A DNA stretch of 64,000 bases, from assembly GCF_003334305.1 (NCBI RefSeq), contig NZ_QOWS01000017.1. One strand, 5' to 3'. Positions within the stretch are counted from its first letter, which is position 1. Each line of letters begins with the position of its first letter. The notes beneath the pieces were generated by a model. It was not told the origin of the DNA, did not search any database, and worked only from the letters and a program-made list of their open reading frames with translations. This DNA is from Escherichia coli. Its GTDB lineage: Bacteria > Pseudomonadota > Gammaproteobacteria > Enterobacterales > Enterobacteriaceae. Positions 1 through 64,000 of this stretch are shown here, one piece after another. The translations under genes and the position numbers were made by a program.

Positions 1-477
1 GACAGTTACGCAATCAGTGAAAAGAGTCACGGCAGAGAAGAAATCCGTCTTCATATTGTTTGCGATGTCCCTGATGAACTTATTGATTTCACGTTTGAAT
101 GGAAAGGTCTGAAGAAATTATGCGTGGCAGTCTCCTTTCGGTCAATAATAGCAGAACAAAAGAAAGAGCCCGAAATGACGGTCAGATATTATATCAGTTC
201 TGCTGATTTAACCGCAGAGAAGTTCGCCACAGCAATCCGAAACCACTGGCACGTGGAGAATAAGCTGCACTGGCGTCTGGACGTGGTAATGAATGAAGAC
301 GACTGCAAAATAAGAAGAGGAAACGCCGCAGAATTATTTTCAGGGATACGGCACATCGCTATTAATATTTTGACGAATGATAAGGTATTCAAGGCAGGGT
401 TAAGACGTAAGATGCGAAAAGCAGCTATGGACAGAAACTATCTGGCGTCAGTCCTTGCGGAGAGCGGGCTTTCGTAG
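1..477 (+). pseudogene. ISAs1-family (H-repeat-associated) transposase, C-terminal fragment; ORF 124-477 continues a frame running off the window start
   Basis: Translation ...[28 protein letters not shown]... resembles the C-terminus of H-repeat/ISAs1 transposases; no N-terminus or terminal inverted repeats visible. Confidence 0.5.
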
Positions 478-518
478 TCTTACCCCGACTCTCCCCCAGC
501 CTTAAACACAACCCCCAC

Positions 519-1298
519 TCACCGCAACCTAAACTCATCCGCATCCTGCCATGCCGGAAACTTTTCTCTATATTCCCGCAATGCCACCATCGACAGCTCC
601 GCATCAATGCGCGTTGCCTGATGCGCGTCGGCAGTAGCGATAATCTCGCCCTGCGGGTTAATCACCCGGCTGTCACCGCGATAATGGCAGCCGTTGCCAT
701 CGCTGCCGACGCGATTGCATCCCGCCACATACGCCTGATTCTCAATCGCGCGGGCCGTCAGCAATGCCTGCCAGTGCAGAGAGCGCGGAGCAGGCCAGTT
801 GGCAACGTAGATGGCGAGGTCATAATCGTTGAGATTGCGCGACCACACCGGAAAACGTAAGTCGTAGCACACCAACGGCAAAATACGCCAGCCGCGCCAT
901 TCCACAATCACTCGCGCATTGCCCGCTTTATAATGTAGATGCTCATCTGCCATGCGGAACAGATGACGCTTATCATAAAAATGTACCGTGCCGCCCGGCT
1001 CAACCAGCAAAAAGCGGTTAACCGAACCAGACTCCGTTTGTAATGCAACACTGCCTGCAATCAGCGCATTGCACTGCTGCGCCTTAGCTGTCATCCAGTT
1101 CACTACGTCATCTTGTGCTAGCGACGAAGCTGCCGCTTCCATGGCAAAGCCGCTGGTAAACATCTCCGGTAGAACGATCACATCGCGCCCGGTAATACCT
1201 TCCAGTTGACGATCAAAATGACGCAGGTTGGCAGGGCCATCCATCCACACCAGTGGTTGCTGCAAAAGCGTAATCTTCAAACCAGGCACGGTGTACAA
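519..1298 (-). CDS. yafV: omega-amidase / carbon-nitrogen hydrolase family protein (start may be an internal GTG a few codons in)
   Basis: 259-aa ORF; nitrilase-superfamily sequence and the position beside ivy/fadE match E. coli yafV. Confidence 0.85.
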   Translation of the reverse strand: MYTVPGLKITLLQQPLVWMDGPANLRHFDRQLEGITGRDVIVLPEMFTSGFAMEAAASSLAQDDVVNWMTAKAQQCNALIAGSVALQTESGSVNRFLLVEPGGTVHFYDKRHLFRMADEHLHYKAGNARVIVEWRGWRILPLVCYDLRFPVWSRNLNDYDLAIYVANWPAPRSLHWQALLTARAIENQAYVAGCNRVGSDGNGCHYRGDSRVINPQGEIIATADAHQATRIDAELSMVALREYREKFPAWQDADEFRLR

Positions 1299-1442
1299 CT
1301 CCTTTATGCGAAGGGTTTTATAACTTTAACACCTTATCAGGCAGTTGCCTTAGCGCAGAATAAATTGATAACAAATGCTGATATTGGAAATATCTGATTT
1401 GCAAATTATCGTGTTATCGCCAGGCTTTAGAAGGTTAATAAC

Positions 1443-1916
1443 ATGGGCAGGATAAGCTCGGGAGGAATGATGTTTAAGGCAATAACGACAGTCGCCGCTC
1501 TGGTCATCGCCACCAGTGCAATGGCGCAGGATGATTTAACCATTAGCAGCCTTGCAAAGGGCGAAACCACCAAAGCTGCATTTAATCAGATGGTACAAGG
1601 GCATAAGCTGCCTGCCTGGGTGATGAAAGGCGGTACTTATACTCCCGCACAAACCGTAACGTTGGGAGATGAGACGTATCAGGTGATGAGCGCGTGCAAA
1701 CCGCATGACTGTGGCTCGCAACGTATCGCTGTGATGTGGTCCGAGAAATCTAATCAGATGACGGGGCTGTTCTCGACTATTGATGAGAAAACGTCGCAAG
1801 AGAAACTCACCTGGCTGAATGTGAACGATGCGCTTTCGATTGATGGTAAAACGGTGTTGTTCGCGGCGTTGACCGGCAGCCTGGAAAACCATCCGGATGG
1901 CTTTAATTTTAAATAA
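1443..1916 (+). CDS. ivy: inhibitor of vertebrate lysozyme, periplasmic
   Basis: 157-aa ORF with signal-peptide-like N-terminus; the CKPHDCG motif is characteristic of Ivy. Confidence 0.9.
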   Translation: MGRISSGGMMFKAITTVAALVIATSAMAQDDLTISSLAKGETTKAAFNQMVQGHKLPAWVMKGGTYTPAQTVTLGDETYQVMSACKPHDCGSQRIAVMWSEKSNQMTGLFSTIDEKTSQEKLTWLNVNDALSIDGKTVLFAALTGSLENHPDGFNFK

Positions 1917-1932
1917 TTAGCGGATAAAGAAA

Positions 1933-1955
1933 CGGAGCCTTTCGGCTCCGTTATT
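1933..1955. terminator. bidirectional intrinsic terminator between convergent ivy and fadE
   Basis: Perfect 7-bp stem cggagcc/ggctccg with a 4-nt loop, flanked by A-run and T-run. Confidence 0.6.
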
Positions 1956-1958
1956 CAT

Positions 1959-4403
1959 TTACGCGGCTTCAACTTTCCGCACTTTCTCCGGCAACTTTAC
2001 CGGCTTCGTCGCCAGCTCTTCCGGATCAAAGTCATCAACGTTAATACTGCGCAGACGGCTTTCTTCAGCTTTCACCAGAATAGCGGCTTCATCTTTATCA
2101 ATCAGCCCCTTCGCCAGCGCGTTGTGCGCCAGTTCATCCAGACGGGTAAACGGCAGGTTTTTACCCAGCTCTTTACAGATCCGCTGATGAATTGGGTCGG
2201 CGGCAATCACATCCACCAGCGCCTCTTCCAGCAAGCCAACCGGATTATGCTCGCTCGGCGTCAGGTACTGACCGCGACCAATGCGGGAACGGGTGGCGTT
2301 CGGCACTTGTAAAATCTTCGCCACTTTATGATCCAGCTTGTCAGAAGGTGCCAGATAATGACGTCCGGTCGGGAAGATCACCACATTCAGCAGCCCGGCA
2401 ACCACGCGGTTCGGGAAGTTTTGCAGTAAATCATCCATCGCCTGTTCAGCCTGATACAGCGCATCTTGTACGCCCCAGTGCACCAGCGGCAGGTCGGCTT
2501 CATTACGGCCTTCGTCGTCATAACGCTTCAGCACGGCAGAGGCGAGGTAGAGCTGGCTTAAAATATCCCCCAGACGGGCCGAGATGCGCTCGCGACGTTT
2601 CAGGCTGCCGCCCAGCACTGCCATCGAGACATCAGAAAGCAGGGCGAGGTTGGCGCTCAGGCGGTTCAGGTGCTGATAGTAGCGTTTAGTGGCATCGCCG
2701 GTTGGCGTGCTGCTGGTTAAACCGCGCGTCAGGCCCAGCCAGAAGCTGCGAACTTTGTTGCTACCGACGTGACCGATATGTTTGAACAACAGTTTATCGA
2801 ACGCGTTGACGTCATTGTTCTTCGCCGCTTCCATCTCTTCCAGCACGTACGGATGGCAACGAATCGCTCCTTGTCCGAAGATCATCATGCTGCGGGTCAG
2901 AATGTTAGCCCCTTCAACGGTGATGGCAATCGGTGCGCCCTGGTAAGCACGCGCCAGGAAGTTGCTTTGCCCGAGCATAATGCCTTTGCCACCAGTGATA
3001 TCCATCGCATCAATAATCGACTGCTGCCCGCGGTGGGTACAGTGATACTTAACGATAGCCGACAGCACGGCAGGTTTTTCGCCGAGCATAATGCCGTAGG
3101 TAATCAGCGATGCCGCAGCATCCATCACGTAGGCATTACCGGCAATACGCGCCAGCGGCTCTTCAATCCCTTCCATCTTACCGATAGAGATTTTGAACTG
3201 ACGGCGAATGTGAGCATACGCGCCCGTTGCCAGCGCTACCGATTTCACGCCGCCGGTTGAGTTGGAAGGCAGGGTGATGCCGCGGCCTACCGAGAGGCAC
3301 TCCACCAGCATCCGCCAGCCTTGCCCGGCCATTTTCGGCCCCCCGATGATGTAATCGATCGGTACGAAGACATCTTTACCGCGCGTCGGTCCGTTCTGGA
3401 ACGGTACGTTCAGCGGGAAGTGGCGACGACCAATTTCCACGCCCGGCGTGGTGGTCGGGATCAGCGCACAGGTAATACCTAAATCTTCTGCGCCACCCAG
3501 CAGCTTTTCCGGGTCGGAGAGTTTAAACGCCAGCCCAAGCACAGTCGCAATCGGTGCCAGCGTAATATAGCGTTTGTTCCAGGTCAGACGCATCCCCAGC
3601 ACCTGCTGGCCCTGCCATTCGCCCATGCAGACAATCCCGGTGTCCGGAATCGCGCCCGCATCGGAACCCGCTTCCGGGCTTGTCAGTGCAAAGCAAGGGA
3701 TCTCCTGACCACGCGCCAGACGCGGCAGATAGTGATCTTTCTGCTCGTCAGTGCCGTAATGTTGCAGCAGCTCGCCCGGGCCTAATGAGTTCGGCACGCC
3801 GACGGTAATCGCCAGGATCCCGCTCACGCCGGAGAGTTTTTGCAGCACGCGAGACTGGGCATAAGCTGAGAACTCCAGTCCGCCGTACTCTTTTTTGATA
3901 ATCATCGCGAAGAAGCGATGCTCTTTAAGGTACGCCCACAACTCCGGCGGCAGATCCGCCAGCTCATGAGTAATCTGGAAATCATTCGCCATCCGGCAGG
4001 CTTCTTCTACCGGGCCGTCGAGAAACGCTTGCTCTTCGGCGGTCAGGCGCGGCTGCGGATAGTTATGCAGCTTTTTCCAGTCCGGCTTGCCCTGGAACAA
4101 GTCGCCCTCCCACCAGGTGGTGCCCGCATCAATCGCTTCTTTCTCAGTGCGCGACATCGGCGGCATCACCTTACGGAAACCGCGAAATACCGGCGCGGAA
4201 ATCATCGACTTACGCATAGGCGCAAAGTTAAATGGCACGAGGATAATGGCCAGAGGCACCAGTACCCACGCCGACCACAGACCAGCAACGCCGAGGGCGG
4301 CTGTCCAGGCGAGCAAAATCAGACTGCTGATAAATAAGCTCACGCGGTGATAGAACAACGCGCCGAGCAGGACAACCGTAGCGAGAATACTCAAAATCAT
4401 CAT
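1959..4403 (-). CDS. fadE: acyl-CoA dehydrogenase (fatty acid beta-oxidation)
   Basis: 840-aa ORF; start placed at the internal Met (MMILSIL...) giving about 814 aa; N-terminal membrane segment plus acyl-CoA dehydrogenase domains. Confidence 0.9.
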
Positions 4404-4642
4404 AACGAAAAGCCCCTTACTTGTAGGAGGTCTGACCACTTGTGATGATATGGTTGTAGTGGATGTAAAAACATTTAGCAATGTGTTTACAATATAATTA
4501 CAACAAAGCTCACATTGTTGCTGTTTTTATCCGCACTTCAGGTCAAAAAGTCCTGGTCATAGCACCTGCCCGTACTTCTCGCTTTTGGCGGTATCCGGTA
4601 CACTGCATTTTGTCTATTACATTTATGCTGAAGGATATCCTC

Positions 4643-5221
4643 ATGTACCAGGATCTTATTCGTAACGAACTGAACGAAGCGGCGGAAACGCTGGCTAACT
4701 TTTTAAAAGATGACGCCAATATTCACGCCATTCAGCGCGCGGCGGTCCTGTTAGCAGACAGCTTTAAAGCCGGTGGCAAAGTGCTTTCCTGCGGCAACGG
4801 CGGTTCCCATTGCGACGCTATGCACTTTGCCGAAGAGTTGACCGGTCGCTACCGTGAAAACCGTCCGGGCTACCCGGCGATTGCTATTTCTGACGTTAGT
4901 CATATTTCCTGCGTCGGTAATGATTTCGGTTTCAATGATATTTTCTCCCGCTACGTTGAAGCGGTAGGTCGCGAAGGCGATGTACTGCTGGGGATCTCCA
5001 CCTCCGGTAACTCTGCAAACGTGATCAAAGCGATCGCAGCGGCGCGTGAGAAGGGGATGAAAGTGATCACCCTGACCGGTAAAGACGGCGGTAAAATGGC
5101 TGGCACGGCGGATATCGAAATTCGCGTTCCGCACTTTGGTTATGCCGACCGCATTCAGGAGATTCACATTAAAGTGATCCATATCCTGATCCAGTTAATT
5201 GAAAAAGAGATGGTTAAGTAA
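4643..5221 (+). CDS. gmhA: D-sedoheptulose-7-phosphate isomerase
   Basis: ORF 4481-5221; start placed at the ATG ([10 protein letters not shown]...) giving 192 aa; SIS-domain sequence. Confidence 0.9.
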
Positions 5222-5228
5222 GTCTGGC

Positions 5229-5363
<135 letters not shown>

Positions 5364-5426
5364 CTGAAAATTCTTAAATCAATCTTCGCCGGGGGCCATG
5401 CGCTCCCGCTGTTGTGGAGGTTACCC

Positions 5427-6194
5427 ATGTGCGAATTGCTCGGGATGAGCGCCAACGTCCCTACCGATATCTGCTTTAGTTTCACCGGACTTGTACAGCG
5501 TGGTGGTGGAACCGGGCCACATAAAGATGGCTGGGGCATTACCTTTTACGAAGGTAAAGGCTGTCGCACATTTAAAGATCCACAACCCAGCTTTAATTCC
5601 CCCATCGCCAAACTTGTCCAGGACTACCCGATAAAATCCTGTTCGGTGGTGGCTCATATTCGCCAGGCTAATCGGGGCGAGGTGGCGCTGGAAAATACTC
5701 ACCCATTTACCCGCGAGTTATGGGGGCGTAACTGGACTTATGCCCATAACGGACAACTGACGGGCTACAAATCACTGGAAACCGGCAACTTCCGCCCGGT
5801 CGGTGAAACCGATAGCGAAAAAGCCTTCTGCTGGCTCCTGCATAAATTAACGCAGCGTTACCCGCGCACACCGGGCAACATGGCGGCAGTGTTTAAATAT
5901 ATCGCCTCACTGGCGGATGAACTGCGGCAGAAGGGCGTTTTCAACATGCTGCTTTCTGACGGGCGCTATGTGATGGCGTATTGCTCGACTAATTTACACT
6001 GGATCACCCGCCGCGCGCCGTTTGGCGTGGCAACGCTGCTGGATCAGGATGTGGAAATCGACTTCAGCTCGCAGACCACACCGAATGATGTGGTCACGGT
6101 GATTGCAACACAGCCGCTGACGGGCAATGAAACCTGGCAAAAGATTATGCCAGGCGAATGGCGCTTATTTTGCCTCGGGGAGCGTGTAGTTTGA
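5427..6194 (+). CDS. yafJ: class II glutamine amidotransferase-like protein
   Basis: ORF 5412-6194; start at MCELLGMS... (N-terminal Cys after Met typical of Ntn amidotransferases). Confidence 0.85.
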
Positions 6195-6905
6195 TGCCAG
6201 TTGTGGCTGCACAACTTCGTGGCTTAACGGCTTGCTGACCACGTAACGACCATTGACCACAGAAACGGTCGGTGGCTTACGGGTTTGCTCAAAGTAGTCG
6301 TAACCCGGCTTCAGTTGCTCCCAGAAGTCCTTAAAGTTGGAATATTTATGGCGCTTCATATTGGCGTCGGTCATGCGGAACGGGTAAATACTCACTTGCA
6401 CGCTCGGCTGACCAAACACCAGCGCACCAGTAACGAACTGGAAGATCTCATCAATACCCTGATTGGTCATTGCGTAGCAGCCGATGGAAACACAATCGCC
6501 GTGGATCATCAGGTATTTCCCTTCATAACCATGCGCACGGTCATAGGCATTGGGGAAACCAATATTAATCGCTTTGTAGTAACGGCTGTCTGGTTTTAAC
6601 TGATTACGCTGGACGCTATAAAACCCTTCCGGGCTTTTGAAATCGCCCTGACGCTGTTTTGGCCCTAAGCCGCCGGAATATTTACAGATTTTATAACTGT
6701 CGAGCAGCTGATATTGCTCGCCCATTTTGACGTAGAGATCGAGCGTACGTTCTTCCTTGAAGATCTGGATGTAGACAGGGGATCCCATCAACTGCTGCTT
6801 ATACTCTTTGCTCACTGGCGTGGTCGAGCTACTGCTGCCCAGCAAACCGGCAAACGAAACGCACGGGATCAACAACATCGCAAGAATTAATGCGATTTTA
6901 CGCAT
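6165..6905 (-). CDS. yafK: L,D-transpeptidase-fold periplasmic protein
   Basis: 246-aa ORF with signal peptide and YkuD-like region (…HGDCVSIGC…). Confidence 0.85.
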
Positions 6906-7060
6906 ACTGCTTATTCCTTGATAAAACGGTTACACACGCCAGGACGGCAAAATAGATCCCAAATCGGAATAGTCTGGATTTGGAAGGCTCACATTATCAC
7001 CAAAAGAGTTTTACGCAAGCCTGTCGGCGCAGGGTTTACAAATTTCATCGGCAGCGTGCT

Positions 7061-7339
7061 TTACCCAAAGAGCGCCGCGTGAGTTCCAGTTCTCTCAAAT
7101 CGTAAAAGTTTATCGGTAAGTTTGTAAATCAGGATCCAGTCCGGTTCGACATGAGCATCGCGATAACCTTTCCATGAACCTTGCAGCGGGTGGTCTTTAT
7201 AAACAGCTGGAAGCGGTAAAGTATTATTGATAAGAAGCGTCATAAGATATTTCAATTTATTCATATCCTTATGACGCTTTTGTGCAAGTTTTACATCCTT
7301 TGAAAATTGTCCCGAGTATTCAATATCCCTTTGAATCAT
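7061..7339 (-). CDS. yafQ: type II toxin, RelE/ParE-family mRNA interferase
   Basis: 92-aa ORF immediately downstream of dinJ on the same strand; sequence matches YafQ. Confidence 0.9.
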   Translation of the reverse strand: MIQRDIEYSGQFSKDVKLAQKRHKDMNKLKYLMTLLINNTLPLPAVYKDHPLQGSWKGYRDAHVEPDWILIYKLTDKLLRFERTGTHAALFG

Positions 7340-7341
7340 AT

Positions 7342-7602
7342 TTAAATTCCTAATTTATCAAATAAATCATCGGCGTCTTTGGCCTTATGAACATCAACGC
7401 CAGCTTCGCTGTTTTTGATTGATTGAATGGTTAATTGATTAGGCTCGCGTAAATCAAACGGCAATGCCTTTTCACGCGCGACCTTTGTGAGGGTTATGCG
7501 AACCAGGTCAGAGATGGTCAGCCCCATCCCGGCCAGTACGTCCGCCGCCTGATTCTTCAGATCTTCATCGATTCGGGCGCGAACAAATGCGTTAGCAGCC
7601 AT
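7342..7602 (-). CDS. dinJ: type II antitoxin for YafQ
   Basis: 86-aa ORF; RHH-type N-terminus; operon partner of yafQ. Confidence 0.9.
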   Translation of the reverse strand: MAANAFVRARIDEDLKNQAADVLAGMGLTISDLVRITLTKVAREKALPFDLREPNQLTIQSIKNSEAGVDVHKAKDADDLFDKLGI

Positions 7603-7811
7603 TGGGGTATCTCCTGTGCTGTATATTTATTCAGCTTGAATTGTAGCTCAAATGAGCAACAGCGACAATCCATGAGTAATTTAATAAACGGATGTTTTTA
7701 CATAATTAACTGAAATATATTTATTAATTTTATAATAATGGTTTATTAAGTTTGTTCAGGTACGGGCCGGGATACACTGCAACATCAATGCATGATCAGC
7801 CATTATTGAGT

Positions 7812-8561
7812 ATGTCCTTGCCGTCGATTCCCTCTTTTGTGTTGTCGGGATTACTGTTGCTTTGCTTGCCGTTTTCTTCATTTGCCAGCGCCACCACATC
7901 ACATATCACTTTCAGCTACGCCGCCCGCCAGCGGATGCAAAATCGTGCGCGTTTATTAAAACAGTACCAAACCCATCTGAAAAAACAGGCCAGCTATATT
8001 GTGGAAGGCAATGCCGAAAGCAGAAGGGCGCTACGCCAGCACAACCGCGAACAGATAAAACAGCATCCAGAATGGTTTCCTGCGCCGCTCAAGGCGAGTG
8101 ACAGACGCTGGCAGGCGCTGGCGGAAAACAACCATTTCTTAAGCAGCGACCATCTGCATAACATCACCGAAGTAGCGATTCACCGTCTGGAGCAACAGCT
8201 TGGCAAGCCTTACGTCTGGGGCGGTACGCGGCCCGATCAAGGCTTCGACTGTAGCGGGTTAGTTTTTTATGCCTACAACAAGATCCTTGAGGCGAAACTC
8301 CCACGCACGGCTAATGAGATGTATCACTATCGCCGGGCAACCATTGTGGCGAATAACGACCTGCGCCGGGGAGATTTGCTATTTTTCCATATCCACAGCC
8401 GCGAGATTGCCGACCATATGGGGGTGTATCTGGGCGACGGTCAGTTTATTGAGTCACCGCGCACCGGGGAAACCATTCGGGTAAGTCGGTTAGCTGAACC
8501 TTTCTGGCAGGATCACTTTTTAGGCGCGCGGCGGATTTTGACGGAGGAGACGATTTTGTAA
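7812..8561 (+). CDS. yafL: NlpC/P60-family lipoprotein (peptidoglycan endopeptidase-like)
   Basis: ORF 7752-8561; start placed at MSLPSIP... (249 aa); Cys-containing NlpC/P60 region (…GFDCSGLVFYAY…). Confidence 0.8.
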   Translation: MSLPSIPSFVLSGLLLLCLPFSSFASATTSHITFSYAARQRMQNRARLLKQYQTHLKKQASYIVEGNAESRRALRQHNREQIKQHPEWFPAPLKASDRRWQALAENNHFLSSDHLHNITEVAIHRLEQQLGKPYVWGGTRPDQGFDCSGLVFYAYNKILEAKLPRTANEMYHYRRATIVANNDLRRGDLLFFHIHSREIADHMGVYLGDGQFIESPRTGETIRVSRLAEPFWQDHFLGARRILTEETIL

Positions 8562-8617
8562 ATGGGTAATATTGACGAACTGACAAAAGGTCGGATGCCA
8601 CGCGGCATCCGACCTGT

Positions 8618-8974
8618 TTACATCTGGGCTGAAAACTCACGTTCTAAGACATCAACAATGAGCTGGTTTTTTGAAATGGAATGTTGTCTGGCGACGATGG
8701 TCAGCCGCGAATCAATGTGATGAGGAACACGAAGCGTCAGGCGTTTTTGCTCTTCTTCTTCACGAAAAGGGGCAATACCGTCCTCTTCACAATCCGCCAT
8801 CCACTCATCCAGCGCGCTTTCGCCTTCACGATATAATGCCTCAATACTTGTGGCTACAAAGTCACAATAACCGTTTACATTGAGGAACTTGCCGCGAAAT
8901 GCGTTGATATCGGCTTCAAATGTTACTGCGGCTGGTTGACCTTTAATTGTGATAATGTTCGATGCTTTATTCAT
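8618..8974 (-). CDS. HicB-like antitoxin (RNase-H-like N-domain plus C-terminal ribbon-helix-helix)
   Basis: 118-aa ORF; C-terminal …RLTLRVPHHIDSRLTIVARQHSISKNQLIVDVLEREF is a typical RHH; start overlaps the stop of the upstream ORF. Confidence 0.5.
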   Translation of the reverse strand: MNKASNIITIKGQPAAVTFEADINAFRGKFLNVNGYCDFVATSIEALYREGESALDEWMADCEEDGIAPFREEEEQKRLTLRVPHHIDSRLTIVARQHSISKNQLIVDVLEREFSAQM

Positions 8975-9266
8975 AATCTACCCCTACACAGTTAACAAAC
9001 CACTCCTTAAGACCTGCTACTGCGCCTTTATCCATCACATTCTTTGGATGTGGCTCATGTGTGCTGAATTTGGTCGTTCCAATCTGAAATTTTCGTCTGG
9101 AGCCGTTGTTATTTTTTATTGTTCCACCCACAGCTTTAATGAGTGCAACAACATCATCCCATTTAATTCCAGATTTTGGCGGCTCCGTCATTACATCGTC
9201 GAATGTTTTTCTATGACGAGAACCTAGCGCGCTGACCTTAATCATACTATCAATCCATGACGTCAT
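8967..9266 (-). CDS. HicA-like toxin (putative mRNA interferase), possibly N-terminally extended
   Basis: 99-aa ORF with a …GGTIKNNNGSRRKFQIG…HEPHPKNVMDKGAVAGLKE… pattern resembling the HicA G-S-H-h-h-F / PHPKK core; translationally coupled to the HicB-like ORF. Confidence 0.45.
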   Translation of the reverse strand: MTSWIDSMIKVSALGSRHRKTFDDVMTEPPKSGIKWDDVVALIKAVGGTIKNNNGSRRKFQIGTTKFSTHEPHPKNVMDKGAVAGLKEWFVNCVGVDYE

Positions 9267-9349
9267 TGTATGGTGTCATCGTAGTCTCTTTGCAGTGTGA
9301 CGTCAATTAATGGTGTCAGGTGCTGCAAAGCATGGAAAAGAATCCCCCA

Positions 9350-11819
<2,470 letters not shown>

Positions 11820-11856
11820 ATGCTGAATCTTTACGCATTTCTCAAACCCTGAAATC

Positions 11857-11876
11857 ACTGTATACTTTACCAGTGT
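11857..11876. promoter_or_regulatory. LexA (SOS) box in the dinB promoter
   Basis: cactgtatactttaccagtg conforms to CTGT-N8-ACAG, immediately upstream of dinB. Confidence 0.6.
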
Positions 11877-11889
11877 TGAGAGGTGAGTA

Positions 11890-12945
11890 ATGCGTAAAAT
11901 CATTCATGTGGATATGGACTGCTTTTTCGCAGCGGTGGAGATGCGCGACAATCCCGCCCTGCGCGATATCCCTATTGCTATTGGCGGCAGCCGCGAACGT
12001 CGGGGGGTGATCAGCACCGCCAATTATCCCGCGCGTAAATTTGGCGTACGTAGCGCTATGCCGACAGGGATGGCGCTCAAATTATGCCCGCATCTCACCT
12101 TGCTTCCGGGGCGCTTTGACGCCTACAAAGAAGCCTCAAATCATATCCGTGAAATCTTCTCGCGCTACACCTCGCGTATTGAACCGTTGTCACTGGATGA
12201 GGCTTATCTCGACGTCACCGATAGCGTCCATTGCCACGGTTCTGCGACCCTCATCGCCCAGGAAATCCGCCAGACGATTTTCAGCGAGCTGCAACTGACG
12301 GCGTCTGCGGGCGTGGCACCAGTAAAGTTTCTCGCCAAAATCGCCTCCGACATGAATAAACCCAACGGTCAGTTTGTGATTACGCCGGCAGAAGTTCCGG
12401 CATTTTTACAAACCTTACCGCTGGCAAAAATCCCCGGCGTCGGCAAAGTCTCGGCGGCAAAACTGGAAGCGATGGGGCTGCGGACCTGCGGTGATGTACA
12501 AAAGTGTGATCTGGTGATGCTGCTTAAACGCTTTGGCAAATTTGGCCGCATTTTGTGGGAGCGTAGTCAGGGGATTGACGAGCGCGACGTTAACAGCGAA
12601 CGGTTGCGAAAATCCGTCGGCGTGGAACGCACGATGGCGGAAGATATCCACCACTGGTCTGAATGTGAAGCGATTATCGAGCGGCTGTATCCGGAACTTG
12701 AACGCCGTCTGGCAAAGGTAAAACCTGATTTACTGATTGCCCGCCAGGGGGTGAAATTAAAGTTCGACGATTTTCAGCAAACCACTCAGGAGCACGTCTG
12801 GCCGCGGCTGAATAAAGCTGACTTAATCGCCACCGCGCGTAAAACCTGGGATGAACGCCGCGGCGGGCGCGGTGTGCGACTGGTGGGGCTGCATGTGACG
12901 TTGCTTGACCCGCAAATGGAAAGACAACTGGTGCTGGGATTATGA
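11890..12945 (+). CDS. dinB: DNA polymerase IV (Y-family translesion polymerase)
   Basis: 351-aa [25 protein letters not shown]... canonical Y-family N-terminus. Confidence 0.95.
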
Positions 12946-13394
12946 ATAACATACAAATAAGAGACTATCAGCCTGGCGATTTTCAGCAACTATGCGCTAT
13001 TTTCATTAGAGCGGTTACGATGACTGCCAGTCAGCATTATTCACCACAACAAATTGCCGCCTGGGCGCAGATTGACGAATCTCGCTGGAAGGAGAAACTC
13101 GCGAAATCACAAGTGCGGGTTGCAGTCATTAATGCAAAACTGGTCGGCTTTATTACCTGCGTTGAACACTATATCGATATGTTATTTGTTGACCCTGAAT
13201 ACACCCGCCGTGGGGTTGCCAGCGCTTTGTTAAAACCTTTGATTAAGTCTGAATCCGAACTTACGGTGGACGCAAGCATAACCGCAAAACCCTTTTTTGA
13301 ACGTTATGGTTTTCAGACAGTTAAGCAGCAACGCGTTGAATGTCGGGGAGAGTGGTTTATTAATTTTTATATGCGTTATAAACAGCAACATTAA
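12942..13394 (+). CDS. yafP: GNAT-family acetyltransferase
   Basis: 150-aa ORF overlapping the dinB stop; GNAT motifs. Confidence 0.8.
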
Positions 13395-13612
13395 ATCCAG
13401 CTTGCAATGAAAATAACGCAAGCCTAGTATGTGCGCGTTTTCTTATTCCACAAACTGCAAGGAGGTAAATCATGACAAATCCTTTATCAATGACTCTTTG
13501 CAGACCTTTCCAGGATTAATTCTTTTTTTCTTGCCCTGGATTCGTCTGCCATTTCCTGATTTTTTAATTGTTACTCTCAATAATTCAAGTCGCAACACAT
13601 GCAACTTGAAGT

Positions 13613-14779
13613 ATGACGAGTCTATTTACGGAATGGTATATGGGCAATTATATTCGTCCCTTATCCGATGCGGTATTTACCATCGCATCTGATGACCTGT
13701 GGATCGAGAGTTTAGCGATCCAACAATTACACACCACGGCAAATTTACCCAACATGCAGCGCGTAGTGGGGATGCCAGATTTACATCCCGGACGCGGCTA
13801 TCCGATTGGCGCAGCGTTCTTCTCTGTTGGTCGTTTTTATCCGGCACTGGTCGGCAATGATATCGGCTGCGGTATGGCGCTATGGCAAACAGATATTCTC
13901 ACTCGCAAATACAACGCCGATAAGTTTGAAAAGCGATTATCAGATCTGGATGACGTTGCTGAAGAAAGCTGGCTGGAGGAAAACCTGCCGTCAGCATTTG
14001 CACAGCATCCGTGGCGCAGCTCGCTTGGCTCTATCGGTGGCGGCAATCATTTCGCTGAACTGCAACAAGTTGATCAAATCATCAACGCTGAACTGTTTGC
14101 ACTGGCAGGTCTGGATGCACAACATCTGCAACTGTTGGTTCATAGCGGCTCGCGGGGGGTGGGGCAGTCTATTTTACAGCGGCATATTGCCTCGTTCTCG
14201 CATCATGGTTTGCCTCAAGGCAGTGACGACGCGCTACGGTATATTGCGGAACATGACGATGCGCTGGCGTTTGCGTGTATTAATCGCCAGATGATCGCTT
14301 TGCGCATAATGCAACAAGTTAAGGCCACGGGAAGTCCGGTTCTGGATGTGGCGCATAACTTTGTTAGCGCGTGTCAAATCGGCGATCAACAGGGCTGGTT
14401 GCATCGTAAAGGTGCCACGCCGGATGACAACGGTCTGGTGATTATTCCCGGTTCACGTGGTGATTACTCCTGGATTGTACAGCCTGTTGCGAACGAAAAA
14501 ACGCTCCACTCGCTGGCGCATGGGGCAGGGCGTAAATGGGGGCGCACCGAGTGTAAAGGGCGTCTGGCAGCGAAATACACGGCGACGCAACTCTCGCGTA
14601 CTGAACTTGGCAGTCGGGTAATTTGTCGCGATAAACAACTCATCTTTGAAGAAGCGCCACAAGCCTATAAATCGGCTGAAAGCGTGGTGCAATGTCTGGT
14701 GCAGGCCGGTTTAATTATTCCTGTCGCGCGGCTGCGTCCGGTGCTAACGCTCAAAAACAGTGGAGGGAAAAAAGGATGA
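13613..14779 (+). CDS. RtcB-family RNA ligase paralogue (RtcB2)
   Basis: 388-aa ORF with RtcB hallmarks (…[15 protein letters not shown]…, …GGGNHFAEL…, …HGAGR…); stop overlaps the prfH start (ATGA). Confidence 0.8.
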
Positions 14780-15390
14780 TCTTGCTACAACTCTCCTCAG
14801 CGCAGGGGCCGGAAGAATGTTGTCTCGCAGTGAAAAAGGCGCTGGACAGGCTAATTAAAGAAGCTGCCCGACAAGACGTCGCGGTAACGGTGTTGGAAAC
14901 AGAAACGGGCCGCTACTCTGACACGCTGCGTTCAGCTCTGGTTTCTCTGGATGGCGATAACGCATGGGCATTAAGCGAAAGCTGGTGCGGCACTATTCAG
15001 TGGATTTGTCCGAGTCCGTATCGGCCTCATCATGGGCGCAAAAACTGGTTTCTGGGCATTGGGCGTTTTACCGCTGATGAGCAGGAACAATCGGATGCAA
15101 TCCGTTATGAGACGTTGCGTTCGTCGGGGCCGGGCGGTCAACATGTCAATAAAACCGACTCGGCGGTACGCGCCACGCATTTGGCATCCGGTATTAGCGT
15201 GAAGGTTCAGTCAGAGCGTAGTCAGCATGCTAACAAGCGGCTGGCACGATTGCTGATTGCCTGGAAGCTGGAGCAGCAGCAACAGGAAAATAGCGCGGTG
15301 CTGAAATCGCAGCGGCGAATGTTCCATCACCAGATTGAACGTGGCAACCCGAGACGGACATTTACAGGGATGGCTTTTATCGAAGGATAA
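14776..15390 (+). CDS. prfH: peptide chain release factor homologue PrfH (intact)
   Basis: 204 aa from MILLQLSS...; GGQ motif (…[16 protein letters not shown]…) of class I release factors. Confidence 0.8.
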
Positions 15391-15446
15391 TGAAGGATGA
15401 AACTGCCGGAAGGCGATTAAACGCCATCCGGCAGCAAATCAAATAA

Positions 15447-16904
15447 TTACTTCGCCGGAATTTCTTTCAGCAGTTCAGTCAGCAGTGTCCAGTAATGACC
15501 TACGCTTTCGATGTGAACTTGCTCATCCGGAGAGTGTGGACCGGTGATAGTTGGCCCGATAGAAACCATGTCCATTTCCGGATACGGTTTTTTGAACAGA
15601 CCACATTCCAGGCCCGCGTGGATAATCTGGATGTTCGGTGTTTTGTTGAACAGACGCTGATAGGTTTCACGTACCAGATGCATCACCGGAGAATTAGCGT
15701 CCGGCTGCCAGCCAGGATATGCGCCTTTCGCTTCGGTTTTCGCGCCAGCTAGTTTACCCAGCGAATCCAGCATGCTCACCACGTAGTCTTTACCGCTGTC
15801 GATCAGTGAACGGATCAGGCAGTGAATTTCTACGTTATTGTCAGTCATGGTCACCACACCGACGTTCAGGGAGGTTTCGACCACACCTTTTGCCACGTCG
15901 GAATTGCGGATCACACCGTTCGGGGTGGCGTTCAGCAGACGAATAAAGGTATCGCGAGATTTCGCAATCAGGGCAGCTTTATCGTTCGCTACAGAGTCCA
16001 GCAACAAGGCCAGATTTTTCTCTTTCTCTGCCAGCTCGTTTTTCAGGATCTCCTGATAGGTATTCACCAGAGATTTCAGGACGTCGACTTTATCAGCTGC
16101 GACAGCAATGGTCGCAAAGGCTTCACGCGGGATGGCGTTACGCAGTGTGCCGCCGTTGAAATCGATAAGGCGCAGATCCAGTTCTTCCGCATGACCCGCC
16201 AGGAAGCGCACCAGTAGTTTGTTGGCATTACCCAGGCCAACGTGGATTTCACCGCCGGAGTGACCGCCTTTCAGACCTTTTAAGGTTAACTTGAAGGTTT
16301 CAAAACCAGCTGGAACCGCTTCACGATCTAAATGCAGGTTGGAGGTGAAGTCGATACCCCCCGCACAACCCATGTAGATTTCACCTTCTTCTTCGGAGTC
16401 GGTGTTAATCAGAATATCAGCCTGCAACCAGTTGCTCTGTAAGCCGAACGCACCGTCCATACCGGCTTCTTCGGTCATGGTCAGCAGCACTTCCAGCGGG
16501 CCGTGAACCACGTTTTCGTCAGCCAGAACCGCCAGCGCAGACGCCATACCAATGCCGTTATCTGCACCCAGCGTGGTGCCGCGCGCTTTAACCCATTCGC
16601 CATCAATATAAGGCTGGATAGGATCTTTCGTGAAGTCATGCACGGTGTCGTTATTTTTCTGCGGCACCATATCGAGGTGGGCCTGTAAGACGACCGGTTT
16701 ACGATTTTCCATACCTGCGGTAGCAGGTTTACGAATCAGGATATTACCTACCTGATCGCGTTCGACATGGAAACCTTTCTCTTTTGCCCAACCAACAATG
16801 TATTCAGCGAGTTGCTCTTCATGATAGGACGGGTGAGGAATAGAACAGATTTTGGCAAAAATATCCCACAGCGGCTGTGGAGATAATTGAGACAGTTCAG
16901 ACAC
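15447..16904 (-). CDS. pepD: cytosol non-specific dipeptidase (aminoacyl-histidine dipeptidase)
   Basis: 485-aa ORF, M20-family peptidase sequence matching PepD. Confidence 0.95.
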   Translation of the reverse strand: MSELSQLSPQPLWDIFAKICSIPHPSYHEEQLAEYIVGWAKEKGFHVERDQVGNILIRKPATAGMENRKPVVLQAHLDMVPQKNNDTVHDFTKDPIQPYIDGEWVKARGTTLGADNGIGMASALAVLADENVVHGPLEVLLTMTEEAGMDGAFGLQSNWLQADILINTDSEEEGEIYMGCAGGIDFTSNLHLDREAVPAGFETFKLTLKGLKGGHSGGEIHVGLGNANKLLVRFLAGHAEELDLRLIDFNGGTLRNAIPREAFATIAVAADKVDVLKSLVNTYQEILKNELAEKEKNLALLLDSVANDKAALIAKSRDTFIRLLNATPNGVIRNSDVAKGVVETSLNVGVVTMTDNNVEIHCLIRSLIDSGKDYVVSMLDSLGKLAGAKTEAKGAYPGWQPDANSPVMHLVRETYQRLFNKTPNIQIIHAGLECGLFKKPYPEMDMVSIGPTITGPHSPDEQVHIESVGHYWTLLTELLKEIPAK

Positions 16905-17164
16905 GTTAAGTCTCCTTGTCGATCACCCGCAAAACAGTATTGCAGGTCACAGGGTTAGCAGAAAATGTTGTCAACACAAGACAGGCTTGCGAGATATGTT
17001 TGAGAATACCACTTTATCCCGCGTCAGGGAGAGGCAGTGCGTAAAAAGACGCGGACTCATGTGAAATACTGGTTTTTAGTGCGCCAGATCTCTATAATCT
17101 CGCGCAACCTATTTTCCCCTCGAACACTTTTTAAGCCGTAGATAAACAGGCTGGGACACTTCAC

Positions 17165-17623
17165 ATGAGCGAAAAATACATCGTCACCTGGGACATGTTG
17201 CAGATCCATGCACGTAAACTCGCAAGCCGACTGATGCCTTCTGAACAATGGAAAGGCATTATTGCCGTAAGCCGTGGCGGTCTGGTACCGGGTGCGTTAC
17301 TGGCGCGTGAACTGGGTATTCGTCATGTCGATACCGTTTGTATTTCCAGCTACGATCACGACAACCAGCGCGAGCTTAAAGTGCTAAAACGCGCAGAAGG
17401 CGATGGCGAAGGCTTCATCGTTATTGATGACCTGGTGGATACCGGTGGTACTGCGGTTGCGATTCGTGAAATGTATCCAAAAGCACATTTTGTGACTATC
17501 TTCGCAAAACCGGCTGGTCGTCCGCTGGTTGATGACTATGTTGTTGATATCCCGCAAGATACCTGGATCGAACAGCCGTGGGATATGGGCGTCGTATTCG
17601 TCCCGCCAATCTCCGGTCGCTAA
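17165..17623 (+). CDS. gpt: xanthine-guanine phosphoribosyltransferase
   Basis: 152-aa ORF with PRPP-binding motif (…[11 protein letters not shown]…). Confidence 0.95.
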
Positions 17624-17714
17624 TCTTTTCAACGCCTGGCACTGCCGGGCGTTGTTCTTTTTAACTTCAGGCGGGTTACAATAGTTTCCAGTAAGTATTC
17701 TGGAGGCTGCATCC

Positions 17715-18959
17715 ATGACACAGGCAAACCTGAGCGAAACCCTGTTCAAACCCCGCTTTAAACATCCTGAAACCTCGACGCTAGTCCGCCGCTTTAATCA
17801 CGGCGCACAACCGCCTGTGCAGTCGGCTCTTGATGGTAAAACCATCCCTCACTGGTATCGCATGATTAACCGTCTGATGTGGATCTGGCGCGGCATTGAC
17901 CCACGTGAAATCCTCGACGTCCAGGCACGTATTGTGATGAGCGATGCTGAACGTACCGATGATGATTTATACGATACCGTGATTGGCTACCGTGGTGGCA
18001 ACTGGATTTATGAGTGGGCCACCCAGGCGATGGTGTGGCAACAAAAAGCCTGTGCGGAAGAAGATCCGCAACTCAGTGGTCGACACTGGCTGCATGCGGC
18101 TACGTTGTACAACATTGCCGCCTATCCTCATCTGAAAGGAGATGACCTGGCCGAGCAAGCGCAGGCTTTATCAAACCGCGCCTATGAAGAGGCCGCCCAG
18201 CGTCTGCCGGGCACGATGCGGCAGATGGAGTTTACCGTACCCGGCGGTGCGCCCATCACCGGCTTTTTGCATATGCCGAAAGGCGATGGCCCGTTCCCGA
18301 CAGTATTAATGTGTGGTGGTCTGGATGCGATGCAGACGGACTATTACAGCCTGTATGAACGTTATTTTGCGCCGCGCGGCATTGCGATGCTGACTATTGA
18401 TATGCCGTCGGTGGGCTTTTCTTCAAAATGGAAGCTCACCCAGGACTCCAGCCTGTTGCATCAGCACGTCTTAAAGGCGCTGCCTAACGTACCGTGGGTG
18501 GATCACACTCGCGTCGCGGCCTTTGGTTTCCGTTTCGGCGCTAACGTTGCCGTGCGTCTGGCATACCTTGAATCGCCGCGTCTGAAAGCGGTTGCCTGTC
18601 TTGGTCCGGTAGTTCATACCCTGTTGAGTGATTTTAAGTGCCAGCAACAGGTGCCGGAAATGTATCTTGACGTTCTGGCGAGTCGTTTGGGGATGCATGA
18701 TGCTTCCGATGACGCGTTGCGCGTGGAGCTGAATCGCTATTCATTAAAAGTGCAAGGATTGCTGGGACGTCGCTGCCCAACGCCAATGTTATCAGGCTAC
18801 TGGAAGAACGATCCGTTCAGCCCGGAAGAGGACTCACGCTTAATCACCTCATCATCTGCTGACGGTAAATTATTAGAGATCCCATTTAACCCGGTGTATC
18901 GGAATTTTGACAAAGGTCTTCAGGAAATCACCGGCTGGATCGAAAAACGCTTGTGTTAA
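17715..18959 (+). CDS. frsA: esterase FrsA (alpha/beta hydrolase)
   Basis: 414-aa ORF matching FrsA. Confidence 0.9.
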
Positions 18960-19418
<459 letters not shown>

Positions 19419-19456
19419 GTGAAATGTGCCGGATGCATCACATCCGGCAATAATCA

Positions 19457-20512
19457 TTAAAACTGATAGGTCATGCCAACCGCGACAATATCATCATTAT
19501 TAATATTCAATTTGTTATCGCTATCCAGTTGGTTGATTTTATAATCAACAAACGCTGACATATTTTTGTTGAAATAATATGTAGCCCCGACATCGATATA
19601 ATTGACCAGATCTTCATCACCGATACCTTCAATATCTTTCCCTTTCGATAAGACATAACCCAGCGATGGACGCAGACCAAAGTCAAACTGGTATTGAGCG
19701 ACCGCTTCAAAGTTCTGTGTCTTATTGGCAAAGCCGCCAGTTATTGGCGTCATTTTGCGTGTTTCAGAATAAAAAGTTGCCAGATAAATATTATTGGCAT
19801 CGTATTTCAGACCTGTTGCCCATGCTTCTGCACGCTTGCCAGTGCCACGGCTTTGCAGGTTCTGCTCGTTGGTGCGATCTGAGTTGGTATAGGCACCACT
19901 AATGGCGAAATCGCTGCCGCCAAAGTCATATGTCAATGACGTGCCGAAGCCATCGCCGTTTTGCTTTTTAACGTCGCGGTTTTCGTTTTTCCCTTGATAT
20001 TGCAGGGTTAAGTTCAGGCCATCGATAACGCCGAAGAAGTCGGTGTTCCGATACGTCGCCAGACCGCTGGCGCGTTTGGTCATAAAGTTGTCGGTCTGCG
20101 CCGAGGAGTCGCCACCAAATTCCGGGAACATATCGGTCCAGGCTTCCACGTCATACAACGCGCCCAGGTTACGGCCATAGTCGAAAGAACCCAAATCTTT
20201 ATACTTCAATCCGGCAAAAGCGAGACGCGTTTTTTGCTGTGCAGTATCACTCTCCGCTTTATTTCCGGCAAACTCCGCTTCCCAACGGCCATAGCCAGTC
20301 AGTTGATCGTTAATTTGTGTTTCGCCTTTAAAACCAAAACGGATATAACTCTGGTCGCCATCTTTACTGTCGTTATCACTCATATAATGCATGGCTTTAA
20401 CTTTGCCATAGACATCCAGTTTATTACCGTCTTTGTTATATATTTCTGCGGCCTGTACGGATGCAGATGCCACAATGCCCATCACCACTAATGCCAGAGT
20501 GCTCTTTTTCAT
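19457..20512 (-). CDS. phoE: outer membrane phosphoporin PhoE
   Basis: Porin with signal peptide; start placed at MKKSTLAL... (351 aa); C-terminal …GMTYQF. Confidence 0.9.
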
Positions 20513-20799
20513 TTTCATTCCTGATTTTAATTAACGCGCGAATATTCAGCGGGAGAGCCCCGTTGAAAACAGGAAAGTTTTTAACCTGAGATTGTTAAAG
20601 ATATATTACAGATTAATAATATTCTTAAAATGTGGTAATTTATTAAATCTGTAATAAAAGCGTAAACAACTGCCGCTAGGCTTGCTGATCCCGCGCAACA
20701 AAACGCCATGCTTTGCTTGCAGATGGTTGGCAACCGACGACAGTCCTGCTAAAACGTTCGTTTGATATCATTTTTCCTAAAATTGAATGGCAGAGAATC

Positions 20800-21903
20800 A
20801 TGAGTGACAGCCAGACGCTGGTGGTAAAACTCGGCACCAGTGTGCTAACAGGCGGATCGCGCCGTCTGAACCGTGCCCATATCGTTGAACTTGTTCGCCA
20901 GTGCGCGCAGTTACATGCCGCCGGGCATCGGATTGTTATTGTGACGTCGGGCGCGATCGCCGCCGGACGTGAGCACCTGGGGTACCCGGAACTGCCAGCG
21001 ACTATCGCCTCGAAACAACTGCTGGCGGCGGTAGGGCAGAGTCGACTGATTCAACTGTGGGAACAGCTGTTTTCGATTTATGGCATTCACGTCGGGCAGA
21101 TGCTGCTGACCCGTGCTGATATGGAAGACCGTGAACGCTTCCTGAACGCCCGCGACACCCTGCGTGCGTTGCTCGATAACAATATCGTTCCGGTAATCAA
21201 TGAGAACGATGCTGTCGCTACGGCAGAGATTAAGGTCGGCGATAACGATAACCTTTCTGCGCTGGCGGCGATTCTGGCGGGTGCCGATAAACTGTTGCTG
21301 CTGACCGATCAAAAAGGTTTGTATACCGCTGATCCGCGCAGCAATCCGCAGGCAGAACTGATTAAAGATGTTTACGGCATTGATGACGCACTGCGCGCGA
21401 TTGCCGGTGACAGCGTTTCAGGCCTCGGAACTGGCGGCATGAGTACCAAATTGCAGGCCGCTGACGTGGCTTGCCGTGCGGGTATCGACACCATTATTGC
21501 CGCGGGCAGCAAGCCGGGCGTTATTGGTGATGTGATGGAAGGCATTTCCGTCGGTACGCTGTTCCATGCCCAGGCGACTCCGCTTGAAAACCGTAAACGC
21601 TGGATTTTCGGTGCGCCGCCGGCGGGTGAAATCACGGTAGATGAAGGGGCAACTGCCGCCATTCTTGAACGCGGCAGCTCCCTGTTGCCGAAAGGCATTA
21701 AAAGCGTGACTGGCAATTTCTCGCGTGGTGAAGTCATCCGCATTTGCAACCTCGAAGGTCGCGATATCGCCCACGGCGTCAGTCGTTACAACAGCGATGC
21801 ATTACGCCGTATTGCCGGGCACCACTCGCAAGAAATTGATGCAATACTGGGATATGAATACGGCCCGGTTGCCGTTCACCGTGATGACATGATTACCCGT
21901 TAA
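20800..21903 (+). CDS. proB: glutamate 5-kinase
   Basis: ORF 20713-21903; start placed at [14 protein letters not shown]... (367 aa). Confidence 0.9.
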
Positions 21904-21914
21904 GGAGCAGGCTG

Positions 21915-23168
21915 ATGCTGGAACAAATGGGCATTGCCGCGAAGCAAGCCTCGTATAAATTAGCGCAACTCTCCAGCCGCGAAAAAAATCGCGTGCTGGA
22001 AAAAATCGCCGATGAACTGGAAGCACAAAGCGAAATCATCCTCAACGCTAACGCCCAGGATGTTGCTGACGCGCGTGCCAATGGCCTTGGCGAAGCGATG
22101 CTTGACCGTCTGGCACTGACGCCCGCACGGCTGAAAGGCATTGCCGATGATGTGCGCCAGGTGTGTAACCTCGCCGATCCGGTGGGGCAGGTAATCGATG
22201 GCAGCGTACTGGACAGCGGCCTGCGTCTTGAGCGTCGTCGCGTGCCGCTGGGGGTGATTGGCGTGATTTATGAAGCGCGCCCGAACGTGACGGTTGATGT
22301 CGCTTCGCTGTGCCTGAAAACCGGTAATGCGGTGATCCTGCGTGGTGGCAAAGAAACCTGTCGCACTAACGCGGCAACGGTGGCGGTGATTCAGGACGCC
22401 CTGAAATCCTGTGGCTTACCGGCGGGTGCCGTGCAGGCGATTGATAATCCTGACCGTGCGCTGGTCAGTGAAATGCTGCGTATGGATAAATACATCGACA
22501 TGCTGATCCCGCGTGGTGGCGCTGGTTTGCATAAACTGTGCCGTGAACAGTCGACAATCCCGGTGATCACAGGTGGTATAGGCGTATGCCATATTTACGT
22601 TGATGAAAGTGTAGAGATCGCTGAAGCATTAAAAGTGATCGTCAACGCGAAAACTCAGCGTCCGAGCACATGTAATACGGTTGAAACGTTGCTGGTGAAT
22701 AAAAACATCGCCGATAGCTTCCTGCCCGCATTAAGCAAACAAATGGCGGAAAGCGGCGTGACATTACACGCAGATGCAGCTGCACTGGCGCAGTTGCAGG
22801 CAGGCCCTGCGAAGGTGGTTGCTGTTAAAGCCGAAGAGTATGACGATGAGTTTCTGTCATTAGATTTGAACGTCAAAATCGTCAGCGATCTTGACGATGC
22901 CATCGCCCATATTCGTGAACACGGCACACAACACTCCGATGCGATCCTGACCCGCGATATGCGCAACGCCCAGCGTTTTGTTAACGAAGTGGATTCGTCC
23001 GCTGTTTACGTTAACGCCTCTACGCGTTTTACCGACGGCGGCCAGTTTGGTCTGGGTGCGGAAGTGGCGGTAAGCACACAAAAACTCCACGCGCGTGGCC
23101 CAATGGGGCTGGAAGCACTGACCACTTACAAGTGGATCGGCATTGGTGATTACACCATTCGTGCGTAA
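21915..23168 (+). CDS. proA: gamma-glutamyl phosphate reductase
   Basis: 417-aa ORF matching ProA. Confidence 0.95.
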
Positions 23169-23282
23169 ATAAAACCGGGTGATGCAAAAGTAGCCATTTG
23201 ATTCACAAGGCCATTGACGCATCGCCCGGTTAGTTTTAACCTTGTCCACCGTGATTCACGTTCGTGAACATGTCCTTTCAGG

Positions 23283-23358
23283 GCCGATATAGCTCAGTTG
23301 GTAGAGCAGCGCATTCGTAATGCGAAGGTCGTAGGTTCGACTCCTATTATCGGCACCA
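23283..23358 (+). tRNA. thrW: tRNA-Thr (anticodon CGU)
   Basis: 76-nt cloverleaf sequence GCCGATATAGCTCAGTTGGTAGAGCAGCGCATTCGTAATGCG...CACCA; anticodon loop tTCGTAAt. Confidence 0.9.
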
Positions 23359-23360
23359 TC
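23341..23360. repeat. att core, copy 1 (3' end of thrW): ctcctattatcggcaccatc
   Basis: Exact 20-bp repeat also at 35186-35205; 19/20 copy at 47261-47280. Confidence 0.8.
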
Positions 23361-23522
23361 CCCACTTCTTCAAACGTCCGTATTTGTCCGTAACCATACT
23401 GTTTTATAAAAGATTTTTTGTTCTTGTTGTCCGTATTAGTCCATAACCTTCCAGTAGAATCCAGTACTAAATGTGTATAGGATTATGTATATGTTCCTGT
23501 TCGACTTTGGAATTCTATACAC

Positions 23523-24692
23523 ATGCCCCTAAATGATATGCAGATTCGTCGTGCTAAACCTGAAGCTAAAGCCTATACACTTGGGGATGGGCAAGGGCTG
23601 TCTTTACTTGTAGAGCCAAATGGAAGTAAAAGCTGGCGATTTCGTTATCGCTATGCAGGTAAACCTAAAATGATCTCGCTTGGTGTCTATCCAACGATCA
23701 CACTTGCTGAAGCTCGTTCCCGTCGTGATGAGGCCCGAAAAATAGTGGCTGAGGGAAAAAACCCTAGTGAGGTACGAAAAGAACAAAAACTAGCATTAAG
23801 AATTCAATCTGAGAATGCATTCGAAAAGATTGCTAGAGAGTGGCATCGGATGAAGTCGTTAAAATGGTCTGCTGGGTACGCCTCGGATATTATGGAAGCG
23901 TTCCAGAATGATATTTTTCCGTATGTGGGAACGAGGCCTATAGGAGAAATTAAACCGCTAGAGCTGTTAAATGTACTGCGTAAAATTGAGAAGCGTGGCG
24001 CATTGGAGAAAATGCGAAAAGTACGGCAACGTTGCTCAGAAGTTTTTCGATATGCCATTGCTACCGGAAGAGCAGAGTTTAATCCTGCCGCAGATCTATC
24101 CAGTGCTCTCGAAGTACATAAATCAAATCATTTTCCATTCTTAAAATCAGATGAGATACCTGATTTTCTGCGTGCTTTAGATCGCTATACAGGGAGTCAA
24201 CTTGTCGTTATTGCTACGAAGTTATTGATGATCACGGGAGTAAGAACCATCGAATTACGTACCGCATTATGGTCAGAATTTGATTTGGATAACGCTATTT
24301 GGGAAATTCCTGCTGAAAGAATGAAAATGCGCAGGTCACATCTTGTTCCATTGTCGACTCAAGCGTTAGATTTACTTAATGAACTCAAGATAATGACAGG
24401 GAACTATCGTTATGTTTTTCCGGGGCGGAACGACCCGAACAAGCCTATGAGTGAGGCGAGTATAAATCAGGTTATCAAAAGGATTGGTTATGGCGGAAAA
24501 CTTACTGGACACGGATTTAGGCATATGATGTCTACATTGTTGCATGAACAAGGGTTTGATTCATTTTGGATTGAGATTCAATTAGCCCATGTAGATAAAA
24601 ATAGTATTCGTGGAACTTATAATCATGCGCTGTATTTAGAAAAGCGAAGAGATATGCTTCAGTGGTACTCTTCTTTTATAATGGAGCACTAA
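23523..24692 (+). CDS. int: P4-type tyrosine integrase
   Basis: 389-aa ORF directly 3' of the tRNA; P4-integrase-like N-terminus and C-terminal R/H-x-x-R/Y catalytic signature (…GHGFRHMMST…). Confidence 0.9.
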   Translation: MPLNDMQIRRAKPEAKAYTLGDGQGLSLLVEPNGSKSWRFRYRYAGKPKMISLGVYPTITLAEARSRRDEARKIVAEGKNPSEVRKEQKLALRIQSENAFEKIAREWHRMKSLKWSAGYASDIMEAFQNDIFPYVGTRPIGEIKPLELLNVLRKIEKRGALEKMRKVRQRCSEVFRYAIATGRAEFNPAADLSSALEVHKSNHFPFLKSDEIPDFLRALDRYTGSQLVVIATKLLMITGVRTIELRTALWSEFDLDNAIWEIPAERMKMRRSHLVPLSTQALDLLNELKIMTGNYRYVFPGRNDPNKPMSEASINQVIKRIGYGGKLTGHGFRHMMSTLLHEQGFDSFWIEIQLAHVDKNSIRGTYNHALYLEKRRDMLQWYSSFIMEH

Positions 24693-24693
24693 A

Positions 24694-26397
24694 ATGTATA
24701 TTGATAATGTGTATTTAAAAGGATTTAGGAACTATTCTGATAGTTTTGTAAAATTTAATTATTCAACTCTTATAATTGGTGGTAATGATGTTGGTAAGAC
24801 CAACTTATTGTATTCATTAAGGATTTTGTTGGATAAAAGCTTTTCGGATTTAGATTTAGAACCTAAAAATAGCGATTTTCATATTGATGCGAAAGGAAAT
24901 CAGTGTGAAGAGTTAGAAATAATAATTAATTTTCGTGAAGTAAAAGAGGATGCTGTTCTCTCTAAGTTAGCGGGGTATGTTAGTGATGATGCACAAACAT
25001 ACATCAAATATAAAGCATACAGAGCTACTCTTGATTACAAGTTATATATAGGCCACAAAGAATCTGAAATGGATGAGATTAGTGGCAGATTTTATCTTAA
25101 ATATTTAAATTTACGCTATGTGAATTCACAGCGAGACCTTGCTAAATATATATCTACAGAGAAAAAACATTTACTTCGGCTTGCTCAGGAAATGAGAAAC
25201 GAGGAGCAAGTGCGGAAGGATGAAAATACTTTGAATGAATTAACTAATTTATTAAATGATGTCAATGATAAGGTAAAAGAAATAAGCTACGTCTCGACCG
25301 CTACGGAAGAATTGAATGATGAGTTAAAGAAATTATCATATAACAATGAAAAGATTTCTGTAATGCTCGATTCTGGAGCAATTGGTGTTGATCAGTTTAT
25401 TGAAAAATTAGAGTTAAGTTCAAATACAAATGGAAAAAAGGTAATGCTTGGAGGGGACGGATTTAATAACCAAGTATTACTTGCATTATGGAAAGCCAAG
25501 AGTGTACGCGAGCACGATACTGAAAATGAAGTGGTTATATATTGTGTTGAAGAACCTGAATCACATCTTTATCCGCACCAACAGAGAAAATTATCTGAGT
25601 ATTTAATTAGTAAATTGCCGGGGCAGTCTCTAGTAACTACGCATTCTCCGCAAATTGCCATTAATTACTCACCAGATTCAATAATTAAAATTTGCTCTTA
25701 TAACGGTGAGTCTTACGCAGCAAGTGAAGGGTGTTCAGATTGCATAAGTAATGCCTGGAGTGGAATGGGATACAGGATGAGTATACTTCCTGCAGAGGCA
25801 TTCTTCGCTAATGTCGTATTCTTGGTCGAAGGGCCTTCTGAAATGTTATTTTATCAGGCCCTTGCAAAAGAGTGCCAAATTGATCTGGATTTCTTTAATA
25901 TAAGTATATTATCAGTTGATGGCGTTCAATTTGAAGTTTATAGAAAAATTCTTGATGCACTTGAGATTAAATGGGTTGCTCGTACAGATAATGATTCGTC
26001 TAAAGTTCCAAGGAAAAAAGAGTGGCAATATTCAGGTTTAAATCGAGCTTTGGCTCTATGTGGAATGGAGCCACTAAAGAATGAATTAACGGAAATATCT
26101 CAAGCTCAAAGAATAGAGAAACACAAAATTTATAAAGATAAGCTTAAACATCATAATATATTTGTTTCAATTAATGATCTCGAGGGTGATATTGGCGTTG
26201 AGTTAAGTACACAGCTGAAAGAATATGTAGGTGTTGATAATGAGGAAATTGCTGCTGATTATTTAAGAGGAAAGAAAGCAATAAGGATGCAAGAGTTCTT
26301 AGGTGAATACTCTTATGCACTGAAAAATATTTCAGACGGTGAATTAATTCAACCCCTTTTAACTGCTGTAAAATTGGCTACGGAAGAGTTGAGATGA
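24694..26397 (+). CDS. gajA: Gabija GajA-like protein: OLD-family ABC-ATPase plus TOPRIM nuclease
   Basis: 567 aa; N-terminal P-loop GGNDVGKTNLLYSL; ABC-like …VIYCVEEPESHLYPHQQRKL…; C-terminal TOPRIM-like …VVFLVEGPSEMLFYQ… and …ARTDNDSSK…. Confidence 0.75.
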   Translation: MYIDNVYLKGFRNYSDSFVKFNYSTLIIGGNDVGKTNLLYSLRILLDKSFSDLDLEPKNSDFHIDAKGNQCEELEIIINFREVKEDAVLSKLAGYVSDDAQTYIKYKAYRATLDYKLYIGHKESEMDEISGRFYLKYLNLRYVNSQRDLAKYISTEKKHLLRLAQEMRNEEQVRKDENTLNELTNLLNDVNDKVKEISYVSTATEELNDELKKLSYNNEKISVMLDSGAIGVDQFIEKLELSSNTNGKKVMLGGDGFNNQVLLALWKAKSVREHDTENEVVIYCVEEPESHLYPHQQRKLSEYLISKLPGQSLVTTHSPQIAINYSPDSIIKICSYNGESYAASEGCSDCISNAWSGMGYRMSILPAEAFFANVVFLVEGPSEMLFYQALAKECQIDLDFFNISILSVDGVQFEVYRKILDALEIKWVARTDNDSSKVPRKKEWQYSGLNRALALCGMEPLKNELTEISQAQRIEKHKIYKDKLKHHNIFVSINDLEGDIGVELSTQLKEYVGVDNEEIAADYLRGKKAIRMQEFLGEYSYALKNISDGELIQPLLTAVKLATEELR

Positions 26398-28016
26398 TAG
26401 ATTTTACCCATGAGCAAAAAGCAGCAATAGATTACCCATCTAGTATGGTATTGACGGCTTGTCCTGGAAGTGGGAAAACAGCAGTAATCGTAGAGAAGAT
26501 TGTCCGTGACTTGGTGGAATGCAAGGAATATCAGGGTGTTATTGCCATATCGTATACTAACAAAGCAAGCGATGAACTGAAAAAGAGATGTTTAAAGGCT
26601 ACTCCAAATTCAAAATCAAGCTTTTTTGGGACAATAGATAAATTTTATTTGACTGAAGTTATTTTACCATTCATTAAGCAATTATGGGGAAGAGTTGATG
26701 ACTTACATGTAGTTAAGCTTAATGAGTTAGCTTCTTCTGAAAAAGATAGGCTTTCTGCTTTTTTTAATGTCGAATTCATTTGTGAAAAAATTAATGAGTA
26801 TGATTTTAAGGATATAAAGGAACTATACGCCAATGGTATTCTAATACTGGAGTTTATACCATTGCTTGCATTTTATATATTGCGTAACTCGTTAGCATGT
26901 CGCCGATATATCGCTAAAAAATACACATCTATATATATTGATGAGTATCAAGATGCTGGATGTGTTCAGCATCTTCTTTTTCTTTATCTTTTCGAACTTG
27001 GAGTAAAAGCGGTTGCAGTTGGTGATGCTGACCAATCCATATATTCATATGCGGGTAAAAGTTCGAAATACTTAATGTCTTTACTGGATGAAAAAAGTGG
27101 CTTTGCCCCTTTTAAAATAACTATAAATCATCGTTCTCATTCATCTATAGTTAATTATGCTTCTCGATTGTTGAATGAAAACTGTGACTTGTTAATAACA
27201 GATGAAATTCGTGTCTACAGAAAAACTGTTAATGGTACTCAATGTGAAATAGCTAAGTGGATTGATGCTAATATTAACAATATTAAACGAAAGTTCAATA
27301 TTTCAAAAGAAAAAGAGATAGCGATACTTACTGCAACGAATAGTTCTGTCGCTTTAGTATCCGGCCTTATAAACTCCAAAGCAAGAGCATATCTTGATGA
27401 TGAGCTGTCTGTACTCGGTGGAGATGTGTCTCTCTTATTAAAGAACCTTTTGAATTATCGATTTAATAAAACGATTACAGCACAGGCTATCATTGAAAGT
27501 TTAAATTACAAGGTGCTAGAGAGGAATGCAATAAGAAAGATGAGGGGGGTTATTAGAGATGTGAGAGATTCTAATGACAACCAACTTATTCCTGATTTAC
27601 GTAAGGCAGTAAAATTATTAATCAACGCTGATATTTCTGCTAACCATATTGATGCCATTAACTCAATCTTACACAATAAAATGATGCTAAATAATTATTT
27701 ACCAGTTAGTGATGATGAGTTACAAATAATGACTTTACATAAAGCAAAAGGACTAGAGTTCGACTTTGTTTTTCATTTGGATCTTTATGATTGGATATTA
27801 CCGCGAAGGGAATATATAAAACATTGTTTTGATGAGGTTTTTTCACATTATGAGCAATGTCTGAATCTTCATTATGTTGGAGTTACTAGGGCCAAAAAAG
27901 CCGTGGTATTAATAAATTCTACTGAGCGTTTAAATTATCAGAGTGAATTAAAAAAAGCGAAACCATCTCAGTTCTTGTCACTAAAAGGACTTGAAAGTCT
28001 GTATAAAAAAATTTAA
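26394..28016 (+). CDS. gajB: Gabija GajB-like protein: UvrD/Rep-like SF1 helicase
   Basis: 540 aa; helicase motifs I CPGSGKT, Ia ISYTNKAS, II IDEYQDAG, V/VI …TLHKAKGLEFDFVFHL…; start overlaps the gajA stop. Confidence 0.75.
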   Translation: MIDFTHEQKAAIDYPSSMVLTACPGSGKTAVIVEKIVRDLVECKEYQGVIAISYTNKASDELKKRCLKATPNSKSSFFGTIDKFYLTEVILPFIKQLWGRVDDLHVVKLNELASSEKDRLSAFFNVEFICEKINEYDFKDIKELYANGILILEFIPLLAFYILRNSLACRRYIAKKYTSIYIDEYQDAGCVQHLLFLYLFELGVKAVAVGDADQSIYSYAGKSSKYLMSLLDEKSGFAPFKITINHRSHSSIVNYASRLLNENCDLLITDEIRVYRKTVNGTQCEIAKWIDANINNIKRKFNISKEKEIAILTATNSSVALVSGLINSKARAYLDDELSVLGGDVSLLLKNLLNYRFNKTITAQAIIESLNYKVLERNAIRKMRGVIRDVRDSNDNQLIPDLRKAVKLLINADISANHIDAINSILHNKMMLNNYLPVSDDELQIMTLHKAKGLEFDFVFHLDLYDWILPRREYIKHCFDEVFSHYEQCLNLHYVGVTRAKKAVVLINSTERLNYQSELKKAKPSQFLSLKGLESLYKKI

Positions 28017-28036
28017 TTACGTATCTTGGCGCGCAG

Positions 28037-28055
28037 TGCTCTCCCCGCCTCGCCC
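28037..28055 (-). other. P2/P4-type cos site (19-nt cohesive-end sequence)
   Basis: Reverse complement ggcgaggcggggagagcac differs at one position from the P2/P4 cos sequence as I recall it (GGCGAGGCGGGGAAAGCAC). Confidence 0.6.
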
Positions 28056-28219
28056 GCCCGCTTTGCGGGGCGGTTTTAATGCAGTTGCACTGACACGCTC
28101 AGACCGCGCCGGGAATGGCGCGGTCTGCAGAAAATGAGTCAGGAAAACGCATGCAAAGCCATGCACCTTATCGATGCATGGCTTTTTTCAGTAAAAACAG
28201 GCGGATTTTTCGGGGAGTT

Positions 28220-28792
28220 TTACACAGACTGACGTGATGCCAGTTCTGCACTTTTACGCGAAAAAATCATGTTCTGCGCAGGGGTGAATTTTTCACGGCT
28301 GTCATCCACCGAAGCCGCGTCAGGCCTGAATCCGATGGTCGTTAAAATGTCGCTATCCTGTGCGGAATAATTAATTTTTTCCCCCTTCGCAAGCCAGGAC
28401 AGAAGGGCTTCACGCAGGGCATCTGTGGCACGCTGTATGGCACAGTTTCGGGCAATGGCCGTCAGCTCACTGTAGCCCATCAGCTCCGGTGCCAGTGCGG
28501 CCGCCAGTGCTGTGCCGTGCTGCTGCATAAAATCATTCAGCCGCTCGCGGATGCTGATGTGCTGAACGGCTTCATGCGAACGAACATAACGACCGGCGGC
28601 CTGATTCACCTGCCATTTTCTGACTTCGATAATATTGCGTAATTCGTCCAGGCGACTGACGTTTCTGCCTTCCCCGGACAGAAGCCGCAGATATTCCTGT
28701 TCGGCTGCCGCCAGTTCATTTTTGCGCTGAAGCCATGCCGCTTTGTTATTCTGGCAGACCTCAAAAGCCTGCTGTAATGACATTGTGGTCAC
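28220..28792 (-). CDS. psu: P4 Psu (polarity suppression / capsid decoration protein)
   Basis: 190-aa ORF; …LQQAF..CQNNKAAWLQRKNELAAAEQEYLRLL… matches P4 Psu as I recall it. Confidence 0.85.
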   Translation of the reverse strand: MTTMSLQQAFEVCQNNKAAWLQRKNELAAAEQEYLRLLSGEGRNVSRLDELRNIIEVRKWQVNQAAGRYVRSHEAVQHISIRERLNDFMQQHGTALAAALAPELMGYSELTAIARNCAIQRATDALREALLSWLAKGEKINYSAQDSDILTTIGFRPDAASVDDSREKFTPAQNMIFSRKSAELASRQSV

Positions 28793-28806
28793 ACCCCGTC
28801 TCCTGA

Positions 28807-29052
28807 TTAATGGTTGAATGGTGAGCTGTAACAGCCTTTAACTTTTCGGACAACAGCCGGTGCTGTGCTTGCCGGTGCTGGTTTTTCCTCCGTGACCGGA
28901 GAACGAATCACGGCACAAATTGACTCATGCGTTTTAAATGTCGCCGAACAGTAAATATTCTGGCACTGCAGATAACTTTCTTTGACATTGTCACTCACAT
29001 ACCGGCTGGTGCGGGTATGCGCTGAATGACGACAGAAAGGGCAGCGCATCAT
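28807..29052 (-). CDS. Ogr/Delta-family zinc-finger late-gene activator
   Basis: 81-aa ORF with C-x2-C…C-x4-C pattern (MMRCPFCRHSAHTRTSRY…CQNIYCSATF) like P2 Ogr / P4 Delta. Confidence 0.85.
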   Translation of the reverse strand: MMRCPFCRHSAHTRTSRYVSDNVKESYLQCQNIYCSATFKTHESICAVIRSPVTEEKPAPASTAPAVVRKVKGCYSSPFNH

Positions 29053-29783
29053 GACAGCAGTCCTCTGGCCTTAAGCACTGCTCCCTGCTGGTCTATTTTG
29101 TCCTGCCACACCTTGCGCTGTGCCGGTGTGCCTGCCACCTCATAATCCATGTGCGGGAGTGTTGCCGCTGACAGTCCGGTCAGCCGGAGAACCGGCTCGC
29201 CGGTGAGGCTGATTTGCATCTGTTTTATTTTCTGTTCCAGCGATGATTTCACCTGCTGCATGACAGCTTTATCGGGTGCGACGTAGCCCTGATGGCCGGT
29301 GGTGTTGGCGAGCGGATTTTCCTGTACCAGGATACTCAGATGCATTGCCCGGACAAGCGCCTCACAGGTTTCATTCAGGGCGTGTTCCAGCTCATGCTCT
29401 GCATACAGACTCAGAAGGTGATGATGTGCCTTCCGGTAGGCGGTGGCCGTGCTGTCACACGCCCCTTTCAGGCGTTCACGTTCAAAATTCAGCACCACGG
29501 CCAGATTGTCATATTCCTGTACCAGCTCCCGGCGTGCCACGCGCTCAATGTGGCGCTGTTTCAGCTCATCGCTCAGGACACCACCGGCTGCACGAAAGGC
29601 CGTGCGCCAGTCGTCAGCGTCGTTTCCGTCGGCCTGCGCCAGCGCATTTTTTTCCTGCTCTGCCCGTTCAATGGCCGTAACGGTCTCATCCATCAGGCGG
29701 GCGTTCTCAAGATGGGCGGCTCTGGACTTTTCCAGTTGTGCCAGTGCGGGTTGCAGATATTCAGGGATAGTGTGGTCAGACAT
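29049..29783 (-). CDS. sid: P4 Sid (capsid size-determination external scaffold)
   Basis: ORF 29049-29849; start placed at MSDHTIPEYL... (244 aa); coiled-coil-rich. Confidence 0.8.
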   Translation of the reverse strand: MSDHTIPEYLQPALAQLEKSRAAHLENARLMDETVTAIERAEQEKNALAQADGNDADDWRTAFRAAGGVLSDELKQRHIERVARRELVQEYDNLAVVLNFERERLKGACDSTATAYRKAHHHLLSLYAEHELEHALNETCEALVRAMHLSILVQENPLANTTGHQGYVAPDKAVMQQVKSSLEQKIKQMQISLTGEPVLRLTGLSAATLPHMDYEVAGTPAQRKVWQDKIDQQGAVLKARGLLS

Positions 29784-29817
29784 TTTCCGGCTCCTCGTCA
29801 CTTCAGGTTGAGAAAAT

Positions 29818-29873
29818 TGTGACGTACACCGGACAACAACACGACGCATTGCAGATGTGCCAGCCCTGACACA
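29818..29873. promoter_or_regulatory. two TGT-N12-ACA Ogr/Delta-type activator sites in the divergent late-promoter region upstream of sid
   Basis: TGTgacgtacaccggACA (29818-29835) and TGTgccagccctgacACA (29856-29873). Confidence 0.55.
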
Positions 29874-29951
29874 GGAGACTCATCCTCAGACCGGCAAGCC
29901 AGGAAAAGGTCGCAGGAAAAACCGGCTTACTGTTTGTTTTTTTATATTTTA

Positions 29952-30057
29952 CTGTTCACCTCTGTTCACCATAAGAAAAAAGATAAGTAATACAGTAAGT
30001 TAAAGGGTGAACAATCGCAGTAATGACTGTTCACCGTCTGTTCACCACTGTTCACCC
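29952..30057. repeat. P4 ori-like iteron cluster (TGTTCACC repeats, both orientations)
   Basis: At least six copies of tgttcacc or its complement within about 110 bp. Confidence 0.7.
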
Positions 30058-30335
30058 GTTGATGGGCTTTTTGTGCTGTTTATTACTGTTTGTTTTTATT
30101 AATTCGCCGGGAATGAATAAGAAAAAACGATTTGTATTTCACTATAAAAATTACGAATTGCTTTAAGTGGCTTTAAATGACTTTAAGTGGAGATGAACAA
30201 AAAACACACAAGCATTGTAAGGCTGCCGGAACAAATCCCCCCTGTTGCGTCTGCTGAAAATATTCACAAAATAAAACGCTACCCGAAGCCGGACGGACTT
30301 ATCCGGTGCTGTATGGACATTAACGAGGTAGCCCG

Positions 30336-30602
30336 ATGCAAGCTGTTTTTTCTTCCCCGTCTCCTGCCCCTGTGACGCCACTGATGCCGCTGCCGGACAT
30401 CACACAGGAGCGTTTTTTACGTCTGCCGGAAGTGATGCACCTGTGCGGCCTGTCACGCTCGACCATCTATGAACTTATCCGTAAGGGGGAATTTCCGCCG
30501 CAGGTGAGTCTTGGCGGTAAAAATGTGGCCTGGCTGCACTCTGAAGTCACCGCATGGATGGCCGGGCGCATTGCCGGACGCAAACGGGGGTACGACGCAT
30601 GA
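30336..30602 (+). CDS. AlpA/Vis-family small DNA-binding regulator
   Basis: 88-aa ORF; …[34 protein letters not shown]… is the AlpA-type HTH. Confidence 0.65.
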
Positions 30603-30991
30603 TGATGCCCGCTCTGCAAAAAGTCCCTTTTTCTGGCTTGCCTTTTTCCGGCATTTGCGGATATAGTTTTTCCGTTGCCGCAAAATCGGCAGCCGGGCGT
30701 GAGAACCCGTGTAACTCGAAGGCGACATATGACGCGCCATGCGTCTTTTTTTGTGTCGCAATCAACGCCACAGAGCGCCAGATTATGGTGTGGCGTGTGG
30801 TTTGCCGTGCAGGTATGATCCTGTTCGCAATCGCATGTTATGCCACTGAGTCAATGGTAGCTCAGGCGGGGCAGCCTCCGGGCTGGCCGGTATTCTTCGA
30901 GGCCGGTATTCTCACCCCCGTCTGGGCTATCGCCATCGAGCGTGAGAACTCCGGCGATAGCAGTTATTTGCTACTCGAAGGAGGCTGCCTT

Positions 30992-31189
30992 ATGGCTACA
31001 ACCCTTACCCCCTCACACCCTGAATTTGTCTTTGTGTTTGCGGCTGTCCGTCGCGCAGACCGTCATCCCCGTATCTGCATGCTTCGCACCGTCGCCGGTG
31101 ATGAACGCAGCGCCCGCCGTTCCCTTGTCCGTGACTATGTGCTCTCCCTTGCTGCCCGTCTGCCGGTGGTGGAGGTGTCCCGTGCGTAA
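30992..31189 (+). CDS. small hypothetical protein of the satellite early operon
   Basis: 65 codons from an ATG with a strong upstream aaggagg RBS, inside the longer ORF 30554-31189. Confidence 0.35.
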
Positions 31190-31469
31190 TAAAAAAGCCC
31201 CTCAGACCGTCTCAGCACGTCATGACGCCCGTGAACACCTCAGCATTGAGGCTTACCATAAGCTCAACCGCGCCAGCTCCGTATCCCAGTTTGTTGGGGG
31301 TGATTTGATTCACCGTGAACTCTCCGGCCTGCATCAGCTCTACATTCCGCATATTTTCAGCTACCTGAATGAAGATATTGATTTTGTGCTGAATGAGCTG
31401 AAAGCCAAAGGCCTGTGCCGCGATTTTCTCGCCCAGCAGAAAGACCGGGGAGACAGGACGCATGTTTGA
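31182..31469 (+). CDS. small early-operon protein, 95 aa from a GTG start (possible P4 epsilon-like anti-repressor)
   Basis: Tail of ORF 30942-31469; GTG preceded by ggagg; the size matches my recollection of P4 epsilon, but the assignment is not verified. Confidence 0.3.
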
Positions 31470-31917
31470 TTTTCCCCAGCCCGGTGAGATTTACCGTTCT
31501 GCCGGTTTTCCCGATGTGGCCGTGGTCGGCATTCTGGAAGACGGTATTCCGTGGGAAATGCCGTACCGCTGCCCGGACATTGTCTGGAACCCGTACCGCC
31601 GTAAATTCAGTATCCTTGTGCGTATCCTCGCTGACGGACGCACCACAGACATCCCGCTGGGGCGTTTTCTGCGGGAATTTACCTGTGACCGTCCTGACCT
31701 GTTTAAACGCAGCCCCGTAAACCGGCATGCGGTACTGAAAGAAATGGCCGGAGACCCGGAATTACAGAAATGGCGGGAAAAATATCTGGATATTTACCCG
31801 CAGGCCCCTGTTCCGGTCAGCCGGGCGGCACCGGTGGCGCGGGAATGGCGGGAAATTCCCCGCACGGAGCCTGACCCGGAAATCACCCCGGATAACAGTT
31901 ACCGCAATTATCTGTAA
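31462..31917 (+). CDS. P4 orf151-like hypothetical protein
   Basis: 151-aa ORF in the position and of the size of P4 orf151, upstream of alpha. Confidence 0.5.
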   Translation: MFDFPQPGEIYRSAGFPDVAVVGILEDGIPWEMPYRCPDIVWNPYRRKFSILVRILADGRTTDIPLGRFLREFTCDRPDLFKRSPVNRHAVLKEMAGDPELQKWREKYLDIYPQAPVPVSRAAPVAREWREIPRTEPDPEITPDNSYRNYL

Positions 31918-32052
31918 TTAAAAAACGACACCCGAAAAATTAAATGTGCGTATTCGCGCAGGGATACGCACGTCTTCAGGAGACGCAGATATGCCTTATC
32001 AGTTAATGCAACCGGCACGGAATGCAGTCATCTGTCACAGGGAGGAAAGCAA

Positions 32053-32373
32053 ATGAAAACCCCCTTACCGCCCGTCTTACGCGCAGCCCTTTACCGTCGC
32101 GCTGTCGCCTGTGCCTGGCTGACCGTGTGCGAACGTCAGCACCGCTACCCGCATCTCACCCTTGAATCACTGGAGGCGGCCATCGCCGCTGAGCTGGAAG
32201 GCTTTTATCTGCGCCAGCACGGTGAGGAAAAAGGGCGTCAGATAGCCTGTGCCCTGCTGGAAGATTTAATGGAATCCGGCCCCCTGAAGGCCGCGCCGTC
32301 GCTGTCCTTTCTCGGGCTGGTTGTGATGGATGAACTCTGTGCCCGTCACATAAAAGCGCCGGTACTGCACTGA
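32053..32373 (+). CDS. P4 orf106-like hypothetical protein
   Basis: 106-aa ORF immediately upstream of alpha. Confidence 0.5.
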
Positions 32374-32387
32374 AGGAGAACAACACC

Positions 32388-34721
32388 ATGAAAATGAACG
32401 TAACCGCCACCGTCAGCCATGCACTCGGCCACTGGCCGCGTATTCTCCCGGCGCTGGGGATTCAGGTGCTGAAAAACCGTCATCAGCCCTGTCCGGTCTG
32501 TGGCGGGAGTGACCGCTTCCGTTTTGATGACAGGGAGGGGCGCGGCACCTGGTACTGCAATCAGTGTGGTGCCGGTGACGGCCTGAAACTGGTTGAAAAG
32601 GTGTTTGGTGTTTCCCCGTCCGACGCGGCCGCAAAGGTGGCTGCCGTGACCGGCAGCCTGCCACCGGCTGACCCGGCAGTGACGGCCGCCGCCGTTGCTG
32701 AAACAGACGCTGCCCGGAAGAACGCCGCCACACTGGCACAAACCCTGATGGCGAAAACCCGTACCGGAACCGGTAACGCCTACCTGACCCGCAAGGGCTT
32801 TCCCGGCCGGGAATGCCGGATGCTGACCGGCACACACAGAGCCGGTGGCGTGAGCTGGCGCGCCGGTGACCTTGTGGTGCCACTGTATGACGACAGCGGC
32901 GAACTGGTTAACCTTCAGTTAATCAGTGCTGACGGCCGTAAGCGCACCCTGAAAGGCGGACAGGTCAGGGGCACCTGTCACACCCTTGAAGGACAGAATC
33001 AGGCCGGAAAACGTCTGTGGATAGCGGAGGGATACGCGACCGCACTTACCGTACATCACCTGACCGGTGAAACGGTGATGGTGGCGCTTTCTTCCGTGAA
33101 CCTCCTTTCTCTGGCCAGCCTTGCCCGGCAGAAGCATCCGGCCTGTCAGATTGTCCTTGCCGCAGACCGTGACCTCAGCGGTGACGGCCAGAAAAAAGCC
33201 GCCGCAGCCGCAGATGCGTGTGAGGGCGTTGTTGCCCTGCCGCCGGTCTTCGGTGACTGGAATGATGCCTTCACGCAGTACGGCGGGGAGGCCACCCGTA
33301 AGGCCATTTACGATGCCATCCGGCCACCGGCTGAAAGCCCGTTCGACACCATGAGCGAAGCAGAGTTTTCCGCCATGAGTACCAGCGAAAAGGCCATGCG
33401 TATCTATGAGCATTACGGTGAGGCGCTCGCGGTCGATGCCAACGGCCAGCTTCTGTCTCGCTATGAAAATGGTGTCTGGAAGGTGCTGCCGCCACAGGAC
33501 TTTGCCCGGGATGTGGCCGGGCTGTTTCAGCGTCTGCGCGCGCCGTTCTCCTCCGGGAAGGTGGCCTCCGTGGTGGACACCCTGAAGCTGATTATTCCGC
33601 AGCAGGAAGCCCCCTCCCGCCGCCTGATTGGCTTTCGTAACGGTGTGCTCGACACACAGAACGGCACGTTCCACCCGCACAGTCCGTCACACTGGATGCG
33701 CACCCTGTGCGATGTGGATTTCACCCCGCCGGTGGACGGTGAAACGCTGGAGACCCACGCCCCCGCGTTCTGGCGCTGGCTTGACCGTGCCGCCGGTGGC
33801 CGTGCGGAAAAACGCGACGTGATTCTGGCCGCACTGTTTATGGTGCTGGCAAACCGCTATGACTGGCAGCTCTTTCTGGAGGTGACCGGTCCCGGCGGCA
33901 GCGGCAAAAGTATCATGGCCGAAATAGCCACCCTGCTGGCCGGGGAGGATAACGCCACGTCGGCCACCATTGAGACGCTGGAATCCCCGCGTGAACGTGC
34001 CGCGTTAACTGGCTTCTCACTGATACGCCTGCCGGACCAGGAAAAATGGAGCGGCGACGGTGCCGGACTCAAGGCCATCACCGGCGGCGATGCGGTGTCC
34101 GTTGACCCGAAATACCGGGATGCATACTCCACGCATATCCCGGCGGTGATTCTGGCCGTGAACAATAACCCGATGCGCTTCACCGACCGCAGCGGCGGCG
34201 TGTCACGCCGGCGGGTGATTATTCACTTCCCGGAACAGATAGCCCCGCAGGAGCGCGACCCGCAGCTTAAGGACAAAATCACCCGCGAGCTGGCGGTCAT
34301 CGTGCGTCACCTGATGCAGAAGTTCAGCGACCCGATGCTCGCCCGGTCACTGCTTCAGTCCCAGCAGAACTCAGACGAGGCGCTGAACATCAAACGGGAT
34401 GCCGACCCGACGTTTGATTTTATCGGCTATCTGGAAACCCTGCCGCAGACCAGCGGCATGTATATGGGGAACGCCAGTATCATCCCGCGTAATTACCGTA
34501 AATACCTCTATCACGCCTATCTGGCCTACATGGAGGCAAACGGCTACCGGAATGTACTCAGTCTGAAAATGTTCGGGCTGGGGCTGCCGGTGATGCTGAA
34601 GGAATACGGACTGAATTACGAGAAGCGCCATACCAAACAGGGGATACAGACCAACCTGACGCTGAAAGAGGAAAGCTACGGCGACTGGCTGCCAAAATGT
34701 GACGACCCTGCAACAACCTGA
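32388..34721 (+). CDS. P4 alpha primase-helicase (zinc-finger primase, P-loop helicase, C-terminal iteron-binding domain)
   Basis: 777-aa ORF; N-terminal CPVCGG…CNQCG zinc motif; Walker A GPGGSGKS in the central region. Confidence 0.9.
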   Translation: MKMNVTATVSHALGHWPRILPALGIQVLKNRHQPCPVCGGSDRFRFDDREGRGTWYCNQCGAGDGLKLVEKVFGVSPSDAAAKVAAVTGSLPPADPAVTAAAVAETDAARKNAATLAQTLMAKTRTGTGNAYLTRKGFPGRECRMLTGTHRAGGVSWRAGDLVVPLYDDSGELVNLQLISADGRKRTLKGGQVRGTCHTLEGQNQAGKRLWIAEGYATALTVHHLTGETVMVALSSVNLLSLASLARQKHPACQIVLAADRDLSGDGQKKAAAAADACEGVVALPPVFGDWNDAFTQYGGEATRKAIYDAIRPPAESPFDTMSEAEFSAMSTSEKAMRIYEHYGEALAVDANGQLLSRYENGVWKVLPPQDFARDVAGLFQRLRAPFSSGKVASVVDTLKLIIPQQEAPSRRLIGFRNGVLDTQNGTFHPHSPSHWMRTLCDVDFTPPVDGETLETHAPAFWRWLDRAAGGRAEKRDVILAALFMVLANRYDWQLFLEVTGPGGSGKSIMAEIATLLAGEDNATSATIETLESPRERAALTGFSLIRLPDQEKWSGDGAGLKAITGGDAVSVDPKYRDAYSTHIPAVILAVNNNPMRFTDRSGGVSRRRVIIHFPEQIAPQERDPQLKDKITRELAVIVRHLMQKFSDPMLARSLLQSQQNSDEALNIKRDADPTFDFIGYLETLPQTSGMYMGNASIIPRNYRKYLYHAYLAYMEANGYRNVLSLKMFGLGLPVMLKEYGLNYEKRHTKQGIQTNLTLKEESYGDWLPKCDDPATT

Positions 34722-34765
34722 CCCACCTGACCGGCATCTGCCGGTCTTTTTTTATCCCTGAATTC

Positions 34766-35070
34766 CCCGAAGGTGAACAATCCACTGTTCACCCTTCACC
34801 GTATATTCACCCGTTATCACACTGAAATTAAAAGAGAAAAACGAAAGGTGAACAGTGTGAACAATCAAATCAAAAAAAACTTTTTTCTTCCTGAGTGATT
34901 TCAGCACGGGAAATTAATCCCCTGCACAAGTCACACCGGCAGAATGCCGGAGGTGAAGAATCGAATGTTCACCCTTCACCCATTATTCACCACCTATCCA
35001 ACTGAAATAAAAGGAGAAAACAGAAAGGTGAACAGTGTGAACAGTTCTTTCGAAAAAAAATTTTTTTCTT
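34766..35070. repeat. P4 crr-like region: two tandem repeats of about 120-125 bp, each carrying TGTTCACC-type iterons
   Basis: Near-identical units beginning ccgaaggtgaacaatccactgttcaccc… and ccggaggtgaagaatcgaatgttcaccc…. Confidence 0.7.
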
Positions 35071-35185
35071 ATTTTTAATTGTGCGAAAAACAAGCGACAC
35101 ACGCAGTGTGTATAGATATGTGTATAGTTATATTTTTTGAATATTATAATGTATTACAAATCAATGTGTTAGCTTGTAATATTCA

Positions 35186-35205
35186 CTCCTATTATCGGCA
35201 CCATC
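35186..35205. repeat. att core, copy 2 (attR of the P4-like satellite and left boundary of element 2)
   Basis: Exact 20-bp copy of the thrW 3' end. Confidence 0.8.
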
Positions 35206-35808
35206 AAGAAAATCAATAACTTAGCTTAACTTCTCTAAGAAATTGTATCTTCTGTTATCACTTACAAACGCCTATACGTTGTTATGGGCTTTGGTAGTGT
35301 AACACGTATGGGCGAGTAGTTCCCAGGCTCAACCTCGTAACAAGTTCCTTTGAAGCTGGAAGACGTGCCACCGTCTCTAAACCTTCTACCAAAACTCTTA
35401 GCAAGATGTTCCACACCTGGCGCGGTGTCCAATGATGCTACACGTCGTGAGACGTTGCAGAGGATAAACAGGCTAAATGATGGGAAGAGTTTTAAGTGCA
35501 ATAGTGGATTAAAGCCCACCTCTTCAAAACCTAACTTGATCGGGAAAGAATCAAGCTCTAGCACGGTTTCGTCCACCGGAGTACAACGGGTGCCTGATAA
35601 GAGAAGAACTGCTAAGACTTCATAGCTTTTGTGAAAAAGCCCTTTTTAGTGGATACGCCTACGGCGCTTATTTTTTGGTATAACCATCAAAGGCGCTTTA
35701 TGGCTCCTATTGTCTTGAAAATGTATCTTTACTTGTATTGTGTTTTATGCGTAGTCTCCCTGTGTAGTATGTAACTTGTTAATTTTCATATGAATACAGA
35801 GGCACACG

Positions 35809-35967
35809 ATGAAAAACATTGCAGCTATCAAACGGAATAACCGCAAGATTCACGCTCGTAAGTTCCTGTCTACGCCAGAAGGAAAAGCCTGGCTAGAGCG
35901 TAAACAGAGAGAAAACGAAGAAAGAAAACTCCTTAGTGAGTTGAAATGGCTTAGAGAGGATTTCTGA
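35809..35967 (+). CDS. small basic hypothetical protein (52 aa), below the ORF-track size cutoff
   Basis: ATG preceded by an agagg RBS; translation MKNIAAIKRNNRKIHARKFL…. Confidence 0.3.
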   Translation: MKNIAAIKRNNRKIHARKFLSTPEGKAWLERKQRENEERKLLSELKWLREDF

Positions 35968-36310
35968 AAATCTCCAGAACGCAACAGGACGCATTCTAAC
36001 GCTGTTTTCATTACTCGGTATAGGGATTATAGGTGATGTGTGTTTAATGCGTCTGTGAGCTTGTTTTGTGCCTTATTTTGCATTTTCATAATGCAGGAGA
36101 GAACACGGAAAGCCTTAAAATTAATTATTGGGGTATTTAAGGCTATTTTTAGGTTATTTAAGGGTATTAAACTTGATTTAATTGATTGAAATATAAACAG
36201 ATAATTATGTATCTTATTGATTTATAAGGTTATTTTTAAATAAAGGTAAATAAAAAATAAATAGCCATAAATAGCTATAAATACATCTAAATACCTATAT
36301 CCCTTCCCTT

Positions 36311-36694
36311 ATGGCTAGATTGCGAGAAGTGCTTAACGCGATTTTCAGCGCCCCCCGATCTGGAAAATCCAGAATCCCCAAATATCAGCAAGGAATTTTC
36401 TTGCGTAATCAACATCGTTTTTACCTATTAAATCATTACACAGAAAGCCTTTCTGTAATGTCTCTCACTAAACTTTCACTAAACACGAGAATGATCGGTT
36501 TTATGTCGGATCAGATGCTAGAAATAGCACCACGTCTCACAAGGGCTGTAAGCGATGAAACCAGTGTTTATGCGGGTGCAGGTCAAAATATAGGCCAAAA
36601 TACATTTAACATAATAAACGTAATATGCACTAAGGAACACATAGAACGCCTTGAGTTGATGTATCAGGGGAAAAGTGGTGGATTTTTTACGTAG
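36311..36694 (+). CDS. hypothetical protein
   Basis: 127-aa ORF in an AT-rich region; no recognisable motif. Confidence 0.25.
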   Translation: MARLREVLNAIFSAPRSGKSRIPKYQQGIFLRNQHRFYLLNHYTESLSVMSLTKLSLNTRMIGFMSDQMLEIAPRLTRAVSDETSVYAGAGQNIGQNTFNIINVICTKEHIERLELMYQGKSGGFFT

Positions 36695-36720
36695 GAGCAC
36701 GAGAGGGCTTCTATTGACTT

Positions 36721-36999
36721 TTGTATGCTATGAAATATAATAGAAGGTTTTTTTATGTTGATAGTGATTGCACATTAAAGATTGAAAGCAAATTTAAACA
36801 TAAATTTTCAACACGTGAAAGAGAACTTGTTCGACAAATGATAAAACGTTTATTGAGCAACAATTTTGCAGTGATGCGCTATATGCCGAATTACACAAGG
36901 CTTTGCGAAAGTGATGTAAAAGTGAAGAAAGTAAGAATTGCAACTTTAAGCTACTTTTCATTGAATTTTTTAGTATGGAATTACACAGGAATAAGTTAG
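36721..36999 (+). CDS. hypothetical protein
   Basis: 92-aa ORF; no recognisable motif. Confidence 0.25.
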   Translation: MYAMKYNRRFFYVDSDCTLKIESKFKHKFSTRERELVRQMIKRLLSNNFAVMRYMPNYTRLCESDVKVKKVRIATLSYFSLNFLVWNYTGIS

Positions 37000-37085
37000 G
37001 GATATTCTATGATTTACACAGGGAATATAGGGGGATTATGGCACACACATAGAAAGACATTACACAAAGTGCTATGTGACAAATG

Positions 37086-37303
37086 GATGTAACGAGAGGT
37101 TACATTCAGCTATCTGAAATGCTCTCTGTAAGAAAGTTGGTAGTAACGATATGTTACATAGACTAATTATTGAATGTAACGATATTACACATCGGTAGTA
37201 ACGATACGTTACATCGACTAATTATTGAATGTAACGATATTACACATCGGTAGTAACGATACGTTACATCGACAGATGATTGGATGTAACGAAAGGTTAC
37301 ACA
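37086..37303. repeat. iteron/operator array: seven GTAACG-N4-5-GTTAC-type palindromic sites, including two perfect 57-bp tandem units
   Basis: Units ggtagtaacgata(c/t)gttacat…gaatgtaacgatattacacatc repeated head-to-tail; an AT-rich stretch follows at about 37310-37390. Confidence 0.7.
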
Positions 37304-38398
37304 ATAAGACTATATTATTTATAATACTAAATAAAACTATATTAGATTATTAATTAGATCATAATAATATTCTTTATATCTATATATATGATCTTTTGCC
37401 TTCCGGCGTTAGCTTCACTCCCTGGCAAGCAGCCTTACTCCGCTACCTTTCGGGCTACGTTGGCTGGCCCGTTCCGCTCACACCGAAAGCAAAGCGTTAC
37501 TTTCTTCGTGTAACTATCGTGGCGGTAACGCCCACGAAGAAATACTATTGCGCTGTGCGCAGAAGAGTAATCACCTAACCAATCATAGATTGCTTATGTG
37601 TTAACTCTCTCTACCTCTTAATTCCACTTCCTACATTTAATAACTCTGTTATTCTCTGTAGTTGTGTAATTACTCGAAGAGAGAGCGGCTAAAGCTCAAT
37701 TACACTCTGCTTTCCTCGTGTAAGTTCACTAAGCCTCAATACAATTTCACTTCCTACATTCTGTAGTCGTGTAATTGTTTTCGGTGGAAAAGCCAGAGGC
37801 GACACCGAAAGAGAATTCTGATCTTATTAATCTTATCTATCTTAGTTAATCTTCTTACTTTATCTACTTTATTATTAATAATAGCTTTATAAGCTCTGTG
37901 TAGCTCTCTGACGCAAGAAACAGCATTCAGGAAGGGAATCACCTTAGAAAAGGTGTTCTTTGCGTCATAATGTGTTTTATGAAGGATTCAGAGGTGTTTC
38001 ATAACAGGAATGTATAGAGGATATTTTAATTAATTAAAAATAAGGGGTCTAAATGCTTCTCTAACAACATTAAGCAGGGTAGGGAATGGAAACGCATTGC
38101 CTACATATAATAAGCTCACTACAGGGCTTTACAGAGCGTTTTATAAAGTGACTCTCTGTTTTATATTTACCATTACCTTTTCATATACCTAACAAATACA
38201 AAATAAGCCCCTTCAATAAGCCTCTGGCGAGCGAAACAGCCATTAGATAAGGGAATGTATTGCTTTTATCAAAATCTCGTCAGAATGCGATTGAGAGTGT
38301 TTTAGCGGATAATGAAGAATAGCACTACATAGAAGAGCACGAATTGTTAAGCAAAATCATAACATACTGAAAAAGATCAGTTTTTTTGTGAAAAGGTA

Positions 38399-38427
38399 TT
38401 GACAAACGTCTCTTTCTGTGCAATAAT
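38399..38427 (+). promoter_or_regulatory. sigma70-like promoter (TTGACA, 17-bp spacer, TGcAATAAT extended -10)
   Basis: Read directly from sequence; about 130 nt upstream of the 38555 ORF. Confidence 0.5.
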
Positions 38428-38554
38428 AGGTATTAGAGGGGACAGGAATAGATTCTTATCCTCTAAATAATTAAACCAATGCACCGCACTTTGAAGCCCA
38501 AGAGGCTTGCAAGGTGTTTTTTCTTTTAACCAAATCGAATAAGGAGGCTAATTA

Positions 38555-38731
38555 ATGAAATATTTCACTCCACAGGATGTAGTAGAAGCCTGGAAACGTG
38601 GTGAGATCAACCGCTTTAAAGTAAGGATGTATAGAAACACCGCTCGCCGTTGTGGTTATCCAGAGCGTGAAAAATGTTTTGACGATGCACTGAAAATTAT
38701 TGATGAACTGCGTAAAGCTGAGAAAGAATAA
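38555..38731 (+). CDS. small hypothetical protein (58 aa)
   Basis: ATG with a strong aaggagg RBS; first gene after the promoter. Confidence 0.45.
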   Translation: MKYFTPQDVVEAWKRGEINRFKVRMYRNTARRCGYPEREKCFDDALKIIDELRKAEKE

Positions 38732-38753
38732 TAGACAAGAGAAGGAGAAAACT

Positions 38754-38921
38754 ATGAGCGAAACTAAGAAACCAATTCCGCGCACTTACCTTCACGTTGA
38801 CCCTGAAATCTTCAAGGTTTTATTTGCTGAAGCCAAGAAAAGGCAAATTATGGTCAGTGATTTGATGTTAGAAATCATTACTGAAGCAGCAGAGAACATC
38901 AAACAAAAAAAGGGTAAGTGA
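38754..38921 (+). CDS. ribbon-helix-helix (CopG/Arc-like) DNA-binding protein
   Basis: 55 aa; …RTYLHVDPEIFKVLFAEAKKRQIMVSDLMLEII… fits a beta-strand then two helices (RHH). Confidence 0.5.
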   Translation: MSETKKPIPRTYLHVDPEIFKVLFAEAKKRQIMVSDLMLEIITEAAENIKQKKGK

Positions 38922-38974
38922 TCCTCATTCACTTTAGTAGCGCATTAAGCGTGATTTATAAGGAGATGATTCTA

Positions 38975-39718
38975 ATGTCTAAAATTAAATTGATTCGTGA
39001 AAAATACCAGTATGTTGATAAACAAACAGGAGAAATTAAAGACCGAACTTTGAATATACCGCATTACTTTTGTGAGATTGAATTTATCTACTCCTCAAGT
39101 GTTGATGGTGGAAAAGTTAAGTTTAGTGCAGAAATGCAAAAATTATATTGCTATGTTTCAGATTGGGAGAAATCAGGGGGGATATGTTTTGAAACACAAA
39201 CGAAGTTAAGTAAAGTTTGTGGCTGTAGCCGTAAGACAGTTAATGAACTGATTGGTCTTATGATTAAAATCGGTCTTTTAGAAGAGGTCGGAGAACGAAT
39301 TCCAAAACGTCCTTTAAAATTACGTGCGCTACCTCTCACAGATGCACATATTACTCCCCCAGGAGAATCATCACTCTCTGATCTTTCTGAGGCAGAAGAA
39401 GCACAGGAACAACCTAAAGGCCATAAACAGCCTTCTTTTGATGTTCTTGATGATTGGGATGCGCCTTTACCGTGGGAGACGGAAGAAACACCTGTTTCAT
39501 CAAGTGAAAAGGTAGCTAATGATAATGAGGAGGATGTATTAGAGAATTTTGCCTCTCTTATCATCCAGGAGAAACACACAAGAACAGGAGGAGCATCATT
39601 TATTGAGTTTGCAAATTCACTAGCTTATAGATACGGGCTAAAACGACCAAATGGTATTGAGGCATATTTTTCTAAGAATTACCCAAATGTATATGATGAA
39701 TTTGATATTCCCTTTTAA
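38975..39718 (+). CDS. helix-turn-helix protein with acidic C-terminal half (candidate replication initiator or regulator)
   Basis: ORF 38918-39718; start placed at the ATG after an aaggag RBS; winged-helix-like segment …TQTKLSKVCGCSRKTVNELIGLMIKIGLLEE…. Confidence 0.5.
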   Translation: MSKIKLIREKYQYVDKQTGEIKDRTLNIPHYFCEIEFIYSSSVDGGKVKFSAEMQKLYCYVSDWEKSGGICFETQTKLSKVCGCSRKTVNELIGLMIKIGLLEEVGERIPKRPLKLRALPLTDAHITPPGESSLSDLSEAEEAQEQPKGHKQPSFDVLDDWDAPLPWETEETPVSSSEKVANDNEEDVLENFASLIIQEKHTRTGGASFIEFANSLAYRYGLKRPNGIEAYFSKNYPNVYDEFDIPF

Positions 39719-40141
39719 TAAGGAGGACTATGATTCAATATTTAGTAAAAAAATCAAGTAGACAGAATTCAGTGTAATGACACAGGAAAACGCATCTACG
39801 AAACACTTGCTTACCTCTATAAAGGAAAGCCAACACCGCTAAAATATAGCGATGTGTTACATCGAGCAGGGTGCTCTGAAGCTGGTTTAAAATTCTGGCT
39901 GAAACAGCTATCAAATTTCGGTGTTATTGAAATGAAAGAGCTGTCTTTTTCTACATTCAATCTCAAAAGATTAGATAAAGAAATAGAATTCATCTATTCC
40001 ACTCTCTAAAATCTCTCTATGTAATTAAAATATAAAAGGAAAACATTATTATGATAGTAGCTATGTATTGGTTATTGTTCTTTCTCACGTTAGAAGCATA
40101 CTTTGGGGTGTTTTCCTTTAAAAGAAAAGGAAAAGTAAATA

Positions 40142-40558
40142 ATGGCAAAAAGAAAAAACAACGTTGTTAAGAAAATCGGTGATTCAGCTTCTCTTCTAAG
40201 TAAACCTAAACCTAAATCTATTCTAAGACGTAAAGACTTTAAAGAGCTAGTTACGCTCACCAAGCAAAATAGCGCCCCTGGCGAATGGAAAACAGAGATC
40301 ATAGAACATTCTCCCTCTGTGCCTTGTGGAGATGAATTTAACGCCTTGCAAGAAATCTTATCTTCAACACCTGGCGTATTCTGGAAACCTAGAAAAAGAA
40401 AAGAGTATATCGTTGATAGCTCTGATTTACGCAAATACCAGATTTTAGGATTTGAAGATTATAACCACTACGTCGGTTATCTCGCCACCAATGGCCTAAA
40501 TAATTTAGTTCCTGAATTCCAAATTTTAGATAATGCTGATCACTATGGAGACTTTTAA
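40142..40558 (+). CDS. hypothetical protein with basic N-terminus
   Basis: 138-aa ORF. Confidence 0.45.
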   Translation: MAKRKNNVVKKIGDSASLLSKPKPKSILRRKDFKELVTLTKQNSAPGEWKTEIIEHSPSVPCGDEFNALQEILSSTPGVFWKPRKRKEYIVDSSDLRKYQILGFEDYNHYVGYLATNGLNNLVPEFQILDNADHYGDF

Positions 40559-40559
40559 T

Positions 40560-40898
40560 ATGAACAAAAACACGTATGACACAATTTATTCACTAATTAA
40601 TTATTATGAGGATGATTACCTCCTGCCTTTAAACCGCGCTGAACTTGAAGCATACAAAGAAAACACGCCAGGGGCGCTAAATGAGGCGTTTAAACACTGG
40701 GATTTAGCTGTGAATGCCTTTGAGCACCTTTCTAAAAGAGTAGAGATGCTCTGTAAGCGTGAAAACGCATACCTGACAGCCGATCAGATATGGGAGCTAT
40801 CAAACTGGATAGAAGATATTGAATCTGATGTTCGCTATGTAGGGGATGGCCTGGTTGAATTAGCTCAACGCTTAGGCGCTACTATCACAGAAGAATAA
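40560..40898 (+). CDS. hypothetical protein
   Basis: 112 aa from an ATG overlapping the upstream stop (taATG). Confidence 0.45.
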   Translation: MNKNTYDTIYSLINYYEDDYLLPLNRAELEAYKENTPGALNEAFKHWDLAVNAFEHLSKRVEMLCKRENAYLTADQIWELSNWIEDIESDVRYVGDGLVELAQRLGATITEE

Positions 40899-40927
40899 AA
40901 AAAGCAACAAAAAAGTTGTAAAATATC

Positions 40928-40959
40928 TTGACATTCCATCTATTGTATGTTAATATAAT
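40928..40959 (+). promoter_or_regulatory. strong sigma70-like promoter (TTGACA, 17-bp spacer, TAATAT)
   Basis: Read directly from sequence; followed by about 290 nt of structured leader before the 41248 ORF. Confidence 0.5.
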
Positions 40960-41247
40960 TATATAGGGGTGATTATTTTTCCTTTATTGGTTCGATATTA
41001 AAAATTCTTCCTGTCATTAAAGGGGAGTAAAATCTCCGCTCCCCGCTTCTCCTCCTTAAGTAAATACTGTGTCATTATACCTCTTTTTTCCTTTGTTATG
41101 CATACATCTTGGAGTATGCATAACATAGGGTAATTACATAGGTATGAGTTAATAAAAGGCGGCTCTAAATGCTGCCTTTTATTTTGCCCGTTATGCAACT
41201 TAAAAGTTGTATTTCTTACTTTAAAAAAGGTAACAAGGTTTATATAA

Positions 41248-41460
41248 ATGTTGTTTTTAAACGATAAAGAGCAAATCATCAAGTATAAAGATGAAATGCT
41301 GAAAATTAATCCACAAATTACCGAAATGGTAGCTAAATACGCTGGGTGTTCTGTCGAGGAAGTAGAAAGATGTGTTGAAAAATATTTTTCTCCTTCTACT
41401 CCGTCTACACCTTCCCTTAATGAATTAATCAAATTAAAAGCTAAGGAGATTACTAAATGA
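41248..41460 (+). CDS. hypothetical small protein
   Basis: 70-aa ORF; stop overlaps the next start. Confidence 0.4.
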   Translation: MLFLNDKEQIIKYKDEMLKINPQITEMVAKYAGCSVEEVERCVEKYFSPSTPSTPSLNELIKLKAKEITK

Positions 41461-41819
41461 TTATTGATTTAGACACTCTGTTTCCAGTTAGAAAGACTTT
41501 CACAGATATTGTAAGTTATTGTACTGATCCGTTTGCCTCTGTAGAAAGCAAGGTTTTTGCTTCTCTTCCTGCTGATGTTGAGTGCGGCGACTTGATCACC
41601 AGTACTGGCGCTAAATATGAATCAGGAGATGATATCTATGTTGTTATGAGTGAATTTGTAACGGCTGGAGAAAACAAGCCTGTAGATGTGCTACGTAGTA
41701 ATGCTGGTCTTGTCTGCATCAAAGCTGATGCGCTGAATGCTGTAAGTGAAGCAGCAAAAACAGCATTAATTAAAAAAGGCTTCCAGCTTGAAGGGTTCCA
41801 TTCTGTTTTCACTTCTTAA
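41457..41819 (+). CDS. hypothetical protein upstream of the capsid-like gene (possible decoration or scaffold-like)
   Basis: 120-aa ORF, translationally coupled; functional guess from position only. Confidence 0.45.
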   Translation: MIIDLDTLFPVRKTFTDIVSYCTDPFASVESKVFASLPADVECGDLITSTGAKYESGDDIYVVMSEFVTAGENKPVDVLRSNAGLVCIKADALNAVSEAAKTALIKKGFQLEGFHSVFTS

Positions 41820-41837
41820 TAAAAGGAATAATAATAA

Positions 41838-42869
41838 ATGATTCTAGGTAATGATTACGTTGATTTAGCTCCGCTTTTCCAGGCACACAGCACTAGAAAC
41901 TTTCTGCTCTCTACCCTCGACTTCACTGATCCGGTGGGCGTTAGTTCTCATAAAGTAGCTGTTTCTCAGCTTGTCGAAAGCAACGAATCTCTGTTCAACA
42001 AAGAAACCTCTCGTTTCTCTTCTGAACACAATGTTACTAAGCGTGAACAAGGTAAAGAATGGCTGATTGAAATCCCGTATTTTCTTCGTGAAGATGTGAT
42101 CCGTCCTTCTGATGTTCAAGGCAAGCGTAAGCCTGGCACTGATTTTCAGGAAACACTCACTGATATCTATGCGGAATATATCGCTAAACACCACGTAGCG
42201 TATCAGCGTACAAAAGAGAGCGTGTTGGCTGCATCTCTGTTTAGCGGTAAAACTTACACGCCTAAAACTGATGATGTTCTTATCGAGTGGGGCAAGCTGT
42301 TTAACGTGGCACCTATGAAAGCCACCTTGAACGCTTCCAGCACTGACACAATGACCGTTTTCAAGCAATTTGACCAGCTTGCTACGGATATGATTGCTAA
42401 GGCACAAAACCAGGCTGCAACCATTGAGCGTGTTGTTGTGTTCTGTAAACCTGCGGCATTCAACGCTATTCGTTACAGTGTTGGTATGGTCAATGCTTTC
42501 CAATATGCAAGCCCTGTAGACGATGCCAACGTGGTGTTTAATGTGCGTTCCCTGCTACCAGGTGTAACTACTTTCACCATTCCAGGAACTAACATTGACC
42601 TGATCAAAGTGACTGATCCGCTACACCTTGCACATATGGCTTCTGATGCGGTTGCTGTGCCTAAATTCGCTAAGGGGGCAGGTGTTTACCAATCTATCTA
42701 TGGGGCAGCTTCCAGCACCTTTGAACTGATCAATGCCGCTCCTGCTGAGGTGTATAGCTATAGCTATGAATCTTCTTCTCGTGGTGATGCTGTTAACGTT
42801 GTTACAGAGAATAGCCAGATGGTGGTAAACCACGGCGTTGGTTTCTCCGTTCAAATCACTGTTAAATAA
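41838..42869 (+). CDS. phage major capsid protein candidate (lambda gpE-like family)
   Basis: 343-aa ORF (lambda E is about 341 aa); several segments, including the C-terminal …GFSVQITVK, resemble my recollection of lambda E; not verified by search. Confidence 0.5.
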   Translation: MILGNDYVDLAPLFQAHSTRNFLLSTLDFTDPVGVSSHKVAVSQLVESNESLFNKETSRFSSEHNVTKREQGKEWLIEIPYFLREDVIRPSDVQGKRKPGTDFQETLTDIYAEYIAKHHVAYQRTKESVLAASLFSGKTYTPKTDDVLIEWGKLFNVAPMKATLNASSTDTMTVFKQFDQLATDMIAKAQNQAATIERVVVFCKPAAFNAIRYSVGMVNAFQYASPVDDANVVFNVRSLLPGVTTFTIPGTNIDLIKVTDPLHLAHMASDAVAVPKFAKGAGVYQSIYGAASSTFELINAAPAEVYSYSYESSSRGDAVNVVTENSQMVVNHGVGFSVQITVK

Positions 42870-42955
42870 TATTTTAACGTGTAATAGAGGCGTGGCGTGA
42901 ATAACACGCTTCGCCTTTTTTTATTTATTTTTAAATTTTGAGAGGTGATTAAAAT

Positions 42956-43159
42956 ATGGAAGTGATTCTGAAATCAAAAAATGGTGTACACGTTTATTTA
43001 GATGCTAATGATTCAAGAGGCTTGTTAAATCTGAAATATCTATGTTCTCTCTTGGATGTTCCATATGAAGGCGTAAAAGCCCGAATGTTCAGATTAAACG
43101 AGAGTATTGATCAAGCTCTACACCATTTCTTAAGCAAAGAAGGTGGTAAAAATGATTAA
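42956..43159 (+). CDS. hypothetical small protein
   Basis: 67-aa ORF. Confidence 0.35.
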   Translation: MEVILKSKNGVHVYLDANDSRGLLNLKYLCSLLDVPYEGVKARMFRLNESIDQALHHFLSKEGGKND

Positions 43160-43173
43160 TAAGGGGATTTTAA

Positions 43174-45012
43174 ATGTTAGAAATTAACACTTCTAAAATT
43201 AAGAACACAGTAACATTTAGTGTAGATAAAGACAGCTTGAAAAAAGCGAAAGACTCTATTACAGGCTTAAAGGAATTCACAGAAAACATCAAGCCAGCTA
43301 AATTAAGGTTTGATAGTGTCACTAAAGGCTATAAGAAAGCACAAAGCGAAGTAGACAAGATTGCTCAACAGAAAGCTAAAACAGAAAAGCAGAATCAAAG
43401 AGCACAAGCTGCCGCAGCAAGAGCACAGGCAAGGCAACAGACACAAATAGCAGCACGTAAAGAGAAAGCAGAATTAAAGCTCCTCGATGTGTCAAGCTCT
43501 ATCAGTGCAATGCACCGCCTCTCTGTAGCGGAACAATACAAAGCTATTGCACAGGCTAGAGAGATAGCAAAACAATATGAGCAAGGGGCTATCTCGCTTG
43601 CACGTATGAATAGTCAGATGAAACGCCTACAACAGCAACAACGTAAGATTAATGGCAACAGAAAAGCTCAATTAGCCCCCGTTAAGGGAGGAGGATCAGG
43701 GAATTCCGCCACGATGGGTGCTCTGTTATTTGGAGGCGCTACAGCGGCTGCTGGCGTGATGGCTGTTAGTAAAGCGTCGGAGTTTGTTAGTAACAGTTTC
43801 GCTAACGCAGAGACACAAGGTGAGCTAATTCAACGTGCAAGGCTTGGCGGTGTAGACGTTAACCAGATGTACAACATTACAGAATGGGCCTATAGAAACG
43901 GCGTTGACTCTATGATGGGTGATCAAGGGGCTAGGAAATACCTGGATCAGATGAAAGATGTTAGGGAACGTGCCGCAAAATCCTATAGTGAAGCTGAATA
44001 TGTAGTCGATAAAAAAACTGGTAAAGGCGGCGAATGGAAAGGCGGTGATAACGCTATTAATGAACTTCTAAACATCGGTGTTATTAACAAGAGCGACCTT
44101 AAAAAATTTGCTGATAATCCAGCCGGATTAATTTCTAAGGCTGTTAATGGAATGATGAAAAAAGGGTTTTCAGACTCCCAAATTGGACAACGTTTAGAAG
44201 ACCTGGGTGATGATTTGATGCTTACATCAAAATATTGGCAACGTTCCGTTAAAGATGTACAAACAAGCATCGAGCAGCAAAAAGCCTCTGGAAAATGGCT
44301 AACAGAAACACAGCAAGATTCTATTGTTAAATTCAGAGAACTAAACAGACAGCTTTCACAGCTTTCTGATGCAAGACAAGTAGCATTTGTAGACGGCTTT
44401 ATGAAATCTCTCGATCCAAAAGTAACGGAAGAGTTTATGAAAAACCTTTCTAATCTCACTCCGTATTTTACAAAGCTGGGAGAAGCTACAGGAAGTCTCT
44501 TTGAAGCTATTATGAAGATTGTAAACTGGTTTAATCGTAATGATGATAAGACAGATGCTATTCAGAAAAATTTAGGTGATGCACCGCCATTAAGCAATGA
44601 AGGAATGAAACAGAATCTTTCTAATCTCGTTCCTGATCAATATAAAGGCGCTGGCACCGGAACAACTAAGCCAGATAACAGCAATTCCCTGTTTAACACT
44701 ATTAAGGGATTGCTTTTCGATGATAAGTCTTCTTCTGTGTCAGATGTAAAAATGTCAGTCAGCGAAGCACCGATAACCAATCTCAAACAGGGCGCTTTAA
44801 ATAATCTTGCAATGACAACTCCGGCTTATAATTTATCTCCTGTGTTTAATCTGAATCCTACATTTGAAGTGGTAACAGAGGTTCCTCTTACTATTAATTC
44901 TGACACATCAAGATTAAGCGATTATGTGGATTTTACAGCGAGATCAAGTCGGGATAGCTTCTTGAAATCATTAACATTAACCAGCTTATCAGGACAATCT
45001 AACGGCGGGTAA
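43174..45012 (+). CDS. large coiled-coil protein with a Gly/Ala-rich hydrophobic segment (tape-measure-, pilot- or ejection-like)
   Basis: 612 aa; K/Q/A-rich predicted coiled coil in the N-terminal 170 aa; GGGSGNSATMGALLFGGATAAAGVMAV segment. Confidence 0.55.
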   Translation: MLEINTSKIKNTVTFSVDKDSLKKAKDSITGLKEFTENIKPAKLRFDSVTKGYKKAQSEVDKIAQQKAKTEKQNQRAQAAAARAQARQQTQIAARKEKAELKLLDVSSSISAMHRLSVAEQYKAIAQAREIAKQYEQGAISLARMNSQMKRLQQQQRKINGNRKAQLAPVKGGGSGNSATMGALLFGGATAAAGVMAVSKASEFVSNSFANAETQGELIQRARLGGVDVNQMYNITEWAYRNGVDSMMGDQGARKYLDQMKDVRERAAKSYSEAEYVVDKKTGKGGEWKGGDNAINELLNIGVINKSDLKKFADNPAGLISKAVNGMMKKGFSDSQIGQRLEDLGDDLMLTSKYWQRSVKDVQTSIEQQKASGKWLTETQQDSIVKFRELNRQLSQLSDARQVAFVDGFMKSLDPKVTEEFMKNLSNLTPYFTKLGEATGSLFEAIMKIVNWFNRNDDKTDAIQKNLGDAPPLSNEGMKQNLSNLVPDQYKGAGTGTTKPDNSNSLFNTIKGLLFDDKSSSVSDVKMSVSEAPITNLKQGALNNLAMTTPAYNLSPVFNLNPTFEVVTEVPLTINSDTSRLSDYVDFTARSSRDSFLKSLTLTSLSGQSNGG

Positions 45013-45046
45013 TTCCCGCCATAACATTACAAGGAAAATTATTATT

Positions 45047-45760
45047 ATGGCGACCGCCGGGATTTTAACCATACGTGCAGCAAATACTCCAGAACAACAC
45101 GTTCAGGCTGTTTACAAAGCAGAACAAGATATAAATTCTACAAAAAACGAAAATAGCAAAGCTAATAAAACAAAAGGAGAGAACGGATTTGCTATTGTTA
45201 CCAGTGGCTTGGCATCTTCTGGCAATGACGTTTATGAAAATTATATGGCCCTGGCCTTTGACAGTGTAGACGATGTGAACGTGAGACGTTCGGCAGATGT
45301 CACAAGCTACCCCGTAGAAAATGGTGCTACTGTGTCTGATCACGTTCAAATTAAAAACAATAAGTTTTCTCTTAAAGGAAGGATCACTGAAACACCGATT
45401 AAAAGCGATCCTGGCTTGTTAAAGAGTGCAGGGGTGAACGGGAACAGAAGATCATTAGCCATAGACTACTTGAATCAGATTATGGACAGTAGACAGCCTT
45501 TTCTTCTTGTTACAGAAAATAAAACTTTTGAGAACGTTGTTTTAACAGGCATCGAATACACAGAAGAGGCAAGCGAATCCCTGGTATTTGATCTTAGCTT
45601 TGAGCAGATCAGATTAGTTTCTTATGGCACTGTATCCACTATTGCACTTAAAACACAACCATCTAAGAACATCGGGGCGAATATGAAAAAACGTGTTAAC
45701 ACTGAAAAATCAAGTAGTGAAGGTGAAGACACTATTACTCCTGCCTTTAAGCAGAAATAG
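45047..45760 (+). CDS. hypothetical protein (possible virion structural protein)
   Basis: 237-aa ORF. Confidence 0.5.
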   Translation: MATAGILTIRAANTPEQHVQAVYKAEQDINSTKNENSKANKTKGENGFAIVTSGLASSGNDVYENYMALAFDSVDDVNVRRSADVTSYPVENGATVSDHVQIKNNKFSLKGRITETPIKSDPGLLKSAGVNGNRRSLAIDYLNQIMDSRQPFLLVTENKTFENVVLTGIEYTEEASESLVFDLSFEQIRLVSYGTVSTIALKTQPSKNIGANMKKRVNTEKSSSEGEDTITPAFKQK

Positions 45761-45801
45761 CCGTAAACGCCTCTAAAACGCTCTGTAACGATGTAATTAT
45801 A

Positions 45802-45838
45802 AAAGAGGCTGCCAATCTATGTTGAAGCCTCTTTATTG
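45802..45838. terminator. bidirectional intrinsic terminator between the structural-like genes and the convergent integrase
   Basis: Stem aaagaggct / agcctcttt with flanking A/T runs. Confidence 0.55.
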
Positions 45839-45841
45839 TGT

Positions 45842-47206
45842 TTATGGCGTTGTTTTACGCCTTAAATTTGATTTTTTATTGATTGATAAGCCTTTCTCTA
45901 TTTCAGGGTAGCGTAGAAGCTCAATATAGTTTTTAAGCTCTACTGGAGAAGCTGCATTCTTGCTATATGTGCGGAATGTCTCTGTATTGCCGCGTGTATG
46001 GCCCAGGAGAAGGGCGATCCTGTCTTCTGGAATTTGATTTCGATCAAGAAGCTGTGCTACTCCGTGTCTCAGAGAATGAAACACTTTCCTTTCTGTTCCC
46101 TTTTCCCCTAAAGCCTTTCGTTTAGCTCTTGTAAATCTCTGCGTGTGCCACGTGGAACGTTTACCATCAGCACGCTCTGTAATGCTGGCGTGATAGAACA
46201 AAAAGCCATTATGAGGCTTTTCACGCAGCGACAACACCAACGGAGTGATAAGGCTATGTACAGGCACAACACGTGCCGCAGCTTTCGTTTTTCCCTGTGT
46301 GATTTCAAAACACAGCACACCTTCGATCTCTTTCACATCGTCTATTGTGAGACTTGCTATCTCATTGATCCGCATACCTGTATATAAACCGATAAGACAC
46401 AAAGCCATCATTTCTTTGTTTTCTGCTGAATTACCGGAAAATACTTGCAACACCTGCAATAGCTCTTTGTTAGAAAATGCCTCGTAGCTCTCTCTACTTT
46501 GTGCCACATCAAGCCTATGCCCTCGCCAGGGGGAGAGCGCCCTTTCTGGCGCATCGTGGTAACGTGATGAAGCTAACTCCCATAGCTGGGCTATTGGGCT
46601 GATATAATTTGCAATTGATTGTTGTGAAAGAGTTTTTTGCATGTGTTCTATCCAGCCTGTAACAGTGGTGCGGCTCACATCTTGCAATGCAATATCAGGC
46701 TTTTTACGGTAGGAGAGAAACATCTCTACCGCTTTTCTTGCCTTAGCTAAAGTGGCTGGCTTCTTCTTCGTGCTGTTAATTGTCAGGTAGATTTCAAGAA
46801 TTTTAAGCAATGACGGACACGAAGACGCTGTATCTTGCATTCTGGTAGCTGTTTTGGCGTATTTAGCCTTACTGCGTAACAGCTCCAGCGTGTTCTCTAT
46901 TGTGCTGTTTACAGGGGCGACACTCTCCCGTAGGCAATGGTATTCATCTGCAATCTGATCACGCTTTCTACGTGCAACACGAAGATTATTTGTGTGTAGA
47001 CTTCTGACAAACGTCCTTTTTCCTTCAAAAAAGGGCTGCATATACACAGGCAGCGTGATCCTTAAATAGTAGTTACCGTAAGAATCACAGATTAAGTATT
47101 GGTTAGGCTTGTATCTCATAAAATCTCCGGCTAAAGTGTCGGAGCGTTTGTAATGTGAAAATTGATTGTAACGCATAGAAAATGATAATTTTTCTATAAG
47201 ATTCAA
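45842..47206 (-). CDS. tyrosine integrase (intF-position integrase)
   Basis: 454-aa ORF; catalytic signature …GMRINE…HSLRHG…GHTRGNTETFRTYSK; sits beside the degenerate att copy. Confidence 0.85.
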   Translation of the reverse strand: MNLIEKLSFSMRYNQFSHYKRSDTLAGDFMRYKPNQYLICDSYGNYYLRITLPVYMQPFFEGKRTFVRSLHTNNLRVARRKRDQIADEYHCLRESVAPVNSTIENTLELLRSKAKYAKTATRMQDTASSCPSLLKILEIYLTINSTKKKPATLAKARKAVEMFLSYRKKPDIALQDVSRTTVTGWIEHMQKTLSQQSIANYISPIAQLWELASSRYHDAPERALSPWRGHRLDVAQSRESYEAFSNKELLQVLQVFSGNSAENKEMMALCLIGLYTGMRINEIASLTIDDVKEIEGVLCFEITQGKTKAAARVVPVHSLITPLVLSLREKPHNGFLFYHASITERADGKRSTWHTQRFTRAKRKALGEKGTERKVFHSLRHGVAQLLDRNQIPEDRIALLLGHTRGNTETFRTYSKNAASPVELKNYIELLRYPEIEKGLSINKKSNLRRKTTP

Positions 47207-47260
47207 TCAATTAGTAATGGTCGTAGGTGATGGCATTAACACGAGATTAATCGAGTGTTT

Positions 47261-47280
47261 TACTCCTATTATCGCACCAT
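47261..47280. repeat. att core, copy 3 (degenerate, 19/20): actcctattatcgcaccatt
   Basis: One-base deletion relative to copies 1 and 2. Confidence 0.6.
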
Positions 47281-47405
47281 TAAAATCAAAGAGTTACCCC
47301 ATATTTAAATACACCACGTTTCCTCCTGTGCCGCATTTGTGCCATTGTAACCTTGGCAATTCATCAAAATACTGTTCTGACATCAGGCAGTGCAGGTGCA
47401 GCTAT

Positions 47406-47740
47406 TTAAACCAATTGCTGCCGCCATTCTTTGACGTAGTCAATCAGGGCGCGGAGCTTTGGTGCAATATTGCGACGCTGTGGGAAATACAGATAGAAGC
47501 CCGGAAATTGTGGAAGAAAGTCATCAAGCAGCGATACAAGCTTACCGCTTTCAATATATGGCCTGAAAGTTTCCTGAGTGGCAATTGTTATTCCTCCGCC
47601 GGCAAGAGCCAGCCTCAACATCAGACGCAGATCATTAGTCGTAATCTGCGGTTCAATCGCAAGGTCGAAAGTTCTCCCGTTTTCTTCAAATGGCCAGCGA
47701 TAAGGCGCAACCTCCGGGGACTGACGCCAGCCGATACACT
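47406..47740 (-). pseudogene. yagP: LysR-family regulator fragment (substrate-binding domain only)
   Basis: C-terminal LysR-like sequence without an HTH domain; corresponds to the K-12 yagP fragment. Confidence 0.5.
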
Positions 47741-47794
47741 TATGGGTATTTCCCCCGGAGGCGAGAAAGCGCTCTCCACGCCCGGCCGCAAGGA

Positions 47795-48751
47795 TCAGGA
47801 CGACGGGGGCAGGCATGAATCCTCCTCCTGATGGAGACGTACAGAGGCGACTTCTGCCAGCACGGAGAGTGCCAGAGTATGCGCATCCCGGGCTTTGGGG
47901 AATATCCCGACGGGTGCCCGGATTTGCGTTGTTTCCTCCCTGGACCATCCCAGCTCGTGGAGCTTTTGCAGACGTAACGTGTGGGTTCGATAGCTGCCCA
48001 ATGCGCCGAGATAAAAGGGTTTTGCTTCTCGCGCGGCCTGCAACACTGGCAGCTCCCGGTTGAGATCATGGCACAGCAAAATGACCGCCGTATCGGTATC
48101 GATCTGAGCGCTGGCTGAGGCCGGAAAAAGATCGAAGATATGGCTGTCATAGCCTGTGGCTGCTGCAAGACTCGCAGTTGCCTGCGCCTCAAGAGAACGT
48201 CCGTAAATCATCAGCCTGACGCATGGCCTGAACCCCACCTCAAAGCCATTGAGATTCCAGCCCGTTCGGGTTTGCGTGGGCAGGCACACCAGCGATTGTG
48301 CTTGCGGATCGTAGCGCAGCCCCGCCGGTTTTCTCTGTTCCAGACGGTTCAGCACGGCGAGCAGAGGCTGTGCCGAGCGTAGTTTATGGAGCGTCAGCGT
48401 GATCCCACCGCCGCAGGGCAGAACGATGTCAAACCACGGCGAACCTTCGCCATAGCGAATTTCGCGATCGCGGCCTGAGCCCATCATCTCCAGCGCTTCA
48501 AAAGCGGCAGCGGCCTCCACGCAGCCGCCAGAGACAAAACCGCAGTAACGACCATCTTCGCGAACCACCATCTGCGCCCCGAGCGGGCGCGCTGCGCCGC
48601 CGCGTATCTCCACCAGCGTCACCAGCACCGCTCCTTTACCGGACATTAGCGCCTCTACGGCGAAGCGCAGAATGGTCCGGTGGTCATCGGTGAGAAACGC
48701 CTGCTCTGGCTTATGCCAGTGTTCGTCTTTATCAAAAAGCGGGTATGACAT
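47795..48751 (-). CDS. paoD: molybdenum cofactor insertion chaperone (XdhC family)
   Basis: 318-aa ORF matching yagQ/paoD. Confidence 0.85.
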   Translation of the reverse strand: MSYPLFDKDEHWHKPEQAFLTDDHRTILRFAVEALMSGKGAVLVTLVEIRGGAARPLGAQMVVREDGRYCGFVSGGCVEAAAAFEALEMMGSGRDREIRYGEGSPWFDIVLPCGGGITLTLHKLRSAQPLLAVLNRLEQRKPAGLRYDPQAQSLVCLPTQTRTGWNLNGFEVGFRPCVRLMIYGRSLEAQATASLAAATGYDSHIFDLFPASASAQIDTDTAVILLCHDLNRELPVLQAAREAKPFYLGALGSYRTHTLRLQKLHELGWSREETTQIRAPVGIFPKARDAHTLALSVLAEVASVRLHQEEDSCLPPSS

Positions 48752-48760
48752 TGTTTCTCC

Positions 48761-50959
48761 TTAAACCACATCCGGCAGCTTATCGAGCAGCTTATCCAGA
48801 GTGATGGGATAATCCCGTACCCGAATACCGGTGGCGTTATACACCGCGTTGGCGATAGCCGCGCTCACGCCGCACAGGCCCAGCTCACCGACACCTTTGG
48901 CCTTCATCGGGGAGGATATGGGGTCGGTATCATCCAGGAAAATCACCTCCTGTTTTGGGATATCCGCATGGACCGGCACCTCATACCCCGCCATATCGTG
49001 ATTAACGAAGTAGCCCAAACGGTCATCCACCGCCAGCTCCTCCATCAGTGCCGCGCCCATGCCCATAGTCATTGCGCCAATGACCTGGCTGCGCGCAGTT
49101 TTCGGATTCAGGATGCGTCCTGCAGCACACACAGCGAGCATACGCCGGACCCGAACTTCTCCCGTCGCGCTATGCACGCCGACCTCCACAAAATGCCCGG
49201 CAAAGGTCGACTGCTGGTACTCTTTGCTCAGTGTTCCGAATTCAATGCTCTCTTCCGCTGTCAGTCTGCCGCCTGCGGTGGCTTCATGTAGCGTGGCGCT
49301 TCGGGTACCGTTGGTAATCTTGCCGTCGGCAAACTGCGACTGCTCAGGATCAAACCCGACTGCCGAGGCAATCATTTCGCGAAGCTTCATACAGGCGGCG
49401 TAAACGCCGGAGGTGGAGGTATTCGCGCCCCATTGTCCACCAGAACCCGCAGAAACCGGGAAACTGGAATCGCCGAGGTGAACCGCAACCTGCTCCAGCG
49501 GTACGCCAAGCATTTCCGCTGCCGTCTGGGCCAGAATGGTGTAGCTGCCGGTGCCAATGTCGGTCATGTCCGTTTCTACGGTAACGGTGCCGTTTTGTTC
49601 GAGGTGAACCCGAGCACCCGATTTTTCCAGCAGATTATTGCGAAAGCCCGCCGCAACACCGTGGCCGACTAGCCACTCCCCGTCGCGCACCTGTCCGGGT
49701 GTGGCGTTGCGCTGCTTCCAGCCAAATTTATCCGCTCCGGTGCGCAAGCACTCGATAAGCTGACGGCGAGAGAAGCAGCGCGTCGGGTCGGCGGGGTCAA
49801 CCTGAGTGTCATTCAGGATGCGAAACTCGACGGGATCGATGCCCGCTTTTTCCGCCAGTTCGTCGATCGCGATTTCGAGCGCCATCAGACCGGGGGCTTC
49901 GCCGGGCGCACGCATGGCGTTCCCTTCCGGCAAATCAAGCGTGGCGAGCCGCAGGCCGGTATGACGATTCGCCCCGGCGTAGAGTAATTCGCTTTGCTGT
50001 ACCGCCGTTTCCGGCGTGCCGCCGGGCAGGTTTCCAGACCAGCTTTCATGTGAGATAGCGGTGATTTTCCCGCTCTGGTCGGCACCGATACGCAAGTGCT
50101 GAAGGGTGGCGGGGCGGTGCGTGGTGTTATTGGGAATAGAGGGGCGGGGGAGCATCACTTTAACCGGACGTTTCACCGCTCGGGCGGCGAGGGCCGCCAG
50201 CAGCGCATCGCTTCTCAGGAACAGCTTGCCGCCAAACCCTCCGCCGATATACGGGGAGATAATACGCACATTCTCCACGGGAACTTTCAGCGTTTTTGCC
50301 AGATCGGTGCGGCACCAGTCAATCATCTGATTTGAGGTCCAGAGGGTAAGCTTATTTCCATCCCAGACGGCCATCGAGGCATGCGGCTCCATCGCCATAT
50401 GGCTCTGGTCCGGGGTCGTGTAGGTAGCATCAATCTTCACCGCAGCGGAGGTGAAAGCCCCGTCAAAGTCACCGACGTTTTTGTCGGGCGTGTCTTCCGG
50501 CGGCTGATTGACGGCCTGTTTTTCGTCCGCCAGGGGGTAAGCTCCTTTATTACGGCGATAGTGTGCCTGCACCAGCGAGGCCGCCGCTCGCGCCTGTTCG
50601 AAGGTCTCGGCCACTACCAGCGCAATGGCCTGATGATAGTGCTCAATAGTGGGGCCGCCTAACAGCCTGGCGGTGTTTTTGTCGCCTTTGCCGAGTGCCC
50701 CGGCGTTACTGGCGGTAATGACAGCCAGTACGCCCGGCGCTTTTTGCGCGGCGTCCGTATCAAGGGCGGTGAGGCGTCCTTTGGCAATGGCGGAACCGAC
50801 GATATAGCCATAGGCGGCGTTGGGGGCCTCTTCATGCCATTCGTAGGCGTAGCGTGCCGTGCCGGTAGTTTTCAGCGGTCCGTCGATGCGGTCATGGGGA
50901 CGACCGACAACCTTCAGCTGATCGATCGGGTTTTCCCCTGCGGGTTTATCAAATTTCAT
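48761..50959 (-). CDS. paoC: periplasmic aldehyde oxidoreductase, molybdopterin-binding subunit
   Basis: 732-aa ORF matching yagR/paoC. Confidence 0.9.
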
Positions 50960-51912
50960 GCCTGTGCCCTCGCTTCAGCCAGTACGGAGGCAAGCGTTCG
51001 CTTCGCCAACAGGAGTTTAAAGGTGTTTTCAGCGGTGGGATGGGCGCTGGCGAACAGCGTGTCATATACGGCCTGCGCCCCCTGGGATAGCTGAGCATCC
51101 GCAGCCTCAATGCGCCAGGGCTTATGTGCTACTCCGCCCAGCGCGACGCGCCCGCTGCCGTCAGGCTGAATAATCGCCGCGACCGATACCAGGGCAAAGG
51201 CGTAGGAGGCGCGATCGCGCACCTTACGGTAGATATGTTTTCCGCCGAGCGGTGGAGGTAACGTCACCGCAACGATAAGCTCACCGGGAAGCAGGGCGGT
51301 TTCAATGTGCGGCGTTTTCCCCGGTGGGTGATAAAAATCAGCCAGTGTGATACTGCGAGTCTTTCCCTCCGGCGTGATGGTTTCCACCACCGCATCCAGC
51401 AACCGCATTGCGACCGCCATATCGCTCGGATGGGTGGCTATGCAGGCTTCACTTACGCCTACCACCGCGTGCTGACGGCTAAAGCCTTCAAGCGCCGCGC
51501 AGCCGCTCCCGGGCAGGCGCTTATTGCAGGGCTGATTGGTGTCGTAAAAATAGGGGCAGCGCGTGCGCTGGAGCAGATTACCTGCGGTGGTTGCCTGATT
51601 ACGTAACTGACCAGATGCGCCAGCGAGCAGGGCGCGGGAGAGTACCGCGTAATCACGACGCACGCGCTCGTGAGCCGCCAGGTCGGTGTTCCGTACCAGT
51701 GCGCCGATGCGCAGCCCACCCGCGTCGGTCACTTCAATCTTATCGAGCCCGAGGCCGTTCACATCGATAAGGTGGGTGGGCGTTTCAATTTCCAGCTTCA
51801 TCAGGTCCAGCAGATTGGTCCCGCCCGCGATAAATTTTGCGCCGGGTACGCGCTGAGCGCTAAGTGCCGCCTCGGCTGGGGTGTTCACTCGTTCATAGGT
51901 AAACGCCTTCAT
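50956..51912 (-). CDS. paoB: aldehyde oxidoreductase FAD-binding subunit
   Basis: 318-aa ORF matching yagS/paoB. Confidence 0.9.
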
Positions 51913-52598
51913 GATTTTATCTCCCCCGCAGCATCTTCAATGGCGGCAAGGATGTTAGCGTATGCACCACAGCGACAGATGTTGCCGCTCATACGTTCAC
52001 GGATCTCATCGGCAGTTGTTTCTGGAGCGGAAACCAAATCGACCGTGACGTGACTGGGAATGCCGTCCTGAATCTCTTTTAGCACCGCTACTGATGAGCA
52101 AATTTGCCCGGAGGTGCAGTAGCCGCACTGGAAGCCATCATGCTTGATAAAGGCCGCCTGCATGGGGTGAAGATTATCTGGCGAACCCAGGCCTTCAATG
52201 GTGGTGATCTCGGCCCCCTGATGCATGACTGCAAGCGTCAGGCAGGCATTAAGCCTGCGACCATTGACCAGCACGGTACAGGCTCCGCACTGTCCGTGAT
52301 CGCAACCTTTCTTGGTACCGATCAAATGCAGATTTTCACGCAAAGCGTCCAGTAGCGTGGTTCGGGTATCCACCTCAAGCTGCTCGGTTTTGCCGTTCAC
52401 CTTCAGTGTCAGGGGCATTATCTCTGGCGCGGGTGTAGCTGCCGGAACGCTTGCCGCCAGCGTAGAATGAGGATAAACCACGGCGGTCGCCGCTGTTGCG
52501 GCGCTCACTTTAATCAGATCGCGACGGGTCAAACTTAAATCGTGCGGCTCGTGCTTCCCAACCCGATTATCTTCGGGGTATTCGCCTTGGTTGCTCAT
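51909..52598 (-). CDS. paoA: aldehyde oxidoreductase 2Fe-2S subunit with Tat signal
   Basis: 229-aa ORF; RRDLIK twin-arginine motif; 2Fe-2S cysteine motifs. Confidence 0.9.
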
Positions 52599-53015
52599 AC
52601 CAGGCCTCCGGTATTCTAAAGGGGAAAATAAGAGTGCGTTGCGAGAGTGCTGATGCTTTTTTAAATGTTAAGCATAGTCGGCGACAGCAGGAGGATTATT
52701 CTTAAAACGCGAATGCAGCTATGAGCCCGGCTAATAAATTCATGTTCGCCGGGATGTTGATGATGATGGGAGCTGGTTTATTGCTTTAGTTGTACGATGC
52801 AAAAACCAATAAGGAAACCTGTGATTTTCAGCTCTGCATCACCCTGCAAATCTCTGTCACTTCTAATATAAAAATAGGGAGAAATGATGGAGCTTATATT
52901 CATTGGCGATTAGGAAACCATCTTGTTATACAAAACAATACAGTTCTTTACATTTGCCTTGTTTTATGAATACTCCTGAAGAGGTGTATAACATAATGGT
53001 ACAAGCAGGGTAGAT

Positions 53016-53630
53016 ATGAATATATTTGAACAAACTCCACCGAACCGCAGACGTTATGGTCTTGCTGCATTCATTGGGCTGATTGCTGGCGTTGTTTCCG
53101 CATTCGTGAAGTGGGGGGCTGAAGTTCCATTGCCGCCACGTAGCCCGGTGGATATGTTTAATGCAGCGTGTGGCCCGGAATCATTAATCAGGGCTGCAGG
53201 CCAAATTGATTGCTCGCGTAATTTTCTCAATCCACCGTATATTTTTCTTCGAGACTGGTTGGGGCTGACAGATCCCAATGCGGCTGTTTATACCTTTGCC
53301 GGGCATGTCTTTAACTGGGTTGGTGTTACGCACATTATCTTTTCGATAGTGTTTGCTGTCGGTTATTGTGTGGTCGCTGAAGTATTTCCAAAAATTAAAC
53401 TCTGGCAGGGCTTACTGGCAGGTGCTTTAGCCCAACTTTTTGTTCATATGATTTCATTCCCTCTCATGGGACTGACGCCACCTCTGTTTGATCTCCCGTG
53501 GTATGAGAATGTTTCTGAAATTTTTGGACATTTAGTCTGGTTCTGGTCTATTGAAATTATTCGCAGAGATTTACGAAACAGAATTACTCATGAGCCAGAC
53601 CCTGAGATCCCTTTAGGCTCAAACAGATAA
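53016..53630 (+). CDS. yagU: inner membrane protein YagU (DUF1440)
   Basis: 204-aa ORF matching YagU. Confidence 0.85.
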
Positions 53631-53877
53631 TGCATTGAATGATAAAAATGGCGCAAATACAGCGCCATTTTTATAGGTTAAAAACATTGCTTTTTATATT
53701 CTGATGCAGATAGTCAGTGAGTATATCGCGCTACTTCAGGATGATGTAGATCCGAAGAACGCTACAGAAGAGAGGCATTGTTGCTGGCAAATAGAAGAAG
53801 TATCGGGTTTTGTTACCCCTGAAAAACGAAGCCCCGCTATTATCGCTGGCGGGGCATTGCAATTAATTATTGTATGT

Positions 53878-54207
53878 TTATAACGGTGTCAGCCCGTATT
53901 TAGCCCTTGCACGATTGCAAGCCTCATTGACGACTCCGTTCTCACCAGACATGGCGAATTCTCTGCATGTGGACGATCGATTTTTATATATCGTGCAGCA
54001 GGCATTTTTGCCCGGGGTTCCTGCAAGGGCAATACATCGGGGGTTTTTCTGATTGGTACCGCTCATGCATCGGTGAAAAGGGGATATTTGTTCAGTGAGC
54101 CTGGCGGGAATAGTACCGCCAGCATCGTCGGCTTCGGCCCAGTAAAAAGAGACGCGGAAAAATGCACAACAGGCACCACACGTCATGCATGGATTCAGAT
54201 TGCTCAT
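53878..54207 (-). CDS. ykgJ: Cys-rich YkgJ-family protein
   Basis: 109-aa ORF with CxxCxxCC motif. Confidence 0.8.
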
Positions 54208-54519
54208 AATTCACCAGTACAGCTAAAAATCGTAAAGAGAACAGCGGTACATCGTATGTAAGAACGTACCGCGGTTGGCTGGGGAACTTTCGATAGTGTG
54301 AGTATTGAATGATTTCCAGCCGTTACCGATTTTACGTACTAATTCGTGATTAAACCACTCGTTAGCAGGCTGCCTGATACCTTTCCGTGTCTCCTGAACA
54401 CTATGGTGTGCATATGAGAAAGCCCATCGTTACAGGTGATATTGACGATCGCTTCCACATCATTTAAACGATTTTTGGGGCTCTGAGGTGGAATTCTTCC
54501 CTCGACCGATGGATAAGTC

Positions 54520-55230
54520 TTAGTCCGCCGAAGGGGGCTTAGCCGGACAGGAATCGCTAATCTTAATGAATTTGTCGTTATAGACCAGATAATGATTCCC
54601 CGGCTGACGTAACTCAGGCTGATGAACCACGTCTCCCGGACGTAGATACCAGGCATCGCCTTCCTCTTCGGTCGAATCACATCCTGGCTTAATCAGTAGC
54701 TTAAACCATGTGTTGCCAGTGTTACTTACCGTTCCTGTCACCTTGTCGAAGGACCATTTAAACTGAACCTGACGTGGTCGTACTACCAGAATGGTATCCA
54801 TCACCACCACCGGCTCCGTGCTGACCTCGCCGCCGGTTGGGCTACGTCTTGTCTGGTTACGAGTGGGGACTTCGCGAAATGAGACCCGGTAGTAGCGCTC
54901 GCGGTTATCCCGTGGACCATGATAGTAAAATTTAAAATACTCGCTCTCACCAGCCTGCAACGCCAGTTGGCGGGGGGCGAAAAGCAGTTCACCATCCACC
55001 GGTCGGGTGCGCAATTCACTGCTGCCCGGGCTATCAATAGCACTGATGGCAATACGGTATATCCGTGCGCTTTTGTTGTTATTCACTACACGTTTGCTGA
55101 CAAAGTCAGTCTCGGACGGCAGCGAAAATGTCAGATTGCCGACCGAAATCGCCTGTGTCAAAGGTGCCGCCAGCATACAGACCGCTGTCAGCAGGGCTTT
55201 AGTTAATGTTACGCCACGTCGCCTGAACAT
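54520..55230 (-). CDS. ecpE: E. coli common pilus chaperone EcpE
   Basis: ORF 54520-55275; start placed at MFRRRGV... (236 aa). Confidence 0.8.
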
Positions 55231-56842
55231 GAATCTCTCCTGAAGCGCTGACTTCGCCAAACCAGCCGTTATCATCTACCGTACGCAGCGAAATGGCGTT
55301 ATCCATTGGAATCGAAAATTTGACTGTGGTCTTATCCATCTGCCCCACTTCGCCAGAGATATCAGTCCACGGTGTGGTCAACCACAGCGCATCGGTCATA
55401 TCCCGCCAGCTATCATCGCACCCGGCATCGTAGGTTTTTGTAGCTCCGTTGCGGGTAATAAAGGAAAGTGTCGCCGGGAACGGTACTTTCGCCTTACCGT
55501 CATCGGAGCTGAAGACACAATAGGAGCGCCCGCCAATCACCTGCGCGGGTCCGGTCACCTTGATCAGCACTTCGTCGGCAGCTGTTTTACCGCTGGTGGT
55601 TACGATATAGCCGAAATCGAGTGCCGACTCGCCGCTGCCAACATATCCCTCCCGCGACGGTGTCTGAGTATATTCATCGGAGATAATACTGATGCTGAAA
55701 TCACGGGGTTTGATAATCAGCGTGTTGGAGGTAGAAAATTCATACCAGCCAGACTCCGGTGATGTGGTGTTCTGAAAGCGAAAGTTGAATAGATCTTTGG
55801 TGTTGATATCGCTGATCCCGAGGTTCACCATCTGCTTAAAGAAGTTGCTCGAGAAGAAAACATAGATCGAGTCTGCGCTCTTCATCTCGTTGAAGGTGTA
55901 GTAATAGGCGGTATTGCTCACCGGTTTCCATGAACTGCCATTCAGACTGAACTGCATATCGTACGCCCCGACGGCCGAGGCTAACGACGAGTTGGCGATC
56001 GCCGGGAATATATGGATTGAGGTGTTGCTGAGTCCGTTTGTTTGCAGGGTATAGTTGACCATCTTACAACTTAATCCTGAAAGGCTGCCGATGGTCTGTG
56101 TCCGGCAGTCGGCGTTCCCTTCGCCCAGAGTCGGTACTCCGTCGCTGTTGATAAATACCTCCGCCAGCGAGTGGGTATTTATTAACCGCAGATTTGCTGC
56201 TTTCGTATGGGTGACGTTGCGAACATACCAGTTGCCGGTGGCCTGATCCTTACAGCGTGCGCCGCTGCTGGCGTCATAGTTCACAGAGGTCTGGCAGGCA
56301 TTGATGGTCATTGTAAAGCTGCTGCCGACGGGCATTTGTTGCAGATACTGGTAAAACGCGTCTGACAACATGCCGTGCATCCACTTCGCGCCGCCGCTGG
56401 TCACCGTCGCGCCATAAAATCCACTGGCGTCGGTGGTTTGCGGCAGGATAAGACTGGTGGTCATATTACACCCAGCGTACCAGTTGATGCAGCGCAAGCC
56501 AGTTAAAGGAGATGAAACTGGTGAATTTTCCAGCCACATATCAAACTTCCAGTTGGTATAAAGGCCGGTGTTGTAACCGTTATCAATGTAGCCGAGGCTT
56601 TGCTGATAGATGGTTCCTGAACCAGTGTATTTTAAACCGGTCCAGCGGTTGGCACCGGTCAGGCGCGGATCCAGCGCCCCGCCAGGAGTGACGAAAAAGT
56701 TGTCGTCTGAGTTGTTTTCGACAAACACAAACTCGCGTGCCGGTGCATCCGCCCAGGTTGTTTTGCTCACTGCCGCTCTGAGCTCAGTTACTGGCCAGAT
56801 TAGCGCGAAAATTATCATCGTTATTAGTAGGTTAACTCTCAT
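55199..56842 (-). CDS. ecpD: E. coli common pilus tip adhesin EcpD
   Basis: 547-aa ORF with signal peptide. Confidence 0.85.
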
Positions 56843-59357
56843 TCTCTTCTCCTGTCTGCGTCACCGCCGCCCACGATGAGAGGCCGCTGCAGACCACATC
56901 ACCGACCCAGACGGCACCGCGCGCCTGGTTGAGTTCCAGTGCCACTTCGCAGGTTTTATTGCCACTGTAGCGAAAATCGATAGTGGGATATTTCTTATCC
57001 ACGTCCATGACAAACTCGCCGTTTTCATCGGTTCGGGTTCGGCCGATATGGTTGTTAATCCGTGCGTTAGCCAGCAGTGTGCCGTCTTCCGCACGGATAC
57101 GACCGGAGACGGTAACCATCTGCTTCACCTCTGGCTCAATGACAGCGACATTGCCTGGATAGAGAGTCAGATGGCTTTTGCGGCCGCTGACGATATCGTA
57201 GCTGTCGAGTGAGTTTTTGCTGTTCTGTAACTCCACCTCATATCTTCCATAGGGAGAGAGCGGGAGATAGTTACGCTTGCCGTTAAGCGGGAAAATCCGC
57301 CCGTTGATTTTGGCGCTGATCTGACCGTCGTCCTCCAGCCCGGTGTTGAATATCACCCCAGCGTTGCCATCAGTCCGCCCGCTGGCAGCGATGTTTTTAC
57401 CCTGCCAGCCGACGCTGCCATTGGCGGTCAAGTTGGTATTGATGTAGCCGTCCGCCGCGCTATTGACGTTCAGCGTTCCGCTGGCGTAACGAGCGTCGAA
57501 CTGTGCATACGCCCCACCGCTGAGGGTTTTGTCATCACCGGTATCGCCGGAGATGGCACGTGACAGATTGGCACCAACAGTGCGAATGGTTCCTTCATCA
57601 AACTGTTTGCGTGCTGACAGGTTTGCCATGGTGTAGCCGTTTTGATGGGTCATCCCTGCGCTAAACCAGTTGCCCAGTGGTAGCGAGAGATCGAGAGCGA
57701 TATATTTCCCTGTATTGGCGTTGCTGTCGCCGTTGTTATAGCGCTGAATACCGGCCCGCAGGCCAAGCGAACCAAAGGTACCGCTGTAGACATTTTGATA
57801 GTAATCTGCCGTGTAATAATGGCTGTTGTAACGGCGGTCATCATTGTAGCTGATGCTGAATGTGCCCAGCTTCGACCACAGTGAGTTCAGGTTGAGTGTG
57901 CCGCCGATTGCACGGTTGTCGGCATCGCTACGTCGCAATTGATTGCCAATGCGGGTTTTTTCCTGGTTAACCCACAGCGAACTAAAGCCTCCCGGTAGAG
58001 TGGCGCTGATGCTGCCGATGCTGCTCCATGAGCTGTCACTGGCCAGCATATTTTGCAGGTTAACGTTGATCGCCCCCCCAAGCGGCAGCGTCAGACGGGT
58101 TTCACCCACCGCCTGATTATCGTATCCATATCCCGTTGCCGCCCAGCTAAGCGTACTCAATGAGCCGGAGGTCGAGGCACCTGCTAGCCAACTCTCTTTA
58201 GCTGGTCGCGTCTTTTTCCCGTTTTCCGACCAGCGATCCATATGAAAGCTACCGCCCCATACCTGCCACGCCAGTGGTGCACCGACGCCGCGCCCCCGGC
58301 TAAACAGCTTATTGACCCGCTGGGGGCGTTTGCTGATCACGCGACCGTTAACGATCACCTCAACTTCCACATCGTAAATCCCGTACGGTAGACCCCGGGT
58401 ATCCACTTCATGATTGCCCATAGTGAAGTTCTGAACGCTTAGTAGCCGCCCATCACGGGTGAGATGTACTTCGCCCGCCGCCGGTAAAAAGGCGATCACT
58501 GGCGTGGCTGACTGGCTGCTGTCGAAGATGGTGGAGCTGGCCTGGTTTCCCCAGGAAAGGCCGTAAATCTTCCCTGCTGAAATGGCGGTCATCGGCCCTA
58601 AGGACTGCAAGTTCCAGGTGTCGAGCATTCCACCGGCAAATCGGTGACCGGCAAAATCGCGTTCATACATCGCTTTATATAATTCACTGTCCTGTTGACC
58701 GCTACCGATCCCGTACAGCGAGCCGTCGAGCACCACATGATGTTCGCGCAGCGCAGTAACGTTATTCAGCGACAGATAGCTGGATGTGTTGCTCCCGCCG
58801 TTACGCAACTGGTTGTTATAGACGCCCAAGTTATAGCTCAGATTACTGCTGAGGGTGTTAACACTGGACTGCCCGATGTCTTCGCTACGTGAGCGTAGTA
58901 CGGTGCCCAGCGCTTCGCGCTTGACCACCAGCTGCAGCAGCAGTTGGCGCAAGCTGAGATCCAGCTGCGCGTTGTCAGTCAGGGGGATGGTAAGGGCCTC
59001 ATTGAACGGGGCGTTGGCCAGAGCCATCAGCTGCTGTCGAGTTTGTTCGCTGACACTGGCGTTATCTTCACTCTCTTCCAGCTGTATTTTCCGGATGCGT
59101 AGCTGTCCATCATCCAGCCAGATAAAAGCGCTGCCGATTCGCTGATCGTCCTGGCGACCCTGGCTACCGGCGAGATGAATATAGAGCGGGACGCTCATGC
59201 CGTCCTGAAGCGCCTGACTGAAGGCCTGCGGAATAATCACCCCACCTATTTGCTGCGCACTTATGTCAGCAGCGCTGGCATCGGGTTGAACGAACAAAAA
59301 GACCATGCCGAAGGCAAACTGGGCTTTCAGTCCTGGGGAGAACCGTCGTAAAGGCAT
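56832..59357 (-). CDS. ecpC: E. coli common pilus usher EcpC
   Basis: 841-aa ORF. Confidence 0.85.
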
Positions 59358-59382
59358 TGTCGTTATCCATCTGCACAGCTAT

Positions 59383-60051
59383 CTATTTCACGGGAATGAA
59401 CTTATCACCCTGCCAAAGTGCAACCCGTCCTTTGTTATCCGCAGTGTCCACACGGGTAAAACGACGCGACTTGCCCGGCATCAGGTAGTAATTCTCTTTA
59501 CACTCCTTACCGTTGGCGGCTTTCAGGCAAGGGCCGTAGGCGAGGATCCGCAGCGTCGCATTTCCTGTATTTGTCAGGGAGCCGTTGGCGTACTGAAAGT
59601 GGTAGTTCGCCTGGCGAGGGGCGACGACCAGAATGGTGCCGATGCGGGCGGAAGCAGTGGCCACAGCGCTGCGGTTGGCATTATCGCGCTGCGCATCACT
59701 GAGGGCCTGATCAAACCAGACAATGCGGTAGTAGCGCTCTTTTTCATCTGCGGGTCCCTTATAGAAGAAGCGGATCACTTCGCTGGCTTGGGCGGGTAGC
59801 AGCAAGCTGGCGGGAGTGAGTAGCAACTCATCCGGCTTGTCCATTGAGATAACCTGCCCGTCGTCAAGCGGTGAAGAGAGCCGTTCGAGACGGATATTGA
59901 TAAGGCGACCACTGTCGGTACTGTTTTTGATCGTTTTGCTCAGCGTGCTGCTGTCACTGTTCATAAACGATGATATATCGCCGACATCCAGCGCCTGGGC
60001 CGGAGGTATTCCGGAAAACAGCAGAGCGAGAGGCAGAAGGTGCTTTTTCAT
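59383..60051 (-). CDS. ecpB: E. coli common pilus chaperone EcpB
   Basis: 222-aa ORF with signal peptide. Confidence 0.85.
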
Positions 60052-60108
60052 AACAATTCCGTCCAGGAATAAAGCAGGGGGGCTACCCCTGCTGGTACAT
60101 CAGAGAGA

Positions 60109-60696
60109 TTAACTGGTCCAGGTCGCGTCGAACTGTACGCTAACGTCGCCGCTCCAGATGCCTTCCGGTAGAGTGCTGTAATCGGTTACTGCGGTGGTAC
60201 CATTGGTGGTGCCGCTGATGATGGTGAAGGTGAAACCATCCTGTGCGGTGGTACGATTGCTGGCATTGTAACCGTTAGCCAGCGGGCTAAGGTTGCCGCC
60301 CAGTACGCCGTTGGCGGTATCGATCATCACGGTATCGCCAGTTTTTTCGACTGCCGCGCCGTTATAATCCACGCCCACATTCAGTGTGGAACCTGAGGTA
60401 TCCAACTGGGTTAATGTGTTGGTGATAAGACGTGAGGTCAGTTTAAAGGCGGTAGCCGTTGAGTCACCCTCGATAGCCACGTCAAATAGACCTTTCTGTG
60501 AGTTAAAACCTTTAATGCCTTCGGCATACTGGAACGCCAGGCTACCGAGTGGCGTCACAACCAGCTTACTGGTGGTGTCTTTTTTGGCTGTTGCCGACCA
60601 GGTCGCTACAGCCTGAGCTGTTACGTCAGCAGCCTGCGCCACACCCATGCCGGTAAACACCGTTACCAGAGCTATTGCCAGAACCTTTTTTTTCAT
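60109..60696 (-). CDS. ecpA: E. coli common pilus major subunit EcpA (MatB)
   Basis: 195-aa ORF with signal peptide. Confidence 0.9.
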
Positions 60697-60770
60697 TGCA
60701 TTTCTTCCCGAGTTGAATTGAGGACGTGATGTCCCAGTGAGTCATTTTTTAAAACTAACTTGCCTGGAGT

Positions 60771-61382
<612 letters not shown>

Positions 61383-62399
61383 TTACAGGTGCATTCAGTT
61401 TCCTTAGTAAACCGGAAGTAAATAAGATACGTAGTACATATCAATAAAGGTTAAACGAGATTAAGTTTAATTATTTTCGATTGGGCTTAAATTTATGTTT
61501 TTTTCCCGATGAGTGTCAATATGTGAACGGAAAAGGAATTCAATGGTTAAGTCAATATTTAGAAAAACTGAAAATATTGCTTTTTTGATAAGAAGAAAAA
61601 GACATTTGGTTTCATAAGGTTATTGGCAATATAACGTTCAATTCTTACTTGCATTTTATATTGGTCAGGAACTTTGCCCTGAAGTGTTAGGAATAGTCTT
61701 AATGCGCTGTGTGATGGACTAGTAAAAAAAACAAGTTTTAAGGGTAAGGGATAGAATATAAAACTATAATGAGCTGTCATTGAAGATGATTTGCCAATCA
61801 GTAAGAAATTTTAATGGATTAACATGCCGCACAAAATGGTTATAGGTGTTCATTACAATAAGTGATGGAAAATTGAACGGGCGTATGTACGTCATCTGTT
61901 CGGTAAGACCCCCAAGAGCCAGATTAAGTGAAGTTAAACGAAGGCTGCCAGCTGTCACAGGAACGATGGCCTCTTTGTCAGGGCACTGAGTGCAGTTATC
62001 TGTGCGCGTTACTCTAACTGGCACTCGAACGTCGGCGATGGGCTTACCGGTGGATCAAACTGTTCCTGTGGCGTAAACGTTTTTATGTTAGTACCAACAG
62101 ATTTACCACATTTATCATCTTAACAGTTTGAGTGAAAACGCAGGCTGCGCCGCAAAGGGAGGAGACTGAGTGGCGTGTTCAGTCTAAAAGAGGGTTGATG
62201 CCAGCATACAGGGGCGAAGCTGGTCAACAAGTCAACATTAAGATAATGGAATATTCGGAGAGAAACGTCAGGCAGTTGGCCTCAAATGAACAGGAAGAAT
62301 ATATCCCCAGGAAAATTAATGTTGGTGTTATAAACACACCAACATTAATCCGATCTGATTATTAATCAGACAAATATCGTTAATTCGTCGAATTTTGAA

Positions 62400-62540
62400 T
62401 CAACGTTTTTTCTTACGACCCTGAACGGCCTTAAAACGTGGATTAGATTTACAAATCACATACAACCGTCCTTTTCGCTTCACAATCTGACAGTCTTGAT
62501 GGCGTTCTTTTGCGGTACGCAGAGAGTTAAGAACTTTCAT
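62400..62540 (-). CDS. ykgO: 50S ribosomal protein L36 paralogue (zinc-independent type)
   Basis: 46-aa ORF below the ORF-track cutoff; translation [46 protein letters not shown]. Confidence 0.8.
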
Positions 62541-62803
62541 TACGCCCCCTTTTTCGTGCTAACAAAACGACCAAAACGTTGGGTGAACCGTGCAACATTT
62601 CCTTCTGATGCCACTGTTCTCAGCTTCCCTGTATAGAACGGGTGCGATTTCGAAGAGACATCAATTGTTACGTACGGATACGTTACGCCATCCAGCTCAA
62701 TCTCACGGTCTGTTTTGATAGTCGAGCCGATTTTAAAGTACTCATCAACACTGGTGTCGTGGAACACCACAGTACGATACTCAGGATGGATATTGGGCTT
62801 CAT
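62540..62803 (-). CDS. ykgM: 50S ribosomal protein L31 paralogue (type B)
   Basis: 87 aa from [10 protein letters not shown]…. Confidence 0.9.
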
Positions 62804-62813
62804 CATTTTTACC

Positions 62814-62830
62814 TGTTATGTTATAACATA
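62814..62830. promoter_or_regulatory. Zur-box-like palindrome upstream of ykgM
   Basis: tgttatgttataacata is an AT-rich palindrome of the Zur operator type, just 5' of the ykgM start. Confidence 0.5.
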
Positions 62831-64000
62831 ACCATAAAGATACATGCTCATCCGGATCATTTCAACACCCAATCCCTGTGACTCTTTGTGGATGTGGAAT
62901 TTTCGCAACGGGGAACTCTGGCATTGTTAGCAGCCATTGGTGACGCTCCCATAAACGCCTGGATGAGTGATTGATGATGGTTTTGCTGAGAGTATGGATT
63001 TTTCGACAATGGAGGTTATCTCCACTTTACTGGCCGATGATTTATCGCAGTATGATTGATTACCTGACAGCGTGTATTCCTCTCCCACGGATATAATAAT
63101 TACTTACAAAAAGGGAGAGGATGCATATTTTAAATATCACTGAAGTGAACAGTTTATTGCCGTTATTAATAGAAATGGAGAAATAAATAGGCGTATTCTA
63201 CAATTGCGACAAAAACAACGATATTAATCAGTTTATGACTGATTTGTTGTACTTTATTCTCTTTCATTGGTACTTCCTCGCTTTAAAAAAGAGCGCACTT
63301 CGTAAGTGCCCTTATATAAATAACGAGTTTGGTCAACCAATTTTTTGACATGTATCACAAATTTGAATAGATGTATTACATCGGCTATCTTTTATTGCAC
63401 CAACGTCATTGATATATGTCGCCTGAAGTCAGTTCCGGGAATGAGTCTGATCTCAAGACTGGCCCAGTCCGGGCGTTGATTGGCGCTGAGGAGCATATCG
63501 CATCTCATCATAATGTCGTATCTCCTGGGGTGTTATACAAGATATCGTTGTTGGTGACCTGGGAGAGGAATTGAGTTCTATTAAACCGTCAACTATGCCG
63601 GATACATACTGGATTACACTGCAGGCACGCCTTACGAGAGAACGTGCCGCAGTGACGGGTTAATTATCTGAAAGAATTTGTGAGGCTGTATCGGTTACTC
63701 ATTGATTTGATAGTTTTACTCTCGGGAGAGTAATAGATATTTAATCTATTAACGGAAACCAGCCAGTTCCTTTCGATGCCTGAATTTGATTCCATAGTTT
63801 ATCCGGAATGGTTAATTCATGAATAAGTTGTGTTCTCGTTCATGAGAAGCATAACGTAAAGGGAAAAGCTCGATTAGACGGCAGGATTTGTCAGGGGTTA
63901 TGAACGAAATTCATAAATCTGTTTGAGTGTTGCGATGGGTAGTGCAAGTTCGAAATCTCCGCAATTTACAGTCCGATGAAGGAAAATGAATATCCATAAA

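Follow-up and report, generated by a model that had tools for sequence, protein, structure and literature searches.

A conserved chain of hairpins carrying a duplicated box beside the presumed replication origin of a satellite-like island of Enterobacterales

The two duplicated boxes described here belong to a chain of six or more hairpins, conserved and free of genes, at approx. 37393–37810 of a 64000-nucleotide stretch of Escherichia coli DNA (the window). Each box is made up of the two arms, 5′ and 3′, of a single imperfect hairpin, and the two hairpins are paralogous. Comparison with related elements clearly shows that selection acts on base-pairing and not on the half-site sequence of a duplex. 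The chain is placed between an origin (iterons plus an AT-rich stretch) on one side and an early promoter on the other, and it is quite possible, though short of probable, that its hairpins serve the origin as signals read in single-stranded form, in the manner of ssiA/ssiB or of primosome assembly sites.

The duplication of the boxes, as proposed in an earlier sequence-only reading of this DNA, is real. The half-box CACTTCCTACATT is found at 37625–37637 and 37748–37760, with no other exact match on either strand of the 64 kb, and the half-box CTGTAGTYGTGTAATT at 37656–37671 and 37761–37776, with no further exact match in the 64-kb window. A repeat search returned the pair as repeat D8 with a spacing of 123 nt, and the occurrence of both a 13-mer and a 16-mer twice at this same distance is far beyond chance. 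Box 1 is 52 nt long and box 2 34 nt, the centre of box 1 being occupied by an 18-nt insert, TTAATAACTCTGTTATTC, which is itself a small hairpin. Each box had also been described as followed by a stem-loop. Both of the 8-bp complementarities concerned exist (GTGTAATT at 37664–37671 with AATTACAC at 37698–37705, and TTTCGGTG at 37779–37786 with CACCGAAA at 37803–37810), but a box plus its stem-loop is not a conserved unit, and the boxes themselves are hairpin arms. The first pairing competes with a better fold, is absent from the minimum-energy structures and is not kept outside the E. coli lineage, and the second is present in that lineage only. In the minimum-energy folds the left and right halves of each box pair together. 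Against shuffled sequence, the z-scores for 37600–37830 were −4.1 and −5.0 on the two strands with RNA parameters, and those for 37390–37830 were −5.1 and −6.6 with DNA parameters. The features of the region are listed below, with a strand given where one is assigned.

37139–37303: three 55-bp iterons, each with the palindrome GTAACGATAYGTTAC, type 'W' (repeats D2/D3).
37304–37389: AT-rich stretch containing GATC sites, presumably where the DNA of the origin unwinds (GC content and relatives).
37390–37547: 'block A', GC-richer, with several stem-loops, e.g. CTTTCTTCGTG...CACGAAGAAA at 37500–37543 (predicted folds).
37549–37561: hairpin TGCGC-TGT-GCGCA, with a 5-bp stem and a 3-nt loop (sequence comparison).
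37572–37600: hairpin 'Hx', CAC-CTAA-CCAATC / GATTG-C-TTA-T-GTG (covariation, A4 helices 1–2).
37605–37685: box 1, a complete hairpin with outer stem CTCTCTCT (37605–37612) / AGAGAGAG (37678–37685) (minimum-energy folds, A4).
Within box 1: inner stems TAATT/AATTA, CAC/GTG and CTACA (37631–37635) / TGTAG (37657–37661) (minimum-energy folds).
37639–37653: apical mini-hairpin of box 1, AATAAC-TCT-GTTATT (minimum-energy folds).
37687–37735: middle hairpin, GGCT...AGCC around TTACAC (37700–37705) / GTGTAA (37718–37723) (cross-genus flanks).
37741–37778: box 2, a complete hairpin, ACAATT/AATTGT, CAC/GTG and CTACA-TTC-TGTAG (folds, A3).
37779–37810: hairpin TTTCGGTG/CACCGAAA around the invariant GCCAGAGG (37792–37799) (sequence comparison).
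38399–38427, + strand: strong σ70-type early promoter, TTGACA-17-AATAAT with TG (11/12 match).
38918–39718, + strand: Rep-like initiator, winged-helix/λ-O-like (PHROG replication-initiation matches; Pfam HTH_36 in relatives).

Block A shows almost no variation among E. coli copies and has approx. 65% identity in Citrobacter (L030). The hairpin TGCGC-TGT-GCGCA is the most widely conserved of the array, being found in most lineages, including ones with otherwise different modules, and it is duplicated in two relatives (L022 and L027). The flanks of the middle hairpin, GGCTAAAGCTCA and TTCACTAAGCC, are kept across genera, and its inner stem is swapped for ACCGT-GCT-ACGGT or ACTGG...CCAGT in other lineages. 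In the last hairpin, TTTCGG and GCCAGAGG are kept across genera and the 3′ arm CACCGAAA is restricted to the E. coli lineage. Strong conservation is also found in the unpaired linkers TCAATCCAAT, CTCGAAGGTAGAGC and GCCAGAGG.

The pairing of these arms was assessed by covariation. In A4, 89.7% of cells pair, compared with 81.5% in shuffles (0/500) and 24–38% with the partners slid; ten pairs, with 52 cells, are changed on both sides, and the covariation score was 0.221 compared with 0.095 when shuffled (0/500), with slid controls at 0.078 or below. For box 2 (A3), 97.2% of cells pair, compared with 93.6% shuffled (0/500) and 26–45% slid, and the score was 0.121 compared with 0.067 (0/500). Pairing is above both the shuffled and the slid controls, as in a conserved base-paired structure of RNA or single-stranded DNA. 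Independent compensatory events are few, since two clades show fixed differences at many of the doubly substituted pairs. Examples are found along the chain: in Hx, CATGT/ACATG becomes CATCT/AGATG and a U-A pair becomes C-G in seven sequences; the outer stem of box 1 switches from CTCTCTCT/AGAGAGAG to CTCTACCT/AGGTAGAG (A4); and the stem ACAATT/AATTGT of box 2 becomes CCAATA/TATTGG or CCAATT/AATTGG. These compensatory changes are almost all from one Watson–Crick pair to another, and one-sided (G-U) changes make up 2/581 cells in A4. Under strand-symmetric, Watson–Crick-only consensus structures, the counts of G-U and A-C cells were 43/45, 3/2, 26/44 and 6/13, indicating that wobble pairs are not favoured and that neither strand is preferred.

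The hairpins also vary as whole units. An apical insert of 18–19 nt is present or missing in either box among E. coli copies, box 2 of this window being the short form without the apical mini-hairpin, and where the insert is present its stem covaries (AATAAC/GTTATT to GATAAC/GTTATC). The loop, or gap between half-sites, ranges from 3 to 21 nt in functional-looking copies of either box. The arms of the two boxes can differ within one element (CTACA/TGTAG and CTACT/AGTAG in L033), a single fused box is found in another (L029), and in sister lineages the places of box 1 and of the middle hairpin are taken by non-homologous hairpins. The finding of the insert in either copy, together with the fused box, suggests that the two copies exchange sequence by recombination. 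Taken together, the compensatory pairs, the variable loops and the replacement of hairpins indicate that the module acts as folded single strands and not as duplex operators.

The host element is an apparently undescribed, approx. 12-kb integrative, phage-satellite-like island at approx. 35.19–47.3 kb of the window. It carries an integrase, a Rep with swappable iterons, a λ-E-type capsid protein, tape-measure-like and Dit-like proteins and a defence-gene cargo slot, has neither terminase nor portal, and looks like a phage satellite outside the four families usually searched for. The hairpin chain falls within an ORF-poor part of this island, and the first reading is borne out in so far as a module with a function has been duplicated in DNA that is truly non-coding. 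To the right, the non-coding block ends at the early promoter at 38399–38427, predicted to drive small ORFs, rep and structural-like genes, and a + strand promoter of at least 10/12 is found at a comparable position in most of 47 representatives. On the other side, the iterons form the predicted binding array of the element's own Rep. The N-terminal part of Rep is variable and co-varies with the proximal iterons, and in 47 of 55 elements the type of the latter agrees with the N-terminal cluster of Rep (type G, 20/24; C, 9/11; D, 7/8; F, 7/7; W, 4/4), the exceptions being mostly loci without a called iteron type. The hairpin module is constant whichever Rep/iteron specificity an element carries. 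GC content falls to approx. 0.25 in the 200-nt window starting at 37200, which overlaps the AT-rich stretch, and in relatives such a stretch follows every iteron cassette, the hairpin array beginning directly after it.

From this position, and from the pattern of constraint on the stems, we infer a priming or loading role. Rep would open the AT-rich stretch beside the array and a helicase would then move into the hairpin region, where both strands, single-stranded at the origin, could fold into hairpins that replication proteins would recognize by shape as entry or priming signals. The readers could be the host primosome or primase, or a factor of a helper or of the element, and the duplication of the box would supply two such signals. 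Both strands fold significantly with DNA parameters, which counts for a role at the DNA level, and the array adjoins Rep-matched iterons and the AT-rich stretch, the origin location expected of an ssi or primosome assembly site.

One precedent is oriV of RSF1010, where two highly similar 40-nt hairpin-forming ssi sites are exposed after initiator binding and helicase unwinding (PMC8567376). The likeness lies in two similar hairpin-forming sequences beside iterons and an AT-rich stretch, to be read here, by our interpretation, as single strands once the origin has opened. However, ssiA and ssiB lie on opposite strands and are read by the plasmid primase RepB′, whereas the present boxes are direct repeats, and either strand of each can fold. 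The RSF1010 arrangement, a RepB′-type primase plus one 40-nt site on each of the complementary strands, is not found here. The island has a chain of at least six hairpins over more than 400 nt, no recognizable primase (none among the PHROG and Pfam annotations of the element) and no plasmid similarity. PriA-type primosome assembly sites (the n′ site of φX174 and the pas of ColE1/pBR322) and plasmid ssi sites are imperfect hairpins near origins that are recognized by shape and not by a consensus sequence, and they are single hairpins of approx. 55–100 nt. Recognition of this kind would be consistent with unrelated hairpins taking the place of modules, although the signal predicted here differs in its conserved unpaired linkers and much larger array. 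The intergenic region of the Ff phages (f1/M13) is likewise a gene-free chain of imperfect hairpins, of approx. 0.5 kb, with origin functions in single-stranded DNA; those phages, however, replicate and package single-stranded DNA and use an HUH nickase, whereas this element has an iteron-binding winged-helix initiator and tailed-phage-like genes.

Several observations stand against the single-strand-signal reading. Known ssi and primosome assembly signals are far smaller than this array, with its span of more than 400 nt and its six or more hairpins; the box copies are direct repeats on one strand, unlike ssiA/ssiB; no primase is recognizable in the element; and the − strand RNA z-scores, together with the tetraloop types on the + strand, favour RNA. 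The conserved linkers TCAATCCAAT, CTCGAAGGTAGAGC and GCCAGAGG suggest sequence-specific contacts, which would be superfluous for a signal read purely by shape.

Almost as likely is a rival reading of the chain as non-coding RNA: a structured molecule several hundred nucleotides long, with the two boxes as two of its stem-loops, or a sense/antisense pair, either of which would be transcribed across this part of the element beside the origin and would control replication, induction or helper-phage interference. Somewhat doubtful is a more specific form of this proposal, namely an undescribed structured RNA of approx. 0.4–0.6 kb, or a sense/antisense pair, that is specific to a new Enterobacterales family of satellite-like islands and controls replication or the response to a helper phage, with interchangeable stem-loops as its specificity determinants. 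A multi-hairpin domain with covariation and conserved single-stranded linkers is what such an RNA would offer, and RNA-parameter z-scores reach −4 to −8 in E. coli copies. Satellites use regulatory RNAs, the P4-like neighbour in the same window having a C4/CI-type RNA at 30850–30937, and a terminator-like hairpin lies just downstream on the + strand of E. coli copies (37910–37966). The indicators of strand nevertheless disagree: minimum-energy folds and z-scores point to the − strand (lower in 39 of 47 representatives, mean −4.2 compared with −2.6), GNRA, UNCG and UNAC-type loops (GUAA, UACG and UAAC) point to the + strand, and the strand-symmetric counts show no bias. The near absence of G-U pairs, with wobble and A-C cells free of strand bias, is unusual for a single-strand RNA. 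A sense/antisense pair, which needs both strands folded, would explain the Watson–Crick-only, strand-symmetric constraint and also the modular turnover, as specificity or incompatibility. In ColE1, both strands of the multi-stem-loop RNA I/RNA II region at the origin must fold; that system has neither Rep protein nor iterons, and both RNAs have clear σ70 promoters, whereas Rep and iterons are present here and no such promoters are conserved, the variation of the stem-loops being what would define specificity in both.

Transcription signals were sought. The scan for σ70 promoters (−35/−10, 16–18 bp apart) gave no site in 37326–38139 of the + strand or in 36761–38023 of the − strand, and among 47 divergent representatives no promoter of at least 10/12 was positionally conserved upstream of the array on either strand. 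The terminator scan of the region flagged two sites only, 37549–37561 (− strand, with a weak tail) and 37940–37955 (+ strand), so that neither the box hairpins nor the two stem-loops of the earlier proposal were among them, and no intrinsic terminator is conserved across genera. Rfam 15 gave no match to 37300–38000 at the gathering threshold or at E≤5. Short-query blastn of 37390–37990 against the window yielded 10–12-nt exact matches and one of 14/15, at chance level (E>1), leaving no complementary target of more than 12 nt elsewhere in the window. The P4 CI RNA, with its seqA/seqC targets, and the P1/P7 C4 RNA (RF01695 and RF03163) resemble the present case as non-coding regulators of satellites with duplicated short boxes in a non-coding leader, but the Rfam C4 models match only the P4-like neighbour (30661–30937) and not the hairpin region, and no third box-complementary sequence, as in the seqA/seqB/seqC logic of P4, was found elsewhere in the window. 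A CsrA sponge was also considered and rejected on inspection, GGA motifs on the − strand being neither enriched nor placed in loops.

The boxes had also been called operator-like, and as duplex-DNA sites they would bind a dimeric protein encoded by the element, either a regulator or a partition protein, as operators or centromere-like sites. The boxes are imperfect palindromes, TTACAC(A) is contained in the E. coli box arms and is strongly clustered (13 of 32 window matches fall in 36436–37774), and a 73-aa ORF downstream (38700–38921), ribbon–helix–helix-like to judge by its sequence, might supply the protein. We nevertheless regard this as quite improbable. A dimeric protein on duplex DNA is a poor fit to compensatory arm changes, to a half-site gap that shifts between 3 and 21 nt in either box with the copy retained, and to non-homologous hairpins that substitute at the same position; the arm changes, moreover, differ between box 1 and box 2 of one element (L033), the half-sites are unequal (16 and 15 nt) with conserved bulges, and in other genera TTACAC has not been retained, the arm there being GTGCTATTGG. 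Neither the fixed spacing nor the half-site conservation of a palindromic operator was found.

Very improbable is the suggestion that each box is the promoter of a small RNA ending at the next stem-loop, in favour of which stood the similarity of the two modules and the complementary 8-mer pair after each. Neither strand has anything resembling −35/−10 elements at or near the boxes, which together with the survey of representatives leaves the promoter-like description unsupported, and the halves of each box pair together. The downstream stem-loops have no U-tracts and are not kept outside the E. coli lineage, and two small RNAs, for which neither a promoter nor a terminator was found, are a slight possibility at most.

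The boxes could be imagined as recombination sites (res, inversion or dimer resolution), since in most relatives the ORF-poor gap has a small recombinase gene (− strand) at its left border and the boxes do recombine, as the fused box shows. This is hardly credible: the same module occurs with a serine recombinase in E. coli, with a tyrosine recombinase of approx. 190 aa in Klebsiella, Citrobacter and Enterobacter, and with no recombinase at all in this window and in three relatives (L002, L006 and L007), no conserved long-range inverted repeats bound an invertible segment, no inverted alleles occur among more than 100 loci, and the arrangement is not that of res or invertase sites, the boxes lying approx. 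1 kb from the recombinase gene, beyond the iterons. Equally far-fetched is the idea that the short hairpins with 5-bp stems and 3-nt loops (TGCGC-TGT-GCGCA, CTACA-TTC-TGTAG and ACCGT-GCT-ACGGT) are extruded promoters for a helper-phage RNA polymerase, through which the satellite would sense infection directly. Their geometry resembles that of the early promoters of phage N4, which are hairpins extruded from supercoiled DNA and stabilized by SSB (PMC4496689), and such a role would explain constraint at the DNA level without σ70 promoters. However, in the N4 promoters a GC-rich heptamer centred at −11 is conserved, as are stem bases, and an A-run precedes +1 (PMC4496689); on inspection the box apex CTACA-TTC-TGTAG has no such heptamer, no A-run was seen, the apex is different in the long, ancestral form of the boxes, and no phage in the collection is similar. 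REP/BIME elements are also imperfect palindromes of approx. 35 bp, often paired, but have hundreds of copies per genome, whereas the boxes occur only inside the element, twice in the 64-kb window and with no set of dispersed copies; a naRNA4/REP-type Rfam match lies elsewhere, at 5232–5309.

The first reading had made conservation in related elements its test, and the module is indeed kept. It is present in 438 of 5426 complete E. coli genomes (approx. 8%), with a median of one locus in each positive genome, and also in Citrobacter, Klebsiella, Enterobacter, Cronobacter and one Dryocola genome; in addition, 107 metagenome stretches were recovered with the middle-hairpin flanks GGCTAAAGCTCA and TTCACTAAGCC as anchors. 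A capsid-profile scan of genome contigs gave four loci only, and a search of encoding contigs together with the DNA-pattern scan of metagenomes was far more productive. In nearly all of the RefSeq records listed the module is unannotated, one having a hypothetical protein there. Among the carriers of the element are E. coli A7, E. coli NC101 and the O26 strain RM10386. Near and distant searches of a phage collection, and one with the Klebsiella version, gave no similarity, nor did a plasmid collection, so that mimicry of a cos/pac site or oriT of a known replicon is unsupported. Our literature search found no description of the element family. The island of PMC6177240 is different from this element, as is the right end of CP4-6 in strain K-12 (yagL–intF), and hence no K-12 transcriptome data apply.

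About one in 12 complete E. coli genomes, together with genomes of Klebsiella, Enterobacter, Citrobacter and Cronobacter, therefore carry a module that has no Rfam, phage or plasmid match. If its hairpins are origin signals, they would define how this family of islands starts replication independently of Rep specificity; if they are RNA, a large structured RNA that is new would have come to light in bacteria studied very thoroughly. In either case the sequence supplies precise stems and compensatory variants for mutational tests.

The two repeated boxes of approximately 35 bp described in the sequence-only reading are real: each half-box has two identical copies, spaced 123 nt, and the window holds no further copy of either. 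An insert of 18 nt at its centre sets box 1 apart from box 2. Within each box the two halves are complementary (AATTnCAC-TTC-CTACA against TGTAG-TY-GTG-TAATT) and pair with each other in all minimum-energy folds, whether RNA or DNA and whichever strand is folded. Parsing each box as a hairpin of mutually complementary halves is better than the earlier parse, in which each box was followed by a stem-loop; the first of those stem-loops (GTGTAATT/AATTACAC) competes with the pairing of the halves, being unused in the minimum-energy folds and not conserved, and the second holds for the E. coli lineage only. The region folds as a chain of local hairpins, with z-scores of -4.1 to -6.6, preceded by a GC-rich block (block A, 37390-37547):

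37549-37561, hairpin TGCGC-TGT-GCGCA
37572-37600, hairpin Hx
37605-37685, box 1 hairpin with outer stem CTCTCTCT/AGAGAGAG
37687-37735, hairpin GGCT...AGCC
37741-37778, box 2 hairpin
37779-37810, hairpin TTTCGGTG...CACCGAAA

Downstream of this array, a C/T-rich tract of approximately 90 nt and variable length (37811-37900) precedes a long, terminator-like hairpin on the + strand (37910-37966; GACGCAAGAAA...TTCTTTGCGTC, with an inner CACCTT/AAGGTG stem, then ATAATGTGTTTTAT), which is confined to the E. coli lineage. The invariant GCCAGAGG (37792-37799) has an inverted copy, CCTCTGGC, approximately 420 nt downstream at 38221-38228, and TTCACTAAGCCTC (37725-37737) recurs as TTCAATAAGCCTC (38210-38222); these repeated motifs at 38210-38228 are either the remnant of a third module or a long-range pairing partner.

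Five lines of evidence indicate that the conserved property of the boxes is base-pairing. In an alignment of 33 box hairpins, 97.2% of cells pair, compared with 93.6% in column shuffles (0/500) and 26-45% with slid partners, and the outer stem switches from ACAATT/AATTGT to CCAATA/TATTGG to CCAATT/AATTGG. When Hx and box 1 with its outer stem were aligned in 18 sequences, both sides had changed in ten pairs (52 cells), giving a covariation score of 0.221 against 0.095 (0/500), with slid partners at 0.078 or below; the compensatory changes include CTCTCTCT/AGAGAGAG to CTCTACCT/AGGTAGAG, CTACA/TGTAG to CTACG/CGTAG and CATGT/ACATG to CATCT/AGATG. An apical insert of 18-19 nt is present or absent independently in box 1 and box 2 of the E. 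coli copies, box 2 being short in 61 and long in five of the loci when all collections searched are taken together; other genera as a rule have the long form, whose apical stem also covaries (AATAAC/GTTATT to GATAAC/GTTATC). In sister lineages, box 1 and the middle hairpin are replaced by unrelated sequences that likewise fold into hairpins bearing outer stems (GCTGACT.../...AGTCAG, GGCATAACTT/AAGTTAGCC, ACCGT-GCT-ACGGT and ACTGG.../CCAGT). Finally, Escherichia sp. E1V33 (locus L029, 4880-5120) carries one fused box, in which the box 1 left arm and insert are joined to the box 2 right flank, indicating that box copies recombine and that the two-copy state is not obligatory.

The window is chromosomal DNA from around thrW; by annotation, tRNA-Thr at 23283 is followed by a P4-like satellite (23500-35150) with an integrase, psu, delta and sid, its cargo position occupied by an ATP-dependent nuclease and UvrD-helicase pair. 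In tandem with it at thrW lies a second, independent integrative element, spanning approximately 35187 to 47.3 kb, whose ORF-poor left part contains the boxes. The located features of the two elements are as follows:

30661-30751, a1/b1-type targets and an isrK-like match, P4-like satellite
30850-30937, C4/CI-type RNA (Rfam match), P4-like satellite
32388-34721, alpha primase-helicase, P4-like satellite
34767-35066, two 120-bp crr-type repeats (repeat search), P4-like satellite
38918-39718, winged-helix, lambda-O-like Rep, second element
41838-42869, Phage_cap_E capsid-like protein, second element

This second element, of approximately 12 kb, also encodes a 612-aa tape-measure-like protein, a Dit-like protein and, on the - strand, a DUF6538-type integrase, and lacks terminase and portal genes. 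NC101 has it on its own at tRNA-Gly, and copies elsewhere lie at tRNA-Leu and other sites. Its capsid protein has only approximately 23% identity with that of any isolated phage, our literature search found no description of its family, and it appears to represent a phage-satellite family distinct from P4, PICI, cf-PICI and PLE. RefSeq annotates nothing between 35967 and 38555. A variable cargo slot that separates the iterons from the left end (window 35187-37050; L002 7081-9075; L008 1-1691; L009 1-1486, the L-numbers denoting related loci in other genomes) holds Abi, GmrSD, HNH, HTH or PerC-type genes that differ by copy, making it a defence-gene hotspot of the kind known from P4 and PICIs. 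In the chromosomal flanks, Rfam matches to IS009 (53636-53835, 202 bits) and a naRNA4/REP-type RNA (5232-5309, 76 bits) are unrelated to the boxes.

The module is conserved in related sequences, whereas the sequence-only reading had named a lack of conservation as refuting it. Of 5426 complete E. coli genomes, 438 carry the 581-nt core, with 90-97% identity; it is always on the chromosome and is devoid of annotation in 39 of the 40 records listed. Conservation extends to other genera. Relatives gathered through capsid-based loci, exact-protein look-ups and a DNA-pattern metagenome scan (107 stretches) gave 114 unique sequences, with 47 representatives below 96% identity. An ORF-poor gap of approximately 2 kb is common to Citrobacter, Klebsiella, Enterobacter, Cronobacter, Dryocola and Sodalis relatives, and the box-type hairpin module is present in every one of them but the Sodalis locus (L039), in which the anchor motifs were not found.

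The array is bordered directly on its left by an AT-rich stretch, beyond which are iterons, the Rep-binding repeats. At least five unrelated iteron families occur among E. coli-lineage relatives (GTAACGATAYGTTAC, CACAGAAnnCTGTTA, GGTCACTGTGAGCTAGGGG, GGAAATGAGTTCC and TATCAAnnCTGATA), in one to three tandem cassettes, and Klebsiella L036 (4100-4380) has two further types. The N-terminal part of Rep is the sole non-homologous segment of a right arm that is otherwise approximately 94% identical, and when this part is clustered, the clusters agree with the type of iteron closest to the array (G, 20/24; C, 9/11; D, 7/8; F, 7/7; and W, the type of the window, 4/4). This match identifies the iterons and AT-rich stretch as the cognate origin; the array, lying between origin and rep, is independent of Rep specificity. 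These mosaic cassettes (window 37084-37303; L002, L006, L007, L012 and L016; L036) are stacked up to three per element, each with its own AT-rich tail, and a match to the Rep type is seen only in the cassette closest to the hairpins; the extra ones could be fossils, handcuffing sites or a means of pirating other elements' Rep proteins. In addition, (A/T)TTACACA occurs eight times at 36436-37302, always on the + strand, both within the iterons and upstream of them, and 13 of the 32 TTACAC matches in the window fall within 36436-37774. In the DnaA-box consensus TTWTNCACA, the 7-mer TTACACA corresponds to positions 3-9. The same motif is present, inverted, in the arms of the E. coli boxes; those of other genera are without it. 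To the right of the array a strong + strand promoter is conserved (38399-38427), its distance from GCCAGAGG in other genera being +225 to +310 nt, and directly after it are two small conserved ORFs (38555-38921) of 58 and 73 aa. The product of the latter (RTYLHVDPEIFKVLFAEAKKRQIMVSDLMLEIITEA), with no family match at E below 0.009, looks from its sequence like a ribbon-helix-helix DNA-binding protein and is a candidate regulator of the region.

The evidence on whether the array acts as RNA or DNA is mixed. Changes run from one Watson-Crick pair to another, G-U states are nearly absent (2/581 cells), and G-U and A-C cells are equally frequent under strand-symmetric consensus structures, as would be expected if folding is required of both strands or if pairing is with DNA. 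This pattern leaves two serious models. Because of the position of the array and the absence of transcription signals, we tentatively prefer a mechanism, itself inferred, in which the hairpins would serve as origin-linked single-strand DNA signals. The closest precedent is the RSF1010 oriV, where initiator and helicase uncover a pair of hairpin sites, 40 nt each and highly similar, that a primase then reads (PMC8567376). However, the array has direct-repeat copies, no primase gene and no sequence similarity to plasmids, so that our claim is that it works like this system, not that it is a member.

The second serious model, only slightly less likely, is a structured RNA or a sense/antisense pair. 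The size and modularity of the array, its conserved linkers, RNA-type tetraloops on the + strand, lower z-scores on the - strand in 39 of 47 representatives and the precedent of regulatory RNAs in satellites all fit such an RNA, but the substitution pattern described above does not, no promoter or terminator is conserved on either strand, the region has no Rfam match and no target was found in the window.

N4-type hairpin promoters are a possible reading on geometry only, and their defining GC-rich heptamer is missing from the array (PMC4496689). Recombinase sites were rejected, as the recombinase that accompanies these boxes may be of the serine or the tyrosine type, or may be absent altogether. 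On the left side of the gap, E. coli elements encode a serine recombinase of approximately 180 aa and other genera a tyrosine recombinase of approximately 185-205 aa (L003 10603-11142; L031 3017-3595; L033 3166-3726; L036 1944-2561), and the element of the window has neither; this non-homologous replacement suggests an equivalent role, e.g. multimer resolution or inversion. The proposal that the boxes are promoters or operators found no support, as no sigma-70 signals are conserved. Variation in the spacing of the half-sites, arms that are unequal and, in a single element, compensatory states that differ between box 1 and box 2 together exclude a duplex operator bound by a dimeric protein.

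Single-strand DNA signalling is our tentatively preferred model for the array, and we are confident of the structural statement that the feature is a conserved, covarying hairpin module beside the origin of an apparently undescribed satellite-like island.

Follow-up and report, generated by a model that had tools for sequence, protein, structure and literature searches.

A 12.1-kb capsid-encoding element integrated at tRNA-Thr in the Escherichia coli chromosome carries two near-consensus promoters, P1 at the head of its replication and regulation (early) block and P2 at the head of its capsid and tail (late) block, and each is followed by a structured leader with an intrinsic terminator ahead of the first open reading frame (ORF). 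By analogy with the lambda PR′–6S RNA–tR′ unit and the P4 PLE leader, we propose, at a probability of about one half, that the two units are termination checkpoints gating the operons behind them. The initial annotation had missed the leader-1 terminator at 38486–38527; with it, both units are promoter–leader–terminator cassettes, an arrangement that therefore points to control by termination and read-through. The termination-checkpoint design is already known, and what is new is the setting and the RNAs.

The window, a 64,000-nt stretch of E. coli chromosome that is 100% identical to strain A7, holds the element at 35185–47279, between repeats of the tRNA-Thr 3′ end (35185–35203 and 47262–47279) and in tandem behind a P4-like satellite. 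Almost all genes of the element are annotated as hypothetical, and all lie on the plus strand except for the IntF-like tyrosine integrase gene on the opposite strand. Besides RHH-like and Rep-like genes in the early block (Table 1), the element encodes in its late block 70-aa and 120-aa proteins, a lambda-E-type capsid (PF03864), a 612-aa coiled-coil protein and a Dit-like protein whose relatives carry a Dit_like domain, an operon that can be described as encoding decoration-like, lambda-E-like capsid, tape-measure-like and Dit-like proteins. No terminase, portal or protease was detected within 35185–47279, and judged by gene content the element does not fit P4-like, PICI, cfPICI or PLE satellites. 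Identity with O157 Sakai Sp2 or K-12 CP4-6 was considered and rejected, as the element is absent from both, and literature searches returned no description of the 12.1-kb element or of Stephanstirmvirinae satellites.

Several further features accompany the two blocks. The non-coding left arm contains five iteron-like palindromes (GTAACGAnAnGTTAC, 37084–37303, spaced by 54–55 nt) that are probably the replication origin, and just upstream of them a third near-consensus promoter, TTGACT-16-TATAAT (11/12, 36714–36741), directly follows a terminator-like hairpin at 36691–36714. Another terminator-like hairpin lies 3′ of the capsid gene (42894–42910). A perfect 21-nt inverted repeat joins the non-coding left arm (35489–35509) to the 3′ part of the Dit-like gene (45634–45654), with about 1e-5 such pairs estimated to occur by chance. 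At 39731–40010, an early stop after the ATG at 39778 appears to disrupt a gene that several relatives carry intact (about 92 aa) at the same position, and no CDS is annotated there in the record. The neighbouring P4-like satellite (23283–35070), also at tRNA-Thr, carries psu, delta, sid, alpha and crr, has Rfam matches to C4, isrK and c4-a1b1, and includes three cargo genes (23523–28016), the last encoding a UvrD-helicase-domain protein, in a region that may be a defence hotspot.

Table 1. Positions of the promoters, leader features and early genes in the 64,000-nt window.
Feature	Coordinates	Strand	Details
P1	38399–38427	+	−35 TTGACA 38399–38404; 17-nt spacer; −10 AATAAT 38422–38427
Leader-1 5′-terminal hairpin	38437–38464	+	AGGGGA-C-AGGAA / UUCUU-A-UCCUCU; conserved AGGG motif of the predicted transcript start forms the 5′ arm
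A/C-rich single-stranded spacer	38465–38485	+	AAAUAAUUAAACCAAUGCACC; related (A)AUCCAA(A)U..CAC motif kept across genera
Leader-1 hairpin 2 and U-tract (intrinsic terminator)	38486–38527	+	stem 38486–38517; tail UUUUUCUUUU 38518–38527
Ribosome-binding site (RBS) and first early ORF (58 aa)	38540–38731	+	RBS TAAGGAGG 38540–38547; ATG 38555; ORF 38555–38731
RHH-like gene (55 aa)	38754–38921	+	early block
Rep-like wHTH gene	38975–39718	+	early block; phrog_270, HTH_36
Palindrome GCAAC-N6-GTTGT	40904–40919		just 5′ of the P2 −35; invariant in type-A relatives
P2	40928–40956	+	−35 TTGACA 40928–40933; 17-nt spacer; −10 TAATAT 40951–40956
GC-rich hairpin and C/U-rich tract	41022–41060	+	GGGGAGU...GCUCCCC 41022–41044, then GCUUCUCCUCCUUAAG; predicted fold
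Long hairpin	41090–41130	+	perfect 12-bp stem 41094–41105 / 41114–41125; loop AUCUUGGA
Leader-2 intrinsic terminator	41154–41186	+	hairpin 41154–41180; G+C core 41158–41176; A:U extension
Post-terminator segment	41193–41247	+	hairpin 41193–41212; second small hairpin; weak Shine–Dalgarno (AAGG)

P1 lies exactly where the initial annotation had placed a TTGACA-17-TGcAATAAT promoter. It matches 11 of 12 hexamer positions and its 17-nt spacer ends in an extension (TG 38419–38420; TGc as the TGn, 38419–38421), and P2 matches 10 of 12 with an equivalent extension (TG 40948–40949; TGt as the TGn, 40948–40950). P2 had also been recognized as TTGACA-17-TAATAT, with an end at 40959 that we correct to 40956; the longer span takes in an overlapping TATAAT that would need a 20-nt spacer. 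Transcription is predicted to start at about 38434–38437 from P1 and at about 40963–40965, at AUAGGGG, from P2. Under a strict rule (perfect −35, spacer of 16–18, TGn, and a −10 with at least 4/6 matches including A2 and T6), no site other than P1 and P2 qualifies on either strand of the 64,000-nt window. Simulated with a first-order Markov model, the element is expected to contain 0.04 such sites, and the chance of finding at least two on the plus strand is 0.0005. A loose consensus scan of this A+T-rich DNA found 22 promoter-like sites against 29 expected and thus no excess, which limits the significance to the strict class. On these motifs, it is very likely that P1 and P2 are genuine and strong sigma-70 promoters with an extended −10. 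Near-consensus promoters of this kind require no activator, and no divergent repressor gene is annotated adjoining P1 or P2. P2 begins 30 nt past the stop codon of the last early gene, and the leader-2 terminator is therefore the first terminator for P1 transcripts.

Leader 1 (38428–38554) is 127 nt long and has two predicted hairpins, in agreement with the earlier description of about 130 nt with hairpins followed by a strong RBS and a small ORF. By itself it folds no better than shuffled sequences (z = −1.6), and its support comes from comparison with relatives. Of 18 distinct leader-1 homologues, nearly all are predicted to form a 5′ hairpin from the AGGG motif, with differing stem sequences, and the motif is conserved at both promoters because this hairpin, rebuilt in each lineage, nearly always starts there. 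Hairpin 2 has a 13-bp stem with a bulged G at 38509 and runs directly into UUUUUCUUUU, which makes it an intrinsic terminator; a simple terminator scan missed it because of the bulge, and missed the leader-2 terminator because of its A:U extension. All 144 cells of the hairpin-2 lower stem (8 pairs in the 18 distinct sequences) are paired, and three of the eight pairs change on both sides (U-A to A-U; U-A to C-G; G-C to C-G or U-A). The resulting covariation score of 0.276 compares with 0.063 in shuffles, none of 500 reaching the observed value, and with at most 0.057 in slid-partner controls. The upper stem covaries too (G-C to A-U, with one pair lost on both sides). By contrast, the bottom 5 bp (GCACU/GGUGU) and the bulged G never vary, which is unusual for a plain terminator. 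Citrobacter-type leaders keep hairpin 2 with a weak U-tract (UUUCCGUG), and the hairpin may therefore have a role besides termination, as a recognition site. Leader 1 is a candidate new RNA family with covariation support. In Rfam 15, neither leader was matched at the gathering threshold or at E values up to 10, and BLAST of both against 50,697 phage records returned chance matches only.

Leader 2 (40957–41247) is 291 nt long and folds far better than shuffles (z = −6.1). The reported leader of about 290 nt is borne out along with its two palindromes, ttatgcatac…tatgcataa and ggggag…ctcccc, which form the stems at 41094–41125 (TTATGCATAC) and 41022–41044. The terminator-like hairpin at about 41154–41186 likewise stands, with a GGCGGC/GCUGCC core followed by UUUUAUUUU and a U-tract at 41177–41185 that identify an intrinsic terminator, and a terminator is kept here in every genus. 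The first structural ORF, of 70 aa, begins with an ATG at 41248. Within the single-stranded C/U-rich tract, CCUCCUUA (41051–41058) equals the 16S rRNA 3′ end and is complementary to the strong Shine–Dalgarno sites UAAGGAGG of the early genes, such as that at 38540–38547. The same octamer also occurs in a hairpin loop of Citrobacter-type leaders, and a GC-rich hairpin followed by a CUCC-rich tract is present in Klebsiella, Citrobacter and Enterobacter leaders. In close relatives, 0 of 69 leader-2 pairs show a compensatory change because these sequences vary too little; all substitutions are compatible with pairing, and indels in type-A relatives are confined to linkers, with none in stems. The sole change in the 41094–41125 stem among relatives, U-A to U-G in 5 of 11 sequences, suits RNA pairing. 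Four leaders of other genera have two-sided changes in 38 of their 129 predicted pairs, a count from only four sequences. Close relatives share about 95% identity in leader 2, much the same as in the flanking genes, and we rejected the idea that this leader is more conserved than coding DNA; we also rejected it as a replication origin, as the iterons sit at 37084–37303, and no similarity to phage DNA pointed to a cos or pac site in it.

Relatives of the region around both leaders are present in 672 of 5,426 complete E. coli genomes (about 12%), and 307 of those 672 carry the window-type leader 2, in no case below 90% identity and in no case annotated. Across 16 E. coli-type loci in IMG/VR, the P1 and P2 hexamers are invariant and the spacers variable. 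In a second E. coli subfamily, leader 2 does not align with that of the window, yet the order of promoter, AGGGG start, 268 nt and terminator is kept. Syntenic elements in Klebsiella, Citrobacter, Enterobacter, K. aerogenes, Cronobacter, Dryocola and Sodalis were reached through capsid homologues of 41–62% identity, and the layout is common to eight enterobacterial genera at both positions even though the leader sequences are unalignable across genera. All eight genera have a P2-type promoter with a perfect TTGACA, a spacer of 17–18 nt, TGn and a −10, located in the syntenic elements within about 90 nt of the upstream gene, and seven other genera have a perfect TTGACA-17 promoter at the P1 position. 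In every genus a TAT(A)GGG motif stands 6–10 nt past the −10, overlapping the predicted start and forming the 5′ arm of the first hairpin, and the first structural ORF is preceded, at a distance of a few tens to about 90 nt, by a strong terminator. The untranslated leaders of the other genera span about 340–630 nt from inferred start to last terminator, and in K. aerogenes the terminator stem of leader 2 is fully replaced.

The comparison with relatives brought out additional patterns elsewhere in the element. The capsid gene (41838–42869) is the most diverged in close relatives, at about 85% nucleotide identity compared with 93–98% for its neighbours. The non-coding segment 35204–35962, whose sole annotation is a 52-aa ORF, shows 97–99% identity throughout the E. 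coli variants, even in the subfamily in which capsid identity drops to about 75% at the DNA level. Positions 38742–39367 match two lytic phages of the genus Justusliebigvirus, inny and muut, at 97–99% identity. The RHH gene is present in inny, as is a gene for a 367-aa protein that is 88% identical to the Rep of the element over its first 145 residues, where the N-terminal wHTH domain lies. This similarity may reflect exchange or conflict between helper and satellite, and shorter patches (36314–36359 and 45077–45155) also match phages of about 145 kb. In other genera, the left arm of relatives (L022–L029) encodes a protein of about 190 aa with a Phage_integrase domain and in some cases also a Dam methylase; tblastn found no remnant of either in the window.

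In the mechanism that we propose, always-on P1 and P2 would first transcribe an untranslated, folded leader running from a 5′-terminal hairpin to an intrinsic terminator before the first ORF. By default, transcription would yield short RNAs, about 90 nt long from P1 and about 220 nt from P2, and each operon would be expressed only as far as its terminator is read through, the read-through factor coming from the element, a helper phage or the host. Because each leader ends in a terminator, the genes behind the leaders are probably off until read-through occurs. Promoter activity, start sites, terminator efficiency and regulated read-through are what we infer here from motifs, hairpins and their conservation.

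The P4 PLE leader is likewise a constitutive promoter gated by termination. The present element resembles P4 immunity in being satellite-like and integrated, with a replication operon that would be gated by leader termination and not by a protein repressor. Unlike the P4-like neighbour, which Rfam detects in the window through its C4 RNA (30850–30937), the 12.1-kb element has no C4 or CI match (RF01695, RF03163) even at E values up to 10; no repeated targets complementary to a leader hairpin were found, and its proteins are unrelated to those of P4. Lambda PR′ is always active and is terminated immediately downstream in lysogens (PMC7547250). Similar to lambda PR′–qut–6S RNA–tR′, P2 appears to be a strong, constitutive-type sigma-70 promoter between the last early gene and the structural genes that would make an untranslated transcript of about 200 nt ending at an intrinsic terminator. 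P2 thus shows the mark of a lambda-type late promoter, a strong sigma-70 promoter with a terminator within a few hundred nucleotides. It also appears to be the sole late-gene promoter, as is PR′, and a scan of the interval from the leader-2 terminator to the first structural ORF revealed no promoter-like site. By contrast with lambda, the element has no detectable Q homologue, its leaders lack sequence similarity to any phage in our collection, a −10-like TATA(T)A+GGG that might correspond to the sigma-70-dependent pause element of lambda-type units coincides with the predicted start site and not with positions +1 to +10, and its early promoter P1 shares the P2 design.

In a more specific form of the checkpoint proposal, which we consider rather improbable, a processive antiterminator provided by a helper phage or the element itself would act on the leaders as its receivers, and the leaders would constitute a switch at the level of RNA and RNA polymerase that senses infection. 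Such a switch would replace repressor inactivation in an undescribed satellite family with capsid and tail genes, and recognition would take place at the invariant GCACU/GGUGU stem of leader 1 and its bulged G. HK022 put RNAs are cis-acting antiterminators just downstream of PL and PR, and the stem-loops of the element similarly come right after strong early promoters and before terminators, a likeness that we take as a lead only. A search for a Q-like antiterminator among the proteins encoded upstream of P2 found no Pfam, PHROG, NCBIfam or PDB match for the 112-aa and 138-aa proteins. The 112-aa protein has a confident three-helix-bundle model that matches generic helical bundles only, and fold searches with the proteins upstream of P2 gave such bundles or nothing; a helper might still encode a Q protein. 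Neither leader contains a lambda N/nut boxA (CGCUCUUA) or a boxB hairpin with a GAAAA-type loop, and the RfaH ops site GGCGGTAG is absent from both at up to one mismatch. Inspection by eye of the leaders showed no competing antiterminator structure; one built from the 3′ arm of hairpin 1 and AGAGG in the terminator loop was rejected because the loop sequence is not conserved.

The short terminated transcripts could instead be stable, constitutively made small RNAs that act in trans on mRNAs of the host, a helper phage or the element, a reading that we think improbable as a replacement for the checkpoint model and that is compatible with control in cis. The anatomy of leader 1, with a 5′ hairpin, a conserved A/C-rich single strand and a terminator hairpin with a U tail, fits an Hfq-type small RNA as far as predicted structure goes, and the invariant lower stem (bottom 5 bp) and bulged G suggest specific recognition. 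In leader 2, the complementarity of CCUCCUUA to strong Shine–Dalgarno sites would offer a means of acting on mRNAs, and StxS, made from the PR′ of an Stx phage, is a precedent for a short transcript that acts in trans (PMC7547250). However, no conserved target was found, and leader-2 sequences are wholly different between genera while their layout relative to the genes is constant. Two candidate pairings were examined and rejected: leader 2 41017–41030 with 39706–39719 (the Rep 3′ end and next RBS), its top-scoring predicted duplex with an mRNA of the element, reaches z = −3.7 in the window, stays near 0 in the seven further loci compared and is not preserved in other genera, and 36928–36947 with 41203–41222 is complementary at 18 of 20 positions in the window, with relatives changing one side without compensation. 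The initial description of the units as regulated leaders or small RNAs for the regulatory and structural blocks is fair, because its promoters, structured leaders and terminator are borne out and are kept in eight genera; the leaders may act in cis, in trans or in both ways.

Control might alternatively be exerted mainly on the DNA, with RHH, wHTH or host factors such as H-NS repressing at the palindromes, the hairpins serving as operators or being incidental, and the terminators acting only as leaky insulators. The P1 operon includes the RHH gene, an arrangement known from plasmid copG-rep operons, AGGTATT is present on both sides of P1, and the GCAAC-N6-GTTGT palindrome beside P2 is repeated at 41195–41210, the two copies flanking the P2 unit. 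This palindrome resembles the GTAAC-N5-GTTAC iterons, and Klebsiella elements have paired palindromes upstream of P2. Against these features stand the compensatory changes of leader 1, which favour RNA hairpins over DNA operators, and the U-A to U-G and G-U to A-U changes of leader 2, which break DNA symmetry and keep RNA pairing. The terminator position is held in all genera, and promoters of this near-consensus class need no activator. We consider protein repression at the DNA an unlikely explanation of the two units.

Plasmid replication operons suggest a further arrangement, in which leader 1 would be a countertranscript-driven attenuator of a rep operon, of the pT181 or pIP501 type, with its terminator induced by an antisense RNA. 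A small repressor-like protein, a leader terminator and a downstream Rep gene fit this scheme, and the element shares with pMV158 CopG/RNAII and pIP501 CopR/RNAIII a promoter, a leader, a small RHH protein and a Rep initiator, with iterons elsewhere. The element differs from both in lacking an antisense promoter, none of at least 9/12 being found in the leader and the next 120 nt of 8 of 8 representative loci, and in having a phage O/DnaD-like wHTH Rep and not a rolling-circle Rep. We consider this arrangement very improbable. Least credible of all is that the motifs are functionless chance matches in A+T-rich DNA; the loose promoter scan and the folding of leader 1 alone would allow it, but the strict class is found only at P1 and P2, the architecture is kept in eight genera and leader 1 covaries.

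The promoters themselves are ordinary, and it is the family-wide double cassette, the covarying unannotated RNA and the uncharacterized host element that make experiment worthwhile. If P1 and P2 are indeed gated by terminators, carriers should hold two abundant, unannotated small RNAs, and the element would be switched on by read-through and not by loss of a repressor. Terminator read-through reporters would then offer a direct handle for finding the helper phage and the inducing factor.

Follow-up and report, generated by a model that had tools for sequence, protein, structure and literature searches.

The DNA analyzed here (the window; 64,000 nt) is from the chromosome of Escherichia coli strain A7, found in orangutan faeces in the USA, and is a 100% match to positions 985174-1049173 of NZ_CP028767.1. 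It contains a low-GC island delimited by copies of the thrW 3' end (ACTCCTATTATCG(G)CACCAT), which occur at positions 23340, 35185, and 47262 (Table 1). The island encodes an integrase, a Rep-like protein, a Phage_cap_E-like capsid protein, a 612-aa tape-measure-like protein, and a Dit/baseplate-like protein. The capsid-like protein is 23 to 25% identical to any phage capsid protein, and no terminase, portal, or protease gene was found in the 12 kb of the island. Parts of the island are present in approximately 9% of complete E. coli genomes, and there are syntenic islands whose proteins are only 40 to 52% identical. The islands of the relatives share the gene order Rep-like/HTH_36, a 92-aa gene, 127 to 135 aa, 112 aa, Phage_cap_E capsid-like, 63 aa, approximately 620 aa, and integrase, with a Dit_like gene before the integrase in one of three syntenic loci.

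A P4-like satellite (23361-35205) is inserted in tandem at thrW, between thrW and the island. Between alpha and cI it is 97.5% identical to P4; it contains the C4 and isrK RNAs and carries a complete Gabija system between int and psu (GajA, 24694-26397; GajB, 26394-28016). An Rfam search of the island found no known RNA, the only matches being the thrW tRNA and the adjacent P4 C4/isrK RNAs. Approximately 2.6 kb of the island (35968-38554), extending from a 52-aa ORF to the first gene of the Rep operon, is devoid of annotated genes in every genome examined; this stretch holds a repeat array and several AT-rich short repeats.

The Rep operon lies on the positive strand behind a strong promoter-like site (TTGACA-17-AATAAT, 38399-38427) and has no internal predicted terminator; specifically, none was predicted on this strand between the Rep-like gene and the 92-aa gene. 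It comprises, in order, two small ORFs, the Rep-like gene, the 92-aa gene, a 39-aa membrane-type ORF, and genes for 138 and 112 aa. Ahead of the capsid-like, tape-measure-like, and Dit-like genes is another promoter-like site (40928-40956). The 39-codon ORF (40051-40170) is unannotated, encodes a hydrophobic peptide (MIVAMYWLLFFLTLEAYFGVFSFKRKGK…), and overlaps, in the +1 frame, the start of the annotated 138-aa gene (40142-40558). In strain STK78-E, five A's instead of six fuse these two ORFs into a single one of 166 aa. We considered a second frameshift at this position in the window (an extra A at about 40153-40158) and rejected it, since four other loci have the two-ORF form and STK78-E is the exception.

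The window copy of the 92-aa gene is disrupted. Its ATG at 39730 sits 11 nt past the stop of the Rep-like gene, behind a Shine-Dalgarno sequence that is kept at all homologous loci, ATG- or TTG-started alike. The ORF that begins there is only 15 codons long (MIQYLVKKSSRQNSV; stop at 39775-39777). The frame that encodes the winged-helix-like peptide KRIYETLAYLYKGKPTPLKYSDVLHRAGCSEAGLKFWLKQLSNFGVIEMKEL on the positive strand is +1 relative to this ATG and overlaps the 15-codon ORF inside the run of seven A's. PGAP placed no annotation over the disrupted gene in strain A7.

An earlier note had picked out the winged-helix frame, which is real and encoded, but had given it 76 residues ending at about 39990 rather than 86 codons and a stop at 40007-40009. 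It also held that the frame lacks a usable start, and we agree: there is no ATG in the frame, and the first canonical start, GTG 39854, leaves 51 codons. A nearby 21-codon ATG ORF does exist, but it starts at 39777 and not at 39767. This ATG was mistaken for the only one in the vicinity; the true start at 39730 was missed, and the cited one is irrelevant to the gene. The coordinates in that note were off by 10 to 19 bases. The 21-codon ORF had no annotated counterpart in any homologous locus and is not part of the gene.

Table 1. Coordinates of the features discussed (positions in the window unless another record is named).
Feature	Position	Strand	Remarks
Low-GC (33-47%) island carrying the gene	35206..47279		12.07 kb; bounded by thrW 3'-end copies
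Island integrase	45842-47119	-	
Rep-like region compared with phage genes	window 38743-39368; L016 2733-3836 (inny_184); L017 2232-3230 (muut_154)		
Rep-like gene, winged-helix DNA-binding N-domain	38975..39718	+	Annotated "transcriptional regulator"; PHROG replication-initiator families; HTH_36 in relatives
Shine-Dalgarno AAGGAGG	39720..39726	+	3 nt 5' of start ATG, 1 nt 3' of the stop of the Rep-like gene
Whole disrupted gene	39730..40009	+	280 nt here, 279 nt intact; allele of the 92-aa hypothetical-protein family
Disrupted gene, 5' fragment	39730..39777	+	True ATG, native codons 1-7 (MIQYLVK), then out of frame to TAA
A7 homopolymer	39747..39753	+	Site of the +1 A insertion (from alignments and run lengths)
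Disrupted gene, 3' fragment, open frame	39749..40009	+	86 codons (39749-40006) plus TAA 40007-40009; residues 7-92
21-codon ATG ORF	39777..39842	+	Third frame; overlaps the TAA of the 15-codon ORF

Intact alleles of the 92-codon gene

At the same locus, strain STK78-E has a run of six A's and an annotated 92-aa CDS (WP_000617151.1; MIQYLVKNQVDRIQCNDTGKRIYETLAYLYKGKPTPLKYSDVLHRAGCSEDGLKFWLRQLSNFGVIEIKELSFSTFNLKRLDKEIDFIYSTL). Aligned with this allele, the window has one extra A and the gene is otherwise free of indels, so that mending this one indel recreates an uninterrupted ORF with the start and stop of the intact orthologue. With one A removed, the window encodes a 92-aa protein that nine other contigs carry, unchanged, as an intact ORF; all three pattern-matched copies (of four retrieved) among the contigs with this ORF contain six A's. 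The repaired protein is 92 to 96% identical in amino acid sequence to full-length alleles of the family. The RefSeq 92-aa family of E. coli thrW islands (e.g., WP_000617151.1 and WP_000617146.1) occupies the same locus as the window copy, with the same start and stop, but has six A's where the window has seven and is split. The suspicion voiced in the earlier note that the gene was inactivated by a frameshift is thus supported, and the comparison with homologous elements that it proposed did find intact single-ORF homologues, with six A's, for the downstream frame.

We searched 5,426 complete E. coli genomes with a 131-nt stretch around the A-run, and approximately 290 of them held it. Only strains A7 and VTB96935v matched the stretch at 99% or more, and PGAP was blank over the gene in both. 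Each of the 58 next-best matches aligned 130 query bases with 129 record bases and had a "hypothetical protein" annotated there; the same was true of 51 out of 59 evenly sampled matches. Six A's were confirmed in the example loci that were fetched. A second allele group begins at the same position with TTG…ATA AAA AGC AAA in place of ATG…GTA AAA AAT CAA, and the start position is constant while the neighboring codons vary. In CFIAFB20190167, the run consists of five A's.

Other copies of the gene have suffered larger lesions, including a 23-nt deletion in STLIN_13 and a 39-nt in-frame deletion in GF153. Several in-frame deletions, as well as fusions to a downstream ORF, were also found among database proteins of the family. 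The deletions recur between short direct repeats (ACAGGAAA…AAAGGAAAG; ATGACAC…ACAC), as seen in L011 and L012, at the loci homologous to window 39779-39850, and among the database proteins P0002-P0024. Some copies are joined at LSN(F/W) to the C terminus of the ORF at 40533-40898. Such rearrangements suggest that microhomology-mediated deletion is frequent in this island, which is AT-rich.

The length of the open frame is by itself little proof of a gene: an 86-codon open stretch has a chance of approximately 0.002 per position at the local base composition, and several spurious frames of that length are present in the island. Pairwise comparisons among intact alleles and the repaired window allele yielded pN/pS of 0.11 to 0.31, at pS of up to 0.21, values that indicate purifying selection on the gene. 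The only more distant relatives of full length that an exhaustive phmmer search of 1.84 billion representatives returned are two proteins with identities of 52% and 40%. Each of them (P0028 and P0029; 92 and 94 aa) is encoded by a single ORF, begins with MIQY, and holds the same position in a syntenic island; the N terminus MIQY[LI] is kept down to 40% identity. Given the low pN/pS and the conserved position in such distant relatives, we conclude that the gene is real.

Predicted fold of the 92-residue protein

The AlphaFold2 model of the protein had a mean pLDDT of 70.7, from a shallow alignment, and reached about 83 in the core; the first 12 and the last 5 residues were disordered. The DSSP elements were helices at residues 18-30, 39-46, and 50-62 and strands at 36-38, 66-70, and 75-81, and this helix-strand-helix-helix-strand-strand order is that of a winged helix-turn-helix. 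Among the top 50 Foldseek matches in the PDB, almost all were winged-helix domains (CodY, ScpA, Z-alpha, PefI/PapI, Sso10a, MarR, and ArsR, the first four being at the top), with modest scores: E no better than 5e-3, TM of 0.5 to 0.6, and an rmsd of 2.4 to 3 Å over approximately 66 residues. The element order and the structural matches both agree with the winged-helix assignment made in the earlier note, and the protein is predicted with moderate confidence to adopt this fold.

In its predicted topology, the protein resembles the winged helices of PapI/PefI, the CodY C-terminal domain, and MarR/ArsR, but its sequence identity to them is only 10 to 24%, with no profile match. No Pfam match had an E value below 0.24, PHROG, NCBIfam, and PADLOC contained no matching family, and tblastn against 50,697 phage records found no homologue of the protein; a DNA search of the phages matched only the neighboring Rep-like segment, in phages inny and muut. 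Since no sequence family matched, we infer DNA binding and a regulatory role from the model: the protein presumably binds DNA and is a putative regulator. The fold is a common one. The sequence family is uncharacterized and has a narrow range, namely E. coli and its close relatives.

The C-terminal tail of the protein (…KEIEFIYSTL, 39980-40006) has EIEFIYS in common with residues 20-41 of the Rep-like protein (…CEIEFIYSS…, 39032-39097), and E-x-IYS is retained in the tails of the relatives at 40 to 52% identity. EIEFIYS may serve as an interaction motif in both proteins or may be common to them by chance. BLASTP between the small protein and the Rep-like winged helix returned only this short motif (E = 0.005), which does not count as evidence of paralogy.

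Origin and consequences of the extra adenine

In strain VTB96935v, from a chicken in South Africa, this island lies immediately next to thrW, with an IS3 insertion and without the P4-like satellite, which of this pair only strain A7 possesses. Over 10 kb, the two islands share 99.85% identity and are separated by 12 substitutions and by two indels, one in a TA-repeat and one of a single T, both of which are intergenic. The chromosomal flanks are 98.5 to 99.4% identical, that is, 0.6 to 1.5% diverged. The run consists of seven A's in both assemblies. Because two independent assemblies of diverged strains agree on this length, the extra A was most likely inherited, as judged from these alignments, and is not a random sequencing error.

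Long-read assemblies typically err in homopolymer length, and a systematic error of this kind in both assemblies would mean that the true run has six A's and that the gene is intact in strain A7. Runs of five, six, and seven A's all occur among assemblies, and PGAP raised no pseudogene flag at the disrupted gene, as might be expected of an artefact. The seven A's, however, are common to two independent assemblies whose islands differ by 12 SNPs and whose backbones are 0.6 to 1.5% apart. Moreover, over 10 kb these assemblies show no homopolymer difference in coding sequence, and no "frameshifted" pseudogene was flagged within the 44 kb surrounding the site. We therefore regard a sequencing or assembly artefact as unlikely.

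The three tract lengths found in nature (five in CFIAFB20190167, six in most genomes, and seven in two) would also be expected if slipped-strand mispairing toggled the gene, and codons 6 to 8 are a classic position for such an on/off switch. Known contingency tracts, however, usually have 8 or more repeats, so that this one is short. Alleles of an off length make up only about 1% of genomes, and a large allele group retains the gene with AAAAAGCAAA in place of the tract. In addition, the two seven-A islands have gathered 12 SNPs without reversion, and the irreversible deletions of the same gene elsewhere are consistent with simple decay. Phase variation at this locus is thus very unlikely.

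Programmed recoding, whether the ribosome shifts to the +1 frame on the run or RNA polymerase slips there, would yield the full-length protein from the split gene; a programmed-frameshift arrangement had been considered in the earlier note. Re-pairing of tRNA-Lys from AAA 39748-50 to AAA 39749-51 would indeed give the wild-type sequence MIQYLVKNQ…, and the slippery heptamer that the note proposed to look for is formally present (A_AAA_AAA). Its natural direction, however, is -1, and a -1 slip meets a stop (TAG 39759-39761) after three codons, whereas the productive shift is +1. The shift site has neither a stop nor a rare codon, and the sole Shine-Dalgarno sequence is more than 20 nt upstream, as opposed to the 3-nt spacing at the prfB frameshift site. 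Like dnaX (A_AAA_AAG, -1) and prfB (CUU_UGA_C, +1), the locus has an A-rich slippery run at the junction of overlapping frames; unlike them, it has no stimulators, it would need a +1 shift on a heptamer that favors -1 into a stop, and its split arrangement is not conserved. The split form was found in only 2 of the approximately 290 genomes, the relatives at 40 to 52% identity are single ORFs, and one allele group has no long A-run altogether. Transcriptional slippage is selected against or used at A/T runs of approximately 9, sometimes 8 (PMC1088944), and the run of 7 is below this length. Taken together, these observations do not support a programmed frameshift, which we consider highly improbable.

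Least credible is a shortened functional protein made from ATT 39767 or GTG 39854: the frame has no stop from 39749 onward, and a 51-codon ORF begins at GTG 39854, but neither codon is preceded by a Shine-Dalgarno-like sequence, a start at the GTG would drop helix 1 and strand 1 of the modeled winged helix, the TAA of the 15-codon ORF overlaps ATG 39777, from which translation would proceed in the wrong frame, and the exact 51-aa product is absent as a gene from the assembly collection. The same 51-aa product, used as a proxy for further seven-A alleles, was not on record in public assemblies.

The locus is most likely a real 92-codon gene in a frameshifted allelic form that has probably lost its function. 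The ancestral gene would have started at ATG 39730 behind AAGGAGG and encoded a small stand-alone winged-helix protein. In the lineage of this island, one A would have been inserted into the six-A run that spans codons 6 to 8, changing GTA AAA AAT to GTA AAA AAA T. Because of this insertion, ribosomes starting at 39730 would make only a 15-residue peptide and halt at 39775-39777. The remaining 85 codons would be stranded in the +1 frame with no start or ribosome-binding site; the lack of a start in the winged-helix frame is thus explained by the frameshift, and the winged-helix protein would not be made, save for traces from slippage at the level of errors. We infer that the seven-A allele abolishes the function of the gene, with a low level of frame restoration on the run being possible. 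Polar effects of the frameshift should be small, since each of the genes further down has a ribosome-binding site of its own.

Homopolymer frameshifts of this kind are ordinary, and RefSeq already lists the intact protein as hypothetical. In the A-run frameshift pseudogenes described previously (Baranov et al. 2005, PMC1088944), a single-A indel likewise breaks a reading frame that sister strains retain whole. Those cases that are rescued by slippage have runs of 9, sometimes 8 (PMC1088944), as opposed to 7 here, so that efficient rescue is not expected.

Phage relatives of the island and significance of the allele

Over residues 1-129, the Rep-like protein matches the N terminus of inny_184, a protein of the virulent phage inny (Justusliebigvirus), with 96% amino acid and 97.6% nucleotide identity, and this was the sole such match in 50,697 phage records. 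Its orthologue in the virulent Justusliebigvirus muut, muut_154, has a different N-terminal domain. Over 299 nt, this domain shows 100% identity with the Rep-like gene from a further allelic type of the island; this muut-type allele is present in 64 E. coli genomes. The remainders of inny_184 and muut_154 are 92% identical overall, and the second winged helix and the nuclease domain are identical. In the constant part, a second HTH_36 domain is followed by a C-terminal endonuclease domain (phrog_681, E = 2-4e-18; weak Pfam matches to MUG113, 5e-4, and T5orf172, 0.13).

Approximately 1.7 kb upstream of the Rep N-domain, the window contains 55-bp tandem repeats (2.8 copies, 37139-37303) with inverted GTAACG…CGTTAC motifs. 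The muut-type island (L022) has unrelated TGATACCCCTATCAA repeats at its positions 2765-2857. Only two segments of the island in strain A7, the repeat block (37084-37303) and the Rep-like N-domain (38836-39422), lack similarity to L022, and the flanks of these segments are 86 to 97% identical. The Rep N-domain therefore covaries with the repeat array between the island types, and the two are candidates for an origin-plus-initiator specificity module.

The nuclease Odn of phage ICP1 and the RepA/ori module of the PLE satellite have been described as an arms-race pattern (PMC8263062). There, as with inny_184 and muut_154 and the thrW islands, a phage nuclease shares the N-domain of an island Rep. 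This likeness suggests, by analogy and from sequence comparison of two replicon types only, that the island family may be a satellite of Justusliebigvirus phages. Our literature search found no description of a thrW capsid-encoding satellite or of any Stephanstirmvirinae satellite.

The 92-aa protein is 93 to 96% identical across islands with unrelated Rep N-domains and repeat arrays, which makes a conserved site a more probable target than the variable iterons. The protein may be a small DNA-binding factor working within the early or replication operon of an island that is mobile and satellite-like. A bolder proposal is that it is a conserved core regulator of undescribed E. coli satellites, for which A-tract indels at codons 6 to 8 serve as natural on/off lesions. 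Such a family would comprise the 12-kb thrW islands with their integrase, Rep-like initiator and cognate iterons, lambda-E-like capsid, tape-measure-like, and Dit-like proteins, and its helpers would be virulent Justusliebigvirus phages, e.g., inny and muut. We hold this proposal to be speculative and rather doubtful.

A one-base frameshift matters little in itself, and the side observations on the island are of greater interest. For annotation, the true start is ATG 39730, and the locus, which is blank in PGAP, should be marked as a frameshifted pseudogene. Strains A7 and VTB96935v would be natural knock-outs of a conserved island gene. If the island is a phage satellite, near-identical islands with six and seven A's could be compared for the role of the winged-helix protein.

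Follow-up and report, generated by a model that had tools for sequence, protein, structure and literature searches.

P4 resizes the capsid of P2 via Sid and uses the P2 cos site, and cf-PICIs, whose genes include a portal, take only tails from temperate helpers. The PLE of Vibrio cholerae is a satellite of the virulent myovirus ICP1. The described elements closest to the locus analysed here form a family of islands that was proposed from sequence as putative satellites, with mention of "closely related organisms" (Barth, Dunham and Seed 2023, PMC10448857). Like the present island, members of this family carry genes for a RepA with a modular N-terminal DNA-binding domain, a decoration protein, a capsid protein, a tape measure, a baseplate component and an integrase; they likewise lack terminase, protease, alpA, head-tail adaptor and Pri-Rep genes, and they lie beside a tRNA or in a lysR-type gene. 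The island is a member of this family, and nothing in it contradicts the published description. We consider it probable that its structural genes are half of a 12-kb phage satellite that depends on virulent phi92-like myoviruses of the Stephanstirmvirinae, most likely Justusliebigvirus, as helpers.

An Integrative Island at thrW

We analysed a stretch of 64,000 nucleotides of Escherichia coli DNA (GCF_003334305.1, NZ_QOWS01000017.1; the window). The structural genes make up the right-hand half of an integrative element of 12 kb (~35206–47280; table 1), which is integrated at tRNA-Thr thrW (tRNA at 23283–23358) in tandem with a P4-like satellite on its left; we refer to the neighbour as island 1 and to the element under study as island 2. 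The attL copy doubles as the right end of island 1. The PGAP call for the integrase spans 45842–47119, and the longest ORF extends to 47206. A second insertion site is known: in the relative L014 the same island lies inside srsR, flanked by a perfect 52-bp direct repeat (target duplication). The att flanks and the location at a tRNA or lysR-type gene (thrW here, srsR in L014) agree with those of the satellites of Barth et al. A sequence-only reading of the same DNA had given no island boundaries, no link to phi92-like phages and no prior publication.

The module is present in 542 of the 5,426 complete E. coli genomes (~10%). Related islands also occur in Klebsiella, Enterobacter and Sodalis genomes, where the compact architecture, gene set and gene order are kept. 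The island ORFs are intact, and their dN/dS values of 0.05–0.28 indicate purifying selection.

Between them, scans with PHROG, Pfam, NCBIfam and PADLOC took in, on both strands, all island ORFs of 60 aa or more together with nine additional ORFs, mostly below that length, in the left part. These scans yielded only the integrase, the Rep-like protein and the structural genes. No terminase, portal, protease, sheath or tube gene was found in the island, in agreement with the earlier statement that packaging machinery is lacking; alpA, head-tail adaptors and Pri-Rep were not found in the same scans, nor were neck, baseplate or lysis genes in the 12 kb. Island 2 gave no defence system in PADLOC and, with Rfam, a single chance match below threshold; promoter and terminator scans gave no useful enrichment.

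Table 1. Features of the island, with positions counted in the window
Feature	Position	Strand	Description
attL	35185..35205		21-nt copy of the tRNA-Thr thrW 3' end, ACTCCTATTATCGGCACCATC; exact repeat of 23340-23360
80-bp bipartite element	36309..36388	+	Box TGCTTAACG, fixed spacing, box AAATATC; common to phi92-like phages
Iteron array, putative origin	37084..37303	+	Five copies of GTAACGANNNGTTACA; AT-rich stretch beyond, to ~37400
55-aa protein	38754..38921	+	Upstream of Rep; identical copies in phages Inny and Muut
Rep-like initiator	38975..39718	+	N-terminal HTH_36 DNA-binding domain (Pfam); C-terminal domain ending DIPF
Two conserved genes without assigned function	40142..40898	+	138 aa; ~112 aa at 40560-40898
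70-aa protein	41248..41460	+	Opens structural block; position kept across family; dN/dS 0.16
120-aa capsid decoration-like protein	41457..41819	+	Assigned from fold matches and gene position; dN/dS 0.05-0.21
343-aa major capsid protein	41838..42869	+	Lambda-E family, HK97 fold; dN/dS ~0.14
67-aa protein	42956..43159	+	Directly before tape measure gene, like phi92 gp133; synteny only
612-aa tape measure protein	43174..45012	+	Homolog of phi92 gp134
237-aa tail tube initiator, Dit-like	45047..45760	+	Homolog of phi92 gp135
Tyrosine integrase	45842..47206	-	PHROG 1 integrase, E 1e-33; PGAP annotation
attR	47262..47280		Degenerate att core copy, ACTCCTATTATCGCACCAT

Structural Genes

The structural ORFs in 41457–45760 were confirmed, all on the + strand, and their order in the island parallels that of gp123-gp124 and gp133-gp134-gp135 in phi92. 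The 343-aa protein, which the sequence-only reading had likened to lambda-E capsid proteins, matches the full-length Pfam model Phage_cap_E (PF03864; residues 24–342, model positions 19–329 of 329, E = 4e-14) and PHROG 29 (major head protein). Its AlphaFold model (pLDDT 73, pTM 0.74) matches in Foldseek the HK97-fold capsid proteins of ICP1, phiTE, Bas63, Sf14, Chi and lambda gpE (E = 1e-15 to 1e-6, TM ~0.55–0.7), and the predicted structure thus bears out the HK97 fold expected for it. The protein is only ~20% identical to the phi92 capsid protein, so its compatibility with the portal and scaffold of the helper is an assumption.

For the model of the 120-aa protein (pLDDT 73), the nine best Foldseek matches are small accessory chains of ~122–148 residues in capsid entries of Bas63, Sf14 and phiTE, and YSD1 follows at rank 11. 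We take these chains to be decoration proteins, which agrees with the label "Dec" used by Barth et al. The gene precedes the capsid gene, as the decoration gene gp123 does in phi92. Sequence similarity between the 120-aa protein and gp123 is absent, and a tblastn search with the protein against all phage records gave no match. Similarly, the 67-aa protein has no detectable similarity to gp133. NCBIfam has no match for any of the structural proteins.

The tail proteins are homologs of phi92 proteins. The 612-aa protein matches PHROG 16051 (tail length tape measure protein, E = 4e-54), phi92 gp134 in BLASTP (E = 2e-33) and the solved gp134 chain (PDB 21vq_V, E = 2e-38). Residues 1–66 are 56% identical to gp134, with the first 28 nearly identical, and the 5' 87 nt of the gene are 86% identical to phi92 at the DNA level. 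The glycine-rich hydrophobic stretch (approximately residues 165–200) aligns with its equivalent in gp134. Whole-length homology, a coiled-coil N-terminal part and the Gly-rich segment together characterize a tape measure of the gp134 type, one of the roles (tape-measure, pilot or ejection protein) that the earlier reading had connected with these features; Pfam has nothing for this protein, and no assignment to a non-phage family was obtained. The 237-aa protein, for which only a homology search had been proposed, turned out to be a tube initiator, with matches to Pfam Dit_like (PF21821, E = 7e-29) and to PDB chains 21vq_N (phi92 gp135, E = 3e-78), 9cuy_K (tube initiator) and 7yfz (Pam3 gp17). 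It is 61% identical to phi92 gp135 and 58–61% to its counterparts in Justusliebigvirus and Phapecoctavirus, the phages that also match the tape measure best. In both genes, patches at the 5' end show 86–92% DNA identity to phi92, and in both proteins the N-terminus is near-identical to that of the phage and the remainder has diverged. The tube initiator is absent from the Klebsiella and Enterobacter relatives. A lambda-like or temperate helper was also considered and rejected: lambdoid phages gave no match to the coat, the tape measure or the tube initiator.

Replication Module and Phage Nucleases

The iteron motif, which recurs in 55-bp repeats, has five matches where 0.08 are expected by chance. 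It is confined to islands that share the N-terminal domain of Rep, being present in L013 and missing from L014 and others. The Rep-like protein has weak PHROG matches to replication initiators, and its N- and C-terminal domains recombine independently among island variants. The tip of the C-terminal domain is SSB-like. The 138-aa and ~112-aa genes that follow have syntenic counterparts of about the same length in the islands of Klebsiella, Enterobacter and Sodalis; neither protein has a match in PHROGs, NCBIfam or PADLOC, and the 138-aa protein has none in Pfam.

In the island, 626 bp are 97.6% identical to DNA of phage Inny, and for the gene of the 55-aa protein the nucleotide identity is 97–99% to both Inny and Muut. 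A nuclease of the T5orf172 type (PHROG 681, E = 4e-18; Pfam MUG113/T5orf172) is common to Inny gp184 and Muut gp154. The N-terminal domain of Inny gp184 is 88% identical in amino acids to residues 1–145 of the island Rep, that is, the domain copied by Inny is that of the present island; the N-terminal domain of Muut gp154 differs and matches the Rep of an Enterobacter island (66%). These Rep-domain-bearing nucleases have already been published (Barth et al. 2023, PMC10448857), and the mirroring of the RepA N-terminal domain at the N-terminus of a phage T5orf172 nuclease, as described for that family, holds for the present island.

An 80-bp Element Common to the Island and Phages

Positions 36314–36359 of the window (46 bp) are 93.5% identical to positions 318–363 of phi92, a match that is found in ~50 phage genomes. 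In phi92 this stretch spans the point annotated as the inner end of the left terminal repeat (1–343), and the boundary, as annotated in the record, falls within an invariant box of the element. Both boxes and their spacing are invariant, with no indels, in six islands of four lineages and in three phage lineages. A profile of the element also detects, in nhmmer, islands outside its training set, and finds no copy in the Sodalis island. We suggest from these comparisons that the element is a candidate packaging or terminus-processing signal. It could alternatively be a regulatory site copied from the early region of the helper: the element lies upstream of the first gene in phi92, and in most islands upstream of a recombinase gene on the opposite strand. 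No convincing second island site resembling the outer end of the phi92 terminal repeat was found, and the record of phage phiWec188, examined for the repeat boundary, does not start at the physical end.

The exact pattern of the element occurs 18 times in 2.9 million viral contigs (IMG/VR). Four of these contigs are 97–153 kb long, and at least 9 of the other 14 carry island genes within the sequence examined. The matches are prophage-type contigs and phage genomes; no free 12-kb contig is among them, so the scan is uninformative on packaging.

Proposed Mechanism and Alternatives

The 80-bp element and the phage counter-nucleases are indirect indications of packaging and transfer of the island that would depend on a helper; literature searches returned no experiment on induction, packaging or transfer for this island family. 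We propose that infection by a phi92-like phage would lead to excision and to Rep-driven replication from the iterons. The island may then form its own decorated capsids, probably small, with the portal, the scaffold or protease, and the terminase coming from the helper. If the helper terminase recognizes the boundary of its own terminal repeat in the 80-bp copy, the island DNA would be packaged. With their helper-like N-termini, the tape measure and tube initiator would dock onto the baseplate hub and chaperones of the helper; there they may nucleate the tails of island particles, divert helper tails or spoil them, or do both. Some helper phages would counter with Odn-like nucleases directed at the island origin. 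The more specific proposition, that the satellite takes part of the virion of a virulent myovirus, supplying its own shell (coat and decoration protein) and tail core (the tape measure, alone or together with the tube initiator) and being packaged via the copy of the terminal-repeat boundary, is put forward tentatively, as somewhat short of an even chance. If true, this would be the first satellite known to encode helper-matched tail-core proteins and the first reported mimic of a processing site of direct terminal repeats. The sequence-only reading had offered remodelling of a helper capsid as one explanation; dependence on a helper survives from it in the form of a satellite-like mobile island, and simple remodelling does not, since the island encodes its own coat, a decoration protein and tail-core proteins of the helper type.

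The tape measure and tube initiator, with phage-matched N-termini and divergent remainders as docking proteins would have, could also belong to a defence island that is not transferred, in which these proteins and the coat co-assemble with the phi92-like phage, spoil its virions and protect the bacterial population. Interference with tail assembly by mobile elements has a precedent (PMC11364771), and the island evidently harms phages, because phages carry nucleases aimed at it. However, the integrase, att sites, Rep and iterons, the terminal-repeat copy, and a complete pair of coat and decoration proteins, all of them conserved and under purifying selection, would be superfluous for pure interference, and more than one insertion site is known. 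Interference and transfer are moreover compatible, as PLE does both. We therefore regard defence without transfer as unlikely.

The second earlier explanation was a relic retained under selection. A further candidate is a decaying prophage remnant, with structural genes left over from a once complete prophage of phi92-like or lambda-like type that persist by chance or serve the host in some unrelated way. Most virion genes are indeed missing, and the island lies at thrW, where E. coli K-12 carries the defective prophage CP4-6. Neither the decay of structural genes nor the immobility of a defective prophage was found, however: the same compact gene set and order recur in distant genera, the genes are intact with dN/dS well below 1, the Rep/ori module is autonomous and its Rep domain is copied by phage nucleases, and insertion elsewhere has left perfect target repeats. 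Furthermore, records of phi92-like phages describe them as virulent, and no integrase lies in the parts that were examined. A decaying remnant is thus very improbable, and the relic reading is contradicted on several of these counts. A helper-free minimal virus or gene-transfer-agent-like particle, suggested by the coat, decoration protein and replication module, is hardly credible for 12 kb in which the scans found no terminase, portal, protease, neck, tube, sheath, baseplate or lysis genes.

Comparison with Known Satellites

A satellite of phi92-like phages remains our preferred reading of the island. The module, found in about one tenth of complete E. coli genomes, could alter the host range of these phages as well as their yield, and carry DNA from strain to strain; phi92-like helper phages are being gathered for phage therapy. 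Concrete experimental targets are offered by the 80-bp element, the tail proteins matched to the helper and the module of Rep and iterons, and work on the element would inform how terminal-repeat phages of the phi92 group recognize their genome ends.

Several features of the island were not found in the account of the family to which it belongs (PMC10448857): the copy of the terminal-repeat boundary, tail proteins homologous to gp134 and gp135 whose N-termini match those of the helper, an iteron motif that varies together with the Rep domain, the SSB-like tip of Rep, and the dN/dS values. P4-like satellites resemble the island in being integrative, ~11–12 kb long and found in E. coli, with one directly on the left at the same tRNA. 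However, P4 has no coat or tail genes, and psu, delta, sid, epsilon and primase-helicase genes are absent from island 2 and belong to the neighbouring island 1. The cf-PICIs, like the island, encode their own HK97-fold coat protein, but they have terminase, prohead serine protease, head-tail adaptor, alpA and Pri-Rep genes (Barth et al., PMC10448857), of which set of head genes the island has only the coat, and the island carries two tail genes instead. The island does not show the defining features of cf-PICIs, a distinction that Barth et al. also draw.

PLE resembles the island in being a chromosomal island with a RepA_N-type initiator and a modular origin, and in being targeted by a phage-encoded chimeric T5orf172 nuclease, Odn. 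The coat protein of its helper ICP1 is the closest match to the predicted fold of the island coat. Unlike the island, PLE has no coat gene, and the ICP1 coat is reported to be resized by the scaffold TcaP (PMC10002752); host and helper lineages also differ. If behaviour follows sequence, the island family would be an E. coli counterpart of Vibrio PLE-ICP1, with a virulent phage as helper and the most tractable of bacteria as host.

Two Tandem Islands at thrW

The 3' end of the tRNA-Thr gene thrW recurs as an exact copy at 35185-35205 and as a degenerate copy at 47262-47280, and the locus therefore holds two islands in tandem (see table). A complete Gabija defence system lies within the low-GC cargo region of island 1, and island 2, which includes the structural genes, is itself low in G+C (~35-43% across most of its length). 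To the right of island 2 follow a LysR-type gene fragment and then paoDCBA. The fragment, which is yagP-like and lacks its N-terminus, is located at 47406-47745, directly right of attR; because relatives of the island integrate into lysR-type genes, it may be the trace of an earlier insertion.

Features of the thrW locus and of related islands and phages
Feature	Sequence	Coordinates	Remarks
tRNA-Thr thrW	window	23283-23358	E. coli chromosome
Island 1	window	23361-35205	P4-like satellite, unrelated to island 2; PGAP: Icd-like protein, derepression protein, primase-helicase
Island 1 integrase	window	23523-24692	
GajA	window	24694-26397	Gabija of island 1
GajB	window	26394-28016	Gabija of island 1
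Island 1 primase-helicase	window	32388-34721	
Island 2	window	~35206-47280	includes 41457-45760
Recombinase	L013 (E. coli island)	2983-3534	183 aa; annotated 'recombinase family protein'; reads like serine recombinase
Recombinase	L006 (Klebsiella or Enterobacter island)	2968-3585	Phage_integrase-type, 186-205 aa (range with L009)
Recombinase	L009 (Klebsiella or Enterobacter island)	4166-4726	Phage_integrase-type, 186-205 aa (range with L006)
gp184	L004 (phage Inny)	3233-4336	chimeric nuclease
gp154	L015 (phage Muut)	2732-3730	chimeric nuclease

Structural Proteins of the Island

The open reading frames at 41457-45760 are real and as described in the sequence-only reading, whose protein assignments were right. 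The 343-aa protein is a lambda-E-type capsid protein, matching Pfam Phage_cap_E over the whole of its length (E = 4e-14), and its AlphaFold model (pLDDT 73, pTM 0.74) resembles HK97-fold coat proteins, with matches to those of ICP1, phiTE, Bas63, Sf14, Chi and lambda. The 612-aa protein, in which features of tape-measure, pilot or ejection proteins had been seen, matches a tape-measure PHROG (E = 4e-54) and is a tape measure protein, and the 237-aa protein is Dit-like. A gene for a 120-aa protein precedes the coat gene; the nine best matches of its model are only small accessory chains in capsid entries of Bas63, Sf14 and phiTE, with YSD1 at rank 11. We read these chains as decoration proteins, and because the best fold matches are accessory capsid chains, the 120-aa protein is read as decoration-like, in agreement with the label 'Dec' given to the equivalent gene by Barth et al. 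2023 (PMC10448857). The absence of packaging machinery noted earlier also held: no terminase, portal, protease, neck, sheath or tube gene was found among all island ORFs of at least 60 aa on both strands, in scans that also took in nine further ORFs, mostly shorter, in the left part of the island.

Kinship with phi92-Like Phages

In tblastn searches of 50,697 phage records, the tape measure and the 237-aa protein group with the Stephanstirmvirinae, virulent myoviruses of ~147 kb such as phi92. The 237-aa protein shares 61% identity with phi92 gp135, whose relatives with solved structures are named tube initiators. The tape measure aligns lengthwise with phi92 gp134 (26% identity, E = 2e-33); its first 28 residues are almost identical to those of gp134, and the first 87 nt of its gene show 86% DNA identity with phi92. 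This N-terminus is nearer to that of phi92 than to its counterparts in the remaining island lineages, and Justusliebigvirus phages give it the best matches. Between the coat protein and phi92 gp124 the homology is distant (20% identity, E = 1e-7). Moreover, the island order of decoration and coat, and of small gene, tape measure and tube initiator, parallels gp123-gp124 and gp133-gp134-gp135, and the neck, sheath, tube and chaperone genes between these phi92 blocks are absent from the island.

A blastn search of the left half of the island against phages revealed two shared regions, 36314-36359 and 38742-39367. The first shows 93.5% identity with phi92 318-363 and occurs at the same site in ~50 related genomes. 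In the phi92 record, positions 1-343 carry the annotation of left direct terminal repeat, and the annotated inner boundary therefore lies within this match, in the TGCTTAACGCGA box of a bipartite 80-bp element (36309-36388). In an alignment of six islands (from two E. coli lineages, Enterobacter and K. pneumoniae) and three phage lineages, the element has two invariant boxes, TG(C/T)TTAACG and AAATATC, at constant spacing within diverged flanks, and a profile built from part of these sequences recovers it in islands omitted from the profile. A scan of 2.9 million viral contigs gave only 18 exact matches to its pattern; four of the contigs concerned measure 97-153 kb, and at least 9 of the remaining 14 carry island genes in the stretch examined. 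Genomes of Stephanstirmvirinae terminate in direct terminal repeats (PMC12695924). We read the element as a candidate signal for packaging or end processing that the island copied from its helper. It may instead act in regulation, for example by imitating an early promoter of the helper.

A 127-aa ORF at 36311-36694 starts within the element; it has no match in any library searched, is not called by PGAP and is probably not a gene. Separately, the 22 bp at 38032-38053 are 95% identical to non-coding phi92 sequence close to the right terminus of the phage genome (~147334-147355), which may reflect a shared regulatory site or chance.

Rep and Its Iterons

Five copies of GTAACGANNNGTTACA lie at 37089-37301, where 0.08 are expected by chance, and an AT-rich stretch follows this iteron array. 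The motif is also present in L013, whose Rep DNA-binding domain is the same as that of the island, and is absent from the related island L014 and the other islands, whose Rep domains differ. Between island variants, the two halves of Rep (N- and C-terminal) have been exchanged independently by recombination. At its C-terminus (39695-39718) Rep ends in ...YDEFDIPF; in its homologs from other islands the last residues are DIPF, SIPF, TIPF or DCPF. E. coli SSB has the C-terminal tip DDDIPF; by this resemblance, the Rep tip may recruit SSB-binding replication proteins.

The second shared region, 38742-39367, is 97.6% identical to phage Inny. Inny gp184 consists of the N-terminal HTH of the island Rep (88% amino acid identity), a second HTH and a T5orf172/GIY-YIG-type nuclease. 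In Muut gp154 the same nuclease is joined to another N-terminal domain, one that shares 66% identity with Rep in an Enterobacter island. Inny and Muut are closely related phages, and the N-terminal domain of each nuclease is a copy taken from Rep of a separate island variant. A 55-aa island gene is also present in both phages, within a DNA segment of 97.6-99% identity. No matching Odn-like nuclease is encoded by the Justusliebigvirus phages phi92, alia and VEcB. These chimeric nucleases with copied Rep domains have already been published (Barth et al. 2023).

Spread, Selection and Mobility

The sequence-only reading had allowed for a relic. Of 5426 complete E. coli genomes, 542 carry the module, in two lineages; APEC O1 is one strain with the island. 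Coat homologs of 341-348 aa were detected in Klebsiella, Enterobacter, Citrobacter, Cronobacter, Dryocola, Sodalis and Serratia. Gene order is shared by the inspected Klebsiella, Enterobacter and Sodalis islands, with a conserved core of 70-aa gene, decoration, coat, ~62-aa gene and tape measure, whereas the tube initiator is found only in E. coli and Sodalis. Pairwise dN/dS is 0.05-0.28 for pairs with unsaturated dS. In another strain, the L014 island, 90% identical to the one in the window, lies within the LysR-type gene srsR rather than thrW, between perfect direct repeats of 52 bp (1636-1687 and 13486-13537). Spread, synteny, dN/dS and the srsR insertion argue against a decaying relic. Towards their left end, the other lineages have an additional gene for a small recombinase, encoded on the opposite strand; the island in the window lacks it, and no remnant was detected by tblastn with the L013 protein.

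A Probable Satellite of Virulent Phages

The most likely reading, drawn from its observed anatomy, homologies, shared DNA, selection and mobility, makes the island a satellite of virulent phages related to phi92. Phage infection would induce the island and Rep would drive its replication; the island's own decorated shell would assemble on helper portal and scaffold, and helper terminase would package the island via the 80-bp element. The island tape measure and tube initiator would either nucleate tails on the baseplates of the helper or disrupt the helper's own tails.

The island is a member of an already published family known from sequence. Starting from the nucleases of Inny, Muut and Mt1B1_P17, Barth, Dunham and Seed (2023; PMC10448857) found 224 'putative satellites' in E. 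coli and relatives, which encode decoration, capsid, tape measure, baseplate-component and integrase genes, sit at tRNA or in a lysR-type gene and have modular RepA_N domains. Their text describes the elements from sequence, and the words 'terminal repeat' and packaging of the elements are absent from it; literature searches found no follow-up on these satellites. New here are the helper lineage, as indicated directly by the island's structural proteins, the N-termini matched to the helper, the apparent copy of the helper terminal-repeat boundary and the co-variation of iterons and Rep. Unlike cf-PICIs, the Barth satellites lack the cf-PICI head genes (PMC10448857). The Odn nuclease of ICP1 serves as the model, and its architecture is documented in PMC8263062. 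Although the family is known, the new features of the island are directly testable in a tractable E. coli system, an analogue of PLE and ICP1.

Follow-up and report, generated by a model that had tools for sequence, protein, structure and literature searches.

The ykgM-ykgO operon of Escherichia coli (ykgMO) belongs to the zinc-sparing response, which exchanges ribosomal proteins during zinc starvation, for example under host nutritional immunity. At its K-12 operator, the L31p operator, the zinc-responsive repressor Zur protects about 30 bp, and the apparent dissociation constant (Kd-app) of 0.025e-18 M^2 is the lowest, i.e. tightest, of four Zur operators; repression, measured as wild type against a zur deletion, is 560-fold (Gilston et al. 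2014, PMC4219657). The same work gives a structure-based definition of the Zur box, with a purine/pyrimidine (R/Y) skeleton, a 20-mer pattern and a central TATA (Gilston et al. 2014, PMC4219657). A later study also has ykgMO repressed by Zur, with its products L31p and L36p standing in for L31 and L36 in the ribosome (Rasmussen et al. 2022, PMC9825181, summary). Translation of rpmE is in turn repressed by L31p (Rasmussen et al. 2022, PMC9825181). Outside E. coli, a close described case is ykgM-rpmJ2 of Yersinia pestis, a C- L31/L36 operon that is repressed by Zur; its Zur box lies within the Zur footprints, which reach into the -10 region (Li et al. 2009, PMC2706843).

The locus described here lies near one end of the 64-kb stretch of E. 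coli DNA that was analysed (the window). It is the well-known, already characterised ykgM-ykgO operon, one of the best-characterised Zur targets, and its biology is ordinary. A preliminary description of the same DNA had labelled it expected core biology, and rightly so. The value of the locus lies in its correct annotation alone, which shows this part of the window to be ordinary E. coli chromosome.

The two genes and their products

The features of the locus are collected in Table 1. RefSeq calls the same two genes, ykgO and ykgM, at the same coordinates. In an NCBIfam profile search, YkgM scored 122.8 bits against NF002462 (‘type B L31’, curated cut-off 86) and 69.3 bits against the generic L31 model TIGR00105 (cut-off 38.35), while YkgO scored 89.7 bits against NF002021 (‘type B L36’, curated cut-off 70). 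The identities proposed in the preliminary description, L31 type B for ykgM and L36 type 2 for ykgO, are therefore borne out by scores above the NCBIfam cut-offs and by the agreement of RefSeq. The mechanical open reading frame for ykgM is one codon longer (88 aa, 62540-62806) and opens at an ATG one codon earlier than the RefSeq start. We place the start at 62803, because the NCBIfam L31 profile begins to align at residue 2 of the 88-aa frame and because the divergent E. coli lineage GF43 has ATA ATG where the window has ATG ATG.

Table 1. Coordinates of the ykgM-ykgO operon and its control elements in the window.
Feature	Position	Strand	Basis and remarks
Candidate ykgMO terminator	62312-62349	-	Inverted repeat and RNA fold; inside the 3' end of convergent ykgL
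ykgO, type B (C-) ribosomal protein L36 (bL36B)	62400-62540	-	46 aa; open reading frame list, NCBIfam, RefSeq
TAATG stop/start overlap of ykgM and ykgO	62538-62542	-	Read from the sequence
ykgM, type B (C-) ribosomal protein L31 (bL31B)	62540-62803	-	87 aa; NCBIfam, RefSeq
Shine-Dalgarno-like AGGT for ykgM (putative)	62811-62814	-	Read from the sequence; abuts the palindrome
Zur operator core, perfect 18-bp palindrome GTTATGTTATAACATAAC	62815-62832	.	Direct scan, Zur pattern, K-12 identity
Predicted -10 hexamer TATCTT	62837-62842	-	Consensus scan; invariant in 6/7 aligned E. coli sequences
Predicted -35 hexamer TTGAAA	62860-62865	-	Consensus scan; invariant in 7/7 aligned E. coli sequences

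The genes share exactly one base, 62540, in the string GCG TAATG AAA, where the TAA of ykgM occupies 62542-62540 and the ATG of ykgO 62540-62538. The one-base overlap noted earlier is thus correct. A Shine-Dalgarno-like AGGGGG stands ahead of it at 62545-62550 (minus strand). The arrangement is typical of translational coupling, and translation of ykgO is probably coupled to that of ykgM through the TAATG.

YkgM and YkgO have folds homologous to those of the primary E. coli paralogues RpmE (bL31A) and RpmJ (bL36A) and, judging by a solved ribosome (below) and the literature, would take the same ribosomal positions. For comparing zinc ligands we used RpmE and RpmJ reference sequences that were checked as exact matches to chains of solved E. 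coli ribosomes. In the alignment with RpmE, YkgM has T, V, S and S in place of the ligands C16, C18, C37 and C40, and it lacks cysteine altogether. The picture is less complete for YkgO, which has H14, C17, C30 and F36 at the positions equivalent to the RpmJ ligands C11, C14, C27 and H33. Two of the four positions are therefore altered (C11 to H14 and H33 to F36), C17 and C30 are kept, and since H14 could still act as a ligand, YkgO retains potential ligands (H14, C17 and C30) at three of four positions. The label ‘C-’ is clear-cut for L31B and only partial for L36B, whose sequence leaves it with potential metal ligands. YkgO further differs from RpmJ in a three-residue insertion and a basic C-terminal tail.

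Both proteins are present in a solved E. coli ribosome, PDB 6i7v. YkgM is identical to its chain D7 (‘50S ribosomal protein L31 type B’) over sixty-eight resolved residues, and YkgO matches chain C5 at 44/45 residues. Codon 15 of ykgO (62496-62498), which lies between H14 and C17, encodes Q15 in this lineage and P15 in K-12 and in 6i7v.

In the RefSeq annotation, ykgL, ykgO and ykgM are flanked by ecpR and ykgR, the same layout as in K-12 MG1655. The start of ecpR/matA (60771-61361, minus strand) differs between annotations: RefSeq gives it 543 nt (60772-61314) in an identical strain against 591 nt in K-12, and the 591-nt K-12 version corresponds to a 196-aa frame with a GTG start in the list for the window. 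Upstream of the ykgM promoter are ykgR, a small membrane protein gene (63166-63267, minus strand), and a ykgP-like partial pseudogene (63741-63830, minus strand), both as in K-12; fdeC/eaeH lies beyond the end of the window.

The ykgMO genes also appear in sixteen ‘plasmid’ records of PLSDB. The twelve of these sixteen that were listed include plasmid-labelled records of 1.2-4.9 Mb, K-12-type plasmids of about 213-242 kb and three records of 10-69 kb. The K-12-type plasmids look like F-primes carrying a chromosomal segment. We considered a mobile ykgMO module and dropped the idea, as none was apparent among the twelve listed records, which are megabase-sized or F-prime-like apart from the three small ones (10-69 kb).

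Predicted promoter, operator and candidate terminator

The predicted -35 and -10 hexamers are separated by a spacer of 17 nt and form the only sigma-70-like site on the minus strand in 62100-63300, in a consensus scan that found two sites where shuffled sequence gave 2.9, which is no excess. The palindrome GTTATGTTATAACATAAC begins 4 nt downstream of the predicted -10 and extends as far as the AGGT. At the usual distance from this -10, transcription would start inside the palindrome, and a footprint of about 30 bp centred on it would span the edge of the -10, the +1 and the leader.

The preliminary description had placed an operator-like palindrome ahead of ykgM. One is present, but the 17-mer offered for it, tgttatgttataacata, which is found once in the window (62814-62830), has no symmetry of its own; it covers the 18-bp GTTATGTTATAACATAAC incompletely and off centre, and GTTATGTTATAACATAAC reaches 2 bp past the end of the region then described. 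With arms of 9 nt, GTTATGTTATAACATAAC was missed by an inverted-repeat search at a minimum length of 12 and recovered by a direct palindrome scan, which gave no longer perfect palindrome anywhere in the 64-kb window. Taken by itself, the length of GTTATGTTATAACATAAC is weak evidence: palindromes of at least 18 bp arose 0.35 times per 64 kb in first-order Markov simulations, and 29 per cent of the simulated windows held one. Its position, 8 nt before the ATG codons, together with its sequence, is not chance.

Three descriptions of the Zur box were compared with the site. It fits the R/Y skeleton at 18/18 positions, with the central TATA present, and it agrees with the published 20-bp pattern at 19/20 positions over 62814-62833, where the next-best site in the window has three mismatches. 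In dinucleotide shuffles, 0.17 sites are expected at up to two mismatches from the 20-mer, and a site at up to one mismatch occurred in 0/150 simulations. The comparison with the known Zur box that the preliminary description had proposed thus came out in its favour, with 19/20 for the 20-mer, 18/18 for the skeleton and a unique best site in the window. Part of this match is circular, as the 20-mer pattern was itself partly derived from the K-12 copy of the ykgM operator; independent support is therefore needed, and comes from the cross-species test below and from the published Zur binding.

The other two descriptions did not single the site out. The skeletal motif RNNNYRNNRYNNYRNNNY is non-discriminating, with 238 hits in the window against 258 expected. 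The 23-bp gamma-proteobacterial consensus GAAATGTTATANTATAACATTTC (Panina 2003) matches the ykgM operator at 17/23 positions, second in the window, and this poor fit arises because the operator is even-centred and the consensus odd-centred. The ykgM operator is accordingly a clean positive control for operator-finding, one that the 20-mer picks out and the skeleton and the 23-mer do not. We also considered TAAATGTTAGAAATTAACACTTC (43171-43193), which has five mismatches to the 23-mer, as a second Zur site; it fails the 20-mer and is probably a chance match. It overlaps the ATG of a 612-aa tape-measure-like frame (43174-45012, plus strand) that follows a frame of 343 aa, and from the open reading frames alone its surroundings look like a prophage stretch.

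At the other end of the operon, the candidate terminator pairs its arms, 62336-62349 and 62315-62328, into a perfect stem of 14 bp with a loop of 7 nt, followed by four U. The RNA fold of the 108 nt at 62295-62402 has z = -4.0, and 0/200 shuffles fold as well. The consensus terminator scan did not flag the stem at 62312-62349. It is a plausible terminator for ykgMO. In the gap between the convergent ykgL and ykgO there is also an odd-centred perfect palindrome of 17 bp, TCTGATTATTAATCAGA (62354-62370), which spans the ykgL stop codon and forms part of the first hairpin after ykgO in the minus-strand RNA fold.

Variation in E. coli and sites in other species

A 701-bp query covering ykgL-ykgO-ykgM matched 5063 of 5426 complete E. 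coli genomes. The remaining 363/5426 had no match to it, and about 7 per cent of E. coli genomes may lack the ykgMO operon. A 30-mer holding the palindrome, the Shine-Dalgarno-like element and the upstream ATG is near-exact in 4713/5052 E. coli records with the locus (about 93 per cent), while the flanks vary. With megablast, the 60-mer from the -35 to the Shine-Dalgarno-like element is identical in 3011/5052 records and the adjoining control 60-mers in 1937 and 2165, bands that are only roughly comparable given the 28-nt word requirement.

About 40 per cent of the E. coli records are one base off the window in the promoter/operator 60-mer. Among the genomes sampled for these differences, T>C at 62834 was found in three human clinical isolates and GF43, A>G at 62835 in O157:H7, and C>T at 62815, a change from pyrimidine to pyrimidine at the outermost base of the palindrome, in one genome, Combat13F7. 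All three sampled variants lie at or outside the edge of the palindrome. The polymorphisms at 62834 and 62835, which split E. coli roughly 60/40, are located between the -10 and the palindrome and inside the region of about 30 bp under Zur protection. Between lineages they might shift the zinc threshold for derepression of ykgMO or its amplitude, and P15Q might alter any residual metal binding by L36B, though we consider these effects unlikely. If they did occur, there would be a lineage contrast between the sampled O157:H7 and bloodstream or urinary isolates on the one side and K-12-like strains on the other.

We next asked how Zur-type sites are distributed over L31 genes with and without the zinc-binding cysteines (C+ and C-). 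One degenerate DNA pattern for MKP[ND]IHPEY was scanned against one genome per species, which gave at least 120 loci from many phyla, 113 of them usable. The matches listed held no enteric relatives and served as a contrast of C+ with C-. A Zur-type site with up to three mismatches was present within 150 nt upstream of 6/41 C- L31 genes and 0/72 C+ genes among the matches listed (Fisher p = 0.0018), and the best Zur score in internal control stretches of these matches was four mismatches. The six positives among the matches listed are four Vibrio species, Enterovibrio nigricans and one Pseudomonas metagenome-assembled genome, in which the site lies 76 nt before the L31 ATG.

All the Vibrionaceae loci among the matches listed were positive (5/5: Vibrio hepatarius, V. 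fortis, Vibrio sp. S9_S30, V. mexicanus and E. nigricans), each with a site of zero to two mismatches 16-36 nt before the ATG. These are ykgM-ykgO-like loci, in four of which an L36 paralogue follows the Cys-less L31 at a distance of -1 to +11 nt; the V. mexicanus locus breaks off 35 nt past the L31 gene. Vibrio sp. S9_S30 has a one-base overlap of L31 and L36, as in E. coli, and E. nigricans has the same 18-mer upstream of its ykgM-ykgO, inside a perfect palindrome of 24 bp.

In four Vibrio loci (L014, L022, L094 and L098) the Zur box is directly abutted, on its upstream side, by a Fur-box-like element that lies 38-71 nt before the L31B start. These loci give the four best matches to the Fur 19-mer, with three to five mismatches, among 118 listed L31 upstream regions; the other listed L31 loci have at least six mismatches and E. 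coli ykgM has nine. The Vibrio ykgM-ykgO loci may thus be under dual Fur/Zur control or have a second site for a Fur-family regulator, as far as can be judged from DNA whose AT-richness is a confounder.

Zur repression and comparison with described operons

We put the probability that the ykgM-ykgO operon of the window is under direct Zur repression at about 0.96, and found nothing that contradicts this reading. Other explanations of the palindrome were weighed against it. It might be an AT-rich inverted repeat that arose by chance and has no regulatory role, with the operon controlled from elsewhere. The frequency of perfect palindromes of 18 bp or more in simulated 64-kb windows (29 per cent) leaves room for this, and so does the uninformative skeletal R/Y motif, with fewer hits (238) than expected (258). 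A chance repeat does not, however, account for where the palindrome stands, less than 10 nt from the start codon and abutting the only predicted promoter, or for a 19/20 match to the Zur 20-mer that no simulated window reaches. It is likewise at odds with the conservation of the palindrome while its flanks vary, with the same core in Enterovibrio and similar sites in Vibrio, and with the identical K-12 sequence, which binds Zur and is repressed 560-fold (PMC4219657). Position, sequence match, conservation and published binding together effectively refute a chance origin, to which we give almost no credence.

We think it equally improbable that the site is bound by another regulator of the Fur family, namely Fur in response to iron, in place of Zur. 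Both kinds of box are inverted repeats rich in A and T, and Fur-box-like sequences do adjoin the Zur boxes of the orthologous Vibrio loci, but within 62800-62870 the Fur 19-mer is mismatched at no fewer than 9/19 positions, a score equalled or bettered at 1968 positions of the window. Moreover, the central TATA has been described as a Zur-specific feature that the Fur box lacks (Gilston et al. 2014, PMC4219657), and both direct Zur binding and the effect of deleting zur have been published (PMC4219657). With 9/19 mismatches, we rejected a Fur box as the identity of the ykgM operator. A role mainly in RNA is very unlikely as well. Transcription from a start near 62830-62833 would let the 5' leader form a 7-bp hairpin directly before the Shine-Dalgarno-like element, where it could act on translation or mRNA stability beside the ribosome-binding site. 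Such a hairpin follows trivially from any palindrome in the DNA, though, and the fold of the leader is unexceptional (z = -1.25, with 25/200 shuffles folding as well). L31 is reported to bind the leader of the l31 mRNA and not that of l31p (Rasmussen et al. 2022, PMC9825181), while Zur binding at the level of DNA accounts for the regulation (PMC4219657). At z = -1.25, we rejected the hairpin as unsupported.

Direct repression by Zur would work as follows, with Zur binding, repression and incorporation into the ribosome taken from the literature. When zinc is sufficient, zinc-loaded Zur would bind 62815-62832, as two overlapping dimers do in K-12. The protected region of about 30 bp would take in the end of the -10, the site where transcription starts and the short leader, and RNA polymerase would thereby be kept from initiating; we infer both this occlusion and the exact start from the geometry of the promoter. 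When zinc is scarce, Zur would lose its zinc and leave the DNA, allowing one mRNA with a short leader to be made. Both ykgM and ykgO would be translated from this mRNA, probably coupled through the TAATG, and transcription would presumably end at the candidate terminator, two further steps read from the layout of the locus. L31B, which has no zinc site, and L36B, whose site is degraded, would then replace the zinc-binding L31 and L36 in the ribosome. To this scheme the present analysis brings the identities of the genes, the sequence and statistics of the operator, the identity of the control region with that of K-12, the loss of ligands and the comparative association.

The preliminary description had judged the locus consistent with Zur control, and this judgement stands on the 19/20 match to the 20-mer, a promoter and operator identical to those of K-12, and the published Zur repression in that strain. 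The K-12 operon (b0296-b4506, with the ‘PL31p’ operator) has the same genes in the same order with the same one-base overlap, and the same neighbours ecpR, ykgL and ykgR. Base for base, the two sequences agree over the whole stretch that runs from the -35 to the start codon and includes the palindrome; the nearest upstream difference is a single base at 62869, 4 nt upstream of the -35. The YkgM proteins are identical, and their genes differ by five synonymous codons, including the stop (TAA in the window, TGA in K-12), so that the overlap reads TGATG in K-12, with one shared base as in the TAATG of the window. In ykgO there is one synonymous difference and one non-synonymous, P15Q, the window having Q15. 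With the ykgM-rpmJ2 operon of Y. pestis, where the transcription start was mapped by primer extension and that of the window is predicted, the likeness is drawn from the published description.
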